Shown here piece by piece: positions 1-64,000 of a stretch of 64,000 bases of DNA. Location of the stretch: assembly GCA_964035545.1 (NCBI GenBank), contig OZ037767.1, forward strand, positions 6,836,707-6,900,706, read 5' to 3'. A model generated the notes under the pieces. That model ran no database searches and was not told the DNA's origin. It was given only the letters and a program-made list of their open reading frames with translations. This stretch comes from Bugula neritina (lineage: Eukaryota > Animalia > Bryozoa). How positions within the stretch are numbered: the first letter of the stretch is position 1; the number at the start of each line of letters is the position of its first letter. The translations under genes and the position numbers were made by a program.

Positions 1-94
1 AACTAACTCGAAGCCGCTAATTGGCTATCAATTGTTCCGGGTCAATTACGCGACCCTATATACTGTGCTGCTGGTAGCTCCACGAGCCACCACA
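1..94 (-). mobile_element. Partial LTR of a Gypsy element related to the 3728-11232 element (runs off the window start)
   Basis: Closely matches the LTR end at ~3950-4032 (cgctaattggctatc..ttgttccgggtcaattacgcgaccct..ccaccaca); followed by ATAT at 95-98; interrupts the LINE RT tail. Confidence 0.85.
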
Positions 95-3000
95 ATATGA
101 GATTTTCGACATGCTTATTCCATTTTAAATCTGCTGATAGCAATATTCCAAGGTATTTTACAACTCCAACTCTATTCAGGGGATCTTCTCCTAATTTATA
201 AGTGAAGACATTTTCCATATTTTCTGTTTTCTTACCAAAGGTGATCACATTACTTTAATTCTTTGAGTTAAACTTCATATTGTTTTCTTTTGCCCACCTA
301 TAAAGTCTAGAAAGATCTTCCTGTAGTTTATGATGATCATTTGGATCAGTAATGGGCAGATAAACAAGAGTGTCATCAGCAAAAAGCCTGACTGTACTAT
401 GTGTAACGCAGTTTACAATGCCATCAATAAACAAAACGAATAATGTTAGACCCAGCACACTTCCTTGTGGAACCCCGGAAGTCACTGGTGCTAAGTCCGA
501 AGATACCCGTCAATGACCACTCGTTGTGAGCGTCCAGTTAAGAATGATGAAACCCATCGGATAATACAGGGATTTATTTTTAACAATATCAATTTATTTA
601 CAAGAATATGATGGTCAATTACATCAAAGGCTTTAGAAAAATCCAGCACAACTGCTTCTACAAAATGTTCTTTATCTATATGCCTTAATATATCGTGGGT
701 GACAGTAGCGAGCTAAGTAACACATGAAAAGTTGCGGCGAAAACCATGTTGGTTTTCATGTATCAAATTTTCCAATTGTGTGTTTAAATGATGCAGAACC
801 ACATGTTCAAGAATTTTACAACAAATGCACGTTAGTGATACTGGACGATAGTTGGAAGCTAGAGTGCGGTTACCCTGTTTAAACACAGGTGTTACATTTG
901 CAGTCTTCCAGTCATCCAGCACTATTCCTGTATTGAGTGAATGATTGAAAATACACACCAGTATTTCTGCTGTTCGATCTAAGTCCACTGTGAGATAGTT
1001 CTTTGTGAATCCATCTACTCCAAGAGCTTTACCTTGTACAAGTTGTCTCAGCAGGTTCACAACTCTTTCTTTAGTTACCACTATATTATCTTTCTCAGTG
1101 ACTGATGGTAATTCTGGTAGAGGTGATGGAGTGGTAAATACACTGTAGAAGAAACCATTAAGAGTGTTAGATATCTTAGTTTTATCATACGTCAAGATAC
1201 CATCGTTGTTTTCTATGGAAGTAATCTCATTATAATTCCTTTTTAGTTCTTTAAAATATTTGTAAAACGGTTTTGTGTAGCCACTGGAAAGAGGTTGGTA
1301 TAGACGATTCACCAGAAAAGATGCTTTTTGTTTTCTAAATAATTTTTTTTATTACGGCGACGTAATTCTTTATATTTAGCCAAGTGATCAGCATTACCAG
1401 ACTTTTGAAAGCGGTTGTAAAACTTTCGCTGTTTCTTACATGCCCGTCTGGCTTCATCATTAAACCAGAGAGGCTCATGTAGATTTCTAGGCTTACTTTG
1501 TTTAGTTGGGACATATGAATCAACAAGTCTATGTAATTCAGTCTTAAATGTATTCCATATAACATTAATATCATATTTCAACATTACTTTGTTTTTAATA
1601 GTATAAAGCAACTCATCTAGACCAGTTGTAAACCCGCCGAGTTCGATTTTGTGGAATAGCTTGATGGGGGGGGGGGGGGATAGATGGTTTCTTCTTCTGT
1701 TCAACTTTACCAGTCAAGACTGTTTCTATCATGAAATGGTCGCTAATACCCGGTGTTATTACGTTTGTGCTTTGAACTTTATATGACAAGTCAGTAGGGG
1801 TAACGGGGGCACAACGGTCATAGGGGTACAAAAAGCCGGCCAAATTGTGAGAGAACTTATTGACTTAGAGTTGTGATTTTTTTATCATAAAAAGATATTG
1901 ACATAATTATTCAGTCTTTGTAGTTTCAACACTTGCGGAACATAAATGTTGAAAAGGCGAGTAAAAAACTGTTTTTATCTACTTTTTGTAAATTTTTTAG
2001 GATATCGTTAAAGCTTTATAATTTTTTACACTCAAAGGCAACAAGCTTATATTTGACCAATATTGTTGCCATTGCTTGTCTCTACATTGCTTAACTAGTA
2101 TAACAGCAAGCACTGAAATAAATTTTCCTTGAGGCACATTTATTTTCAATTTTGCCACACGGGGCACAATGAGCCAGGCTGACCGGGGCACAATGGGCCA
2201 CCTGATTATTGCACCCTGATCACTGTTATTAGTTTGTTTGCCAAAAAAAATGGTTGAAATGTTACTAAAATCTATAGATATAGCCATTTCTGACCTTTTT
2301 GTAAAATATCAAAGACATCATGGTAAGACTACAAAACTACAAGGTGAAGCTCCCCTAATATATACATCTGGTGAGGTTAAAGCTTTGCCATTTTATACAT
2401 GATACAGAACACTCTGCTGTTGCTACTAGTAGATAGTCATGATATTCATTATATATTACACCATTGAGGGAATATACATGTATTTGGCTAAATTAAATTT
2501 TGATTTGCTCATTTGCTCCCCCCTCTCCCTTCCGTACTCCAGTCACAAACCTCAGCCATGCATGCACCTCAGCTACAGTTTACACAAAAAAATTCCACTC
2601 GGAATTTTGTAGTACATATTACTAAAGTTTTTTTTTAATAAACGTTCCTCTGAGGTGAAAATAACAGAACATATTTAGTTCTAAGCAGTAATGATAATGG
2701 CACTGCAGAACCAAGTGACGTGCGTTTGATTTTGCCTTCCTCTGCTATCCGTAGTGGCTAAATGTACAGCTAAAACATGAATTTTGCTGTAGATCTGAAA
2801 GAGTATCTTTATTTATTTGTAATATTAAATAAATAAAGATCATATGTAACAAAATACTCAAAATTTCAATATATTTGTTGTGTCCCACACAGTGGCCCAT
2901 TGTACCCCGGTACCGGGGCACAATGGGCCAATTTTTTCCTCATGAAAATTTCATTATTCTGAAAGTTGTGAGAGAGATAGAAACAACAAACTGGTACCTG

Positions 3001-3600
3001 TAATAGACAACAGATGCAGCATTTAGACTAGAGATTATTGAACTAGTAACTTGAAAAACAGACGAATGAGAGCAACAAATGCAAAATTCGGCCCGTTGTG
3101 CCCCCGTTACCCCTACAGATGAGATCTAATATATTGCCTGCTATGTGCGTAGATTTATGAACAAGTTGTTCCAAATGATTACCATTTAGAAAATTACAAA
3201 AGTCAGTATAGTATGTCCTCCAACAAGTTGAAAGATCAGTATATCTTCCTAATTGATTCCTGGAAAGTTAAAATCACCGGTTATGAGTTTTCTATTTGCT
3301 GAGTATTTAGTGTGAATATTTTTCATGTACTCAAAGAATAAGTTCATATCACGTGAAGAAGGGGGTCTATAATAGCAAGTAAGATTGCAATATTCCTTGC
3401 TATCCAATCTAAAACATACTGTGATTACTTCTGCTTCTGTTTCACACCTGATTAGCTTATGGGGAATTTCTACATTTATGGCAATCAATACACCACCTCC
3501 GTGCGAGTCACGATCTTTTCTATATACTACTTTGTCTTTGGGAGAAAACAATTGAAAATTCAAAAATGCATTATTTAGGCGTGTTTCAGTAATACACTGC
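95..3600 (-). pseudogene. Degraded LINE (CR1/L2/Jockey-like) ORF2: APE endonuclease + reverse transcriptase
   Basis: Fragments in order on the minus strand: GGGVLIA, YRPP, GDFN (3249-3563); SDH (~1740); NYRPVSLT..QHGFR (713-1312); GVPQGSVLG..FADD (255-485); KYLG (~150); several stops and frameshifts. Confidence 0.9.
1797..3113 (+). mobile_element. Non-autonomous Tc1/mariner-pogo-like DNA transposon with TIRs and TA target duplication
   Basis: Perfect TIR GGGGTAACGGGGGCACAACGG (1797-1817 / 3093-3113), TA on both sides; removing it restores the LINE frame (LDLI-CT-DLSYK); internal GGGGCACAATG repeats at ~2161, ~2184, ~2915. Confidence 0.9.
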
Positions 3601-3727
3601 TTGCATTATTTTAATAAAAAATTAACCAAATTAGCTTGGGCACGATTTAATCTGTAATAATCTATGAAACAGGGCATGAAGGGCTCAGGCAAGTTAGGCT
3701 CATTAATTGCTTAAGACTGATGAATAT

Positions 3728-4032
3728 TGTTATATTTTTCAGATTTAGGGTTGATGTGCTATCCAGAGAGTCTATTTATTTACTATAGAACTACACCAGG
3801 ATAAGTCGAGTGAACGAGTATATTTTACACACAATTATACATTATCAAAACGATACATTATCTCCAAACAAGTTACACATCTAATCTATTTCACACTCTA
3901 GCTTCGACTGAGTTAGCAGCGGGAAACTACAATTGCTGCTAACTATCAACTACGCTAATTGGCTATCCATTGTTCCGGGTCAATTACGCGACCCTACATG
4001 TTGTGCTGCTGGTAGTTCCACGAACCACCACA
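3728..4032 (-). repeat. 3' LTR of element 1
   Basis: Direct repeat of 10928-11232; preceded on the minus strand by the G-rich tract GGTGGGGGCGG. Confidence 0.97.
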
Positions 4033-4321
4033 CCGCCCCCACCAGCAGAAAGCCATCTTTCTGATATATACATAAAAAAACATTCATTAGTAACAGCATA
4101 CATCAGTGGACAAAAATAACACATAATATACAGGAAGAGACATAATAATAATACAGAGTCATCGTAACGATCCGTTGCATACAATTGGCCAGCTGTAGAT
4201 AGACGAGGAATACTAGCTAGCTGTGGTGTTAGACAGGGGATAACCTGTTAAGCAGTCAAGCATTTACATGACATCTTGGTTTCTCCCAAGATGTGAAGTT
4301 GCGGGGCATTCTGTGTAGCCA

Positions 4322-5109
4322 CTAGAGTCCTTGTTGGGCACGCCGGTGCTTGGCTTGGCATGTACGCAGTTTCCGTTTCATACGGCATACGGATCCCTTT
4401 AGCTGGAAGAGTCCTGTTGTAGTGTTAAGTAGATCTGGTGCCAGCTGGGTGAACTCTTCTTGTAATCGCCGGAGGCGTTCTTCTACTGTGGCCAGGCGGA
4501 CTGGGTCTGGGGACGGTGTCCGTCTGCGGCGCAGGGGTGGACTGGGGGACCTGGTTCGTCTCTTCGTCGGGGTAGGGGAGATCTCTCCTTCTTCTGGATA
4601 TGTAATTTCCTCGGGGGTGTATGTAATTTGCGGACGGTCAGACACCAACGGGGATTGTTGGCGGGCGTTGTCTAACACACGTTGGAACCCCGAGGACAGA
4701 ACGGCTAACAGCATGGCCTTCTTCACCAGAGGTCGTATAAGTGTGAGGAACTCTGGGTATAGCTTAGCGTCGACCACGTAGTTTTCTCCAGGGAAACAGC
4801 CCGCCGCTCGGTGTCTGGTGACGGGGTAGGGATACACATCATTGTACCCGCAGGGGCAGAATGTTAGTAGGAGATGAGCATTGACGTGTAGTTTAAGGGA
4901 GCGGTGAGAGGCGCAATCTTCACCACAGATCTGGCATCTCGTCCGTCCTCTGGACCCCCAGGCCGTTTCTATTTCTTCCTCTGTTTGTGGAGACACCCAC
5001 CGCCAACGGCGGCGTAGTGGCTCAGGCCGGTCACCACTAGCATACTCCTCCGGATACGGAGCGGGAAGTGTTCTATCCCGTACCCTGGTTGTAGCGGGTC
5101 GAGTGTAAT
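4322..5109 (-). CDS. Element 1 ORF3: tandem zinc-finger / Arg-Ser-Pro-rich / coiled-coil accessory protein (predicted exon 2 of a spliced mRNA; exon 1 = 10896-10854; 276 aa)
   Basis: CQIC-x12-H-x3-H, then CPC-x12-H-x4-C; YVVD..YPEF motif shared with ORFs at ~54630 and ~60025; acceptor TTTTTCAG at 5117-5110; no in-frame ATG upstream of the fingers. Confidence 0.8.
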
Positions 5110-5423
5110 CTGAAAAAGTTTCAACAGTGTTAATACAGTACACTGCTGTGTTGTCAGCTTGAATAGCTTGGCAACTCCTAATTCAGTTACCTCGTAGAGA
5201 TTAATGGTAGTGAATAGTCAGATAGAACACGTATTGCAATGAGATTATAAAAATCTCTAAGTCAAACTGAGTTCTTACTACGGTATTTCACTAACCTATC
5301 TCCAGCTCGATTGACTCAGTGAGTCAGAGCTGAGCGATGCAATCTAGTTTCGTATTAAGATATAGTTAACTCACCCCACGATCTGTTGTCGTAAGACATA
5401 CTGAATGTGTGAAATGGTTTGAA

Positions 5424-6014
5424 CTACTGCTTAGAAACACGTCTACTCCTGACTGCATCAGCGTATGAAAAGATCGAGCAACGTGGTTGGGGTGCGTGAT
5501 TAAGACTTTGTGCACCCGGCGGATGAATTTTATTTCTATTTCCGCCGATACAAAAGTTGATATTTCCGTGGTGTTGACAACTCCCACATTTGCTCGATTC
5601 TTTTCTCGTACGTTTTTCCCCTAGACTTTCCTGTGTGCCGCTTTTAACGCAGTCACATACGAAGTCCTTCAAGTATGCGGGGGGTTGCCTCGTACGCTGT
5701 CCCCTTTCTAGGGGGGGTGACACGCTTGCCGGTTCGTTAGTAGGGGCCTCTAATGGCGTCTCTACTTCACCGTCAGCGGTCACCTCTTCTTGTTCTCCGG
5801 ATGGAGCCCCTCCCTCCGTGGGGGTTTGCACTTCCGGAACCGGCTCGGTTTCTGGAAGTGATGGAATTAGACTTGGCGGTGGCGGACACGCTTCTGTTGA
5901 CAAAAGCTGCCGCTCCTCTCTCACCAAGTTTTCTTCCCGCGGTATGACCACTTCGTATTCAGGTCCATGCCGCCGTCGCCCGCGCGTTGTTGTTTGCCTC
6001 CTGGGCTCTAACAA
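5424..6014 (-). CDS. Frameshifted C-terminal tail of element 1 Pol
   Basis: One extra C in the run at 6016-6021 joins GEAP to PLLEPRRQ (cf. element 2 GQAPLLLEPARQ); contains the typical Gypsy end motif RTRQPPAYLKDF. Confidence 0.75.
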   Translation of the reverse strand: MLEPRRQTTTRGRRRHGPEYEVVIPREENLVREERQLLSTEACPPPPSLIPSLPETEPVPEVQTPTEGGAPSGEQEEVTADGEVETPLEAPTNEPASVSPPLERGQRTRQPPAYLKDFVCDCVKSGTQESLGEKRTRKESSKCGSCQHHGNINFCIGGNRNKIHPPGAQSLNHAPQPRCSIFSYADAVRSRRVSKQ

Positions 6015-9000
6015 CGGGGGGCTTCTCCCACTCCGCCGGGGCTAGCCCAATACGGTTTCAAGCGAGACTCATTCTGGATAGACACCTGTCCTGAGCGCTC
6101 AATCTTGTACGTATGATTGGGCATAGCCTCGACGACCACGTAGGGGCCTACGAACTTAGGCTTCAGCTTATCAGCCTGTCCGCGGCGCCTACGGTAATTG
6201 ACCATCCACACCTTATCTCCTCTTTGATAGAGGGGTGGTTCATCGGAATCTTCGTGCCGCACCTTCCACTGCTGTTGGCGCAGTATCTCGTGTGCGGCCT
6301 TCATCCGTTCCACTAGTTCACTGGCATACTCGTGGACTGAGTTATCTTGCTCTGGAACGTGATAGGTGAGATGGTCGGGGACACGAGTCTCTCTCCCGAG
6401 CATCAAGAGGTTTGGGGTCTCACCAGTACTGGTGTGTGGGGTGCTACGGTATGCACGCATGACTTGCGGCAACACCGTATCCCATTCCTCTTGACCTCGT
6501 CCAAGGAGGAGACTCCGGAGTGCATCACCTAGCATCCGGTTGTTGCGCTCCACCACCCCGTTACCTTGAGGGTGGTAGGGGGTGGTCCTGCTCTGATTTA
6601 CTCCCCAGAGGCGGCAAAGGTCGCTCATCAGTTGAGACTGGAATTGAGCGCCTTGATCAGAGTGTATCTGTTCGGGGAGCCCAAAATAACAGAATACATG
6701 TTGGTCTAGTGCCCTGGCCACTGTTGGGGCTGATGCATCTGGGATAGCCAGAGCATCCGCCCACCTAGTAAAGTGGTCGGTTAGTACTAGGATCCAATTA
6801 TTGCCTCTGGGGGTCAGGGGCATGGGTCCGACCAGGTCTACAGCGACTACTTGCCAGGGCCTACCAGCGTATAGCCTCCGCCGTCCTGCTTCACCAGGGG
6901 GGCGGCTATGCTTACGGGCCTGGCAGATCTCACACTGTTTGACTCTGAGCCGGACATCACGCTCCATTTGTGGCCAATACCACCGGAGTCGTAATTTGGA
7001 CATCACTCGCTTGACCCCTGCGTGGGCCTGCTTGTGAGTATCCCAAATCAACTCACGGCGGATGGCTGTGGGGCAGACTACCCTCTTCCTTTCCGGGTGT
7101 CTGCCGCTGGCAGCTAGAGAGATGGTTAGCAACCCATCCTGCCCGATCCGCAGCGAGTCCCAACGCTGACAGTATAGCCGGAACTCGGCGCATCCCTGTC
7201 GTATGCGTTCCTCGCTGGGTCGTCGCCCTTCCCTTTTGGCCCGGTATATGTCTGCCACGACTCCAGGCAGCTCTTCTTGGAGCTTCTTCAGCTCTCGAAC
7301 ATTACCGGCCAGTACAGGGTTGGCGCGGAGGTTTTGTACATCCTCCGGGGACTCATCAACTCTTTGCCTGAGTTGACCTTGATCCCAGTCAAACGGTGCT
7401 CCGTGATGAGCCAGCGTCTCCAACTCGCATCGTGGGGGACCTCCATCCCTCCTCTCGATGTTGAGACACTGTTTGCAACCTCCGTCAGGTCGGCGACTCA
7501 ACCCATCCGCATTGCTGTGTCTCTTGCCCGGTCGATGTTCGATCCGGTATGAGAATTCAGCTAGGATTTCGAGCCACCGGGCGACCTGACTAGAGGGCTC
7601 TGCTCTCCTGCACAACCAGATCAGCGAGGCATGATCCGTACGCAGCCGGAACTTCCTGCCATATAGGTATGGTCTGAAGTGCTTCACTGACTTGATTACT
7701 GCCAGCAGCTCCTTGCGGGTAGTGCAGTAATTTCGTTCAGCGGGTGAGAGAGACTTGCTGTAGTAGGCTACTACTACCTCTCGGCCTTCCTGCACTTGTG
7801 ACAGCACAGCGCCAACATTTTGGTCACTGGCGTCCGTGTCTAGGATGTACTCCAGAGTGGGGTCTGGGTAGGCCAAGATGGGCGCCGTTAGTAGGCAGCC
7901 CTTGAGGCGGTCGAACGCTTCTTGTTCGACTGGAGTCCACTGCCACGTCACTCCCTTTGCGGTGAGCCGGTTTAACGGCTGGGCTATGCCCGCAAAGTCT
8001 GGTATGTATTGCCTGTAATACCCTACCAGCCCCAAGAAAGCCCGGAGTCCGGTCAAGTCTTGGGGGGTGACCCAGTCTTCTACTGCCCGTACCTTTTCGG
8101 GATCCGTTGCCACGCCGTTTCGACCGACAACGTGCCCCAGATACTTGACCTCCGGCTGCAATAGAGCGCACTTGGAAGGTTTGAGCTTAAGACCGGCACC
8201 TCGGAGTCTCTCGAAAACCTCCTGCAGACGACTGACATGTGTCTCGAAGTCTGGAGAGATTACGATGACATCATCGAGGTAGACCAGCAGTGTCTTCCAA
8301 TGGAGTCCGCTAAGGACTTGTTCCATCAGCCTCTGGAAGGTGGCTGGGGCGGAGGTTAACCCGAAGGGCAGCACCTTCCACTTCCACAAACCGTCCCGTG
8401 TGATAAACGCCGCTTTCTCTTGGGCGTCGGGACTCAGAGGAACCTGCCAATAGCCGCTTAGCAAGTCTAACGTACTGAAGTACTTGCTGCCGGCTAGGGC
8501 GTCCAATGACTCGTCAATACGAGGTAGAGGGTAGGCGTCCTGTATGGTTACGCTATTGAGTTTGCGGTAGTCCACACAGAACCGCCAACTGCCGTCTTTC
8601 TTCCGGACCAGTACGACTGGCGAGCTCCACGCACTATGGGCGGGCTCTATCAGTCCCCGGTCCAGAAGATCCCGTACTTGTCGGCTAACCTCCTTCTCTT
8701 TCTCCGGCCCCAGCCTGCGTGTGGGCTGCCGGACAGGGACTGTCCCTGCAGTCAGCGGTATTTCGTGTCTGACAATTCCAGTCAGTCCCACGTCATGCTC
8801 TCCGCTGCTGAACACATCACCGTAGTCGCGTAGTAACTTGGCCATAGCTTGGCGTTCTCTGTTACTCGCGCAGCCGCCACTGGCTGTTTCGTATAACTCC
8901 CGGAGATGTGTTGGGACTGCCCCTCGTCCCTGAATAGGGCACTGAGGGGGTGCCTCCGTCGCATCACCCAGCGACGGGCCTACGTCTCCCTCCTGAACAG

Positions 9001-9994
9001 AGTGAAAACGGCCCAGCATCGACCCAGCCGGGAGCTTGATAGGCTCGGTAAAGGGGTTGACGCACTGCACTAAGATCTCCCCTTGCTCAGTCAGCTGATT
9101 CAGACTGCTGGCAAGTTGGATCTTTTCGTGCGCGCCTTCAACCACCCCGAGTCCAGAGATCCGGCTACTATTCACCCTGCAGTGAATGGTAGCCCGGGAG
9201 CGGCCTGGTATGATACGGTTGCGTACCACTTGCACACCTCCCACTAAAGGGCGGCCGAACTTGTCGACGCAGGCGAGTTCCCGCCCGGACATCATCATTG
9301 CAGATCTGCTAAAATCTATGTGACATCCGTGCCGTTTAAGGAACGGCATCCCGAGGATAGCATCCTCCTTGAGCTGACTGACGATGAACGTCTCTTGGAT
9401 CGTTTGATCACGGACTCGTCCCGTCAGCTCAATTATACCATAGAAGGGAAGGCACGACCCGTCAGCGAGGGTGCCGTATTCCCCTTCGTATGCTTCCATC
9501 TCGCCCCTGACCCTAGTACTGAGGGTGTCGAAGAGTTGGCGGCTTAAGAGGTTTGTGGTACAGCCCGAATCAATGAGGAAAGTAACAGCTTTGCCTTCCA
9601 GTTTACCGGGCAAGAAATAGCTGTTCCCATGGGGCTGCACCTGAACTCTCCCTTCAGGCCTTACTCTCGCAGGGAGTACCTCCCTCGCTTTGGGTCGCGA
9701 AGGAGGTCTCTTAGGGCGGTGGTAGGTAGGCCTCGGGGGTGCCAAGGCTAGATTCTCAGCTACCTTTGTGTGCTCCCATCCGGATTCTTGGACTTGTAGC
9801 CCTGTGAATCTGTTGTGAAGGGGCATAGAAAAGGCAGCTGCGGGGCGAAGCCCCTTGCTGGTCCGTCGTGGCTGTTGCCACTGTTGGTTGCCAGTACGCG
9901 GTACCCGTCTGGGTGACCTGCGCTTCTTCTTCCCTGGAGGTTTCATCGTCGGCCCGCGGAAGGTGGGAACATCTGCGGGCCGCGGTAGTTTAAC
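6008..9994 (-). CDS. pol: Gypsy Pol (protease, RT, RNase H, integrase), probably made as Gag-Pol by -1 frameshift
   Basis: LIDSGC protease; YLDD RT; DTDAS RNase H; HHCC zinc finger; DDE core (VAVDL, HSDQG, VERNN); GPY/F motif KFVGPY; no chromodomain seen. Confidence 0.97.
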   Translation of the reverse strand, partial: VKLPRPADVPTFRGPTMKPPGKKKRRSPRRVPRTGNQQWQQPRRTSKGLRPAAAFSMPLHNRFTGLQVQESGWEHTKVAENLALAPPRPTYHRPKRPPSRPKAREVLPARVRPEGRVQVQPHGNSYFLPGKLEGKAVTFLIDSGCTTNLLSRQLFDTLSTRVRGEMEAYEGEYGTLADGSCLPFYGIIELTGRVRDQTIQETFIVSQLKEDAILGMPFLKRHGCHIDFSRSAMMMSGRELACVDKFGRPLVGGVQVVRNRIIPGRSRATIHCRVNSSRISGLGVVEGAHEKIQLASSLNQLTEQGEILVQCVNPFTEPIKLPAGSMLGRFHSVQEGDVGPSLGDATEAPPQCPIQGRGAVPTHLRELYETASGGCASNRERQAMAKLLRDYGDVFSSGEHDVGLTGIVRHEIPLTAGTVPVRQPTRRLGPEKEKEVSRQVRDLLDRGLIEPAHSAWSSPVVLVRKKDGSWRFCVDYRKLNSVTIQDAYPLPRIDESLDALAGSKYFSTLDLLSGYWQVPLSPDAQEKAAFITRDGLWKWKVLPFGLTSAPATFQRLMEQVLSGLHWKTLLVYLDDVIVISPDFETHVSRLQEVFERLRGAGLKLKPSKCALLQPEVKYLGHVVGRNGVATDPEKVRAVEDWVTPQDLTGLRAFLGLVGYYRQYIPDFAGIAQPLNRLTAKGVTWQWTPVEQEAFDRLKGCLLTAPILAYPDPTLEYILDTDASDQNVGAVLSQVQEGREVVVAYYSKSLSPAERNYCTTRKELLAVIKSVKHFRPYLYGRKFRLRTDHASLIWLCRRAEPSSQVARWLEILAEFSYRIEHRPGKRHSNADGLSRRPDGGCKQCLNIERRDGGPPRCELETLAHHGAPFDWDQGQLRQRVDESPEDVQNLRANPVLAGNVRELKKLQEELPGVVADIYRAKREGRRPSEERIRQGCAEFRLYCQRWDSLRIGQDGLLTISLAASGRHPERKRVVCPTAIRRELIWDTHKQAHAGVKRVMSKLRLRWYWPQMERDVRLRVKQCEICQARKHSRPPGEAGRRRLYAGRPWQVVAVDLVGPMPLTPRGNNWILVLTDHFTRWADALAIPDASAPTVARALDQHVFCYFGLPEQIHSDQGAQFQSQLMSDLCRLWGVNQSRTTPYHPQGNGVVERNNRMLGDALRSLLLGRGQEEWDTVLPQVMRAYRSTPHTSTGETPNLLMLGRETRVPDHLTYHVPEQDNSVHEYASELVERMKAAHEILRQQQWKVRHEDSDEPPLYQRGDKVWMVNYRRRRGQADKLKPKFVGPYVVVEAMPNHTYKIERSGQVSIQNESRLKPYWASPGGVGEAPRC

Positions 9995-10896
9995 CCCTGA
10001 TTTAGGAAGGGACAATATCGGCGGAAATGTCCTTGATTTCCGCACTCCCAGCAAAAACTGACCGTTTCTCCCTGTGGCGGCGCCGATGGCCGCATGGGCT
10101 CAGGGGCGGTACTCACTGGGTTTTGTGGGGTCAGTGTTGCTATCAGCTTGGCTAGCATGTCCGTCAGTTGAGTGACTTTTGATGCCGTCGCCAACTGGGA
10201 CACGGCAGCCGCGGCGGGGGTTTCCTCCCCTTGTCCCGCGGCCGTGTCTGCGCGGTCTATCTCCACTTGGCGGGAGCTTCCGCGACTTTTATGCATTTGA
10301 TTAGCTAGGAGGTAAGCTTCCCCCTCAGTCAGAGCATCTTCAACGGTGGTGACTCCCCTAGCTAGAAACTGGTGGTGGAGACCCAGATCGTCGACAGATG
10401 CTATGAAAGCGTCGAGGGTATACCTCTCGCGGTTGACTGGGGGCAAGTCGCTGTACGCGATCTGTGCCAGCTTCATGACCGCGGCGGCATGCTCCCGCAG
10501 CGGGGTGCGGGGATCACGCCGCAACCTCTGCAATCGGGCCCTGGCATCTGTAGCAGAGAGGCCAAAGCGGGCCCGCAGAGAAGCAAAGATATTATCAATG
10601 TCTACGCCCAGCCCATAGGGCTTGGCTTTGTCCATCAATGCCATTCTAAGCTTCAGCAAGGCCACCCTAGGGGGCCACTGAGCGACGTCCATTACGTCGC
10701 TAAACTCTTGGATAAATTGTTCCACCTCCTCTTCACCCGTGAAGGTGGGCGCCTTTAACCTGTAGCGGTCCTCAGCTAGTTCTCGCGGAACCCTTCGCTC
10801 TTCTACTACATGGTTAACAGGCATCGTCTCTACAGCATTGTCTCTACGCTCACCTTCGATTGCCGGTGGTTGAGTTCCAGCATTTTCAGTCTCCAT
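9943..10896 (-). CDS. gag: Gypsy Gag (317 aa)
   Basis: ATG just downstream of the PBS; C-terminal CCHC knuckle CWECGNQGHFRRYC; overlaps pol in the -1 frame. Confidence 0.93.
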   Translation of the reverse strand: METENAGTQPPAIEGERRDNAVETMPVNHVVEERRVPRELAEDRYRLKAPTFTGEEEVEQFIQEFSDVMDVAQWPPRVALLKLRMALMDKAKPYGLGVDIDNIFASLRARFGLSATDARARLQRLRRDPRTPLREHAAAVMKLAQIAYSDLPPVNRERYTLDAFIASVDDLGLHHQFLARGVTTVEDALTEGEAYLLANQMHKSRGSSRQVEIDRADTAAGQGEETPAAAAVSQLATASKVTQLTDMLAKLIATLTPQNPVSTAPEPMRPSAPPQGETVSFCWECGNQGHFRRYCPFLNQGLNYRGPQMFPPSAGRR

Positions 10897-10908
10897 CTTG
10901 GATGCACT

Positions 10909-10926
10909 ATCCCACCGCTGCCACCA
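10909..10926 (-). promoter_or_regulatory. Primer binding site, tRNA-Leu
   Basis: TGGTGGCAGCGGTGGGAT, 1 nt from the 5' LTR, complementary to the ..ATCCCACCGCTGCCA-CCA 3' end of tRNA-Leu(AAG-type); same PBS at 51344 and 59584. Confidence 0.85.
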
Positions 10927-10927
10927 C

Positions 10928-11232
10928 TGTTATATTTTTCAGATTTAGGGTTGATGTGCTATCCAGAGAGTCTATTTATTTACTATAGAACTACACCAGG
11001 ATAAGTCGAGTGAACGAGTATATTTTACACACAATTATACATTATCAAAACGATACATTATCTCCAAACAAGTTACACATCTAATCTATTTCACACTCTA
11101 GCTTCGACTGAGTTAGCAGCGGGAAACTACAATTGCTGCTAACTATCAACTACGCTAATTGGCTATCCATTGTTCCGGGTCAATTACGCGACCCTACATG
11201 TTGTGCTGCTGGTAGTTCCACGAACCACCACA
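10928..11232 (-). repeat. 5' LTR of element 1
   Basis: Direct repeat of 3728-4032, adjacent to the PBS. Confidence 0.97.
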
Positions 11233-12562
11233 ATATTCCAAAATAAATGTATTAATATATTTGAATAACATTTAGCAAAAATAATCAAATTGAACAAGGT
11301 TTGTCCCCCAATTTTTGCATGTATTATAATATCAATAACGGCCAATGTATGTTCTGTCAAATTTTTGTAATAGGCTTATAATACAAAAGCAAGACTAAAT
11401 GAAATTCAGCTTAATCTCTGCCAAATATATAAGTTCTTTTTTAAGAATATATAGAAGTGCTTGCTAAATCAACTCCGACTCATTTAAATAATTTTTTGCC
11501 TAATTTTTTGTGTATAATGTTTCATATTCTCACTATAACCATTTTAATCCTTGCAGGCAATATTTCTCATGCTCAGGCTTTATTTATTTTTCAAAGCAAC
11601 GTGGAGCATTTCTGAAGGTTTTGTAATAATTTATGTATATTTGTTGCATATGATGGAAGAGCCTATCTTACCTAGGTACCAAACATTCAACTATTACAAC
11701 AAACAAATACGAAAATAAAAAAGATAAACCTAATAGCTCCACCACAATTCTATATGAAAATAATGCTGCTAATAGTTGAACATTCAAATGACTCATTTAA
11801 TATATAGTATTATAAAAAATATTTTACATATTAATAGCTGAAAATATAAGTAAAAATACTTTATATTTCACAGGATATTTTCAATATAAATATGCCAAAA
11901 GTATTATAATCAAATATAACATACTCTTGGGAAGTATAGTAAAGGTACCAGGGCTCTCCCTACAATAAGTGTCTGTTGGGGTGGGAATGAGAGAGCACCC
12001 TAATTACATATTTTGAGCCTGAAATTATGAGCATGGTGCACCCAACGATGGGGCATAATAAACACTTGACTATAATATAATTCTGAATTGGCATTACACA
12101 AGTTAGGTTGCCATTAGGTTGTGGGAGTTATTCTCCATTGCTAGGTACAAAATTTACCAGAACACTCAGAAATGCCAAATTTGTCAACTTCCAATTTAAG
12201 GGGATTCTCTAGAGATTAAATAAATGGAAGCTATTACTGATTATACACACTAATTATTAGCATACATTTTAGTTTGCGCAGGGGCATAATTGTCTTACCA
12301 CTACTCTAGGAATAATATTGATTAACAAGTAGTTTCATATAGCCTACTATTTTTAGAGTAGTGAGACTATATATAGAACTTTAACTAAGGTCCTAAATAA
12401 TACTTTCAGTTTATAGGATGGTGAGTGGTGAGGTAATGAGTGAGACCCACGTATCAGTCATTCCAGCCAAACCTTCAACTGATTTCAAAAACAGTCCTTT
12501 CTCTTAATAATACACAACCACTAAAAACATTGAAATGAATGTTCTAGAATCTAGATCTTGTG

Positions 12563-15500
12563 CTAGCTGGGTTTACTGGATGCTTGTTTTCGTTCCTGTG
12601 GACTGAAGTGTAGAATAGTGGCAATAGCATTAAATATTGCTTGTTTACCAACTGGATCTGTCGCAATCATATATCTATATACAATGTTCTTTAGATATTC
12701 TAAATTGATTCCCTCTCTGGACTGAGTTCTGTCTAGCCTTCGGATCTCTTCTTTTAGCACCGCTACAACGGTATTAGCACAATGCTTACATACTAGTAAA
12801 TAGTGTAATAATGAGAAAAGTTGAGAAAAAATGTCTTTATTATAGGTTTACATGTGTGTTGTGTGTACCACAGCAAGTCATTTACCAAGTTGCCAGTTTG
12901 GTGAAAGGCTCAGTCATCAGTCAGCTTAAAGAACCTTCATGTAATTAATTTAATTAAATGATTTATGTAATGAAAAGTTTGATACGTTCAGCTTCATTAT
13001 TATTATTATTTATTTCTGTGTGAACATTGTTGATATAGCCTTAATAGTAACAGGCGTAGTAGTAATACTCAAATTTAGGAAGTAAAAACGTACTTCTTTA
13101 TTATTTAATGCAGTAATAGCCGAGTATCACAGTAATATGAGTACTAATACGTATGAACAGTAGCATGTAGTAACACTGAAGTACCAGAGAAATGAAAGGC
13201 TCTTACATAACTGTTCCAGGTGCTGCTCTTCTTTAAGGCTCATATTAGACCGTAGATCATGAAGCTCGGCCTCCAGATCACGCTTCTGTTTACGCAGTGA
13301 AGTTATTTCAAGATGACTTCTAGAGAGTTCTTGGTGGAAATGTATGAGCTGGTTTGATGATGAAGTGTCAGTGTGAAACAGTTCCTCTACAGGAGATTCT
13401 ACTTCCCCCTTGTTAAAAAGTAGAAGGCTTTTTATAAACTTCACAATTCAAATATAATATAAATTACATTGAGTTCATTTAAAGAAAGATATTGCCAACA
13501 TATGAAATTTTTACATGCATATGTAGATGGAAGGAAACAAAAAATATTCAACAAAGTAATTTCATCTAAATTATTATTGTAAGTATATGTAAGTATAGTA
13601 TATAACTAAATACACATGTAGATGAAAAGGACTTATAGTAAGTATATAATCCTCCTACTTGCTGCTCACTATATGTCTGGATAGTTTGGGACGGCCGTCC
13701 AGGGTGCAGCTTCTCTCTCATCATCTCAATCTCTTTGTCTTTCTCAGCAAGCAGCGTTATTGTCCTGTCTCTATGCTGCCGCAATCTCTGCTCGGCATCA
13801 GAGATTTTTTGATGACATTCTGCTTGGTTAGCAGACAACTCCTAAACAGAAATAAAAACCCAGTTTTAAAGTGTGCAACCCATTCCTAAGCAAAAGCCTA
13901 AAAATAAAAAGCGTAAAATATAACAATACATTAAAAGGCAAAATCCCAATGCATTTATTCAAAAGTCTGACAATTCTAAATTAATGAGTTTTCAGAAAGA
14001 CTACTATTGAAATAGAAAATAATCACTTGAGAGAAGACAACTCCTTAAAGTTATTATGATTATGTTGAATTGTAATGTTTGTCAACAGAACAAGCAATAT
14101 TTTAAAATATTTTAGATGCCATTTGCCAACTCTGTCATTACTTTATGGGTAAGACATAAAAAAAATTGATAAATGCATTCTAATACTGGAAAGTCGATAT
14201 AACAGCTATAGCTGCCAAGCTGCAAACTCACGGAATTTGGTTTGAAAGACCAGGAAATGATGTACAGTGAAAAATGAATTTTTTTTAAATGCTTCAGTAT
14301 AAGCTGAACAGAATTTCCACCTGTTTATGTATAGAATGCAGGTTGGTTATAGATTGACGTAACTCTGCTATAGTTTGTTGAGACAGGTGATCATCAGTTT
14401 GATGTTTCTCAAAGCTACCTCGTAGCCTCTCTTTCAGTTCTATGATTGTATTCCTCAGATCCTCAACTTCTTTGCTGTTATTCTGATCCTGCCATATCAA
14501 TTCATAACCAAAATACAGAGAAATAAACTCACACGCAATTAACTAACAATACTTAGCTTTTCTATTCACAATGAGTTAATTAGGAATCCTTTCACCCAAC
14601 CTGATGCAATCAGCTTATACCTTGGAACTTTTGTTTTTAAGCACAGACTGAGCCCGAAGCTTATATCTCTCAAACTCTTCTTTCAATTGAGAATATTCTT
14701 CATCACACTTTTTGTGGAGTCGAGTTTCGTCCATGAATATCTCACCAACCACAACTGCAGTACAAAAAGCAGATGGTATAAATACTTTTGATGCATGTAC
14801 CAAATGACAAATTTGCAGCTCAAACGGATCTCAAATAAAATCCTTACTATTATATTCGAGATGAGAGTGTTGCACTTCACAAGCCTGCTGTAATGAGGTC
14901 TTTAGATGCTTGAGTTTGTCAACTAACTCCTCTATTCCAAGGTTAGTATCATCAAGAGAGGGATTAGCTACTTTAGCAAGTGCTGTGTTTTCCTGATCCA
15001 ACTGCAAAAAAACAGGTATACATCTAATGACTTAGATAAATAGGTACACATGCTAGAACTTGTACAAAAGGTGACGTCCGTACAACAAATCAACGATTGT
15101 AATATAGACATATATCACATAATATAGACATATATCACATAATATAGACATATATCACTTAGCAATATAGATAAAGACTACATAGCAGTATAGATATAGA
15201 CTACATAGCAATATAGATATAGACTACATAGCAATATAGACATAGACTACATAGCAATATAGATAGAGACTATATAGTAATATAGATATAGAATACTTAG
15301 CAATATAGATATAGACTACATAGCAATATAGATATAGACCACTTAGCAATATAGATATAGACTAAAACAAACAGGCAGCTAAATTACTCACGACAAGCAA
15401 CCATTACACAAATTGAAACGGTACAAACCAACAACTAACCTGTGTAACTCTTTCCTTGAGTTTCTGTATGGAGATCTGGTCAGTGTACTTCAGTTTCTCA

Positions 15501-18008
15501 TAGTTACCAACCATGTCACTGAGCTGAGATATTTTACTCTCCAACTCACTGATTCTCAACTCCGACTTTCTCGCTATCTCCCGCAATCGGTTTTCAGCTT
15601 CATCTGCTCTTTCTTGCTCTAAAAGGTCCAAAATACTTACTCATCAAGTATGAAGAGCTTATTCGCAAACCTTACTGTATTACAAGGAAAGAAAGTTTTA
15701 TAATGAATAGGTAAAGTGAAAAGTTAAGTTAGCGATAATTTTTTAGAGTATTTGAAAAAAATAGGATTGATAATTAAAAAGTACATAACACTTTAGAAAA
15801 ATTTAAATACAATAATTGGCAATACTGTTAAAAACTTTCCAACAGTAGAAAACATGAAAAGGTGGTGTGTTCAGACAGTGTATACAGAGCAGTAAACATA
15901 CTACAACACAACACGAACAAAACACTGAATGAGAGAAATGACACCCACCTTTTACCATACTCGCCGCATGTTGCTTCTTGATATCAGCAATCTCTTGCTG
16001 AACCTGAGAGATCATCAACTGCTGGTTGGCCCGGTTTTCATAGTCTCTCACTTTCAGCTTCATTTCCTGCAGCTGACTTGTCAGATCAGCAATCATGACC
16101 TCATAGTTCTCCGTGTGGGTTGGCTGCTGCCTAGTGATCTGCAGCTCCTTCTTCAAGTCTTCCACCTAGGGTCAGAACAATGTACCCAGTGTCAATACAG
16201 ACAGCACTAACCTGTCAAGCATAATGATGCAAGTCACTAACAGCTTTGCCTTTCTGTGCTCCTCTTTATCAAACAAATCACCATACACTATATACATTAT
16301 CATTGAATATAATACAGACACCACAGAATTAATAAACACTAAAGTTTCGAACGGACACCAACTCATGGAGCACACTGATGCAAGTCACTAAAAACTTCAC
16401 TTCTCTGTGTTACTCTCTACTAAACAAATCACCATTTAAAATAATTCACAAGTTCCATGGAGCAGAGTCAAATTTGTGAAGCACAATGACATAAGTCACT
16501 AAAAACTTTACTACATTATGCTAATAACCATTAAATATAATTCAAAAGTGATACGATGCAGAGTCTACTAGAAGCATTGGCCGCAGCTACAGCAAGCCTG
16601 CACGTATACCACATGCGAGTATAATACTGCACTGTATTACTGCGGCAGGTAGTACCTGGTGAACCAGGTCCTCCTTTTCACTCATCCTATCGTTGATATT
16701 TTTATTCAGCTCCCTCAACATAGCAGCATGATCCGCCTGTTCTCTTTCTCTTTCCATCTGCTCCAACCGCAACTTCTTCTTTAACTAAAGTTGTCAAACA
16801 CTTTCTATAGCAAAAGGCTACACGACTGTTGAATACTTTAAGAAAAAAAGCCATATCTGCAGATTTATACCGCAGAGAAACTAAAAATTATTTGTGACAG
16901 CGGCTAAAAGTACTGAATAACCTTGAACTTTGTAATCTCACTCAAAAAGTCAGCTTACTTCAGAGGATAACGAGAGATTTTTGGAATTCTCCTCCATCAC
17001 AGTTTCCAAGCTTTCCTCAACTGATAATAACTTCTCCTCATACTCTTGCTGTGATAAAATGCAAGATTCATACAGGTTAGTAGTCCCAAAAGGGATTAAT
17101 TGACTGAATGAAAAAAGTCTAATATTATTATAAAGCTTTGACAAATTGTTGATGGCAGATGGAACTAATAATTATACATTCAAAAAGTAAAATTATTTTG
17201 CAACTTGTTTTCCAACTATAAAGAAACGCAAAAGTAAGGAAATTTTTGAACATTTACTGGTTTAGATATATAGCTATATAGATTTTAAAGAATATGCTGG
17301 TTTACAAACCTTAAGAGTTTTTCTCTCTGCAATAGCAGCTGACTGAATTTTCTTTTTCTCCTCTAATAGATCCGTCATAGACTTACTCAGCCGGTCAATT
17401 TCCTCTTGCTGAGACACCTAGACATGTTATCATAAGATAAATACAAAGGCAAACATTTTAGATGAACAAAAACTACCGACGGCCAATTTCAAACATGTTG
17501 CGTCAACAAATTCAACTTAGTAGACATGCTGTATTTGGTTAATTTAAATAATAAACTAATATAATAAGTTTAGATTAAACAGGTTTTTTTAGATATATCA
17601 GAACAAATAATCTACACTTAAATTTTGTAAATGACTTGTTAAGATTCTCAATAACAGAACCTCTTCAGTGCTGATCTCAGCAGCACCATCTTCCTCCAAG
17701 CTCAATGAGTTTTGAGGCTGTTGGTTGCGTCTAGCCGCAGCAGCTCTAAGAGACTTTACCGTTGCTTGAAGAGTCTCATTTTCTTTTATTTGACTTTTAT
17801 ATGCTGCTACCAAATCTGAAAACATTTTATTTTACTGGTAGTTAATGGGACCTAAATACTTTTAAAGTAAAATCAATAAAAAATGCTTCCACTATCAAAC
17901 TACATTTTGAAAGTGCTCATAAATACCTTTTATTTTAGTCTCATATTTGTGAATTTTCTCTTTCTGGCTTTCCAACGTTTTAACTAAGTCGCTTTTTGTT
18001 TCAGTCAT
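12563..18008 (-). CDS. GCC1: GRIP and coiled-coil domain-containing protein 1 (GCC88-like golgin), multi-exon
   Basis: N-terminus MTETKSDLVKTLESQKEKIHKYETKIK/DLVAAYKS; internal EEFERYKLRAQSVLKNK; C-terminal GRIP domain EGINLEYLKNIVYRYM..ATILHFSPQE; GT-AG exons between. Confidence 0.9.
15099..15363. repeat. Intronic minisatellite (about 3 x ~20 bp, then about 9 x 23 bp TAGCAATATAGATATAGACTACA)
   Basis: Tandem units read directly. Confidence 0.9.
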
Positions 18009-20515
18009 TGTCTTAAAAATATCAATGTCATTGGAATGAGCAGACAAAATACCAGTATAAGAATTACCATCACTTACAATACACTTATCAATACTTACTT
18101 ATAAAAACAAAAAAATTCAAAATGGTTATTAACTAAATTTATATTATAGCGCTGTTTACTTAAAAAGGTAAAAGTTAATTTTAATGTTCTGAACTACTAT
18201 AAGTAGATATGAATCAATAAATGCAACTATTTCAGTAACTCAAGTTATAGCAAAGCATTTGTATTACTCTTTTTTTGCCTGCACATAAAATTTAGTGCTA
18301 ATCTTATGTAACACTTAAAAAACAGCTGGTTTCCTACAGTTCTTTAAAAGCTGGTAGTTGAATATATTTTAAATTTAAATATACCCTTACAGGTTAGTAA
18401 CTTTATTAAAAACAAATAAACAAGAAACATACTTTTTGTTTACTACTTTATTCATATAATCAAATAAAGTAAACTTATATATCGAACATCACTGTATCCA
18501 TTTTCAGAGTTTTTTGAATGAGACTTAAATGTTGGAATGTCTCTTTCAACTGCATGCATAACCCTTTCACCTTGTGTCATGCATACAGTTTAATTTTGTT
18601 GATGATAATACTCTCGATTAAAAGAGAGCCATGCAATGTTTTCATCTAGTTATGACGAACTGTTAAATTCAAATCCAATAATTCGATCAATTAACACAAG
18701 ATTTGCCAAGAAAAGAAAATTACCATCTATTTCTTCATGCTCACAAACCTTTCACAACCATTTTTCTCCCTTGAATCATGAGAGATTTGAAATACTACTT
18801 TATAACACAAACTCCGCATAGCTAATGCTATGCGCTAAAATCTCAGACCTACACATTTTACTTTTTAGTTAATGATTAAAAACTTAACTATGCCACACAC
18901 TAGAATCAATATATTCCAACATAAACATATGATGAACAAAAACAAAAAACACAAGATCAAAATGAAGAGGCACTAATAAGTTTTAACGGGGTGAGTTAAG
19001 ACTATAACTATAAGTATAAGAGTAAGAATAAGATTACTACAATCATAATGATAACTACACTCACACTGATAGTGATAATCTTTAATAAATAAATCATACT
19101 GTTTTAGTTGTGTGTTATATTTATTAAAGTACTAAGGGTAAAAGTAACTGTTACTGTTTCAGTCTAACCCTAAGAGTAAGATAAACTTAAAGTTGAAGTA
19201 ACACTAAGATTAAGACTAAGACTGGGAGCAAGAGTAAGACTAAGAGTAAGACTAAGTTTTACTTCAACTCCAAGTTTAACATACAATCACCAACTAACTT
19301 TAAGCAGAAAAGTAGCTTTTTATTCTTTTTACACTAAAGTAGTTATATCAAATGTTGTAAAATTTTACTTAATGTGAATTGTAAACATCAGTAGGAGCTT
19401 ATTTGTCAGATTTGTTTGCACTAAACAAAGTTCAACAACGAAAAATTTGGCAAAACTCAGTTGCTGGGACTGTAAAACCGGAAACGCTTAGTAGTTTAGC
19501 CTTGACTTGGGAAAATTCGTTGACATCTTCGTAGATTTTGTTGTTGTATATTATTTGCCTCTTTTCATTCGTAATAACTTTGATTTTTTACGGCTAGAAT
19601 TTGTATCCAAAGCTTTTAAACTTTAGCACGTGTGTACTTTCTCTTGAATGTTAATTGGGTGACCTGCTACTATTAGAATTGAAATCATTACCACAGCTGT
19701 ATTTCATTTAGTTCACAGACATGTAAACTAGATTAAAGTGCGTCTATTGAGCAAAATATTATTTTCTACTATACGCAGTAAACATTTTTTATTCAGGTAA
19801 TACTAATAGTGGTCTGTCGCGTTTCTTGAGCTGACTATTTTTAAACTGAAACTGATTTCTAGTTTTACTTTTACTTTGCATTCTTGGTTTTTATTTCATT
19901 AGAATCTCATTCTTATTCTCATTCTGGTACTCAGTCTCATACTAACACTTACACTGTGTGGATAATTAAAAAGAAGCAGGATCAAGTGATATTTCTTTTG
20001 GCTGTTCTACTAACAAATACTAATAGGTAGGCTACTATTAGTATTATAATTAGTATTTGCTATTGTTATAGTTGCTGTTATCAGACTCAGTACCACCATC
20101 AGTTATGAGTTATGGCCATATTGATACTGACACTAAATTTAATTATAGTTTAAATTTAATTTGAATTCAAATTAGCACATACTCATTCATAGACTTGGAT
20201 AATTTTAATTTTAGGGTGATACTGGTACTGATAGTCACTTGAGAGTAAGAATAAAGTAAAATTTCACACTTGGTATTACATTTAGTTTTACTCTAAAGCT
20301 AAAAGTAAAAAATATAATTCTTTGATATTATTTCTATTAAATACTATTTTATAGTCATAGACCTTGAATTTGATGTTCATGCTCATAGTTATTTCAGGTT
20401 TAGTAATTTACATCATGATCATCATACTATAAGTATTAGTATTTTTGCTTTTATTTAGCATAGTGATAGATTTAGAAGTGTGAACATTCTCTCCAATTCT
20501 GAACTCAAAATCAAG

Positions 20516-23500
20516 ATGGCTCAAGCAGTAGAGCGTATGTGCCCAGCTGTTAAATTTGCTGATGACTGTGATTATAACCAACAATCAGAGCATGAAAAGA
20601 CTGCAGAAAAGAAAAGAAATTTGACTATGAAATATGGACAAGAACAACGAAACATTGTCAAACGACGATTGAGATTAGAGCATTGGCTAGATGCTGAATT
20701 GAATAAACTTTATGGGATAACTGTAAGTGCATAATTTTAAATAGTGATTATATATTATCATGTCAAATTAGTAAATGTGAGAAGTATAAAGTATAAGCAT
20801 TCAAATTATTAATTCATGGACGAATGTATACATGCTGAAAGAAATGTCTGTAACCACAAAATCTTAAGATGTTGATTTTGAATAATTCCTTTGCTTATAT
20901 CCTCAAAATACTATATACTGTTAAAGGCGCTGCATAGCTAGTTATCATCATAAATTGTAAATGTAAAATAGTATCTGCTAGCTTATCAATGTTACTCAGT
21001 ATTAGTGATAAATAAGTATTGGGCCATAGCTCGTATGTCGGACGTATTCAATTTGCCCATAATCACAGGCTATGTAAATTGTTTGCAAGAGTGCTGGGAG
21101 AAGAATATACTATTGATATGATATTTTAGCTGCTACACAAAATGCTTGATAATATTAATATAAATTATTCATGCAGATAAGTCATTGGTAAAAATTGATA
21201 ATTGTCATCACTTTGATAAAGTTTCTTTCAAGTCTGGATCTGTTATAAATACTCATTGTATTGTGTGTTTGTATGATAGTATTAGTAAATAATCTGGTAA
21301 AAAAGCCTTTCAACTTCATTTTCAGAAATCATAAACATGACTGACCTTTAATCGCACTGAAAAGCAAGCCAAAGGGTCATAATTTCAACACTAGATAGAC
21401 TTAGTGTTGTCCCATGAATCAATCCTCTATGCTAACGCATCAAGTGAAAGAATACCATGTTTGATTTCACTTCAGTTTCTAAATGGTCTCTAAATTAATC
21501 TTCAGATTAAAACATCATCTGAATATTTTGCATGCAGTTATTACAAATGACTTGCCAAATCTGTGTTTTAGAAATTCTCTGTTCTGATAATAGTCACTTT
21601 GCAATGAAAGAAAACACTACAAATCTTTCATCCTATACATTTATCCTTTGAGATGTTCAATGATAGGATTTGGTTCTCTTTTGAATTTGAAATTATTGCA
21701 TAATTCCAAAGGCATATATTTGATAGCTTCACTTTACAAAGTGGAGGGAAGTAAAATTTAATTCACACAGTCAGTATGTAACTAGAGATCTTAAGATGAC
21801 AGATTTGATACTAATAAGTTAGTAGCTGGTATTGTCATCACTGTGAGTAAGAGCTGTGCTATTCTATTAATATTCTGTATTTGAGGTCAGTAACTCTAAC
21901 TATGCATACAAACTGCATCAGTATGGCAGCTACTGGTACTAATGTATGTTACTCAGTCACCTACTATTCAACTTTTCATCATAATCCTCACAAAAATTGG
22001 GAATATGTCAGGTTGTTGCAATAATTTTTGTGCAATAAATCTTTCACATATGCATACTGAAGGTATATTTATATCCAATTTACATGAATATGGCAGATTA
22101 ATGTGCATAACATGCCAATTGTCACTATGCCCATGTTTCAAATTGTTATATAAAACTATCAGAAAGCATTGAATTGCCCAATTCATCATGTTTTGTAATT
22201 TCAAAATGTGAGATAACATTAGTTATTCAGGTTACTAAATTATTCAAAACTATTCTAATCAATCATTAAATTAAATTCGATGAAAAGAGAGGCATGTTCT
22301 TTCTAAATGCTTTGAATTAGAGAACACTGAAAAATAAGTCATTTCGTAGCTTGCTTCATTACTTATAATAAATTTGTATATGATTTGTTGAGTCTGATAT
22401 CTTGAAATTTTCACTCAGGCAATTATTGTGCATATAGATCTCAATCTCATTCTACTTTGGTAAATATTGGCAGAAGCAACTTTCCTCCATTTTATACGAC
22501 TTCAGACTTAAAGTGTCAACAGGATATGAATTAACATTTGTTGTTGAATGAATCTTATTTTTAGTATTTAGAACAGTGAATAATTTATATTACTTTATTC
22601 ATCCCATTGTCTGTTGTTAGCATCCTTATCATATTTACTCAAATTTATGCATTTTGTTTCCATGTGTGACTTTTGTCCACAGAATCATATTGAGCAAACT
22701 TGTATTCACGACTCGTACTATATTGTATGGGAAACTATTCTAAGCCTCTTTATCACTATAAAGCTGGTGGGAATGTAGATGTAATGGGTGTGATAATAAT
22801 TTCATTCAATTTTTTTACCAGCATCATATTGTGTTGACCTATAATCCGAGTACTTGCATTCTTGCTTCATTGTAAACACAGGACACTATGAAATCATGAG
22901 GCCATCATGATTTGGTGCTAATATAATCTACTCCATAGCCAGGCTAATTTGTGTTTATTAGCCTCATTTACAACAAGCATCAAATTGATAGTTATTGATT
23001 TATTAATTGATATAATCAGCAATTCTTATGTTTTGGTGGTAGGCCCCATTGTTGCACTATTGTACCGTGCTAGTTGCCACTGCTTGTCATAGGGAAGGTC
23101 ACACTCTTCAGCTCACTACCTCTCTATTCTCTAAAGTCTCCCATTGATTATCTTATCTCTATTAGCATTTATAGCTTGCCTCTTGTATTACATTATAGTT
23201 GATGAATAATTCAGCTAATGTATGCTTTTATAGGATCCCAACGATACCCACCCTTGTGATCCAGATCTTGATGAAATTATTAAACTGGATACTGAAGATG
23301 AGAAGCGAAAGATGATTATGGTAGGCTAAAGCAGCAGTTCATGCAGTGTGTTATTGTTTGTGGTGTCAAAATTTGTACTTCTCAGTAAACACAAGCACAT
23401 GACAACCACTTGTATTTACTGTGAGCTTCATTTAGATTGTAGAACAATCTACTGGGCTACACAAATTATGTCAAAATGATGGAAAACAGACATTGCTATA

Positions 23501-25541
23501 ACATGTTAGAATTCTAAACACAAGTTTGAAATTTTGTATTTCAAAATCTATGCAAATATGACTATTGCCCAAGCTAAGCTAAAAATAAATTTATCAATAT
23601 TGCCCAACTTGCTTCTAGTAAGTACTGCAGTAAATATTCCCATGTGTGGGTCACCATGGCTCAAGTGTTTATCTCTACTGGAGAAACACAACCTTTAAAC
23701 ATGACTCATACAGAACTTTCTGGTAGGAAATATTCAGCATATTCAGTGGGACAAGTCTGTATTCAACAGAAACACTGCAGACTTAGCATAGTCTAAACTC
23801 TACACTTTAAAGTATAGTTAAGATATGCTGGTAGATAGATGCTGTAGGGAGGGGGGGGGGCGGCAGACTGTAACCTCCAGAAGCTGCTTCTGCGGTTAGG
23901 AATAGAGACTATCAATTTTACCACCTTATGACAATGTCTAGTTTATAGAATTAAAAAACCTGTTCCATAATGAATGCTGAAAGGATACTGTTTTTCTATT
24001 GCTTTTAATGCTATTGAGATGATTTCACTAAATGGTATTTCATCAAGTATTTCAACATACTTGGCACAACTCTTCAAAAGGTGGTGAACTTTACTAGGGC
24101 TTTGATTCAAACTCAAGTGATCAATTCATTTGAAACAATGTGTTCCTATTAAATATTTGGCAGGTTTTCTTAAATCAACATTTTTCTGAGATTTCTGAAA
24201 TGCAACCCAATTCTGTTGAAGGTAGGTGCTGTAATGGAGACATTGAGAATAGCCTGTGTTCTATATTAGATATATGTAGTAAGAGTTATGTTTTCATCCC
24301 AAACCAAAATTGATTAAAAAACTTAAAGAACTTAGGCTATCTCAATTTTTCTGCTGCTGCACCTAATAGTTTATTTCTTTATATCCCTCCTAATGCGTTT
24401 TCAGAATTTTGCCCACTATATACCATGCACTTTTCTTTTGGGTAGAGCTTCTTTACTGTTTGTCTTTTAATTTTTTACAGGAGATGATAATTTCTTGTAA
24501 AGAAGCAGACGAAGTATTGCAGGTGGGTAGAAAGCCTTCAACTACCCCCCCCCCCACTATTGGCTAAAATTTTTCAGAGATAAAATATCATGTCATTCAC
24601 TAGCTTTGTAAAACTAAAATAAAAATAAATTCAATTAAGTCCCCCTTCTGTCTTCTCAACATGATCCATGGGGTGTTATAATGTGCTGTAAGATATGCTG
24701 TGTTTAATGGGTGGGGTAGGAGTGTGATTCTGAGAGCATTGAGAAAGTCTGATATACTTTGTAGTATAGTTTCTGTAGCATAAAACTGCTCCACTCTAAA
24801 AATAGAGCATCTTATATCTGTGATACTAATATTTATGTAAATTGCATTAAAATTCCTTGATGTCAACATGCTCAGCTGAAGTCTTGCAATAATTTATTAG
24901 CTTTCTCTTTGTTCTTCACTGGCACAATGTGCTAAATTACAATTCCGTGATTTACCCAACTGCCAGCACTGTTTCTTCAATACCACATCTTACAACACTA
25001 GTATAAGGGGCTGTAGCTTAGAGCCCTGTTTGAGATTATAAAATAATATTTTAACAACAATTTTATTGTATGTAACTTGGGCTCTATGCACAAATTGATC
25101 TGACACCAAAACTGGGGCATGCCCCATTTTTGGGGTTTGCTAAATGCTTAAAGCATTTAGGAGCAGTAGTGACGAAATTGAGATAGCCTAAGTTCTATCA
25201 TTCTATTATTAAATTTTGGTTTGGGAGCGAGTTGAAATTCTCGCAAGAACTTAACTTCTCTTACTACATTTTTAATCTAGAACACAGGGTTTTCGCAAAT
25301 TCTCCATTACTGCACCTACCTCAAAGCAAGTGACCATATGAACTAGCCTTGAGACAGTTAATCTAAAATTTAATGTTTTTCTTGTTGGAAAATCGTAGCT
25401 AGTTTCTATACCAACTTAATAGTACAATTCGTGTATATGGCATTGAATCTGTACATACTGCTGTACTCTAACTAGAACATTTTGTGCTCCTATTTGCAGG
25501 TATTTGTTAATGAGTTATTAGAAAAGATGAAGGCACTTTGA
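20516..25541 (+). CDS. PPP1R14: PP1 inhibitor of the PPP1R14 (CPI-17/PHI-1/KEPI) family, 125 aa; exons 20516-20722, 23234-23320, 24481-24522, 25500-25541
   Basis: RNLTMKY (cf. RVTVKY phospho-Thr motif), RRLRLEHWLDAELNKLY, DLDEII, FVNELLEK; all introns GT-AG, phase 0. Confidence 0.9.
24220..25321. repeat. Imperfect ~150-bp inverted repeat pair (24220-24366 / 25157-25321), MITE-like, bracketing PPP1R14 exon 3
   Basis: AGGTAGGTGCTGTAATGGAGA vs TCTCCATTACTGCACCTACCT; AGAACTTAGGCTATCTCAATTT vs AAATTGAGATAGCCTAAGTTCT. Confidence 0.8.
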
Positions 25542-28090
25542 TTGAAAACATGGAAAGACCACAAGACTAACAGACGAAGTATCAAAGAACCACAAAGCTA
25601 AATAAATTTTTCCTCTGTATGCTTACATTGTATACACCACCTCACCACTGGGTAGTGTCAGTAGCTGGAGAGATTTAGGCATAGTACAAAAACACTATGA
25701 GTCAATTTACAGCTTGATGACTGGTGACTCAGCTTGTAGTTATGGTGGTACATTAATATCCAGGGTGAACTTCCCAGATTGGTTTTTGTGGTCACATCAC
25801 ACCTAAAAACTCTTTAACTTCCAAGGTTACGTCAACTTTCTCACTAGCTTGTACAATGCAGTGTTACAATACGGCATTTCAGTTGTCAAGAATGACGCAG
25901 CCAGCCCTTTCAAAGTCTGACCTTTGATCTATCTGGTGGCAGGTTTGACACAAGCATTGTCTGACATTGCTTATCTCTTATCAGCCATGTAAGCTGTATA
26001 TTCAGATGTACAGCCACACACTGTATATATGCTGCCTGTAGCTATAAATATTTACTAATAATGACTGTGCTAGAGTGTCAGCTGACACAACTCCATTTTT
26101 CTCTATTCACTTGCTGGCTTGTGAACCCAGTACCATGAGGTGTTTTTCAATATCAAATACTAATGTTTTGAATCTAATAAAATAATCATGTCATCTTTAA
26201 CTTGCTTTTTTATATACTAACTGTTATATAACTCATATCATTATTAACTTGTAATAAATTACTCTTTGTACATAACTTAGCATTGCAAGTTGATTTCTAC
26301 CAGCATATTCACTGCCTAGTCAGTTGAACTATAATATGATGATATGTTTTATTGCTGTCAAGCATAACTTCTGTTATACTTGTGTACACCAAACCAGTAT
26401 TTAGCAACTTCGACAGCATCTTGTTTTTTGTTTACATGTTTTTGTTGTCGGCAAATATCAAGCTTGTTCATCTGTAAAGTATTTGCACTAGTAATATATT
26501 ATTAATAATAATTCTGCTAATAATAAAGGTAGAGTTTTTCCAATAACAATTATGGTAATAAAAAGTACAATATAAGAGTCTACTACATGTGTTCTTTGTT
26601 TTGCAATATTATTGTGTAATCATGACTCTCAAACTCTCATATTTATTGTTTTTGGAGAAGCTTGATGCCTGAAGTACTCAAAACTGACTTACAATGCCAC
26701 AGTGATGTTTCCTAGTGCATCATTATGATTCTACCTATTCCTGAGAACATAGAGAAGGTTAATTTAATTTCCTAAATAATATACTGGTATAGCCTTCAGG
26801 GGGTTTGCAGTTTAGTAGCAGGAATAAAAACTTGTTTGGAAAAAGAAAGTTTCGCTGGCCAATATTCTCTCTGAATCATATAGGACAAGGTAGAAAGCTT
26901 TGTGATTTCAGCTGAAGTTATCATGTTAATGACTCAAACAAAGTATGTATAAGTAACTGAGTATTACCTGTGCTCTGTCATCTGTGTAAGTTTCAGGTTT
27001 ACAATTTTTAATTTTTAGACAACATCGGAATGTCGTAGGAAGATTGATGGTAAAACTATATAATATTTTTTAAATATGTTTAATCTTTCCAATTATGGTA
27101 GTTACAGCATTATGAGACAATATAAATTTAAAATTTAATGTAATAATACAACAAAATCGAGAAAGGGTGCAGATTAGCATTTAATTACTGGCACAATGTT
27201 TATTGAAGCTTTCTAGTATAAGTTGTCTGCATATGAAATAAAGCGATCACCTTGCAAGCATGCCAAACGGAAATATATATAAACTCAAGCTAGCTCCGTT
27301 AAGATTGCATTTTTGCACCCAGCATATATATTTAGTGCATGACTGTATACTAGTCATCTCCTGGGTATTACTTATCCTGTTTTGTTTAACAAACATTTGC
27401 TGTGTGGCAATCTAAACAAAGAGAAGATAACTTACAAATGACTCAATATAGCTAATAAGCAATAACTTGTCTACAAGCTACAATATACATGAACTTTAAA
27501 TTGCTCTTATCACAATAAGGAGAGAACTATAATTGTATAATAGCCATAGCCTATATGTGTGCGTGTGTATGTATGTATGTATATATATATTATGTTGACA
27601 GACCTATATAATTTTGCCACATGTGTAGTAAAGAGGTCCTTGTCAAATAACTCAGCTTTTAGAAAAAACAATATACCTAAATTTGTTGACCTTACATATT
27701 ATAATTTGATTTATTCGCTATAATGACATATGCCATAACATATTAGTTTCTTGCAAGCACAGCGAAAGTTTGGTGAATCAATTGCACTAATTTCATCACT
27801 ATAATAAAACATATAGCAGACAACTCTTAATTGTATTAACATAGTTGACTGTTAGCTAAAACCAAATACACGTACATAATAACTATGATTGTAACCTTTG
27901 ATGACAGTTAAATAAATCAACATTGTAGTAAAGTTGAGAACTATAACAATAAACTGCAAATTTAATACAACGTATAAAAAGTTGCTTTATTTACTTTATA
28001 TAATTTATAAAATCTAAGTTAGAATTTCATAACTTGCATAGTACAAATTACATAATATAATCAATGTTATATTATACATATTATGTTATG

Positions 28091-30301
28091 CTAAGTCACT
28101 ACTGTACTTGCATACAATATTATCTCTCTATTCCACTGAGTACACCCTAAAGTCTTCACTTTCATCATTCCACACGATTCAACGAGAAACGTATCAATAA
28201 ATGAGGTCACATTTTCTCTATTAGTCAGCTTATCATAATGACTGAAAGGAGGCTGATGCAGCCTTTTAGCTCTTCTCACAGCATTTCGATAACATTTCCA
28301 TGGCTGAGTTTCAAGTATCAAATAGATGCATGAGTTAGCCAACATAGTTAAGAACTCCTTCAACCCCCCATCCCCGTGGTTTATATGAATCCACAGAGTA
28401 ACTGAGAAACAAAATATAACAGAGTAACGAGTCTCTAAGCCTGCCACTACTGGAAGGGAGTCAGTCATTACATCTCGTTGCTGGAAAGTGACCTGCAATG
28501 TATGGAACTCGGTCTAAAATATTTGTTTTAAGATTATATATAACATAGTTTATATAAACATTATATCTCATGTTTTCATTCATATAAGAGCCACTGGTTG
28601 TAAACCCTTAATGTAAAAGCTAGTACCCCTGGCTATGCTAGCAACTGGCTTTGAAGTTTTTTGCTCAAAGTAAGAGTGATCATGACTTGATGTCCTTTCT
28701 GACATTTCCGAAGACCATTCCGGAATGAAACTTACGACTTAGAGTCTTAGACTTTTGGAGCTTACTGGGCCAGCGCCCTAACTATGCTGGCCTCATTCCA
28801 TAAATACTATAAACTAACTCAAAAACTTGAAATACACCAGAAGCTACTATCTCAGTAAAGTTAACTCTGTTTTGTTCTACTTTTGGTTACAAAATATTCC
28901 AACTAACAAAGCTTATTTATTAAAATATCATTTATAAGCCAAATACATTTATTTATGAGAGAATTCTTCAAACAGTATAATTGCATTGGGAGGCAAGTAA
29001 GTACAGTAAATAAATACATCTGCTTATTATATAAAAATCGGTTGAAATCGGGTGAAAATAAAACTAATTTCAGTATACCTGCTATTTACCTGTTTGAACT
29101 GTTCATAATATTTATTGCTAGCGCATTTAATCAACTCTGGGTCAATATCAACTCCAACAATATCAACAGGGACTGGTGCAAAAATCTGGCTCAGCCACTG
29201 CCAAATATTGATAGTCAAATCCTAAAATAAAATAGAATTGAACATAGGCTCCAACAGATGAGATAATTTCATAAAATTATTTAATTCCATTATTTAAAAC
29301 CAACTTCATAATATCAAAATCAAACCTCACTAATATATACTTATAGCATACCAGTTTCAAGAATCTGTCTTACCCACTCATTGCAATCAGCTATAAGTTA
29401 TAAGCCAATTTTAGTAGTAATTTATAAGTACAGTTGAACTTTATGTTCATTTTATCAGCATTATTTTATCAGCGTTTAATTTTAGTTCAACCAAAAAGTT
29501 TAAATAAAACCAAAAATACTAACTCTAACACTAATAGCATTAGCAATATCTTAAAGTTAATGATAACCTATATTTATACTAATACTTATAGCCTATAACT
29601 ATAAGTATAACTATAAGTATTAATATCATTGATAAAATAAATACACGAACTAACTCGAAGAGATCATCACACTGGACTGTTCTAGATTTATAATACCAAA
29701 GGGTTAACCTCACACTGCCCTAGACTAGAGGGAGGAAGGGGTGTACCACATATGAGTAATATTTTACACAGTTATTGGCCAATAGTCATACAGTTAGTAC
29801 TGGCTGGGCTGTATTGACTGGGCAGGAACCTAATAGTAATCCTCACCCTGGCTATGTGGATATTTCTGAATTATTGCCTTGAAGTTGATAATCATAATGA
29901 TTGTGACCAATTAAATTTAATAATTCATAATTGTAAGAATTATACAGATACTCATACTGATACCAAACTTTGAAGTGATACTTATACTGATAGTGCTAGT
30001 AGACGTGGTACCCGAAGTCGAGCTCGAATTCAAAATGAAAAACTTAAACTAAAAAGCAAAACTAAAAGTAAAATAAAAAGCTTCAGCTTGAGCTTGAGCT
30101 TCAGTTTAAGTTTCTCACCCCAGTGTTGCAACCAATATCCAGAGTTTTTATTGAGCTGTGTTGAACTATGCTTTTTAAATCATTTTTCGATAAGTTTCTT
30201 ACAAACTTCATACGCTCTTGGGGTGGATTGAACTTGTAGTAGTCAGGGAAATTGCCAAATTTAGCTGCACCTGGTTCTTGCTTGGGCATTGGGTTTTCCA
30301 T
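28091..30301 (-). CDS. BCDIN3D: RNA 5'-monophosphate methyltransferase BCDIN3D, 238 aa; exons 30301-30119, 29221-29090, 28492-28091
   Basis: PGAAKFGNFPDYYKFNPP, SAM motif LDIGCNTG, GVDID, FCFSVTLWIHINHGD, ETQPWKCYRNA. Confidence 0.93.
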
Positions 30302-32466
30302 TTTTAGTTTAGCACATTTTTATAGCCCGAGAGTGCACACTCCAGTGAAAAATAGAAGCTAAATGATTGGATGCGTGCAAATGTGGGACTTACTACTTTC
30401 AAAATTGTCTTCTCTTCTTTGCTAATAAAGTAACCATTAACCCTCAAAGATTAGCTAGATTTAACAGCGGGCTGCCAGGTCCGCACGGTTTTCTCCTATT
30501 GTAAATTAACACGATTATTATAACAGAGGCCAATATTTAACTTTATAAATTCGCAGTGATAGTTTTCTTATATATACTTATTACTTATTAGTTTAGTTCA
30601 GTCACACTCACTGCAAGACTATGTCAAAGTTAAAATGTATTACTTACTAGTATTAGTATCAGTGTGCCGTATGGGCGATAGTTGCAGCAACATCAACATA
30701 AACTTGAATATTTTATATTACCGATACCAATAGCCATAGGCATAGCATAGGGCAATAATTGTTGATTTATTCATAATCATAATGATAATGAGTTCATAAT
30801 AATAATCATATCATATAGATTATCATTATGGATATTAAAATTTAAGTTTATTAGTATTACAGAAATTAAAAATTATCAGATTTACTTTAACTTTTACTTT
30901 TAGAATTAGTCAAGTAACGAACGTGATTAATTCATTCAATAATTGAGTGTCATTATGATTATGATCATGGTAATGGTTATGGAATGACATTATCATTATG
31001 ATTATTATTAACTTTTAGTTGGAGTAAAAGTGATTAATTTCAATTTTAACTATTACTGTAACTTTGTAACTATCAGTATAAGACTTGAAATTAACTTAAT
31101 ATAAAATTAAACACAATTATTACTGAACTATAAGAACTACTACTAGAGTAAGAGTTATGAACTATAACTTGAAGTTAAACTATTACTATACTGATACTCA
31201 TAGTCATAGTGATACTGATAGAGTGAATTAGACTAACTCTATGATTATTAATATTGTTAATCATAATGATAAAAAAAAGTTTAAGAATTGAAATATAAAT
31301 ATTCAATGATAGTTACTATTAGAATTATTTACACAATTGTTTTTGTGATTGCTTTTCTTTTGTCGTTGAAATGCGAAAGTGTGGCACTAACTGTAAATGT
31401 AGGACTAAGTGACAGCAATGGTATGAATGTGATGTTAACTATCACTAATTAAATGTTTACTGAACTTAAAAGAGAAAGTCAGAAATGCAATGTGTAAGTA
31501 TAAGAGTAAAAGTAAACGCAAAAGTGATTTCAAATTTTAGAGTTCACCGTTATTAACTGTCCTGAAGCACCCTCAATTGGTAGTAGTTGGTGTCACACTG
31601 AAAGTTAAACTGTTGCTGTCAGTGCTGAGTGTTACTCACTTACTTTTACTGTGACTCACTGTTAACTAGACTGAGATTCAGTCGGTGTTCTGTCATCTAT
31701 TAAAATCTGAAGCAGTAGCTAGTAGTTGCATTCCGTTCAATATCTTCATTAATCTCAGACTTCTCTTGTGCTCTCACTGAATGTGAGTGAAACACTATCA
31801 CATGTCCTTTTACTGACTAACTAAAAGTCTGGGTGTTGTTAATGATTAATCAGCTTATCAGCTAGTCAAACTGGTAGTGTCGTCCATGTTGGTCATATTA
31901 AAGTAGTTGATAGAGAAAGAAATGCTTGCAATTTTTTAAATTTTAATTATAATATTGCTGTCAAAATTTACATTAATTTTATTCTTATTGCCATGATATT
32001 TACTTTTTATTTACTCAATAGCTTACCAATTCAAGTTCAATTTAAAATTGAATATAACTTGTTCAATGGCCTAAAGTTGGTATATCTGGAGTCAATTTGT
32101 CATTGATGTAAATATTCACTCAAAAACATGCATGCAAAAATTTGATTAAATATTGGATACATTGAACTTGGTAATATAGATAACTGTATAACTTTGCTTA
32201 CTCTTAAAAACACCAAAAGTAAATGAATATAAATATATTTTAAAGGTGCGTTCAGATTTTTTTTATAATTTGTTACTCGTTTATACTTAGCCTTATATCA
32301 GGGCTAATTTCTGTTTTTGTATGTCATAAAACTAGAAATATTCGATGATTAGTTTTATTGGTCCTTTTATTTGTTTTTATTTGATACAACATAAATTTTA
32401 TTTGACATATAAAATAATCAAATTGTATCACCTGTCTTTAGTAGCACAAGGAGGTATTACAGAGAC

Positions 32467-35400
32467 ATGGAAGATGATTTACCTGCCAACTGGGTTCGGA
32501 AAGAATCCAGGTCTAGACCAGGTCGTTTCTATTTTGCAAATTCTCTAACAGGACAATCAGTATGGCGACGAGATCAAATTTCAAGCAATGAGAAAGTTAA
32601 TAAAAAGGAAATAAATCTTAAAAATGTCAGCAAACAGGTCAATACAGTTGATCAAAATTCAAAGAAATGGAAACCAATTAGTCAAAGTTCTACTTCGATT
32701 AATGACTCTGTTGACAGTGAACCGTCTGCAAGTGTTAAAAAGACTAGTTCAAAAACTCGTTTGGATAAGAAAATACGTGCTAAAAGCTCTTACAGGAAGC
32801 ACAATTTACACCATGGTGACAATTTAGTAGAGCCAGAGAGTGGGCAAAGGTCTAAAACTAAATTTAAAAACCAAAATACGGAGGAAGCCGTTCCTCATGA
32901 ACATTCATCTAGTCAGAACCTACCCCTGGAAACTGCTTCTGAATCTTCTCAACACAGTCAGTCATCTAGCAAAACAAATAATAGTAAAGATGATGCAGGT
33001 AGCAATGATCACTATGCAAGAAATTCTAAGAACATGATTACCAAGTCCACTTCAGAAGAAAGTTCAAATTCTAGAGACCAATCTGAAGGTACTATGCTGT
33101 CTTTAGAATTGCTATTGCTATTTTTTTAGTGATTTGAAACGAAAATATGGCAAATATTGAATAAATACATTTTTCGATACTTTCTTTCAGCCGATTCTAC
33201 TCAGAAGTTGAAAATCGTATTGAAAAGTTCAGCAGCTAAGAAAGTTGCCGAGCAAGTGGAAAAGGTATTGGTTAATTCACACAATTATGTTGTTAGAAAG
33301 ATTGAGTGAGTGGATATTGCTTGTAGGTAGTCATCTCATATTTTGTGGTTTTTACTTTTTTAGTTCTTACTGCTAGGTTTTTGTAGCAAAGATATTAAAT
33401 ATAAAAATGGAGAATCTTTGCTTATATTATCATTGACTTTCATAGTTTGACCAATTAGTGGAGAAGTCAGCACTCAACTCTGAATATATTGACCTGGAAG
33501 GCCCTCTTGGCAGCAAGCATGTGAAAAGCACATTACCACTTATGAAACACACCGGTTTACTCCCTAGCTCTTTGGCATTAAAGTCCAAAAGATATAAGCC
33601 CTTCCCCACAAAGTTTGTATTTATATCTTATCAAAGAGTCTTGTAAAAATTTACTTCTCTTTTTGTAATTATATTCTTACTTGTTGATGTTTTATTTTGA
33701 CCTGCGAATTTATTTGTGTACAGCGTTCAATGATAAAACTTGCTATCATTTTTAGATAACAGTTATTCACTATGTCTCCATGCTTCGAAATATGCGAATA
33801 GATTTTTCATTCGCTGCACGGGACAATGTCAATTGAATCAAACCATAGTCATAGGTTAATTCAAACCACAACTGCAAATCCATCTGTACGAGCATCCCGT
33901 ATGGATTCGTTCGAGCCATAGGAACGTAGTGATTGCAGCTACATGTCATGGTAGTAATGGTTTTCTTTACTTATAGCTTATGTTCTCCTAGTCTCAGACA
34001 GATGACTCAAAATGAAAGAATGAGACGATCTAAAAGTGACACGACGGTTGATAAACAGCGGCCTGATAAACACTCGTCAAGTATCACTCGTAAGACGAAG
34101 CCAAAGAAAGTTCACTGGGATGTAAGTTGTCAGCAATGCTTTATCCTAATAGATTGATGAAAAACTTGTTACCATCACTTTTAAAAGTTATAAATGGAAT
34201 AGTTTTCATACTGATAGAGGATATAAAAAGCATGATCGAAATATTGAATCTATAATTGTGGCACATTTTGTATAATAAGAAAAAGTTTGAACTATAAAGT
34301 TAACGGTGATATGCTATATTACATTTTCTCCATATCTCAGAAAACAACTTGTCAGGAATGTATATTATGTAGGCTTTAAATTAATGAATAATGTTATAAC
34401 TAGAAAATTTTTGTAGTGCAAGCGTTGCACAGAGCCTTACAGCGCAGTATATCATATAGCAAATATTGAGCTAACGTAGTTTATAGAAACTTGCTTATAC
34501 ATGTATAGTTTACGGGCAGCTCTGTGTAATGTGATTTGACCCTATTTATAATATTGTTTTTTTCAATAGTGTGGTGTGGAAATGAATTATGTTCTTTGCA
34601 TTGTTCACATCTTATAGGACAATGTAACATGTGCACAGATAAAATCATGCTGCTTGAGCTATATTTGTGGTCAAAGAAAGAAAAAAGTTGCTTCAGCATG
34701 CAAGTGTACAGATATAGAGAAGCTTTTGCATCTTGGTACACCATATTTAAATGTTGCTAACTTTCCATTTTTCATTATTGATATCATATTATTTATCCTA
34801 ATTTTTTCTATTGGCAGTTTCAACTGCTTTATTAAGTCGGCTACTCTTTTTTCCGCAACTGAATTTAGCCTTAGTTCTAGCTGTTATTTCACTTTTAGGT
34901 CTCTCCAGATTCTACCAAGAAATCTCCTTCCGAGGAAACAGTTGGCGAAGAAGATTCTGGTAATTATCCCCACATATTTTAGTCAAACATTTTCCTTATT
35001 ATTGTTTCCTGCATTAATTTATCTTTAATGCACGCTGGCAAGTCATTTGTGTATCGTTGCAATTAATGATCTTGAGCACTGAAATATGAGTAAGAGAGCT
35101 AAAATAAATCTATTAGCTTACCAAGTCACATCATAGCAACAACAATGAGTCATTTCAAGTCAATGAAAATTGACCTGAGCTGACCTGTTGACCTGGAAAT
35201 ATTAGATGCAATGAAGATCAGTTCTATAGTGCAGCAGACGCTGAGCTAAACAAAAGCATCATCAGCTCGTGAGCCACTATCTTGAATTAATTCAAGACAA
35301 AATTCATTTTTGTTTGCGCAAAATTCATTTTGAAACCAATATGTTCGAGCAAACTACCCTGAAGTTGCATTTAGTTAATAGTCAAGATAATAATGAATAA

Positions 35401-38400
35401 TGTGTCAGAGATTCTTTAAATAGACTCTGGTAGTCTAAACTGGTTTTTGAAGATGTGTATTTGTCAGAAGAATGTGCTGCAGTAACATCATTTCTTTTTC
35501 TAGTGTCTACGCATTTCCCTGCCACTCAATGCGACGTAGCTCCAACCACAGCGGTGACCTGGCAGTCTCGCTCGCCCCCTCCTAGCTCTGTCCCAGCCGA
35601 CGTCCATCGTATAATCAACTTCTCACGTGAAGATGACTGGGACATGATGTCAGATGACGGTGAAGATTATGACAACAGTATTGTCTCATTTGACCTCTAC
35701 TCCGATGTCGTCATGGCAAGCATGTCTCAAGAGGATGTCGGGACTCAGAGCTCAATGTCGGCTAACTTAACTCTCGATAGAGAGGTAAGACTCTGCTCAA
35801 ATTACTCATTTTACTCTATTTAGTACATAGCAAATTATGACTATAGATTAAAGTTTGCTCAAATTCATAAGAATTTCAACTATGCACAACAAAAAGGCAA
35901 GGAGGGGGTTCTGCAACATTTAGTCAAAATGCCATTGTCAGTTTTCGGAAAAAATAACAGAAAAACATAGAAAATTAAGCTGAATTAGAAAAGCAAAACT
36001 TTGAATATTTAGTTGTATTTGTTGATATTTTATTAGTTTAGACTTTAGAGCATACACATTAGCAGCTAAATCATAAAAACTAGCTAAAACCTAGAGATAT
36101 TGAGCGTGTACTAAATTAAGTAAAATGATCTGTGTTAAAATCTACCATTTCTTTTCTTCATCAGTAGTTGTACCTCTTGGCATTGGGTGATGTCAATGAA
36201 TGGTGGTTTAATGTTGTAGCCAAAGGTGTTCGTGGTGATAGACACGTGTAGCATGGGGAATTTGAGCTCTCTTATTGGTGTCCAGTACTTACTAATTGCT
36301 GACGATGATTCAGGTAGGGAGTGTTTGCCTTTACTAGCATTCTCTACTACCTGAATATTTCCTCTACAGGAAGGATAACTCTAGTAACGAATATTTGAAT
36401 TCTCTGTAATTATTTTAAGTCTTTAGTTTTGTTCTATAAGGTTTTTGTATTAGTTTGTATTGAGGTGCAGTATATGGTGATTATGCCCTGTATGAGATTG
36501 AACTACAGCTCTATTCTTAGCTCATTACCAAATAAGAAATGTTGGTAATTGCTGATACTTACAGAGGAGATGGTAGAGTACAGTCTACACAAACTAATCA
36601 TACCATGGCAAGTATTACAGGAGCTGGATATTCTCAAAGATAACAAAAATGGAACCTTCTCTTCTTCGAAACAGAACAAAGCTCAAAAGTATGCATGCTC
36701 TGCTTTCTCTTTGCAAGCTGTTTTAATTCAGTTTTTATTTAGTTGAAATAATTGTGTAATATTCTCTAGGAGCTCGTTATCACCACTTTCTGGCGCGAAA
36801 AAGCCAAAGGGGAAGTATGTTAAGAAATTTATTCCAAAGTGTCTTATTATTTCACACAAATTACATTCTTCCATCAGCTAATCAATGGTTTCAGCTGTTC
36901 AGTTCTCAACTAATACTTATCATCTTTGTGCTGTTTGTCAATGAACACAATAAATGTTCAATTTAATCTTTTAGTACTCAAAAGTCAAAGCATGTAATGG
37001 TATGTAACGAAGAAGCATCAAAGTTAGCCTTACAATTTATTTTATATTAGATCATAATATGTATGTTTTAGAATAGCTAAATTCATTTACAACGAACTAC
37101 AGAACAGATCGTCTAAGGTAAAGCTGCAGTCCCATATTGATGACGCTGCCGAAGTTGAAGGGTTTAGAATTCAGACCGCTGACGATCATATTATCAAATG
37201 TTGCCTCACTTTGCAAAAAAAAGTTGGTTAGTGACCAAATCTTTCAGCATGTCATATCTGCCAATATCTTTTGATTTTAGGTTTATTATTCTAGTTATCT
37301 AAGTTTAAATTTTCAAGAAGTTAAAAACTTGCTATCAAATTTTGCTATCAAAATAATTTTAATTCCATGCTTAGCAAAAGCTTTTTAAACTGCCTCTTTA
37401 TTTAATTAATTTGCTTAGTTTGTGTTTGTAACTTTTCATCATGACAAGCTTTTCTTAGTTATATCTTATGAATAATAAACATATATTTAATTCAATACTG
37501 TTTTGTTTTTTATTGTTTTGTTTAATCAGTATAATGTTAGAATACCGAAACTTTATATTTTATATATTTTACATTTGTCATATGTGCATTTTACACATGT
37601 AATATTTTGTAGGTTCTCATAACAAAGTAGTTCTGGTCACAGAGGATATTAATTTAATCAACAAGTGTACGGCGTGTGAGATTATGGCGAGTGAGTTCCT
37701 CAACTTACGAGTTGGTAGATCTTCACAGGTTGGCAGGAAGAAGTTGATTGAGGAGTCGCCTCGTAATCTAGTCAAAAAGGTGACTATTTATTTACTTTGT
37801 TATTATATTTCATTGTATACAGTTTTTGTTTTCATAATTTATGTGTCTTCTGATTTGGTTGCAAGTAAATTCAGTAAATAGTTGGACTTAAGTAGGAAAT
37901 GTGTTAGTCACATGACTGTACTAGTAAGTCATGTTTGTTTGTTTGTTTGTTTGGTTTATTTCATCAAAGGTATTTAATAACACAAGGACATTAGAAAATG
38001 CCAAGGAGGCGATGATGAGGCCCATTGCGCTATAGCCTAGCTAGTCATGCGCGGGCCAACACGAGCTGACAGCGACTCTATCCAGAAAAATACAAAAAAA
38101 ATACAACTATTCTAACAGATAAAGCCTCAACTTCCTCCCAAATTCATTAGGGTTGCTAATTGACCGTAAAGGGATTGGCAGTTCATTCCATAGTGCCACC
38201 TCCTGATAACAGTTTCTTCTGTGACCTGCTGCTGTTTGAGAGTGAGGAAGGGGGAGATTTATGAATGATTGACGTGTATTGATAGAGTGAGTGGGAAAAA
38301 AATTGTCAGAGTAGAAAAAAGAATGAGCTTTCTTTAACACTTTAAAACGGTAAATCTGGTATATTGAGAGAACTTTATGCTTAGTAAATAGAGGCGCTGA

Positions 38401-41400
38401 TGGATGGTCAAACGGTTTTTTGTTCATGATACGCATTACCTTTTTTTGAAAAATAAAAATCTTGTTTAGATGGGTATTAGCTGCATTTCCCCAGGCCTCT
38501 GCACAATAATTTAACTTGGAATTGATGAAAGAATTATATATCAAAAGTAAAATTTTTTGAGGGAGATATTCAGAACATCGGTATATTAATCCACTAAGTG
38601 GTCGTAATTTTGTAAGTAGGTTTGAGATGTGCAAGCTCCAATTTAAATTTTTATCTATTTGTACACCTAGAAAAGTTATGCTGTTAGAGTAATTTATAGG
38701 TCTTTTATTTAATAATATACAGTTTTCTAGAATTTGAAAAGGATTTTGGTAGTTTTTTAAAACAATATAGTTGCATTTTTCATAGTTTATAGTGAGTTTG
38801 TTTTTATTGCACCAAATTGACAGAGAGTTTAGATCTTGATTTATAGCTTCCAAATGGGAGTTCAAATCTTTTGATTCAAAAAATAAATTAGTGTCGTCGG
38901 CATAGAAAATGGGATTAAAAAGTTTAAATTGTTGAGCAAGATCGTTTATATATATCAAAAATAAGGTAGGGCCCAAGACAGATCCCTGGGGAACCCCACA
39001 GGTCACTGATCGTGAACTTGATAAGGTTGCATTTACTAGTGTGGAATGACTTCGGTTTGATAGGTAGTTAGCAACCCATGACACTGTGGATTCACTAAAA
39101 CCAAGTTTTCTCATTTTTGCAAGTAAAATATTGTGATTTATAGTGTCAAAAGCCTTACTAAAATCTATAAAAATTCCGAGAACGCAATTTCCATTGTTAA
39201 AAGCTTCGAGCGTATTATTTTTAAATTTAACAACAGCATCTGCAGTACTTAAATTTTTTCGAAAGCCATATTGATTCTTAGAAATCAAATTTTTAGATTC
39301 TAAAAAGTTTAAAATTTGATTGTTAACAATTTTTTCAAGTATTTTACTAAAAATGGGGAGGATTGAAATAGGGCGGTAGTTTTCACATCTGTCATGAGAA
39401 CCTTTTTTGTAGAATGGTAATATTTTAGCAGTTTTAATTTGCGCTGGAACAATTTTTTCTTCTATGCTTTTGTTAAATAAATAGGCAAGTGGTGTAGATA
39501 GTGAAATTTTGCAAAATTTGATAAGTTTAGTCGGGATATTGTCTAAACCTATAGCTTTCTTGGAATCTAGTTTTTCAATGATCTCAATTATTTGAGATTC
39601 ATCAGTTTTTTTTAAATGAAATTCTTCTTTAGTAATATTTGTCAGCATTGAGTAGGTATCGGAGTTCGAATTTGTAAAATTTGAAGCTAGTTTTTGGGCT
39701 ATTGTTGAAAAATACAGATTGAAATTGTTAGCTATATCCATATTGCTATCTAGCATGGTTTCAGAGTCCTCAACCGAATACAGTTTTGATGAAAAGCATC
39801 TTTTGTTTAGTTTGGCTTTCCCTGTTTGTTCATTTATAAGTACCCAAAGCTGCGAACTGTTACAATTGCTAATAAAAGCTTTAAAATAATCATATTTAGC
39901 GGTTCTCAGATCAGCATTCAAATTATTTCTAAAAGCATTATATCTTTTTAAAATCTTTTTATTCAGGGGTGCTTTTTTCACTCGTTTGTGAAGTGCATAT
40001 TTCTTTTTGATTTGAGTTAAAAGATGTTCAGTAATCCATGGTTTTTGTGCAAACTTTTTAGAAGGCCTATTGTTTTCAATAGTCTGTGAACAACTTTCAA
40101 TGAGAAATTTTAGTCTAGTAATAAATATATCATAGTTTACTTCACAATTTTGTGAGTCATCAAAGAGCTTCAACCAGCAAAATGAGTTTATCTTGGAAAC
40201 TAGTTTGGAATAATTAATAGTTCTATACATATCATCTGAGACAATATTAGTTCTATTTGAACAATTCAGTTGAAACGTCACAAAAGTGGGTAGGTGGTCA
40301 CTCAAATCTGACTCAATGGTTCCAGATTTACCGTTTATGCAAGAGAAGTTTAGAAGGATATGATCTAAACAGCTAGCTCGTGACGATGAGATTCTAGTTG
40401 GGAGAGTGATAGCATTGTAAAAGGCATAGGTAGAAATAGTGGTGGAATAAGTGTCACTTACATTCATGTCAAGGGTATCTATATTGATGTCACCTACTAC
40501 AATATGGGGAGAAGAATCATGGGAAATATAAGCCTCCAGGTCACTAAGAAACGCATCAGTGGAGGAAGCACCGGGCTGCCTGTATATAATTGTGAGTCTG
40601 AAATGGGAAGACTTTGAGGCCTGACTGTGTAGAACAAGTGAGAGGACGTCTGCTCCAGACAGCGAAACAGCCTTCGTGTCGGCCCCCAGGCCACACCGCA
40701 CATAGGCCCCAACACCACCTCCTCTACCCAGTCTCTGACTACCTACAAAATCATAACCTTCAAGTTTAAAAAATTGAATTTCATCATCATTTAGCCAAGT
40801 TTCAGTTAAACAAATTACATCAAAGGGGTTAGAAAAAGTGTTCAAAAAATATTCAAAATGTGAAAATTTATTTCTAATGCTTTGAATATTAAAGTTAAGA
40901 AGAGAGAAAGTTGAATTATTTACTTCTAGTTTGTTAAAAGAAAAGATGTCGTATGCTGTGCAGTTAATTTCATGCATTTTGCAAAAGATAACTTAGCAGT
41001 TTAAGTTAAATACAAAAGTGAGGTACACTAAACACATTTCAGGTTCTCGAGATCATTTACATCATTTATTTGGATAGCCTCCGAGTCAGGTGTTCTGCGC
41101 AAGTAAATTCGTTGGGCAAATGTCCAAACATACTTATAGTTGTTTGATTTTTTGAAGTTTCTGGTTTTCCAAAAAAGGTCCCTTTGCTTACTACTGAGAA
41201 CCTCGTTAATAAATATTTTGGAATCTGTTTGAAAACCTAATTGTTTTGTTGACATAATACTTTTACGATAAGTGTGGAAGAATGTATCTCTTTTATTGGT
41301 GTGAACAAACTTAACCACGATGCGCTTGGTTTGTCGAATTCTATAGATTTTATCAATGTCTTGTGTAGTTGATATTGAGGTCATTTTTAGATTTTTGATG

Positions 41401-44400
41401 ATTCTATCAAAACCAGTCATTAGGTCTTCATCTTTGTTGTATTCAATACCATTTAACTCGACGCACTTTGCTCTCTCATGGTGTTCAGATGTCTCTATTC
41501 TCTCATCAAGAGACTTGTACTCCTCCAGTTTTTGTTCAACGTGTTTGACAGAATTTTCAATCCTTGAGATATTGTAGTCATTTTTCCTAGTTTCTTGATG
41601 TACGAATTCCAGGGACTTTTCGAATTCTTTTTGAGTATTCTCAATAGCTGTCAGCCTTGATTTGATACTGGAGAATTCACTCAAAACCAGATCTAGTTTG
41701 TTGTCCAGTGTTTTTAGAGTCACCTCATCTTCTGAGGTAGACTTAGTTGATCTAGTAGAACGCATTGTGAAATATTTGTGATAAGTTTATACAAGCTTCA
41801 AAAATGTTGGAAAAAGCTAATGCATTTAAACAGCTATGTAAGAGAGCTCTGTAAACACAACCTCTCTCAGCGAAAGCCAACTGCCAATGTGACTATATGG
41901 TCCTCTAAAAGATCTATCATTTAATATTCAGAAACCTCCACACTCGCCTGTGGCCCCACGGAGTCCACCTCGTGCTGTTATCAAGCCGTTTACCACCCCA
42001 GCCATGTTGTCCGCCAATGCCGGATCCTCCCGTGCACCGTCTACTGTAGAGTTAGCCAACACACCAGACCTTACTAACATTTCAAAGTCTCCTTGTTTAG
42101 CAAAGATGGAGAATAATGAGGTAGTCATATGGTAGCTGCTACTCCTACTCATCAAGTCACACAAAATAATAATATTAACATTAATAAATACTCACTGATT
42201 CAACATACATGAAAAAATAACATTTTCTACTAAGAATAACATTACACTTTGTCAGTTTTTAATAGTTTCAATTTAATGTGATGCTTTTTTAAAAAAACCA
42301 CTTTTTTCAAGACTGCAGTCACTTATTGCAGGTGAAAGAAGTACTGAATAAGTTAGAGGATCTGGTGAAGCCTGTGTTCTGTAAGTGTCTAGCTATGGAA
42401 CTGAGGGAGGTGTTTGGAGAACTGTGGGAGACAATGGTGTACAGGAAGCCACCGTGGGACACATTTCTTCCTGTTCTGGAATCTTTTAACAAGTAAAGTA
42501 TTTCATTAAGCTCTCACACTGCTTAATTAGAGATTATCTTACTGAGGTAGTGCTTGCCGTATAATTAGAGATCGGTCAGCTCATGTTACATAAACTCTTG
42601 CTGATGATGTGCAAAAAATTTATCATTATAACAGTTATTGTTACTTGAAAAATTTAGCATACTTTGTTGAAATGATGGCAGTGCAGCCACAACCAATCAT
42701 ACTCGTATAGCTTGTGCTCTAGGCATAGTTATTGTAAGTGGACTGTAATTATTAGTATTGTGGCTATTTCAGCTCATCCCCTTTCTGCATTAATTAAAAT
42801 GGTTTCTAAACGCAGCAACATTTACTTATGCTTGGCTCGAACTAACCGGCGCATGAAGTAGTGTCGGAGCCGCTTAACTGAACTAAGCCTATTAAATAAA
42901 TATGTTTTGTATCTGTAAGCACTATTTGCAGACATTGGATGGCGGTGTTTGGTATGATACTCAGTAGACATGCAGTGAAGTCTGTACAGACTCTTCAGAA
43001 TATGTTTAAGAAGTGTACCGGGTCTGCTGATGAAGTCACCGATGTTGTTATCGCTGCCATCACATTGATTCGAGCATTCGATGTGGCCAGAAGAAGGTAT
43101 AACCTGACATCTAGTTTATATTATATTGGAATATCTTCTGTGCTTTTGTATGAGCAACAGATTTTATTAAATTCATTTTCTTTGCTATCAACTAACGAGT
43201 TGCATGTTTCTAGATACAATACAGCTACAACTGAAACATACTTTTCAACAATAAAGCAAAGTTGATCAGATAGAAAACCTGTAAATGCTGCCATATTCCG
43301 TAGACAACTCTCATTACTTAATCGCAAATTTTTTTTAGCCTAGGGACTGTAAATTTAAAAATGATGGAAAGAATACATGATTGCACCAAACAATATTTTA
43401 CAAATGTTTTTGTTTTTTTCGCTAAAACAGGACGTCAATATGTATTGTTTTTTAAAGATGAATATTATATTACATATTGACCAAGTCTTAACATGCTGTA
43501 ATAACTTTCAGTGTGATTGGGCAACTATATTTCCAGCCTCTCTCTTTATCGTTTTGGTTGTTGCCCATAAGCTATGCCTACTCTGGCATCACATCACATT
43601 ATATTATAGTAGTGTTACAAGTTTATATTAAATGATGCAATCACTGCTGTATGTCTTGAGGTAGTCACTCTGTATGGTCAAAGAGATGTTCATATTGCAG
43701 TTACTCAGCTGAGGCTAGAACTCTACTCCCTATGTTGAGTGAACTACTTGAGTCAGTGTCTCCTAAGAGCAATGATGAGGATATACAATGTGTAAGTATG
43801 ACACACACTTACATACAGTGTGTATTATATACTGTACATGTAAGTGTAAGTACAACACACACTTACTTGTGTATATTATATACTGTGCATGTTTACTATG
43901 CACTATTATGGTGTGGTATATAGTGGTGCATTTATAATACTCTATATATTATATACTGTGAATGTAAGTAGCTCTGTGTTAGTACGACTTACTTACTCGT
44001 GTATATTATATATTGCACATGTTTACTATACACTTTTGTGGTGTGGTATATAGTGGTGCATGTATAATACTTACGGATACAGGTGCATAGCATGTACCTG
44101 TACATGATTACATACTAGTACTTGTTATATGTACTCATATGAGTGTGATGTACACAGAAGTAATAATAATATACAGTAATGGTAACCTTATATGTCTTGG
44201 TACAAATTATGTTACTTTATATGAATGTTATTACTGCTATTTTGTTAAGTTTTTTCTTCCTATTTTCTTAACTTCTTTCCCATGTCCACATTATACAGTA
44301 TGTTATATGTTTCAATATAAATTCACAGTATTGTAGTATGTCAATATGTAATTATACCCTATAAATAGTCTAGTATTGAGTTACTGTGCCCTATCCTCTG

Positions 44401-45397
44401 TGACTTGTAGTTATATCACCTGTAGTTATATCACCTGTAGTTATATCAGGGTGGTGTATATGTTTACCAGCAGGTTGAGGAGTCTCATGGTGCAGATTGT
44501 CCGTCAGCTAGTTCTGCTGTCTCCGCTGACCTTAATTCTGAAGTAGCCAATGAGCTGACAAAGATATTCACCACACTCGACCATGGATGGTATTGTTCAT
44601 AGATAATAGAGAAACATGTGTGGTCATGTCTACGGCTGGAACTGAACACAGAAATTTAATACATTTTTTGTTGTTGCGGGTCACTGATTGGTTTAGCTGG
44701 CTTTTTAATGATTTAAAATGTTTTACAATCATTTTCAGTATATTCTCGAGTGATAAAATGTAAGTTTGGAATAGTCTCCCATCTAAGCACATCTGTTGTA
44801 TTCGCTTGTAGTAAGAACGTTGGGGAGACGAATGCTAAGCAGGCTGTAGATGTTGTGATGGGGCTGGGCACTGCCTATCAAAGGGCTCTCTCTGATCCAA
44901 TACAAACAGAATCTGTTGAACAGTTTCTCTTACAGCTGAACAGTGTGTCACTACTTCTAAACCTTCAGGTTCCCTTTAGAAAACATTTTGTACACAGGTT
45001 TTCTGCAGAGTTAAAATACCATGCTTTTAATATTGTTCAATAATTCTTATTTACAAACCTTACTCAAATATAAATTAGAGTTGTTGAACATTTGGTTTGA
45101 ATCTAGCTCTGTTTTGCCCAATAATCTTTTCAGCTTCTCAACAGTGTGACTACTGGGTGTATTAATTACTTATTTCATGTATTGTCTATTGGACTCGGCA
45201 CTGATTTTTCATAAATCTCTTTATAAATTGCAGAGTATAATATGAAATAGCTGGTGTCACACTGTATATTTCTATCATAGGAGTCAAAAATCTCAGTAGA
45301 AAATTTGGGTAGCTTTATTTCCTACAACAGACCTCTGATGTTGGAGGGGTTGGCTCATCTGGAACGTTTAGCCCTAGATCTTCATAGTAAACTCTGA
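32467..45397 (+). CDS. SWT1: SWT1-like PIN-domain RNA endoribonuclease with an N-terminal WW domain, multi-exon
   Basis: WW: LPANWVRKESRSRPGRFYFANSLTGQSVW; PIN: VVIDTC (~36235), IPWQVLQELD (~36600), ADDHIIKCC (~37180), LVTEDINL (~37630); C-terminal RKPPW..HWMAVFG; last exon 45281-45397; some internal exon bounds uncertain. Confidence 0.85.
38107..40977 (-). CDS. LINE ORF2: APE endonuclease + reverse transcriptase (956 aa)
   Basis: LTETW, GGGV, GDINID, LDH, SDH; NYRPIS, DFSKAFD, GVPQGSVLGP, YADD. Confidence 0.97.
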   Translation of the reverse strand: MHEINCTAYDIFSFNKLEVNNSTFSLLNFNIQSIRNKFSHFEYFLNTFSNPFDVICLTETWLNDDEIQFFKLEGYDFVGSQRLGRGGGVGAYVRCGLGADTKAVSLSGADVLSLVLHSQASKSSHFRLTIIYRQPGASSTDAFLSDLEAYISHDSSPHIVVGDINIDTLDMNVSDTYSTTISTYAFYNAITLPTRISSSRASCLDHILLNFSCINGKSGTIESDLSDHLPTFVTFQLNCSNRTNIVSDDMYRTINYSKLVSKINSFCWLKLFDDSQNCEVNYDIFITRLKFLIESCSQTIENNRPSKKFAQKPWITEHLLTQIKKKYALHKRVKKAPLNKKILKRYNAFRNNLNADLRTAKYDYFKAFISNCNSSQLWVLINEQTGKAKLNKRCFSSKLYSVEDSETMLDSNMDIANNFNLYFSTIAQKLASNFTNSNSDTYSMLTNITKEEFHLKKTDESQIIEIIEKLDSKKAIGLDNIPTKLIKFCKISLSTPLAYLFNKSIEEKIVPAQIKTAKILPFYKKGSHDRCENYRPISILPIFSKILEKIVNNQILNFLESKNLISKNQYGFRKNLSTADAVVKFKNNTLEAFNNGNCVLGIFIDFSKAFDTINHNILLAKMRKLGFSESTVSWVANYLSNRSHSTLVNATLSSSRSVTCGVPQGSVLGPTLFLIYINDLAQQFKLFNPIFYADDTNLFFESKDLNSHLEAINQDLNSLSIWCNKNKLTINYEKCNYIVLKNYQNPFQILENCILLNKRPINYSNSITFLGVQIDKNLNWSLHISNLLTKLRPLSGLIYRCSEYLPQKILLLIYNSFINSKLNYCAEAWGNAANTHLNKIFIFQKKVMRIMNKKPFDHPSAPLFTKHKVLSIYQIYRFKVLKKAHSFFYSDNFFPTHSINTRQSFINLPLPHSQTAAGHRRNCYQEVALWNELPIPLRSISNPNEFGRKLRLYLLE
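41028..41765 (-). CDS. LINE ORF1 (coiled coil + RRM-like + C-terminal domain, 245 aa)
   Basis: Immediately upstream of ORF2; heptad-rich N half; VELNGI and IFINEVL..YKYVW..IYLR motifs typical of CR1/L2-group ORF1. Confidence 0.88.
   Translation of the reverse strand: MRSTRSTKSTSEDEVTLKTLDNKLDLVLSEFSSIKSRLTAIENTQKEFEKSLEFVHQETRKNDYNISRIENSVKHVEQKLEEYKSLDERIETSEHHERAKCVELNGIEYNKDEDLMTGFDRIIKNLKMTSISTTQDIDKIYRIRQTKRIVVKFVHTNKRDTFFHTYRKSIMSTKQLGFQTDSKIFINEVLSSKQRDLFWKTRNFKKSNNYKYVWTFAQRIYLRRTPDSEAIQINDVNDLENLKCV
43790..44075. repeat. Degenerate intronic tandem duplication
   Basis: Repeated GTATATTATATACTGT and CATGTTTACTAT..TGGTGTGGTATATAGTGGTGCAT blocks. Confidence 0.7.
44406..44448. repeat. 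3 x 15-bp tandem repeat TGTAGTTATATCACC
   Basis: Read directly. Confidence 0.85.
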
Positions 45398-47115
45398 TTT
45401 TAGGTAAGGCTGCTTAATAACCGCCCTATGGTACAACTAAATTAGGAGTGATTTTAAGTATATGATATTTGAATCTAACTTATATAACAATTCTATTCAT
45501 TAGTAAAATTGTGTAATCGACACCAGTAACAGAGTTTGCTATATAAATGCAGTAAATAAGTTTTTCAGTTTTATTCATCAATTATACACTGCAATCCTGA
45601 AATCCACTCAATAAAAGAGTTTCTTCATGAATTTGCACTTTAAGGTTATATTTGCATACATAAAACAGTTTTAGATGTTGATGATTAATCCTGTGTTTTC
45701 TGTTACTAGGCTGTTTGTTGAAGAGAGAATCGGTGATTTATTTACACACAGTCCAACACCAAGTGCGTGTGCAAAAGCAACTGATGTAGGGCGTGTTAGT
45801 CTGAGTTAAATGTGATAATTATATTTCTGACACAAAATATAAATTGTTTTCATTTCATCTTAATAAATATTTTTGGTCTGAAAGTAATTGGTCTAGAAGG
45901 CGTCTACTAGCCAATGAAATTTAGTGGAAAGTTCCTCAACACAAGAAGTATTGTTAGAAAAAAATTATGCATTTCCTCAAGGTGCTACCTACACAATATA
46001 TTTTTTTGTTAATAATATTTTGTTGGTTTTTTTCTGTTGACATTTTATCAAAGCTCAAACAGTGCAATTGTTTGAAAAAAGAGTTTAGTTGCTACAATTT
46101 TATCAGGGTTTTGATCAGTATGCTAGTTGCTGTGTATTTTCAAAATTTATTTTTTAGTAAAATATATGTTTTTCAGTCAGTATCATACGTTCAAGACTTA
46201 ACTATTTTTATTATTATAGTGGTTCTTCTGATGCTAGGTATTTTCTGTATATTAGAAAATACAAGGTTTGCTGAAACTAGTACAGAGTGTTGGTTTAGAC
46301 TAAAATAATAACAAATATATAAAACTGATCCAATGTATAGAATTGGGAAATTATCTGCCCTTTTAAGACTGTTGGTCATTCTCCTCGAGAAGGGAGGAGA
46401 GTATCGCACATAGTATCAGGTGACTTGCTTTGAGTGACAGAAGCTAATCATGGTCTTCTTGAAGCCACCAAGTATGCTCAGCAAGTTCTAAGTCTTGTAT
46501 GATGATTTTAATATATTATTATAAACATGCTAGTTTACAGAGAAATACCTGCTCAATTGTGTAATTATATCTTGCAACTAGTATAAGCCTTGCGATGAAA
46601 AAGGTTTTTTGCACTCGCATTATAAGCAACAATGATTGTTTTTTGCTTAAATATACAATTTATATATTACATTTATAACGAAACACATTTCTCGTATTAC
46701 TAGATAAATTCATCAAATAAGAAATTAGATATTACAATTTTTATTGCAAAACATAAACATATTATTTTTAGTTCATTCTATACCATAAACACAAAGCATA
46801 CTCTCAATAATATATAAATATCAACTAATGCAATACTTTATAAGGAAGACAAAATACACATGCAAAACACATTTGACAAAATTAGGGTGTGATAAAAAAA
46901 ATCAATAAAGGAGTGAAATAACGGCCATATAAACAAAATTTTGACAATAAAGCTTGAAGATTCATTAGCAAGGAGTTGAATTTTTTGAAAAGATTTAAAG
47001 ATTGCATTAATACAGTGGTAAATATTAGTTTGGTACAAATGATGATATAATAATTATAATATTCTTCATTCCCGTTTACCATGTCATCTGAGAGGTAAAA
47101 AAACCTAAATGATAT

Positions 47116-47650
47116 TGTGGTAAATATTAAGAGTTATCCCCCTTGACACATTACTTATGGCTATTTTTCTAAATACAGTAATCATAGCTAATCATGTAGC
47201 GTAACTTTTTAATACCTTAAACACTATGGCTAATGTTGAGCTTTTAACATAGTAAATAGTTAATCTCCTTTCCCCAAATTACAAGTTACAATACGCATAC
47301 ACTTGGTTGGGTTCATTTTTGTTGATTCATGTAAACCGACAGTTGGACCGATTTCGGCAGGTGGATGCAGGCAGACCGAATGTCGGTTACCGATATTTCC
47401 AGTGTCGGTATCCCCTGCCGAACATCGGCCTGCTGTCGGTGGAAGGTTCTAGAGGTCCTTTGTTCTACCAGTATAAAAGGACACGCATTTTAGAGCTTCA
47501 GTCACTTGCGGACTGGAGCTCACACTGGATACTTCTCACTGCTACAATAAAGTACTGCAAGCACACGGCAACCTCTCTCTCTTGTCTCTTCTATAACAAG
47601 GAGTTATGTTCTCTGCCTGATTTCATTCTATCACCCACAAGACTACTACA
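47116..47650 (+). mobile_element. Solo LTR (Gypsy, related to the element 3 LTR)
   Basis: TGTGGTAAAT..CTACA ends; ATAT TSD 47112-47115/47651-47654; TATAAAAG, ACTGGAGCTC, CTACAATAAAG, TTTCATTC..CCCACAA shared with the 59190 LTR. Confidence 0.88.
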
Positions 47651-47697
47651 ATATGCCAATACCATCAATCATACCAACAAACAAACTAATAAAATAT

Positions 47698-48100
47698 TGT
47701 AATGGATTTCAGTAGTGCAATTAACAATTAGTTTATATATCGAAAGGGTCGACTCTATGTTATATTATTGTGGAGGTCGACTACATCGACTTCCATCTTA
47801 TGGTCGACAGTGGCACCACTAATACCAGCCAATCAGGAAGGACTGTTAATTGATAGCAGGTGGAGCTAGCTACTCGTAGTGGAAGCACGCTAAGTAGCTA
47901 GCCGGGCAGAGCAGCTTGGGACTTCGCTTAGAGTAGTTGTGTGCAAAGTGCTCAGTATTATGTAATCGTACAATTCATGTTAGTAGTAATTCAATTCTTG
48001 TATCTTGTAAATAATAAACTTGTTATAACGTAAATAACCTGGTGTAGTAGCTTTGTATAAGTCGACCCACATAATATAGTGAATTGAGAAATTCACTACA
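47698..48100 (+). mobile_element. Solo LTR (Gypsy)
   Basis: TGTAATGGATTT start (same as element 2 LTR), ends AAATTCACTACA; ATAT TSD 47694-47697/48101-48104; AATAAA; CCTGGTGTAGT shared with the element 1 LTR. Confidence 0.85.
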
Positions 48101-50118
48101 ATATGTATAGGTGCTGTTGAAAAGTTTTATTTTGTATTTGATGTCAAGGACATTACATTTTTGTTACTTCAGGACAGATCATGCATGTCATGTATGGTTC
48201 TGAACCATCCTAATCAGCCAGTGAATGAAAATATTATTTATGCCAACAGTCCTACGTCCCCAAATGCCCAAGACCATCATGTACCTTTGACTAACTGCAC
48301 TGTAAATAAAAAGAGCTGAAAAATAATTTTGTTCATATGAATTTTGAAGAGAGCATATCATGATATCAAATTCGCTCATGAATATAATTATTTCAATAAT
48401 ATTTTTTGCAAAAGGCAATTTTATTACTCATAATATGTATTTGTAGGTTTTTCATTTTAATCCAAATTTTATTTAAGTAAATTATTTGTAGTCTACTGGA
48501 TGGAAACCTACAACTAACTGTAGCTGCAACTTTCCTCATTTTACCATCAAGTTGACAGGGCAAAAGAATTATTACAACCGAAGAAACTTGATTGAGCATG
48601 CCACAACTGAATCTTTGGGAAACAGATTTTTTGAACATCATCGCTCAACTACCAATCACATGCCTGATTTAAATGCCTTTCACCCTGGTACTTTTGATGA
48701 GACACAATTTGGAAAATGTGACGACACCCAACCAAATTAGAAATGATATGCCTTAGGTGAAACACTATTACAAAAAGAAAAAATTTGTTTGAAGTGAGCA
48801 TTATTTATTTTGAATATAGGGTTAATAAATATAAAATATGCAGTAAGACTTGTGTTTCTAGACCATTATTATAGGCAACTGAAATAACAATGGGTGTACT
48901 GATCAATAAAGTATATATAATTATAATATACTTTGATTTTCATGTGATAATTAACTTGCATATAGATCATTGGTGCCATAAAGTGAAACATAATATATAC
49001 ATATCACATGTTAAAAATAGACAATTTATACTTGTTTTATATAAAAACAACATTGTCCATTTGGCTTTTATGCAAAAAAGTATAAACAGAATTTTTCTCA
49101 TTAATTTTTTTCCTAATGAAATTCTAACTTATATGAATATATTTTGACTGAATAAAATAATTTAACAGCCACGATGACCCTGATCATCTTTTACAGATGC
49201 AAGAAGAAAAACAACCGAGCCATAACTTTGAAGAAAATCCTGTAGTTTCTCGAGAAATTGAAGAAGTTTCTGTGGTTCAGCAGGTAACCATGCAAAAGCC
49301 TTTAGTACTATATACATTAATTTAGTACTGTTTTTTGTACAAACAACGCCTTCCCATAAAAAAATTTAGACAAACTAATAAATATAAAGTTCCTCAATAT
49401 AATTTACTTGAACTCGCCCAAAATAGAGTAGCTAAAAATATATAGGCTACATTATATGAGCTTTTTGAAAAAACAATCATTACGTGAGCTTGTTATTTTC
49501 TAAAGACACGAGATGACCAACCATCTACACACATTAGAGAAAAGCAATTTCAAGAAATTCAGACCCAGCTAGTAGCTTTGAGTGAGCCTGGCAGAGCCAT
49601 TGATCCCAAGATAGTCCAAAAGGTAAGCCTCAACCTGCAGTGAAACACAATTCTTAAATTGACAATAATTATAATCAAAAGAAACTGCAGTAATTTACAA
49701 AATTTTTAATTAAAATAAATTAAATTATTTAAAAGAAACATTATCTGAAATAATCAAATGACTTTGATCCAACTTTTGGTAGCTATAAATTTTTAAATTT
49801 ATAATTCTTTTGCTGCTAACAAAAATCTAAAGGATTTTTGTTTGAGGAGAGAATTTCGAACCAAGTGTATTTCAAGGATTTTATTTGTGATTTTTTTTTA
49901 CAGATAAACGCTATTCCGAAGAGAAAACCGTTTACAAAGTGAAATGGGAAATACATGTGATGACGAGATTACCACCAAGTATTTTAGGTAAATTAATTCA
50001 CAAGAAATGAATTGATTAGAATAACTATTATTAAAGAATTCCATGCAAGAGGAAAGGGTCTAATAATCTAAATTATAATGTCTAATGAATATTTTATTTT
50101 TCGAAAATGAGATATTTC

Positions 50119-50208
50119 TGTGTATGTATGTATGTGTGTGTGTATGTATGTGTGTGTATGTATGTGTGTATGTATGTGTATGTGTGTGCGTATGTATGTA
50201 TGTATATG
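50119..50208. repeat. (GT)/(GTAT) microsatellite
   Basis: Read directly. Confidence 0.95.
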
Positions 50209-50226
50209 TGAAACTATATTTTTCAG

Positions 50227-50862
50227 GAAAATAGGAATAGATCATATTAGAGCCATTAAAACTAACGGTGATGGGAATTGCTTGTTAAGAGCACTGAGTT
50301 GTACTCTTTACTCAGATGAAAAGAGCCATGTAGAACTTCGTATTCAGGCATGTGTACACTTAAGTAACAGCATGGACATTATAATGAATCGAAATAACCT
50401 GAGTAAATGGTTTGGCTTTGAGCTTGATGATGATGAATATTGCGCTCTACTTGCTAGTGCTATGACACAAGGTAATTTGGATTTCAGTGCAGAAAATCTG
50501 TCTTAATTGCTGATGCAAAATCATGCTATCGAAATTATGAGAAATGGGGAATATGGCAGTCAATGGTTAATAATTGCAATAGCTCATCTTTTAGGAAAAA
50601 ATGTACAAATTATATACCCTGTTCAAACACCACCACGATATATGAACTGTCTTCTAAGGCTCAATAAAAATAGTGATGACAAAATCATTCTCAGTTGGAC
50701 TACTGCTGGTAGATATGTTGAAGACGAGAATAGTTTAGTTCCAGACCATTTTGTTGTGTGAACAGCAATGACCAGATCTCCGCAACATCCTATGCCCATA
50801 AACATACAAGAAAAAGCAGATGCTGAAGTAAAGTTCAAAAATTATGGCCAATTCACTAGAAT
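50227..50862 (+). pseudogene. OTU-like cysteine protease exon (transposon-associated) with two in-frame stops
   Basis: GDGNCLLRALS..HVELR catalytic Cys motif and DHFV His motif; stops at 50504-50506 and 50759-50761; AG acceptor at 50225-50226, GTAAGT donor at 50863. Confidence 0.8.
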
Positions 50863-51533
50863 GTAAGTTTTGGAGAATAAATTATTTCTGTATTTAGATT
50901 GTGACTGTTACTCTTTGTAAGATTGATTGGTTTATTATATTGTAATGGATTTGCCCAAATATATTATGTTCTTTTTTTTGTAAGTAGAGTTATGTTCCCT
51001 CGCACTCGTTTTTCTTTTTATTATATGTGAGCCGAGACTCGTGCCAAGTCGGAGACCGAAGACACGATGTCGGAGGGACCTGCCCGAGATCGGGCAGGAC
51101 TCCCTCCGATGTCGGTCGGCGGAACTCCGACGTTCGTACGAGTTTCGAACCCCCATTAGTGGCGGGAACTCCCCTATATATAAGTGCGAGTTTTTCAAAG
51201 CTAAGTCATTATTGTACGGGAGCTCAAAGAAGAAAGAAGCAATAAATACTCTTAAATTTACAATTATCAAGACTCTTTATTTTATCACAATAATTGGCAT
51301 GCAGACTACTAGTCTATTCTCATAACCCACAAAAACACAACATTGGTGGCAGCGGTGGGATAAGAATAGACTAGTACGACAAGCAGCCATTAGAGAGAAA
51401 TAAGAAACAGAACAATTGGGGAAGAAGGAGAAGTAGAAGTCATGAGGGAAGAAGTAGAAGAAGGGGACCGTCTCACCATGGAGATTCTCATATCGGCCCT
51501 CCGAGAGGTCGGGAAGACCGGACAGGCAGCACC

Positions 51534-53705
51534 ATCCTGGACACCGACGCCAGTGACCACAGTGTGGGAGCTGTTCTGTCTCAAGTCCAGGGTGGAAGTG
51601 AGGTGGTCGTAGCTTACTACAGCAAGACTCTCGCGGCCGCCGAGAAAAACTACTGCACTACTAGGAAGGAACTCCTAGCAGTAGTCAAGGCGGTTAAGCA
51701 CTTTCGGCCATATCTGTATGGGAGAACGTTCCGGTTGCGAACAGACCATGCATCACTGATATGGCTGTGTAAACGTGTAGAGCCCTCGAGTCAGGTGGCT
51801 CGTTGGCTAGAGATTCTTGCAGAGTTCTCCTACCGGATAGAGCACCGTGCCGGCAAGAAGCACGGGAACGCTGATGGCATGAGTCGCCGACCGGTAGAGA
51901 ACTGCAAGCAATGCCTGCACATCGAGAAACGTGATGGGGGACCTGATCGCTTTGACGTCGAGGCACAGTTGGGGGACGGCAACGTCTATCGTTGGGAGCA
52001 CGGCCATCTTCGGCCTGAAACCCACTCCAACGACGTCCAGGCACTCTGTGCTAACCCCACACTGTACCAGAACGTCAAGGAGCTGTGTCGACTGCAAGAA
52101 ACACTCCCTGGATCAGTAGCTGACATCTTCCGGGCCAAGAAAGAAGGCAGGCGGCCCTCGGAGGAACAGCAAAGACAAGGAGACGCTGAATTTCAGTTCT
52201 TCTGCCGCCGCTGGAATTCTCTCCAGATTCGTTCGGACGGTCTCCTGACGATGACCCTCGCAGCAGACAACCGACAACAGGAGAGAGATCGCGTCGTATG
52301 CCCACGCGCCCTCCGTCGAGAAATCATCTGGGACACCCACAAACAGGCCCATGCGGGAGCCAGTCGGGTCATCAGATGCCTACGGATGCGATGGTACTGG
52401 CCCGGAATGACCAGGGATGTGAGACTGAAAATCCGGCAGTGCGAAGTCTGCCAGGCCAGCAAGCACGGGCGCCCCACCGAGACCACGGGTCGGCGCCGGC
52501 TGTACGCCGGTCGACCCTGGCAGGTCGTAGCCGTAGACCTTGTGGGACCAATGCCCATGACGGAGAGGGGGAATTCCTGGATTCTGGTCTTAACAGACCA
52601 CTTCACACGGTGGGCAGACGCCCTGGCCATCCCCGACGCAACGGCTCCCACGATAGCTAGGGTCCTGGACCAGCACGTGTTCTGCTACTTCGGCCTGCCT
52701 GAACAGATCCACACTGACCAAGGCGCACAATTTCAGTCACAACTGTTGAAGGACCTTTGCCAAGTATGGGGGGTGAATCAGAGCCGGACCACTCCGTACC
52801 ACCCTCAAGGAAACGGAGTAGTTGAGAGAAATAACCGAATGTTGGGTGATGCCCTCCGTAGCCTCTTGCTGGGAAGGAGCCAAGAGGAGTGGGACGTCAT
52901 GCTACCACAGATCGTGCGAGCATATCGAAGTACCCCCCACTCCAGCACGCAGGAAACACCTAATCTGATGATGTTGGGCCGTGAAACCAGGGTACCGGAA
53001 CACCTCGCTTACCATATTCCGAATCCGGAATTCCCGGTACATGAATACGTGGGAAAGCTAGTCGAAACCATGAAGAGAGCCCATGACGCACTGAGAGAGA
53101 AACAGTGGATGGTACGGGCAGAAGACTCCGAGGAACCTCCCCTATACCGCGAGGGAGACTGGATGTGGATGGTCAGCTACCGCAGGCGGCGCGGACAATC
53201 GGCTAAATTACAGCCTAAGTTCGTCGGGCCCTACTGCATGGTAGAGGTCTTACCAAACCATACATATCGTGTGGAACGCTCAGGGCAGATATCTGTCCAA
53301 AACGAGCAGCGGTTAAAACCTTACCACGGAAGCCCAGAGGCTGCGGGACAGGCACCACTACTGCTGGAACCAGCACGCCAGCCCATATCCCGTAGGAGGA
53401 GGAATCTACCCAGGGAGTGGGAAATAATTGTTCGTGATCCTGGAGAAGTCCGAGACACCCCCGACGCCCCGCCACAGAACCTGCCACCTGCTCTACATAC
53501 CCCTGACTCACCCAGCCGGACCAACCAACCAGAGGCATCAACCACGCCAACACAGGCCCCAGAGAACCTTCCCTTGCCACCGACACCTGTCTCAGAAGAC
53601 ATACCCCCCCCCCCCGCCGAACACCCCAGGCCAACCAAACAGCCCTACCAACCTCACTCTGGGGAGAGGAAAAAGAGACAAGAAACTACCGAGTTACTTG
53701 GCTGA
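51534..53705 (+). pseudogene. pol: Truncated pol (RNase H + integrase)
   Basis: Highly similar to the element 1 Pol C-terminal half; frameshift in the C-run at ~53604-53615 before RGKRDKKLPSYLADY. Confidence 0.92.
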
Positions 53706-54331
53706 CTATCAAGTGGGGTGCGTGGCTGAACCTTACTCTTCGAATCATTCATTCCAACTGAATACGAATTCAGACTGTCATCTCGGGCCGACCATAAACA
53801 CACCAACTATTCAAGAAATTCAAGACCGAAATTCGGAGCCAGCCCGACATCCGGAGTTGTCTGATTCAACTGACCACTTGACCAGTCACGTGATCGGCGA
53901 TCCCACGAGTTTTAAAATTAAAATTCAAAACTCGGCCATTTGCACTTCAACTCTGAATGACGAAGCACGCTATTTAAAACTCAAATCAGAAAACTTGATA
54001 GACATGGAGCCTGTTACAACCGAACAAACCCAACTCACTACGAGATCAGGTATTTCTAGCATACTAAAACCTCCCTTCACGGAGTATAGTAGCTCTTTCG
54101 ACTCATTTTCACCCGACTATCAGTGGGAAAATGAGTTGTTCTTTGACAACACAGGTCAGGGCGATTCAGAAGAGTCCCCAGTCCACGACTACCTGCTGGA
54201 TCAGGAGGTTGGACGGGTGTCTCTTCGGCTATCACCTGACCTACCCATTTGTCAAAGAGTGCCTTACAAGGAGATGCCGAAATTCGGCAATCTTACGGCC
54301 AGGTCACCAAGACCTCTATTTTCTATTGCAG

Positions 54332-55215
54332 AAGCCATGGAATGTGAGGAGGTCGGGGCGAGTCGTACTGACTCCCCGGCCACCGTGATTCCTGACCCGG
54401 CTGCTACCAGCCCACCCGAAGTTCCGATGCCGGAGCCTACACTCACCACCCAGCCAGAAGCAAGTACCCCCCCTCCGGTCGACGGCTCCCCGTCCGGTGA
54501 GGGTTCTCAGTTGAAGGAGGAGCCCCTGTACCAGCAGCTGGCTCTCCCCCAGATCTCAACGGAGCGACCCCACTGGACCACGGCAGAAACCCGTGCTAAA
54601 ATAGAGCGGGACTGTGGAGAGGCCGGCAACTGCAAGTGCCGCCAATGTAGTAGAAAGTTTACTACCAGGCGACTGCGAGTGCACGTGCCCCAACACTACA
54701 CCAACGTTTTCTGCCCGTGTGGCGAATTCTCTTTCCAAAGAGATTACGTGCTGAGGCACCAGCGAATAGCCCGCTGCCACACGGGTCAAATATTCGTTGT
54801 CGACGAGGCAACATTCCCCGAATTCCGGGATTTGATCCTCCCTCATATTTGTGACCCCCACAAACGGGTGACACTCGCCCAGGGGTTTCCGGCATGCCGC
54901 CCAACACAGGAAACCACTGACGAGGAGGCACCACCCACAGCCCGGCCAGCTGTCACCCGACCTCTCCGGGTTGTGTTGGCTAGGGTCGACGGGAATGGAG
55001 AGAGGGCCCAACAGGTAGCCGGCCACAAGAGAAGAAGGCGCCAGGATCCCAGAACCCCGGTTTCCACCCCAACCCCAGCAGTGCCGACACGATGCCCCCA
55101 TGAGGCTGAAGTTCTCCGGCTCCGCCGCCAGGTACGCCGGCTAGAAGATGACCTTTACGCTGTCCGCCGCCGTCTGGACAGACTGGAGGACCGCAGAAGT
55201 GACCGCCGCAACTAG
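54332..55215 (+). CDS. Element 2 ORF3: tandem zinc-finger / coiled-coil accessory protein (intact; frame open upstream into the Pol tail)
   Basis: Acceptor TTTTCTATTGCAG ending 54331, ATG at 54337; CRQC-x11-H-x3-H, CPC-x12-H-x5-C, FVVD..FPEF, HKRRRR, terminal heptads EVLRLRRQVRRLEDDL. Confidence 0.82.
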
Positions 55216-55970
55216 AATACGACCCATAACAATCAACCAGCTCAAACTGTACTTTCTTTATTTTTTTATCTGTAACTACTTGTACACCCCAAGATATTGT
55301 TTTTTTATATATTTGTATATTTGTTCTTTTTTTATGTGTGTATCGGAAAGAGATACTTTCCGATAGGGGGTGTGTGTAATGGATTTGCCCAAATATATTA
55401 TGTTCTTTTTTTTTGTAAGTAGAGTTATGTTCCCTCGCACTCGTTTTTCTTTTTATTATATGTGAGCCGAGACTCGTGCCAAGTCGGAGACCGAAGACAC
55501 GATGTCGGAGGGACCTGCCCGAGATCGGGCAGGACTCCCTCCGATGTCGGTCGGCGGAACTCCGACGTTCGTACGAGTTTCGGACCCCCATTAGTGGCGG
55601 GAATTCCCCTATATATAAGTGCGAGTTTTTCAAAGCTAAGTCATTATTGTACGGGAGCTCAAAGAAGAAAGAAGCAATAAATACTCTTAAATTTACAATT
55701 ATCAAGACTCTTTATTTTATCACAATAATTGGCATGCAGACTACTAGTCTATTCTCATAACCCACAAAAACACAACAATATACCATACTACTGAAATGCC
55801 ATATTGTAACATGAAACACATGACACAATTATAATAACATACCTAAAATGTATATGATTTCTAGGCATACAACATAACTTTATTTATATAATCAATGTTG
55901 CCTGTGGTCAAAATAGTTAATAATTATCTGAAAGTTGAAATAAAAATAAATATATTTTTATTATTTTCAG

Positions 55971-58149
55971 GTCATGTCATCAAAATGTGCCAGCACTGCA
56001 CACTGACAACCACTGAACATGCCATAGAGCTAACTAACAGACTAATAGAAGGCACTATCACTTACGAGCAAGTAGTGACCCAAAAAAGATTAAATGGCAT
56101 CATTTGTAGCGCTATATATGTAGTAAATGCTGATATTTACGAAATGAGAAGAGATGGCTGTGAGTCTGGATAAAAACAAATTCCAGAGCTACTCAAGTAA
56201 ATGGAAAACATTTCATGTCAACGAGAAAAAACAGCTTTGTTTGCAAAGGTAATAAGGGGTTGAAGAAAAAAGAAATAACTTTTAGGAAAAGAGATGGAAG
56301 CTTTTTAGATTTATTAATTATTCAATATAGGTTTGACAATATATCAGAAAACAAAGTAATTGTCAAACCCTATAGAAACTCTAAAAAACCAGTTCCTTTT
56401 TTTCCAAGTGACAGAGCATTGTTGCAAGAGCTAAAGGAAAAATCATCAGGCCTACATAGCAACGAAAACCCAGTGGCAATATACAACAAATGGGTCATAA
56501 ATAAAAAACTGCATACAGTGGGAACAATAGGGGCAGTGCCAGGAGATGTAAAACAAATAAGAAATTTTAGGAACAAAAAACAAGCAGATCCGGTGGAGTC
56601 ACTTTACGCATTGTATTTTGCGCAAAAGTCACATGATCAGTTTATCCAAAAAATTAGTTTTGATGATGGAAATTTAACAGTTATTCTATATACAAAGGAA
56701 CAATTGAAAATATTTGAAAAATGTGCCATAAACTTAAGGAGGCCACTTTACCTAGACACTACATTTAATCTAACGAACATGTACACAGTGACATTTACAT
56801 TGAGAGATGAGCGATTTGCTGGATCCCCAATAACAATTGGACCAACGATGCTGACTCAGAAAAATGGATAGTGGTAGCTACACTGTGTTCTTCCAACATC
56901 TCATCAGAAAGTTGCCAAAGCTACAACATAGACAATTGGTATTTGTAACTGATGGTGAAAAAGCAATACTAAAGGCTCTTCAAATATTTCCCAAAAGACA
57001 TGCATTTCGGTGTTTTTCACATGTGTACGATAACATCCAACGAAAGCTAACTCAATTATGCATACCAGCTAGCATAAAAAAGGTTATTTTATGACATTAG
57101 ACAAAAATTGAGTGGTGAGACAGAGAGTAAAATGAAAGAAGAGAGAAAAAACACCACTGAAAACTGGCAGAATATTAGTCGAAACAAATGCTACCAAAGT
57201 GTTTGCAAATTCATACACTATTTCAACGAACAAATCTGGGATTCTCTTATCGTAAATTCTAACGAAAAGATTCAAGAATACAATTTTGCGCCATCAACTT
57301 TTGTTACAACAAATGCCTCTGAGTCGTGTAATGCAATGATCAAAAGATGTTCAAGGAAAAAAATTGACAGTGTCTAACCTTTGCATCAGCCTAAAAGAAA
57401 TGGTTGATGGAATGTTAGGGGAAATCAAAAAGGGAATATCTGGAATATCAAAAAAATTTATCTTATTGGATACTTGGAAAGGCATAAAATTAGATACAAT
57501 TAGAACAATTAATAGTAAAAAGAATATAGAAATTTCGGACGAAAATGAAGTGATGAATTTGCTAATAAGTAAAGCTAGTAATGCAGAAGTTGTACAAGTT
57601 AGGAACAGTAAAGATCATGTTTCAAAATTTGATAACACCCCACGATATGAAACTATAATATCAAGGCACAACTCTCAACGATGCTGCAGCTGTGAAACCT
57701 ACAAAAATTTGATGACCTGTGCACATGTAGTGGCTGTTGCACAGCATGTTGGAGATGGAAGTTATTCCTCTATTAACTTGACACCGAAACCAAAGCTAAA
57801 AAACATTCTCGACAAATATGGAGGAAGAAAAAGAAATGAAAAGCCAAGGAAGAGGCGTGGAACACAGAAAGATAGCAATCAGTCCAAAAAGAGTATTTTC
57901 CGAAACAAATGTGAAAATGGATATAGTAGTATAACCGTAACAAATATTAGCAAAATGCAAGGATCTAGTGAAAATTCAGCTCTCACTACTGCGAACAAAT
58001 TACACTCTACTAATTTAGAATTCCTAGTAGTTAGAAAAAGTAGGCGCATAACAAACTGCTTTGGATGTAAACAAGATTTTAATTTATTTGACAGTTTTGT
58101 TATTCAACACAAACACAACTTTTTCATATTGACAAAATGTGCATCATGA
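55971..58149 (+). pseudogene. Mutator-like (MULE) DDE transposase with SWIM zinc finger, frameshifted
   Basis: LYLDTTFNL (D1), FVTDGEKAI (D2), RCFSHV (CxxH), TTNASESCN (E), SWIM CSC..CAHVVAV, then a basic GGRKR segment. Confidence 0.88.
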
Positions 58150-58836
58150 AATCAAAAATCTATAGATGTATTTTTTCTAACACCGTGGTAGCAGATGGAT
58201 CGATAGATTTCAAAAAAGTTCATCAGTTATGCTCTCGAAAAGGTATTACAGTAATTCCAAGGTAGTATATTTTCCAAATCATTTACCTATAACTAAAAAC
58301 ATTGTTCAACAAGACCATTAATTCAACAAATGTCATTTACTATATTTGCCTATACAAATGTTACTGTAGTTTTGTATTGTCCCGTTGAGCATTTTTTCCA
58401 ATAGTATTGTTGTACGACCACTGAGAAAAGTCTTTTTAAATAATTATATTACATTCATATTATATAGGTTTTGGTTGTAAATAAATTATAATTTTAATCG
58501 CATAAACTATTTAAATGCCACATTTAAAAATTGTTGTCCAAAGTCTTGCAACAGGTAATACTACTAAATTCATAACCATTGGTGTTTAATGTTGATTATT
58601 CAGTGTAATATAGTCATTAACAATCACTCAAATCATCAAATTTCACCTTAATTCCATGAAATAATGATTATTGAAATTAGGTCTCAGTCATGATTATTCT
58701 AAGAGTCTTATTCATTGGAGTCTCAAGCTACTCAAATGATATTTTGTTGCAATGTTTTTTGTATATTAAATTATTCTCCTCTAAATTAAACAAATTTAAC
58801 AGGTACAATAATCATTTTTATAGGACAGATTATTAT

Positions 58837-59128
58837 TGTAGTGGGGCGTGGAATATACGCCCCACGTGCCCTCTAGTAATCAGACGCTTTTATTTAGTTA
58901 GTCCCGGCTGTGTAAAGTCATGCGGGTCGTAAACAGGCTGAATTCATATTAAGACTAGTAGTGATGTGAAACAGTAATCGTGAATGGTACTGCGCAATAT
59001 ATATTTTACCTTGGATTGTATTTTTGTACAATAAAGACAACAATAAATAACAACAGTGGATTATTGTTAACTCGACAGACTAACCAGATTCACTAGAAAC
59101 CCACGCAACTATTGTGCGTCGCACAACA
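58837..59128 (+). mobile_element. Solo LTR
   Basis: TGTAGTGG..CACAACA ends; TTAT duplicated on both flanks; AATAAA and a CCCAC motif near the 3' end as in the other LTRs. Confidence 0.72.
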
Positions 59129-59189
59129 TTATTATGACATCAATAGCCACATCATTGGCTAGTGCAGTTGGTCAGTGGAATGGCAATAT

Positions 59190-61284
59190 TGTGGTAAATT
59201 TATGTTGTGTGAGTGTGTCCTTGGTTGCCGAGATCGGCACTTCGGTCCTCCGAAACACCGATATGCCGATTCTCGGCATATCGCCGATTCTCGGCATATC
59301 GCCGATTCTCGGCATATCGGACTACCGAAGTGCCGAGATGCCAAATTCGGTATTTCGGGCCTCCGATCTCGGCAAACAAAGGAATGTCTTTGTCCTGTGT
59401 GTATATAAAAGCCAGCGAGTTTCAGTGTAGATTCAGTGTACTACTGGAGCTCGCTGGATACAGACTATTGGATCATTCGGACTACAATAAAGCTACCTTA
59501 TCTTCTACCTTATTTCTCGCCTTGTTTCTCATAACAAGCATGTAGAGCACTAGTTTCATTCATAATCCACAAAACTATCACATTGGTGGCAGCGGTGGGA
59601 TTCTACGAATAGCTAGTTGCTGAGAGGAATAGGATGGCCCCAGGGGACTCAGCCCTGATAGTGAGACCGGCTTATCACGGCCTCTACTATCTATTCTAGA
59701 GGAGCGTATGGACACCGAGGAGGCCAGTCAGTCCGACTCCCCTCTCCCACCGGCTCCTGCTTCGGCTTCTCACAGCCAGCAGGACGCCACCTCCTCCACA
59801 GAGGTGTGTTCCGCCATCGTTAGTGGCCCTGACCCCAAACCGGTCGAGCTTTAGCTCATGGCCGGGGAGGAGCAGGGCATCTTACACGGCGACCACCTCG
59901 CAGCCGAAGAAGATGACTCCCCAATACTGGCCCTGCCTCGGGCCCTGGTCGCCCGCCAGTATTGGGTGACTGGACCCACCAATCTTAGGATTGGTGAAGC
60001 TTGCGGTGAGCTGGGCAACCGCATCTGCCACCAGTGCCAGAGGAAGTTCTCCTCTGCACGGCGGTTGCGTGTACACGCCCCACAGCACGACATCAACGTG
60101 TTTTGCCCGTGTGGCGAATTCTCTTACCAGAGAGACTATGTGCTGAGGCATCAGCGCATAGCTCACTGCCACACGGGCTACACGTTCGCTGTAAACCAGG
60201 CCTCCTTTCCCGAGTTTCGGGACCCGGTATTGCCACACGTGGCGGATCCCCATAAACGGGCTGCTCTCGCCCTGGGATTCCCCGCGTGTAGGCCTGTTCG
60301 TGAAGAAGGGGAGCCCGCCGCGACACCCCAACCGGCAGTCACCCAACCACTTCGGGTCCTGCTGGCACGGGTCGGATCAGGCGCCAGGACCGATTCATCG
60401 GACCTGGGCCCCCGGCCCTTGGCGGCGGGTGAGAAGCAGAGGAGACGTCCCAGTCACAGTACCACCGACCGCCCCAGACGTCGGCCCAATTGGAAGAAGA
60501 GGTGCGCCACCTACGCAGGCGGCTCCGCAGGTACGAGGAGGAGTTGGGGCAACTCAGGAGACGCGTGAGCCGCCTGGAGCGGGACCAATCTGGGGACCGC
60601 CGATGAGACTTTGTATATATATTTTTTTTCTTTTGATCTTATTTTCTTTGTTTTCTTTATGTGTGTGTGCATTCTTTCATGTAGTGTTATGTACTTATCC
60701 GTTACTCTGTTTTTTTTCTCATGTGTGCACAATTCTCTTTGTTTTTTTTGTTATCACTGCATGACTGCCGTATATTGTTTTTTTTGTGTGTATTGCTTGT
60801 CAACTGTGTGTTTTATTGTCGTGTCATATTCTGTTTGTGTGATTGTTGTTTGTGTACGCCTCTTTATCGGAAAGCATGCTTTCCGATGGGGGGGTGTGTG
60901 TGGTAAATTTATGTTGTGTGTGTGTGTCCTTGGTTGCCGAGATCGGCACTTCGGTCCTCCGAAACACCGATATGCCGATTCTTGGCATATCGGACTACCG
61001 AAGTGCCGAGATGCTAAATTCGGCATTTCGGATTCCCGAAATGCCGATATTCGGCATTTCGGGCCTCCGATCTCGGCAAACAAAGGAATGTCTTTGTCCT
61101 GTGTGTATATAAAAGCCAGCGAGTTTCAGTGTAGATTCAGTCTACTACTGGAGCTCGCTGGATAGACTATTGGATCATTCGGACTACAATAAAGCTACCT
61201 TATCTTCTACCTTATTTCTCGCCTTGTTTCTCATAACAAGCATGTAGAGCACTAGTTTCATTCATAACCCACAAAACTATCACA
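59190..61284 (+). mobile_element. 2.1-kb non-autonomous Gypsy derivative (element 3) carrying only ORF3
   Basis: LTRs 59190-59582 and 60899-61284; ATAT TSD 59186-59189/61285-61288; tRNA-Leu PBS at 59584; G-rich PPT; no recognisable gag/pol domains. Confidence 0.95.
59700..60606 (+). pseudogene. Element 3 ORF3 zinc-finger gene with one nonsense codon and one frameshift
   Basis: CHQC-x12-H-x3-H, FCPCGEFSYQRDYVLRHQRIAHC; TAG at 59852 (CAG in the 63 kb homolog); coiled coil EEEVRHLRRRLRRYEEEL..DRR* is in another frame after ~60470. Confidence 0.85.
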
Positions 61285-61787
61285 ATATATAATAGCAAGT
61301 GTACAATAAAGTTCTGTGTCTGGAAATTCTGGTGCATTCACATAGGGCCAGTTACAATCCTTGGCAGTATATTTTACGAGAGCGATAGATTTTGTGCAAA
61401 GTAGTACATCTTATATGATTATTGTAAGAGTATTATGTCAACCCATTATTATACAATCTATTTACCCAGCACTGTGTATGTTTTATAATGGTGACTAATG
61501 TCATTTAATATCATACCCTACTGTAATTTAAGGATATAATCAGGAAATCCTTAATATAATGTTAAGCTTCACAGTTGGACTCTAATAAAATACATTACAG
61601 TTCAATTAGTGAAGCAACCACTATTATACAAAATCTATTTCTAACAAGATAATTGCAGTGTGGCGCAATTTTATATTAGATTATTAAATTAAATAATTAT
61701 CTTTCGAACTGAGGAGTTTCACAGTGAATAACTTGATGTTTCGTGTTTGAATTGAGAGAAAAACAAGTATATTTTTATCACTTTTAG

Positions 61788-64000
61788 GTCTTGCCATCAA
61801 GATGTACCAGCCCTACAGACTGAGAGACTGATCACTACAGAACACGCAGTTGAGTTAACAAACAGAATAATAGAAGGCAGTAGGAGTTACAAGCAAGTAG
61901 TGACAGAAAACGAATAAATAACATTACTGGCAATGTTATATATGTAGTGAAAGCAAAATACACAAATGGTGTTATGAAATGAGATATGAGCTTAACGCTA
62001 GTATAAAAACAAATTTAAGAGCAACTCAAGTGAATGGCACGAACTTTATCTCAACCAGAAGAAAAAGTTTAATATGAAAAAGTAATGGATTAAAGGAAAT
62101 TGAAATAATTTTAATGAAACATGCAAGCTTTGTAAATTTGTGAGTTACTCAATATGAATTTGAAAACTTATCTGAAAGTAAAATAATTGTCAACCCACAT
62201 GAAAAGTAAAAAACAGATCCCCTTTTTCCAAGTGACCGAGCACTACTGCAAGAGCTGAAAGAAAAGTCAAGAGGTCAACGTAGCAGTGAAAACCAATGAC
62301 AATGTAGAGGACAGCCATAATTAAAACATTCCATACAGCAAGAACAATAGGGACAGTACCAACAGATATCAAACAGATCAGAAACTTCAAGACAAACATT
62401 GAACCAGATACAGTGGAGTAACTATATGAATTATCTTTTGAACAAAACCAGATAATCAATTTCTTCAACAGGCAGGTAAAAATTCTGAACCACGAGGCTC
62501 GGCCATTGCTACTACAGATACCACGTGGGTAACAGGTGATTCAAATTTGAAATTTAATTCAATTCCTGACATACGAAACTTGACTATGGGAATCACACTT
62601 CCAGAAGCTACTAACACTTCAGCAGATATTCCTTTAAGGTTGGATCCTCCGTGTACGGAGTCCAACCAATCTACTATTGACTGGTCTTTACTAGATTCTT
62701 TAGAATCTAACTTGGAACCTGAGACCGAGATGGATCTCGGAGACGACCCTGTCCATGACTTCTTGTTAGATCGAGACGTGGGCTCGGTTACTCTGTGACC
62801 CATTTCGGCCCCCAGTTTGTAACCTAGCTCCTTACAAGCGCATGCCGAATTTCGGCGATAGCGAGATCGGCTTGCCACAGCCTCTCCTATCTGTTTTAAG
62901 GAGACAGTGTGGATGTTGAGGAGGTTGAAGCGAGTTGTATCTACTTCCCTCCCCCACCGGCCCCTGTTCCGGCTCCTAGCAGCCAGCAGGGCGCCACTCT
63001 TCCCGCAGCGCCAATGGCCCTGACTCTAATCCGGTAGAGCTTCAGCTCACCGCCGGGGAGGAGCAAGGCATACTGCTCGGCGAGGACCCCGCAGACAGAG
63101 AGAAGGACAACTCCCCAATACTGGCTCTACCTCTACCTCACTCTAATATTTCTCTTTGTGGATGTATATATATCCACTGACTGAGAAGAGGTAGAAGAGA
63201 GAAGATATAGAAGAGAGCAGCTGAAAAGTGAGACGAAGACTTCCAAACCACACAACCCCAGAATACCTGTTCCTGCAGAAACTTACACAAGAATAAGATA
63301 ATCTATTGATCCTTTATATGTAATATTACATTTAATATCATCAACGCAAAGCCAAGCGAGTAGATAATTATTGTAGGTATAATAAAAATTACTTGAAATA
63401 GTTATAAAAAAATTGAGAAGGCAACTATATTTGGTCCCAACATTCAATCTTACCAATATGTATAGTGGTTTTTACATTGAGATATAAGGTGTTTTTTTAC
63501 GTTTATGAAAATATTTAACAAAGGCTCAGTCAGTTGTATCTACCACCTAGCATAAAAAAGCTATTTTATGTGAAATTATTCAAAAAAATGAGGGGTGTAG
63601 TGAAAAGCAAAACAAAAGAAAAAACAACACTACAACAGGCGGAAGATCAGCCACAGTGTCATCAAAATGTATGCAAGTTTGTACACTACTTTAATAAACA
63701 TGCTCAGGAGTCCCTAGTTGGAAATTCCAATGAAAAAATTCAAGAATATAATTTTACACACCATCAAACTTTGCCACAAGTAATGCTTCTGGGTTGTGCA
63801 ATGCCATGATCAGGAAATATCCAAGGCTAAAAATCAGCAGTATCAAAACTTTGTATGAGTTTACAAGAAATGATGTACGAAATGTCAGAAGAACTTGGAA
63901 TAAAAAATATTTCATTAGATTCTTCAAAAGACGCAATTAGATTCAATTACAATAATTATTAAAAAATGCATACAGTTTACATGATAAAGTGATGAATTTG
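61788..64000 (+). pseudogene. Second, more decayed copy of the MULE transposase, interrupted at ~62468-63450
   Basis: ITTEHAVELTNRIIEG, PFFPSDRALLQELKEKS, QNVCKFVHYFN, NSNEKIQEYNF match 55971-57400. Confidence 0.85.
62468..63130 (+). mobile_element. Internal remnant of the same Gypsy group (Pol tail / ORF3 5' part)
   Basis: PVHDFLLDRDVGSVTL matches element 2 PVHDYLLDQEVGRVSL; ~62857-63130 aligns with ~59657-59935. Confidence 0.82.

What the first reader, a model, noticed from the sequence alone, without database searches (positions are those of the whole stretch)
4322..10896. Gypsy elements with a spliced, env-position accessory gene encoding a tandem zinc-finger / Arg-rich / coiled-coil protein
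Seen: three divergent elements (4322-5109 minus, 54332-55215, 59700-60606) share an ORF between pol and the 3' LTR. Shared motifs are C-x2-C-x11/12-H-x3-H, an unusual F-C-P-C-x12-H-x4/5-C finger, V(D/N)..PEF..GF, a basic patch and a terminal coiled coil; no signal peptide or TM helix is visible, so it is not Env. In element 1 the ORF has no upstream ATG, but the gag donor GAAG|GTGAGC (10854/10853, after 14 codons + 1 nt) joins the acceptor TTTTTCAG| (5110/5109) in frame, giving METENAGTQPPAIE-DYTRP.. (276 aa). Known: errantiviruses express env from a spliced subgenomic RNA at this position. Inference: a nuclear regulatory protein (transactivator, Rev-like RNA factor or anti-silencing factor) in a 'complex' Gypsy lineage. 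I do not recognise a described family for it.
Basis: partly seen in the sequence, partly recalled or inferred. Interest (0 to 1): 0.92.

Follow-up and report, generated by a model that had tools for sequence, protein, structure and literature searches.

The report
Gypsy retrotransposon's own zinc-finger regulator
A lineage of animal Gypsy retrotransposons carries, where retroviruses keep their envelope gene, a conserved zinc-finger gene that is likely spliced onto the start of gag and likely encodes a transcription factor predicted to control the element's own promoter, a kind of self-regulation known from complex retroviruses but not found for Gypsy elements in the papers searched.

Summary
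Three Gypsy elements and a fourth fragment carry a post-pol ORF under purifying selection (dN/dS about 0.10), part of an unnamed family of 357 clusters at 50% identity. The splice is independently supported: a database protein of a sister family starts with 14 residues identical to a Gag N-terminus and switches to the ORF at the predicted point; no junction read was seen. The two fingers sit in one confidently predicted 130-residue domain with no whole-domain match; only the finger pair overlays tandem DNA-binding C2H2 pairs, weakly. Element 1's family makes only a short form without that segment, and element 2's family keeps an internal in-phase acceptor that would give the same short form. 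Best reading: an element-encoded LTR regulator (about 0.5); rivals are Rev/CERV-like RNA export (0.22) and anti-silencing (0.15). Named relatives are bryozoan proteins. Function is untested; Repbase and Dfam could not be searched.

The parts
10928..11232 (-). Element 1, 5' LTR (305 bp, TG..CA; identical to the 3' LTR; ATAT target duplication)
10909..10926 (-). Primer-binding site, same 18-mer in elements 1-3; tRNA-Leu-like (assignment recalled, not tested)
9943..10896 (-). gag (317 aa, one CCHC knuckle); its first 43 nt are the predicted first exon of the accessory mRNA
10848..10857 (-). Predicted phase-1 splice donor, cut 10854|10853
   Evidence: best of 409 GT sites; E-G-E peptide in 34 of 41 gags long enough to test; junction matched by P0020/P0140
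6008..10099 (-). pol frame (protease, RT, RNase H, integrase, SH3-like), overlapping gag in another frame; ends before the Pro-rich tail
5700..5950 (-). Stably folding stretch inside the predicted intron (z -4.1 sense, -3.7 antisense); the like-placed stretch of element 2 does not fold (z +0.4)
5110..5122 (-). Predicted splice acceptor, cut 5110|5109
   Evidence: 11 of 12 family-1 relatives that reach this point read F/L-S-D/G there, the twelfth is P0020
4322..5109 (-). Accessory gene, exon 2 (family 1, short form without acidic segment)
4640..5029 (-). 130-residue core: helix, C2H2 finger, C-x-C..H..C finger, strand and helices; one compact predicted domain
   Evidence: pLDDT 90.5, pTM 0.83; eight ligands kept in 92-100% of aligned rows
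4328..4486 (-). C-terminal long helix (coiled-coil pattern) ending in a basic stretch
3728..4032 (-). Element 1, 3' LTR, preceded by a G-rich polypurine tract (about 4033-4043)
50941..51342 (+). Element 2, 5' LTR (397 of 399 aligned bases equal to the 3' LTR); ATAT duplication
51375..53705 (+). Element 2 remnant: gag start joined by an internal deletion to RNase H-integrase and its tail
54004..55215 (+). Element 2 accessory ORF, long form (403 aa, own ATG; family 2)
54073..54216 (+). Acidic-activation-domain-like segment (residues 24-71)
   Evidence: published rule met by 10 tiles; dN/dS 0.19 over 54 codons against copy 4
54319..54334 (+). Internal phase-1 acceptor, cut 54331|54332, that would give a short form without the acidic segment
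   Evidence: third best of 353 AG sites in element 2, best outside the LTRs; matching peptide in 7 relatives
55375..55777 (+). Element 2, 3' LTR; 55467-55583 is one long inverted repeat ending just upstream of the TATA box
   Evidence: (z -9.7)
59190..61284 (+). Element 3: non-autonomous LTR element (LTRs 59190-59582, 60899-61284, with arrays of CCGA/TCGG inverted repeats upstream of the TATA box) holding only acceptor 59699|59700 and a broken accessory ORF (59709-60606)
62465..63150 (+). Fourth, broken copy: N-terminal part of a family-2 accessory ORF
1..92 (-). Start of another family-1 LTR, again beside ATAT, running off the window

Best explanation
This Gypsy lineage carries a conserved third gene between pol and the 3' LTR that is likely spliced onto the first 14 codons of gag and likely encodes a zinc-finger transcription factor predicted to bind the element's own LTR. 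Shown: conserved ORF, purifying selection, finger pair in one predicted domain, C-terminal coiled-coil pattern, a natural Gag-leader fusion at the predicted junction. Inferred: the long form (elements 2-4 and distant relatives: acidic segment, fingers, coiled coil) dimerises, binds the inverted repeats upstream of the TATA box and recruits coactivators, so the element switches itself on, as foamy-virus Tas does. The short spliced form (the only form in element 1's family, and an alternative in family 2) keeps fingers and coiled coil but lacks the acidic segment and would occupy the same kind of site without activating, damping or tuning expression. LTR binding, dimerisation, activation and the opposite roles of the two forms are all untested.
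For: Splice: P0020's first 14 residues equal the N-terminus of Gag P0140 (14 of 14; score 73, best of 42,802 control positions 25) and the switch falls exactly at the predicted junction; it is the only one of 85 proteins examined with a 10-of-10 Gag match. Donor peptide E-G-E in 34 of 41 gags. Selection: elements 2 vs 3, 165 codons, dN/dS 0.10, shifted-frame controls 1.65 and 1.00. Breadth: 46 and 33 relatives; 357 clusters at E<=0.001; P0345 has RNase H-integrase (56% identical to element 1) followed by the domain in one frame, P0299 a Gypsy protease. Activation signature: published rule (PMC10550315, eq. 1) met by 9 of 28 non-redundant long N-termini, shuffles mean 0.53, max 3; 0 of 120 gags; 1 of 11 C-termini; relaxed rule 17 of 28 vs 6.4. 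Fingers: profile's best PDB hits are SALL3/SALL4 fingers (E 7e-5); model residues about 22-80 overlay Kaiso, SALL4, ZBTB38 and CTCF pairs (Z 3.1-3.7, rmsd 2.7-3.1, 50-57 residues); helix positions are conserved across 99 sequences. Coiled-coil pattern in 75 of 96 C-termini vs 10% in shuffles. LTRs of elements 2 and 3 hold 10-19 CCGA/TCGG words vs about 2 expected (max 8 in 500 shuffles), in near-pure Watson-Crick inverted repeats that fold on both strands (3-4 G-U of 54-63 pairs).
Against: Element 1's own protein has no acidic segment by either rule (2 of 47 family-1 proteins meet the relaxed rule) and its LTR has no CCGA/TCGG words or TATAWA box, so for the element the finding is about, the activator role does not apply directly. 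Structural overlays are at Z below 4, tied with unrelated helical bundles; Foldseek has no match at E<=0.001. The activation rule has a precision of 0.2-0.7 in human factors and 19 of 28 long N-termini fail the strict rule. The inverted repeats would also be long RNA hairpins at the 3' end of the transcript. No junction among the 15 shown of 58 joints, and the one RNA run does not cover either splice site. P0020's DNA was not seen, so the junction is known to the codon, not the base. How the long form's mRNA is made is unknown. dS is near saturation (about 3).
Confidence: 0.5

Rival explanations
1. Rev/Rec/CERV-like RNA factor: the spliced product returns to the nucleus, binds a structured element in the unspliced genomic RNA and licenses its export, so splicing and genome output balance each other.
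For: Same gene logic as Cer1 CERV: spliced, shares gag's start, nuclear, Cys-rich, multimeric (PMC10309623). A strong donor 43 nt into gag creates an export problem. Folded stretch in element 1's intron (z -4.1), long U3 hairpin in element 2 (z -9.7). Basic C-terminal helix in 25 of 47 family-1 proteins, many of the others being truncated. Fits family 1, which has no acidic segment.
Against: Class-1 export-signal pattern in 12 of 28 N-termini vs 13.8 in shuffles; 0 of 28 family-1 proteins outside the core. The intronic fold is absent at the like place in element 2 and nearly as strong on the other strand. Does not explain the acidic-hydrophobic clusters.
Confidence: 0.22
2. Anti-silencing factor: the finger pair finds the element's CpG-rich LTR and keeps host methylation or heterochromatin off it, in the way plant VANC proteins do for their transposons (recalled).
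For: Host DNA is CpG-depleted (o/e 0.39) while LTRs are not (0.91-1.25); LTR words of family 2 contain CpG; best finger overlays include methyl-CpG binders Kaiso and ZBTB38. Overlaps mechanistically with the best explanation.
Against: Overlays are not specific (Z 3.2-3.7). Young insertions keep CpG anyway. No known anti-silencing domain was matched.
Confidence: 0.15
3. Integration-targeting or particle component: the Gag-leader fusion travels with the particle and steers integration to AT-rich DNA.
For: All four insertions sit at ATAT; finger 1 resembles AT-reading SALL fingers; P0345 encodes the domain in frame with integrase.
Against: Target-duplication preference is usually set by integrase (established knowledge); an acidic activation signature is not needed; in-frame read-through may be chance absence of a stop.
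Confidence: 0.07
4. A captured host gene carried as a passenger, with no role for the element.
For: Relatives are annotated as genes in Watersipora and Bugula, two of them alignable outside the fingers (27%, E 2e-19).
Against: Purifying selection between element copies, splice sites built into gag, hundreds of diverged clusters. A host origin is possible, but not mere hitch-hiking.
Confidence: 0.03

Closest known systems
CERV of C. elegans Cer1 (PMC10309623)
   Same: Gypsy-class element; accessory protein from a spliced mRNA that shares gag's start; nuclear, Cys-rich, with coiled-coil helices.
   Different: CERV has five exons, a possible C4 finger and a G-protein-like domain, no homology outside nematodes, and exports RNA. 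Here: one short gag leader, env position, C2H2 plus C-x-C..H..C pair, acidic segment. No sequence comparison with CERV was run.
Foamy-virus Tas/Bel1 (PMC517496, PMC7828637); HTLV Tax/HBZ (recalled)
   Same: 3'-encoded regulator; Tas binds response elements in the LTR, has an acidic activation domain and recruits p300/PCAF. This is what the family most likely works like.
   Different: Those are Retroviridae with env; Tas's acidic domain is C-terminal and it is not described as a C2H2 protein in the passages read; no structural match in the viral library.
Env/ORF3 of errantiviruses and non-env ORF3s of rotifer LTR elements (PMC13524379, PMC5408684)
   Same: Same position; ORF3s typically come from spliced messages; non-env cargo (GDSL esterase, DEDDy exonuclease, coiled-coil, TM) is known.
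   Different: No membrane segment, no enzyme motif; zinc fingers are not mentioned in the main text of either paper.
sORF1 of Drosophila MDG1-group elements (PMC11952523)
   Same: Accessory Gypsy protein found in a subnuclear compartment, predicted helix-turn-helix, function unknown.
   Different: About 110 aa, upstream of gag, unspliced, different fold.
Host tandem C2H2 factors (SALL, Kaiso, ZBTB38, CTCF)
   Same: Finger 1 is a canonical C2H2; finger spacing overlays their pairs.
   Different: Second finger has a C-x-C knuckle and a terminal Cys, the linker is 5 hydrophobic residues, and both are embedded in a larger helical domain without a match.

Membership tests
Ty3/Gypsy (Metaviridae) LTR retrotransposon | LTRs, PBS, PPT, gag, pol in the order PR-RT-RH-IN | tested here: met
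Errantivirus (env-bearing Gypsy) | Third ORF between pol and 3' LTR from a spliced RNA | tested here: met
   position; splice inferred
Errantivirus (env-bearing Gypsy) | ORF3 is a membrane fusogen with transmembrane helix | tested here: not met
   best hydropathy window 1.51; zinc-finger fold; no Env family hit
CERV-type RNA-export protein | Spliced, shares N-terminal exon(s) with gag | tested here: met
   (protein level, sister family)
CERV-type RNA-export protein | Sequence or fold homology to CERV H/M/G domains | tested here: inconclusive
   no CERV sequence or model in the libraries searched; ligand pattern differs from the C4 loop described
CERV-type RNA-export protein | Required for export of unspliced genomic RNA | not testable with these tools
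   needs an experiment
Rev/Rec/Rex-like exporters | Leu-rich nuclear export signal | tested here: inconclusive
   pattern not enriched, 12 of 28 vs 13.8; 0 of 28 in family 1 outside the core; pattern scans miss real signals
Tas/Tax-like viral transactivators (works-like claim) | Acidic activation domain | tested here: inconclusive
   signature enriched in long forms (9 of 28 vs 0.5), absent in element 1; prediction only
Tas/Tax-like viral transactivators (works-like claim) | Binds and activates the LTR | not testable with these tools
   needs reporter and binding assays
Classical C2H2 zinc finger (PF00096) | C-x2-C-x12-H-x3-H with F/L core, above Pfam cut-off | tested here: inconclusive
   pattern present and conserved in finger 1; scores 13-19 bits, below the 25.2 cut-off
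Any named Pfam family for the whole core | Match above gathering score | tested here: not met
   no family at gathering score for the window's ORFs or 22 aligned members; of 28 distant hits one reached zf-C2H2_4 and one a protease cut-off outside the core

The most novel reading that the evidence does not exclude
A widespread marine-invertebrate Gypsy lineage is a 'complex' retrotransposon with its own sequence-specific transcription factor, made as a long activator and a gag-leader-spliced short antagonist that together form a feedback switch on the LTR; the spliced RNA is itself retrotransposed, and the gene has been domesticated as a host factor in bryozoans.
Probability: 0.2. Interest if true: 0.92.

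Novelty: new variant of a known kind. Interest (0 to 1): 0.74.

Why it matters
LTR retrotransposons are thought to rely on host transcription factors; self-encoded transactivators are a mark of complex retroviruses. A Gypsy lineage with its own finger-pair regulator would be an independent invention of that logic, would give a testable link between transposons and new C2H2-type host genes (the bryozoan relatives), and adds an unnamed, foldable domain with hundreds of diverged members. Even under the Rev-like rival it would be a second, unrelated solution to the export problem solved by CERV.

Tried and rejected
No genome is held for the window, so copy number and flanks of relatives could not be read. 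Scans for related loci found nothing: viral contigs, metagenome contigs twice; two scans could not start for lack of a conserved stretch. Sequencing runs: 2 listed; the RNA run gave 21 short contigs, one inside exon 2 (4743-4961), none across either splice site, and may hold DNA; no junction among 15 shown of 58 joints, so neither presence nor absence of splicing follows; a closer look at the acceptor was not obtained. Full-length fold was poor (pLDDT 51); only the core folded. Foldseek PDB and viral: no match at E<=0.001; VIA-align best Z 3.8, none at 5 or above among 48,161 chains; absence does not show a new fold. ESM Atlas: only unnamed clusters and generic C2H2 hits. Weak bZIP hits (MafG, C/EBP, E 0.25-1) rejected as coiled-coil composition. 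Env and fusogen rejected. Export-signal enrichment tested and not found. Element 3 considered as a retrocopy of the spliced RNA and rejected: it keeps the acceptor and about 40 nt of upstream sequence. Dimer prediction was not run, so dimerisation rests on the heptad pattern alone. Rfam: one marginal hit elsewhere in the window. Earlier scan notes: nothing. Literature searches showed no description of this gene; Repbase, Dfam, GyDB and subscription papers were not searchable and no supplements were read, so an existing annotation may be missed.


Full report
The element. The window is AT-rich animal-like DNA with no genome held. Element 1 (3728-11232, minus) has identical 305-bp LTRs, an ATAT target duplication, a primer site, gag, and pol in Gypsy order; its best solved relative is Ty3 Gag-Pol. 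Its pol frame stops at 6008, short of a Pro-rich tail that follows integrase in frame in element 2. Element 2 (50941-55777) has lost most of gag to RT; element 3 (59190-61284) holds nothing but the accessory ORF, broken by a stop and a frameshift; a fourth fragment lies near 62465-63150. All share the primer site where it is present, and ATAT flanks.

The gene is real. Two searches gave 46 and 33 relatives, none with a Pfam domain or name; the two families align with 99.6% probability over 121 columns. A joint profile found 357 clusters at 50% identity, of which the best 150 were listed and examined. The eight Cys/His ligands are kept in 92-100% of aligned rows of 66 sequences. Between elements 2 and 3, dN/dS is 0.10 over 165 codons, with dS near saturation, against 1.65 and 1.00 in shifted frames. 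Distant members remain tied to this Gypsy lineage: P0345 has RNase H and integrase, 56% identical to element 1, followed by the domain in one frame; P0299 carries a Gypsy protease. Of 30 proteins looked up for names, three clusters carry an organism name, all bryozoan: Watersipora subatra (XP_067944745.1; XP_067940964.1/63.1, with two copies of the domain) and Bugula neritina (KAF6040922.1). Two of these align outside the fingers (27%, E 2e-19), which suggests a shared host gene; whether they lie in elements could not be checked, and the direction of transfer is open.

The splice. The donor is the best of 409 GT sites in element 1 and is phase-compatible with the acceptor (276 aa); the acceptor itself is not among the top 12 of 564 AG sites by a crude score. 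Conservation argues for both: of 12 family-1 relatives reaching the acceptor, 11 read F/L-S-D/G there, and 34 of 41 testable gags keep E-G-E at the donor in an otherwise variable linker. The twelfth relative, P0020 (a 5320-bp contig), begins with 14 residues identical to the N-terminus of Gag P0140 and then enters the ORF at the conserved D, exactly the predicted junction (control maximum 25 against 73). It is the only such case among 85 proteins. A retrocopy of the spliced RNA is the simplest source; its DNA was not seen. Reads did not help: the RNA run covers neither site and no junction is among the 15 shown of 58 joints. Family 2 therefore likely has a long and a short form; its donor cannot be tested here because gag is deleted.

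The protein. The whole exon folds poorly, but residues 28-157 form one confident domain (pLDDT 90.5, pTM 0.83, 3 of 5 models). Nothing matches it as a whole. Finger 1 resembles SALL fingers in sequence and the pair overlays tandem DNA-binding pairs at Z 3.1-3.7, no better than unrelated bundles. A coiled-coil pattern ends 75 of 96 proteins (10% in shuffles). There is no membrane segment in element 1. The new observation is the N-terminus: of 28 non-redundant relatives with 120 or more residues before the core (34 before collapsing), 9 meet the published acidic-activation rule against 0.53 in shuffles and 0 of 120 gags; 17 meet a relaxed form without the lower charge bound against 6.4 (rules read in PMC10550315). 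Element 2 is positive, element 1 negative. In a tree of 86 cores (146 before collapsing at 70%, few columns, midpoint root), family 1 sits on a long branch inside a supported group whose other members include acidic N-termini, so loss of that segment is inferred, subject to the root.

The LTRs. Elements 2 and 3 carry 10-19 CCGA/TCGG words in inverted repeats just upstream of the TATA box (about 2 expected); in element 2 they form one long hairpin (z -9.7), almost free of G-U pairs and stable on both strands, so they fit DNA palindromes as well as RNA stems. Element 1's LTR has none of these words.

Mechanism. Acidic segment, finger pair and coiled coil make a transcription-factor layout; the most likely role is regulation of the element's LTR (0.5), the long form activating and the short form competing. 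All binding and activity steps are inferred. Rev/CERV-like export (0.22) fits family 1, its intronic fold (not shared by element 2) and basic tail, but export-signal patterns are not enriched. Anti-silencing (0.15) fits a CpG-depleted host.

Comparison. CERV shows that a Gypsy element can make a spliced nuclear regulator sharing gag's start (PMC10309623; abstract and passages seen). Rotifer elements carry non-env ORF3s from spliced messages (PMC5408684; passages). MDG1 sORF1 is nuclear (PMC11952523; passages and section 7). Tas is an LTR-binding acidic activator (PMC517496, start of abstract and passages; PMC7828637, legends). Term searches in the main text of PMC13524379 and PMC8556966 found no zinc-finger mention, and PMC12440569 mentions only the Gag knuckle. 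Tax, HBZ, Rev, Rec, VANC and the tRNA-Leu assignment are recalled. Eight topic searches (listings only unless named above) showed no description of this gene; repeat databases and supplements were not seen.

Verdict. Observation confirmed and extended; a new protein family in a known position with a known kind of splice; novelty: new variant of a known kind; interest 0.74.

Noticed in passing
window 3724-3727/11233-11236, 50937-50940/55778-55781, 59186-59189/61285-61288, 93-96: All four LTR insertions of two divergent families sit at ATAT, a strong target preference.
   Followed up: partly
window 38107-41786 (-): Non-LTR element with an intact-looking endonuclease-RT ORF2 (961 aa) and an ORF1 that hits Baculo_FP_2nd (PF25298, E 4e-12).
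   Followed up: no
window 56000-58150 and 61800-62300 (+): Two diverged copies (76-79% alike in blocks) of a broken transposase-like region with a SWIM finger; element 3 and the fourth ORF fragment lie between or inside them.
   Followed up: no
window 32413-33129 (+): Host-like exon beginning with a WW domain (E 2e-4) followed by a Ser-rich region.
   Followed up: no
window 59190-61284: Non-autonomous LTR element that kept only the accessory gene and its acceptor, now broken.
   Followed up: partly
P0341/P0206 and P0222: Proteins with two tandem copies of the core domain; P0341/P0206 are annotated Watersipora genes with isoforms, candidates for domestication.
   Followed up: partly
window 12000-37000: CpG observed/expected 0.39, suggesting a methylated host genome.
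   Followed up: no
window 15100-15364; 24297-24366 with 25157-25226; 713-1348; 40754-40829: 23-bp minisatellite; 70-bp inverted repeat pair 790 bp apart; RT fragment; marginal SNORD36 hit (E 0.59) inside the LINE, likely chance.
   Followed up: no
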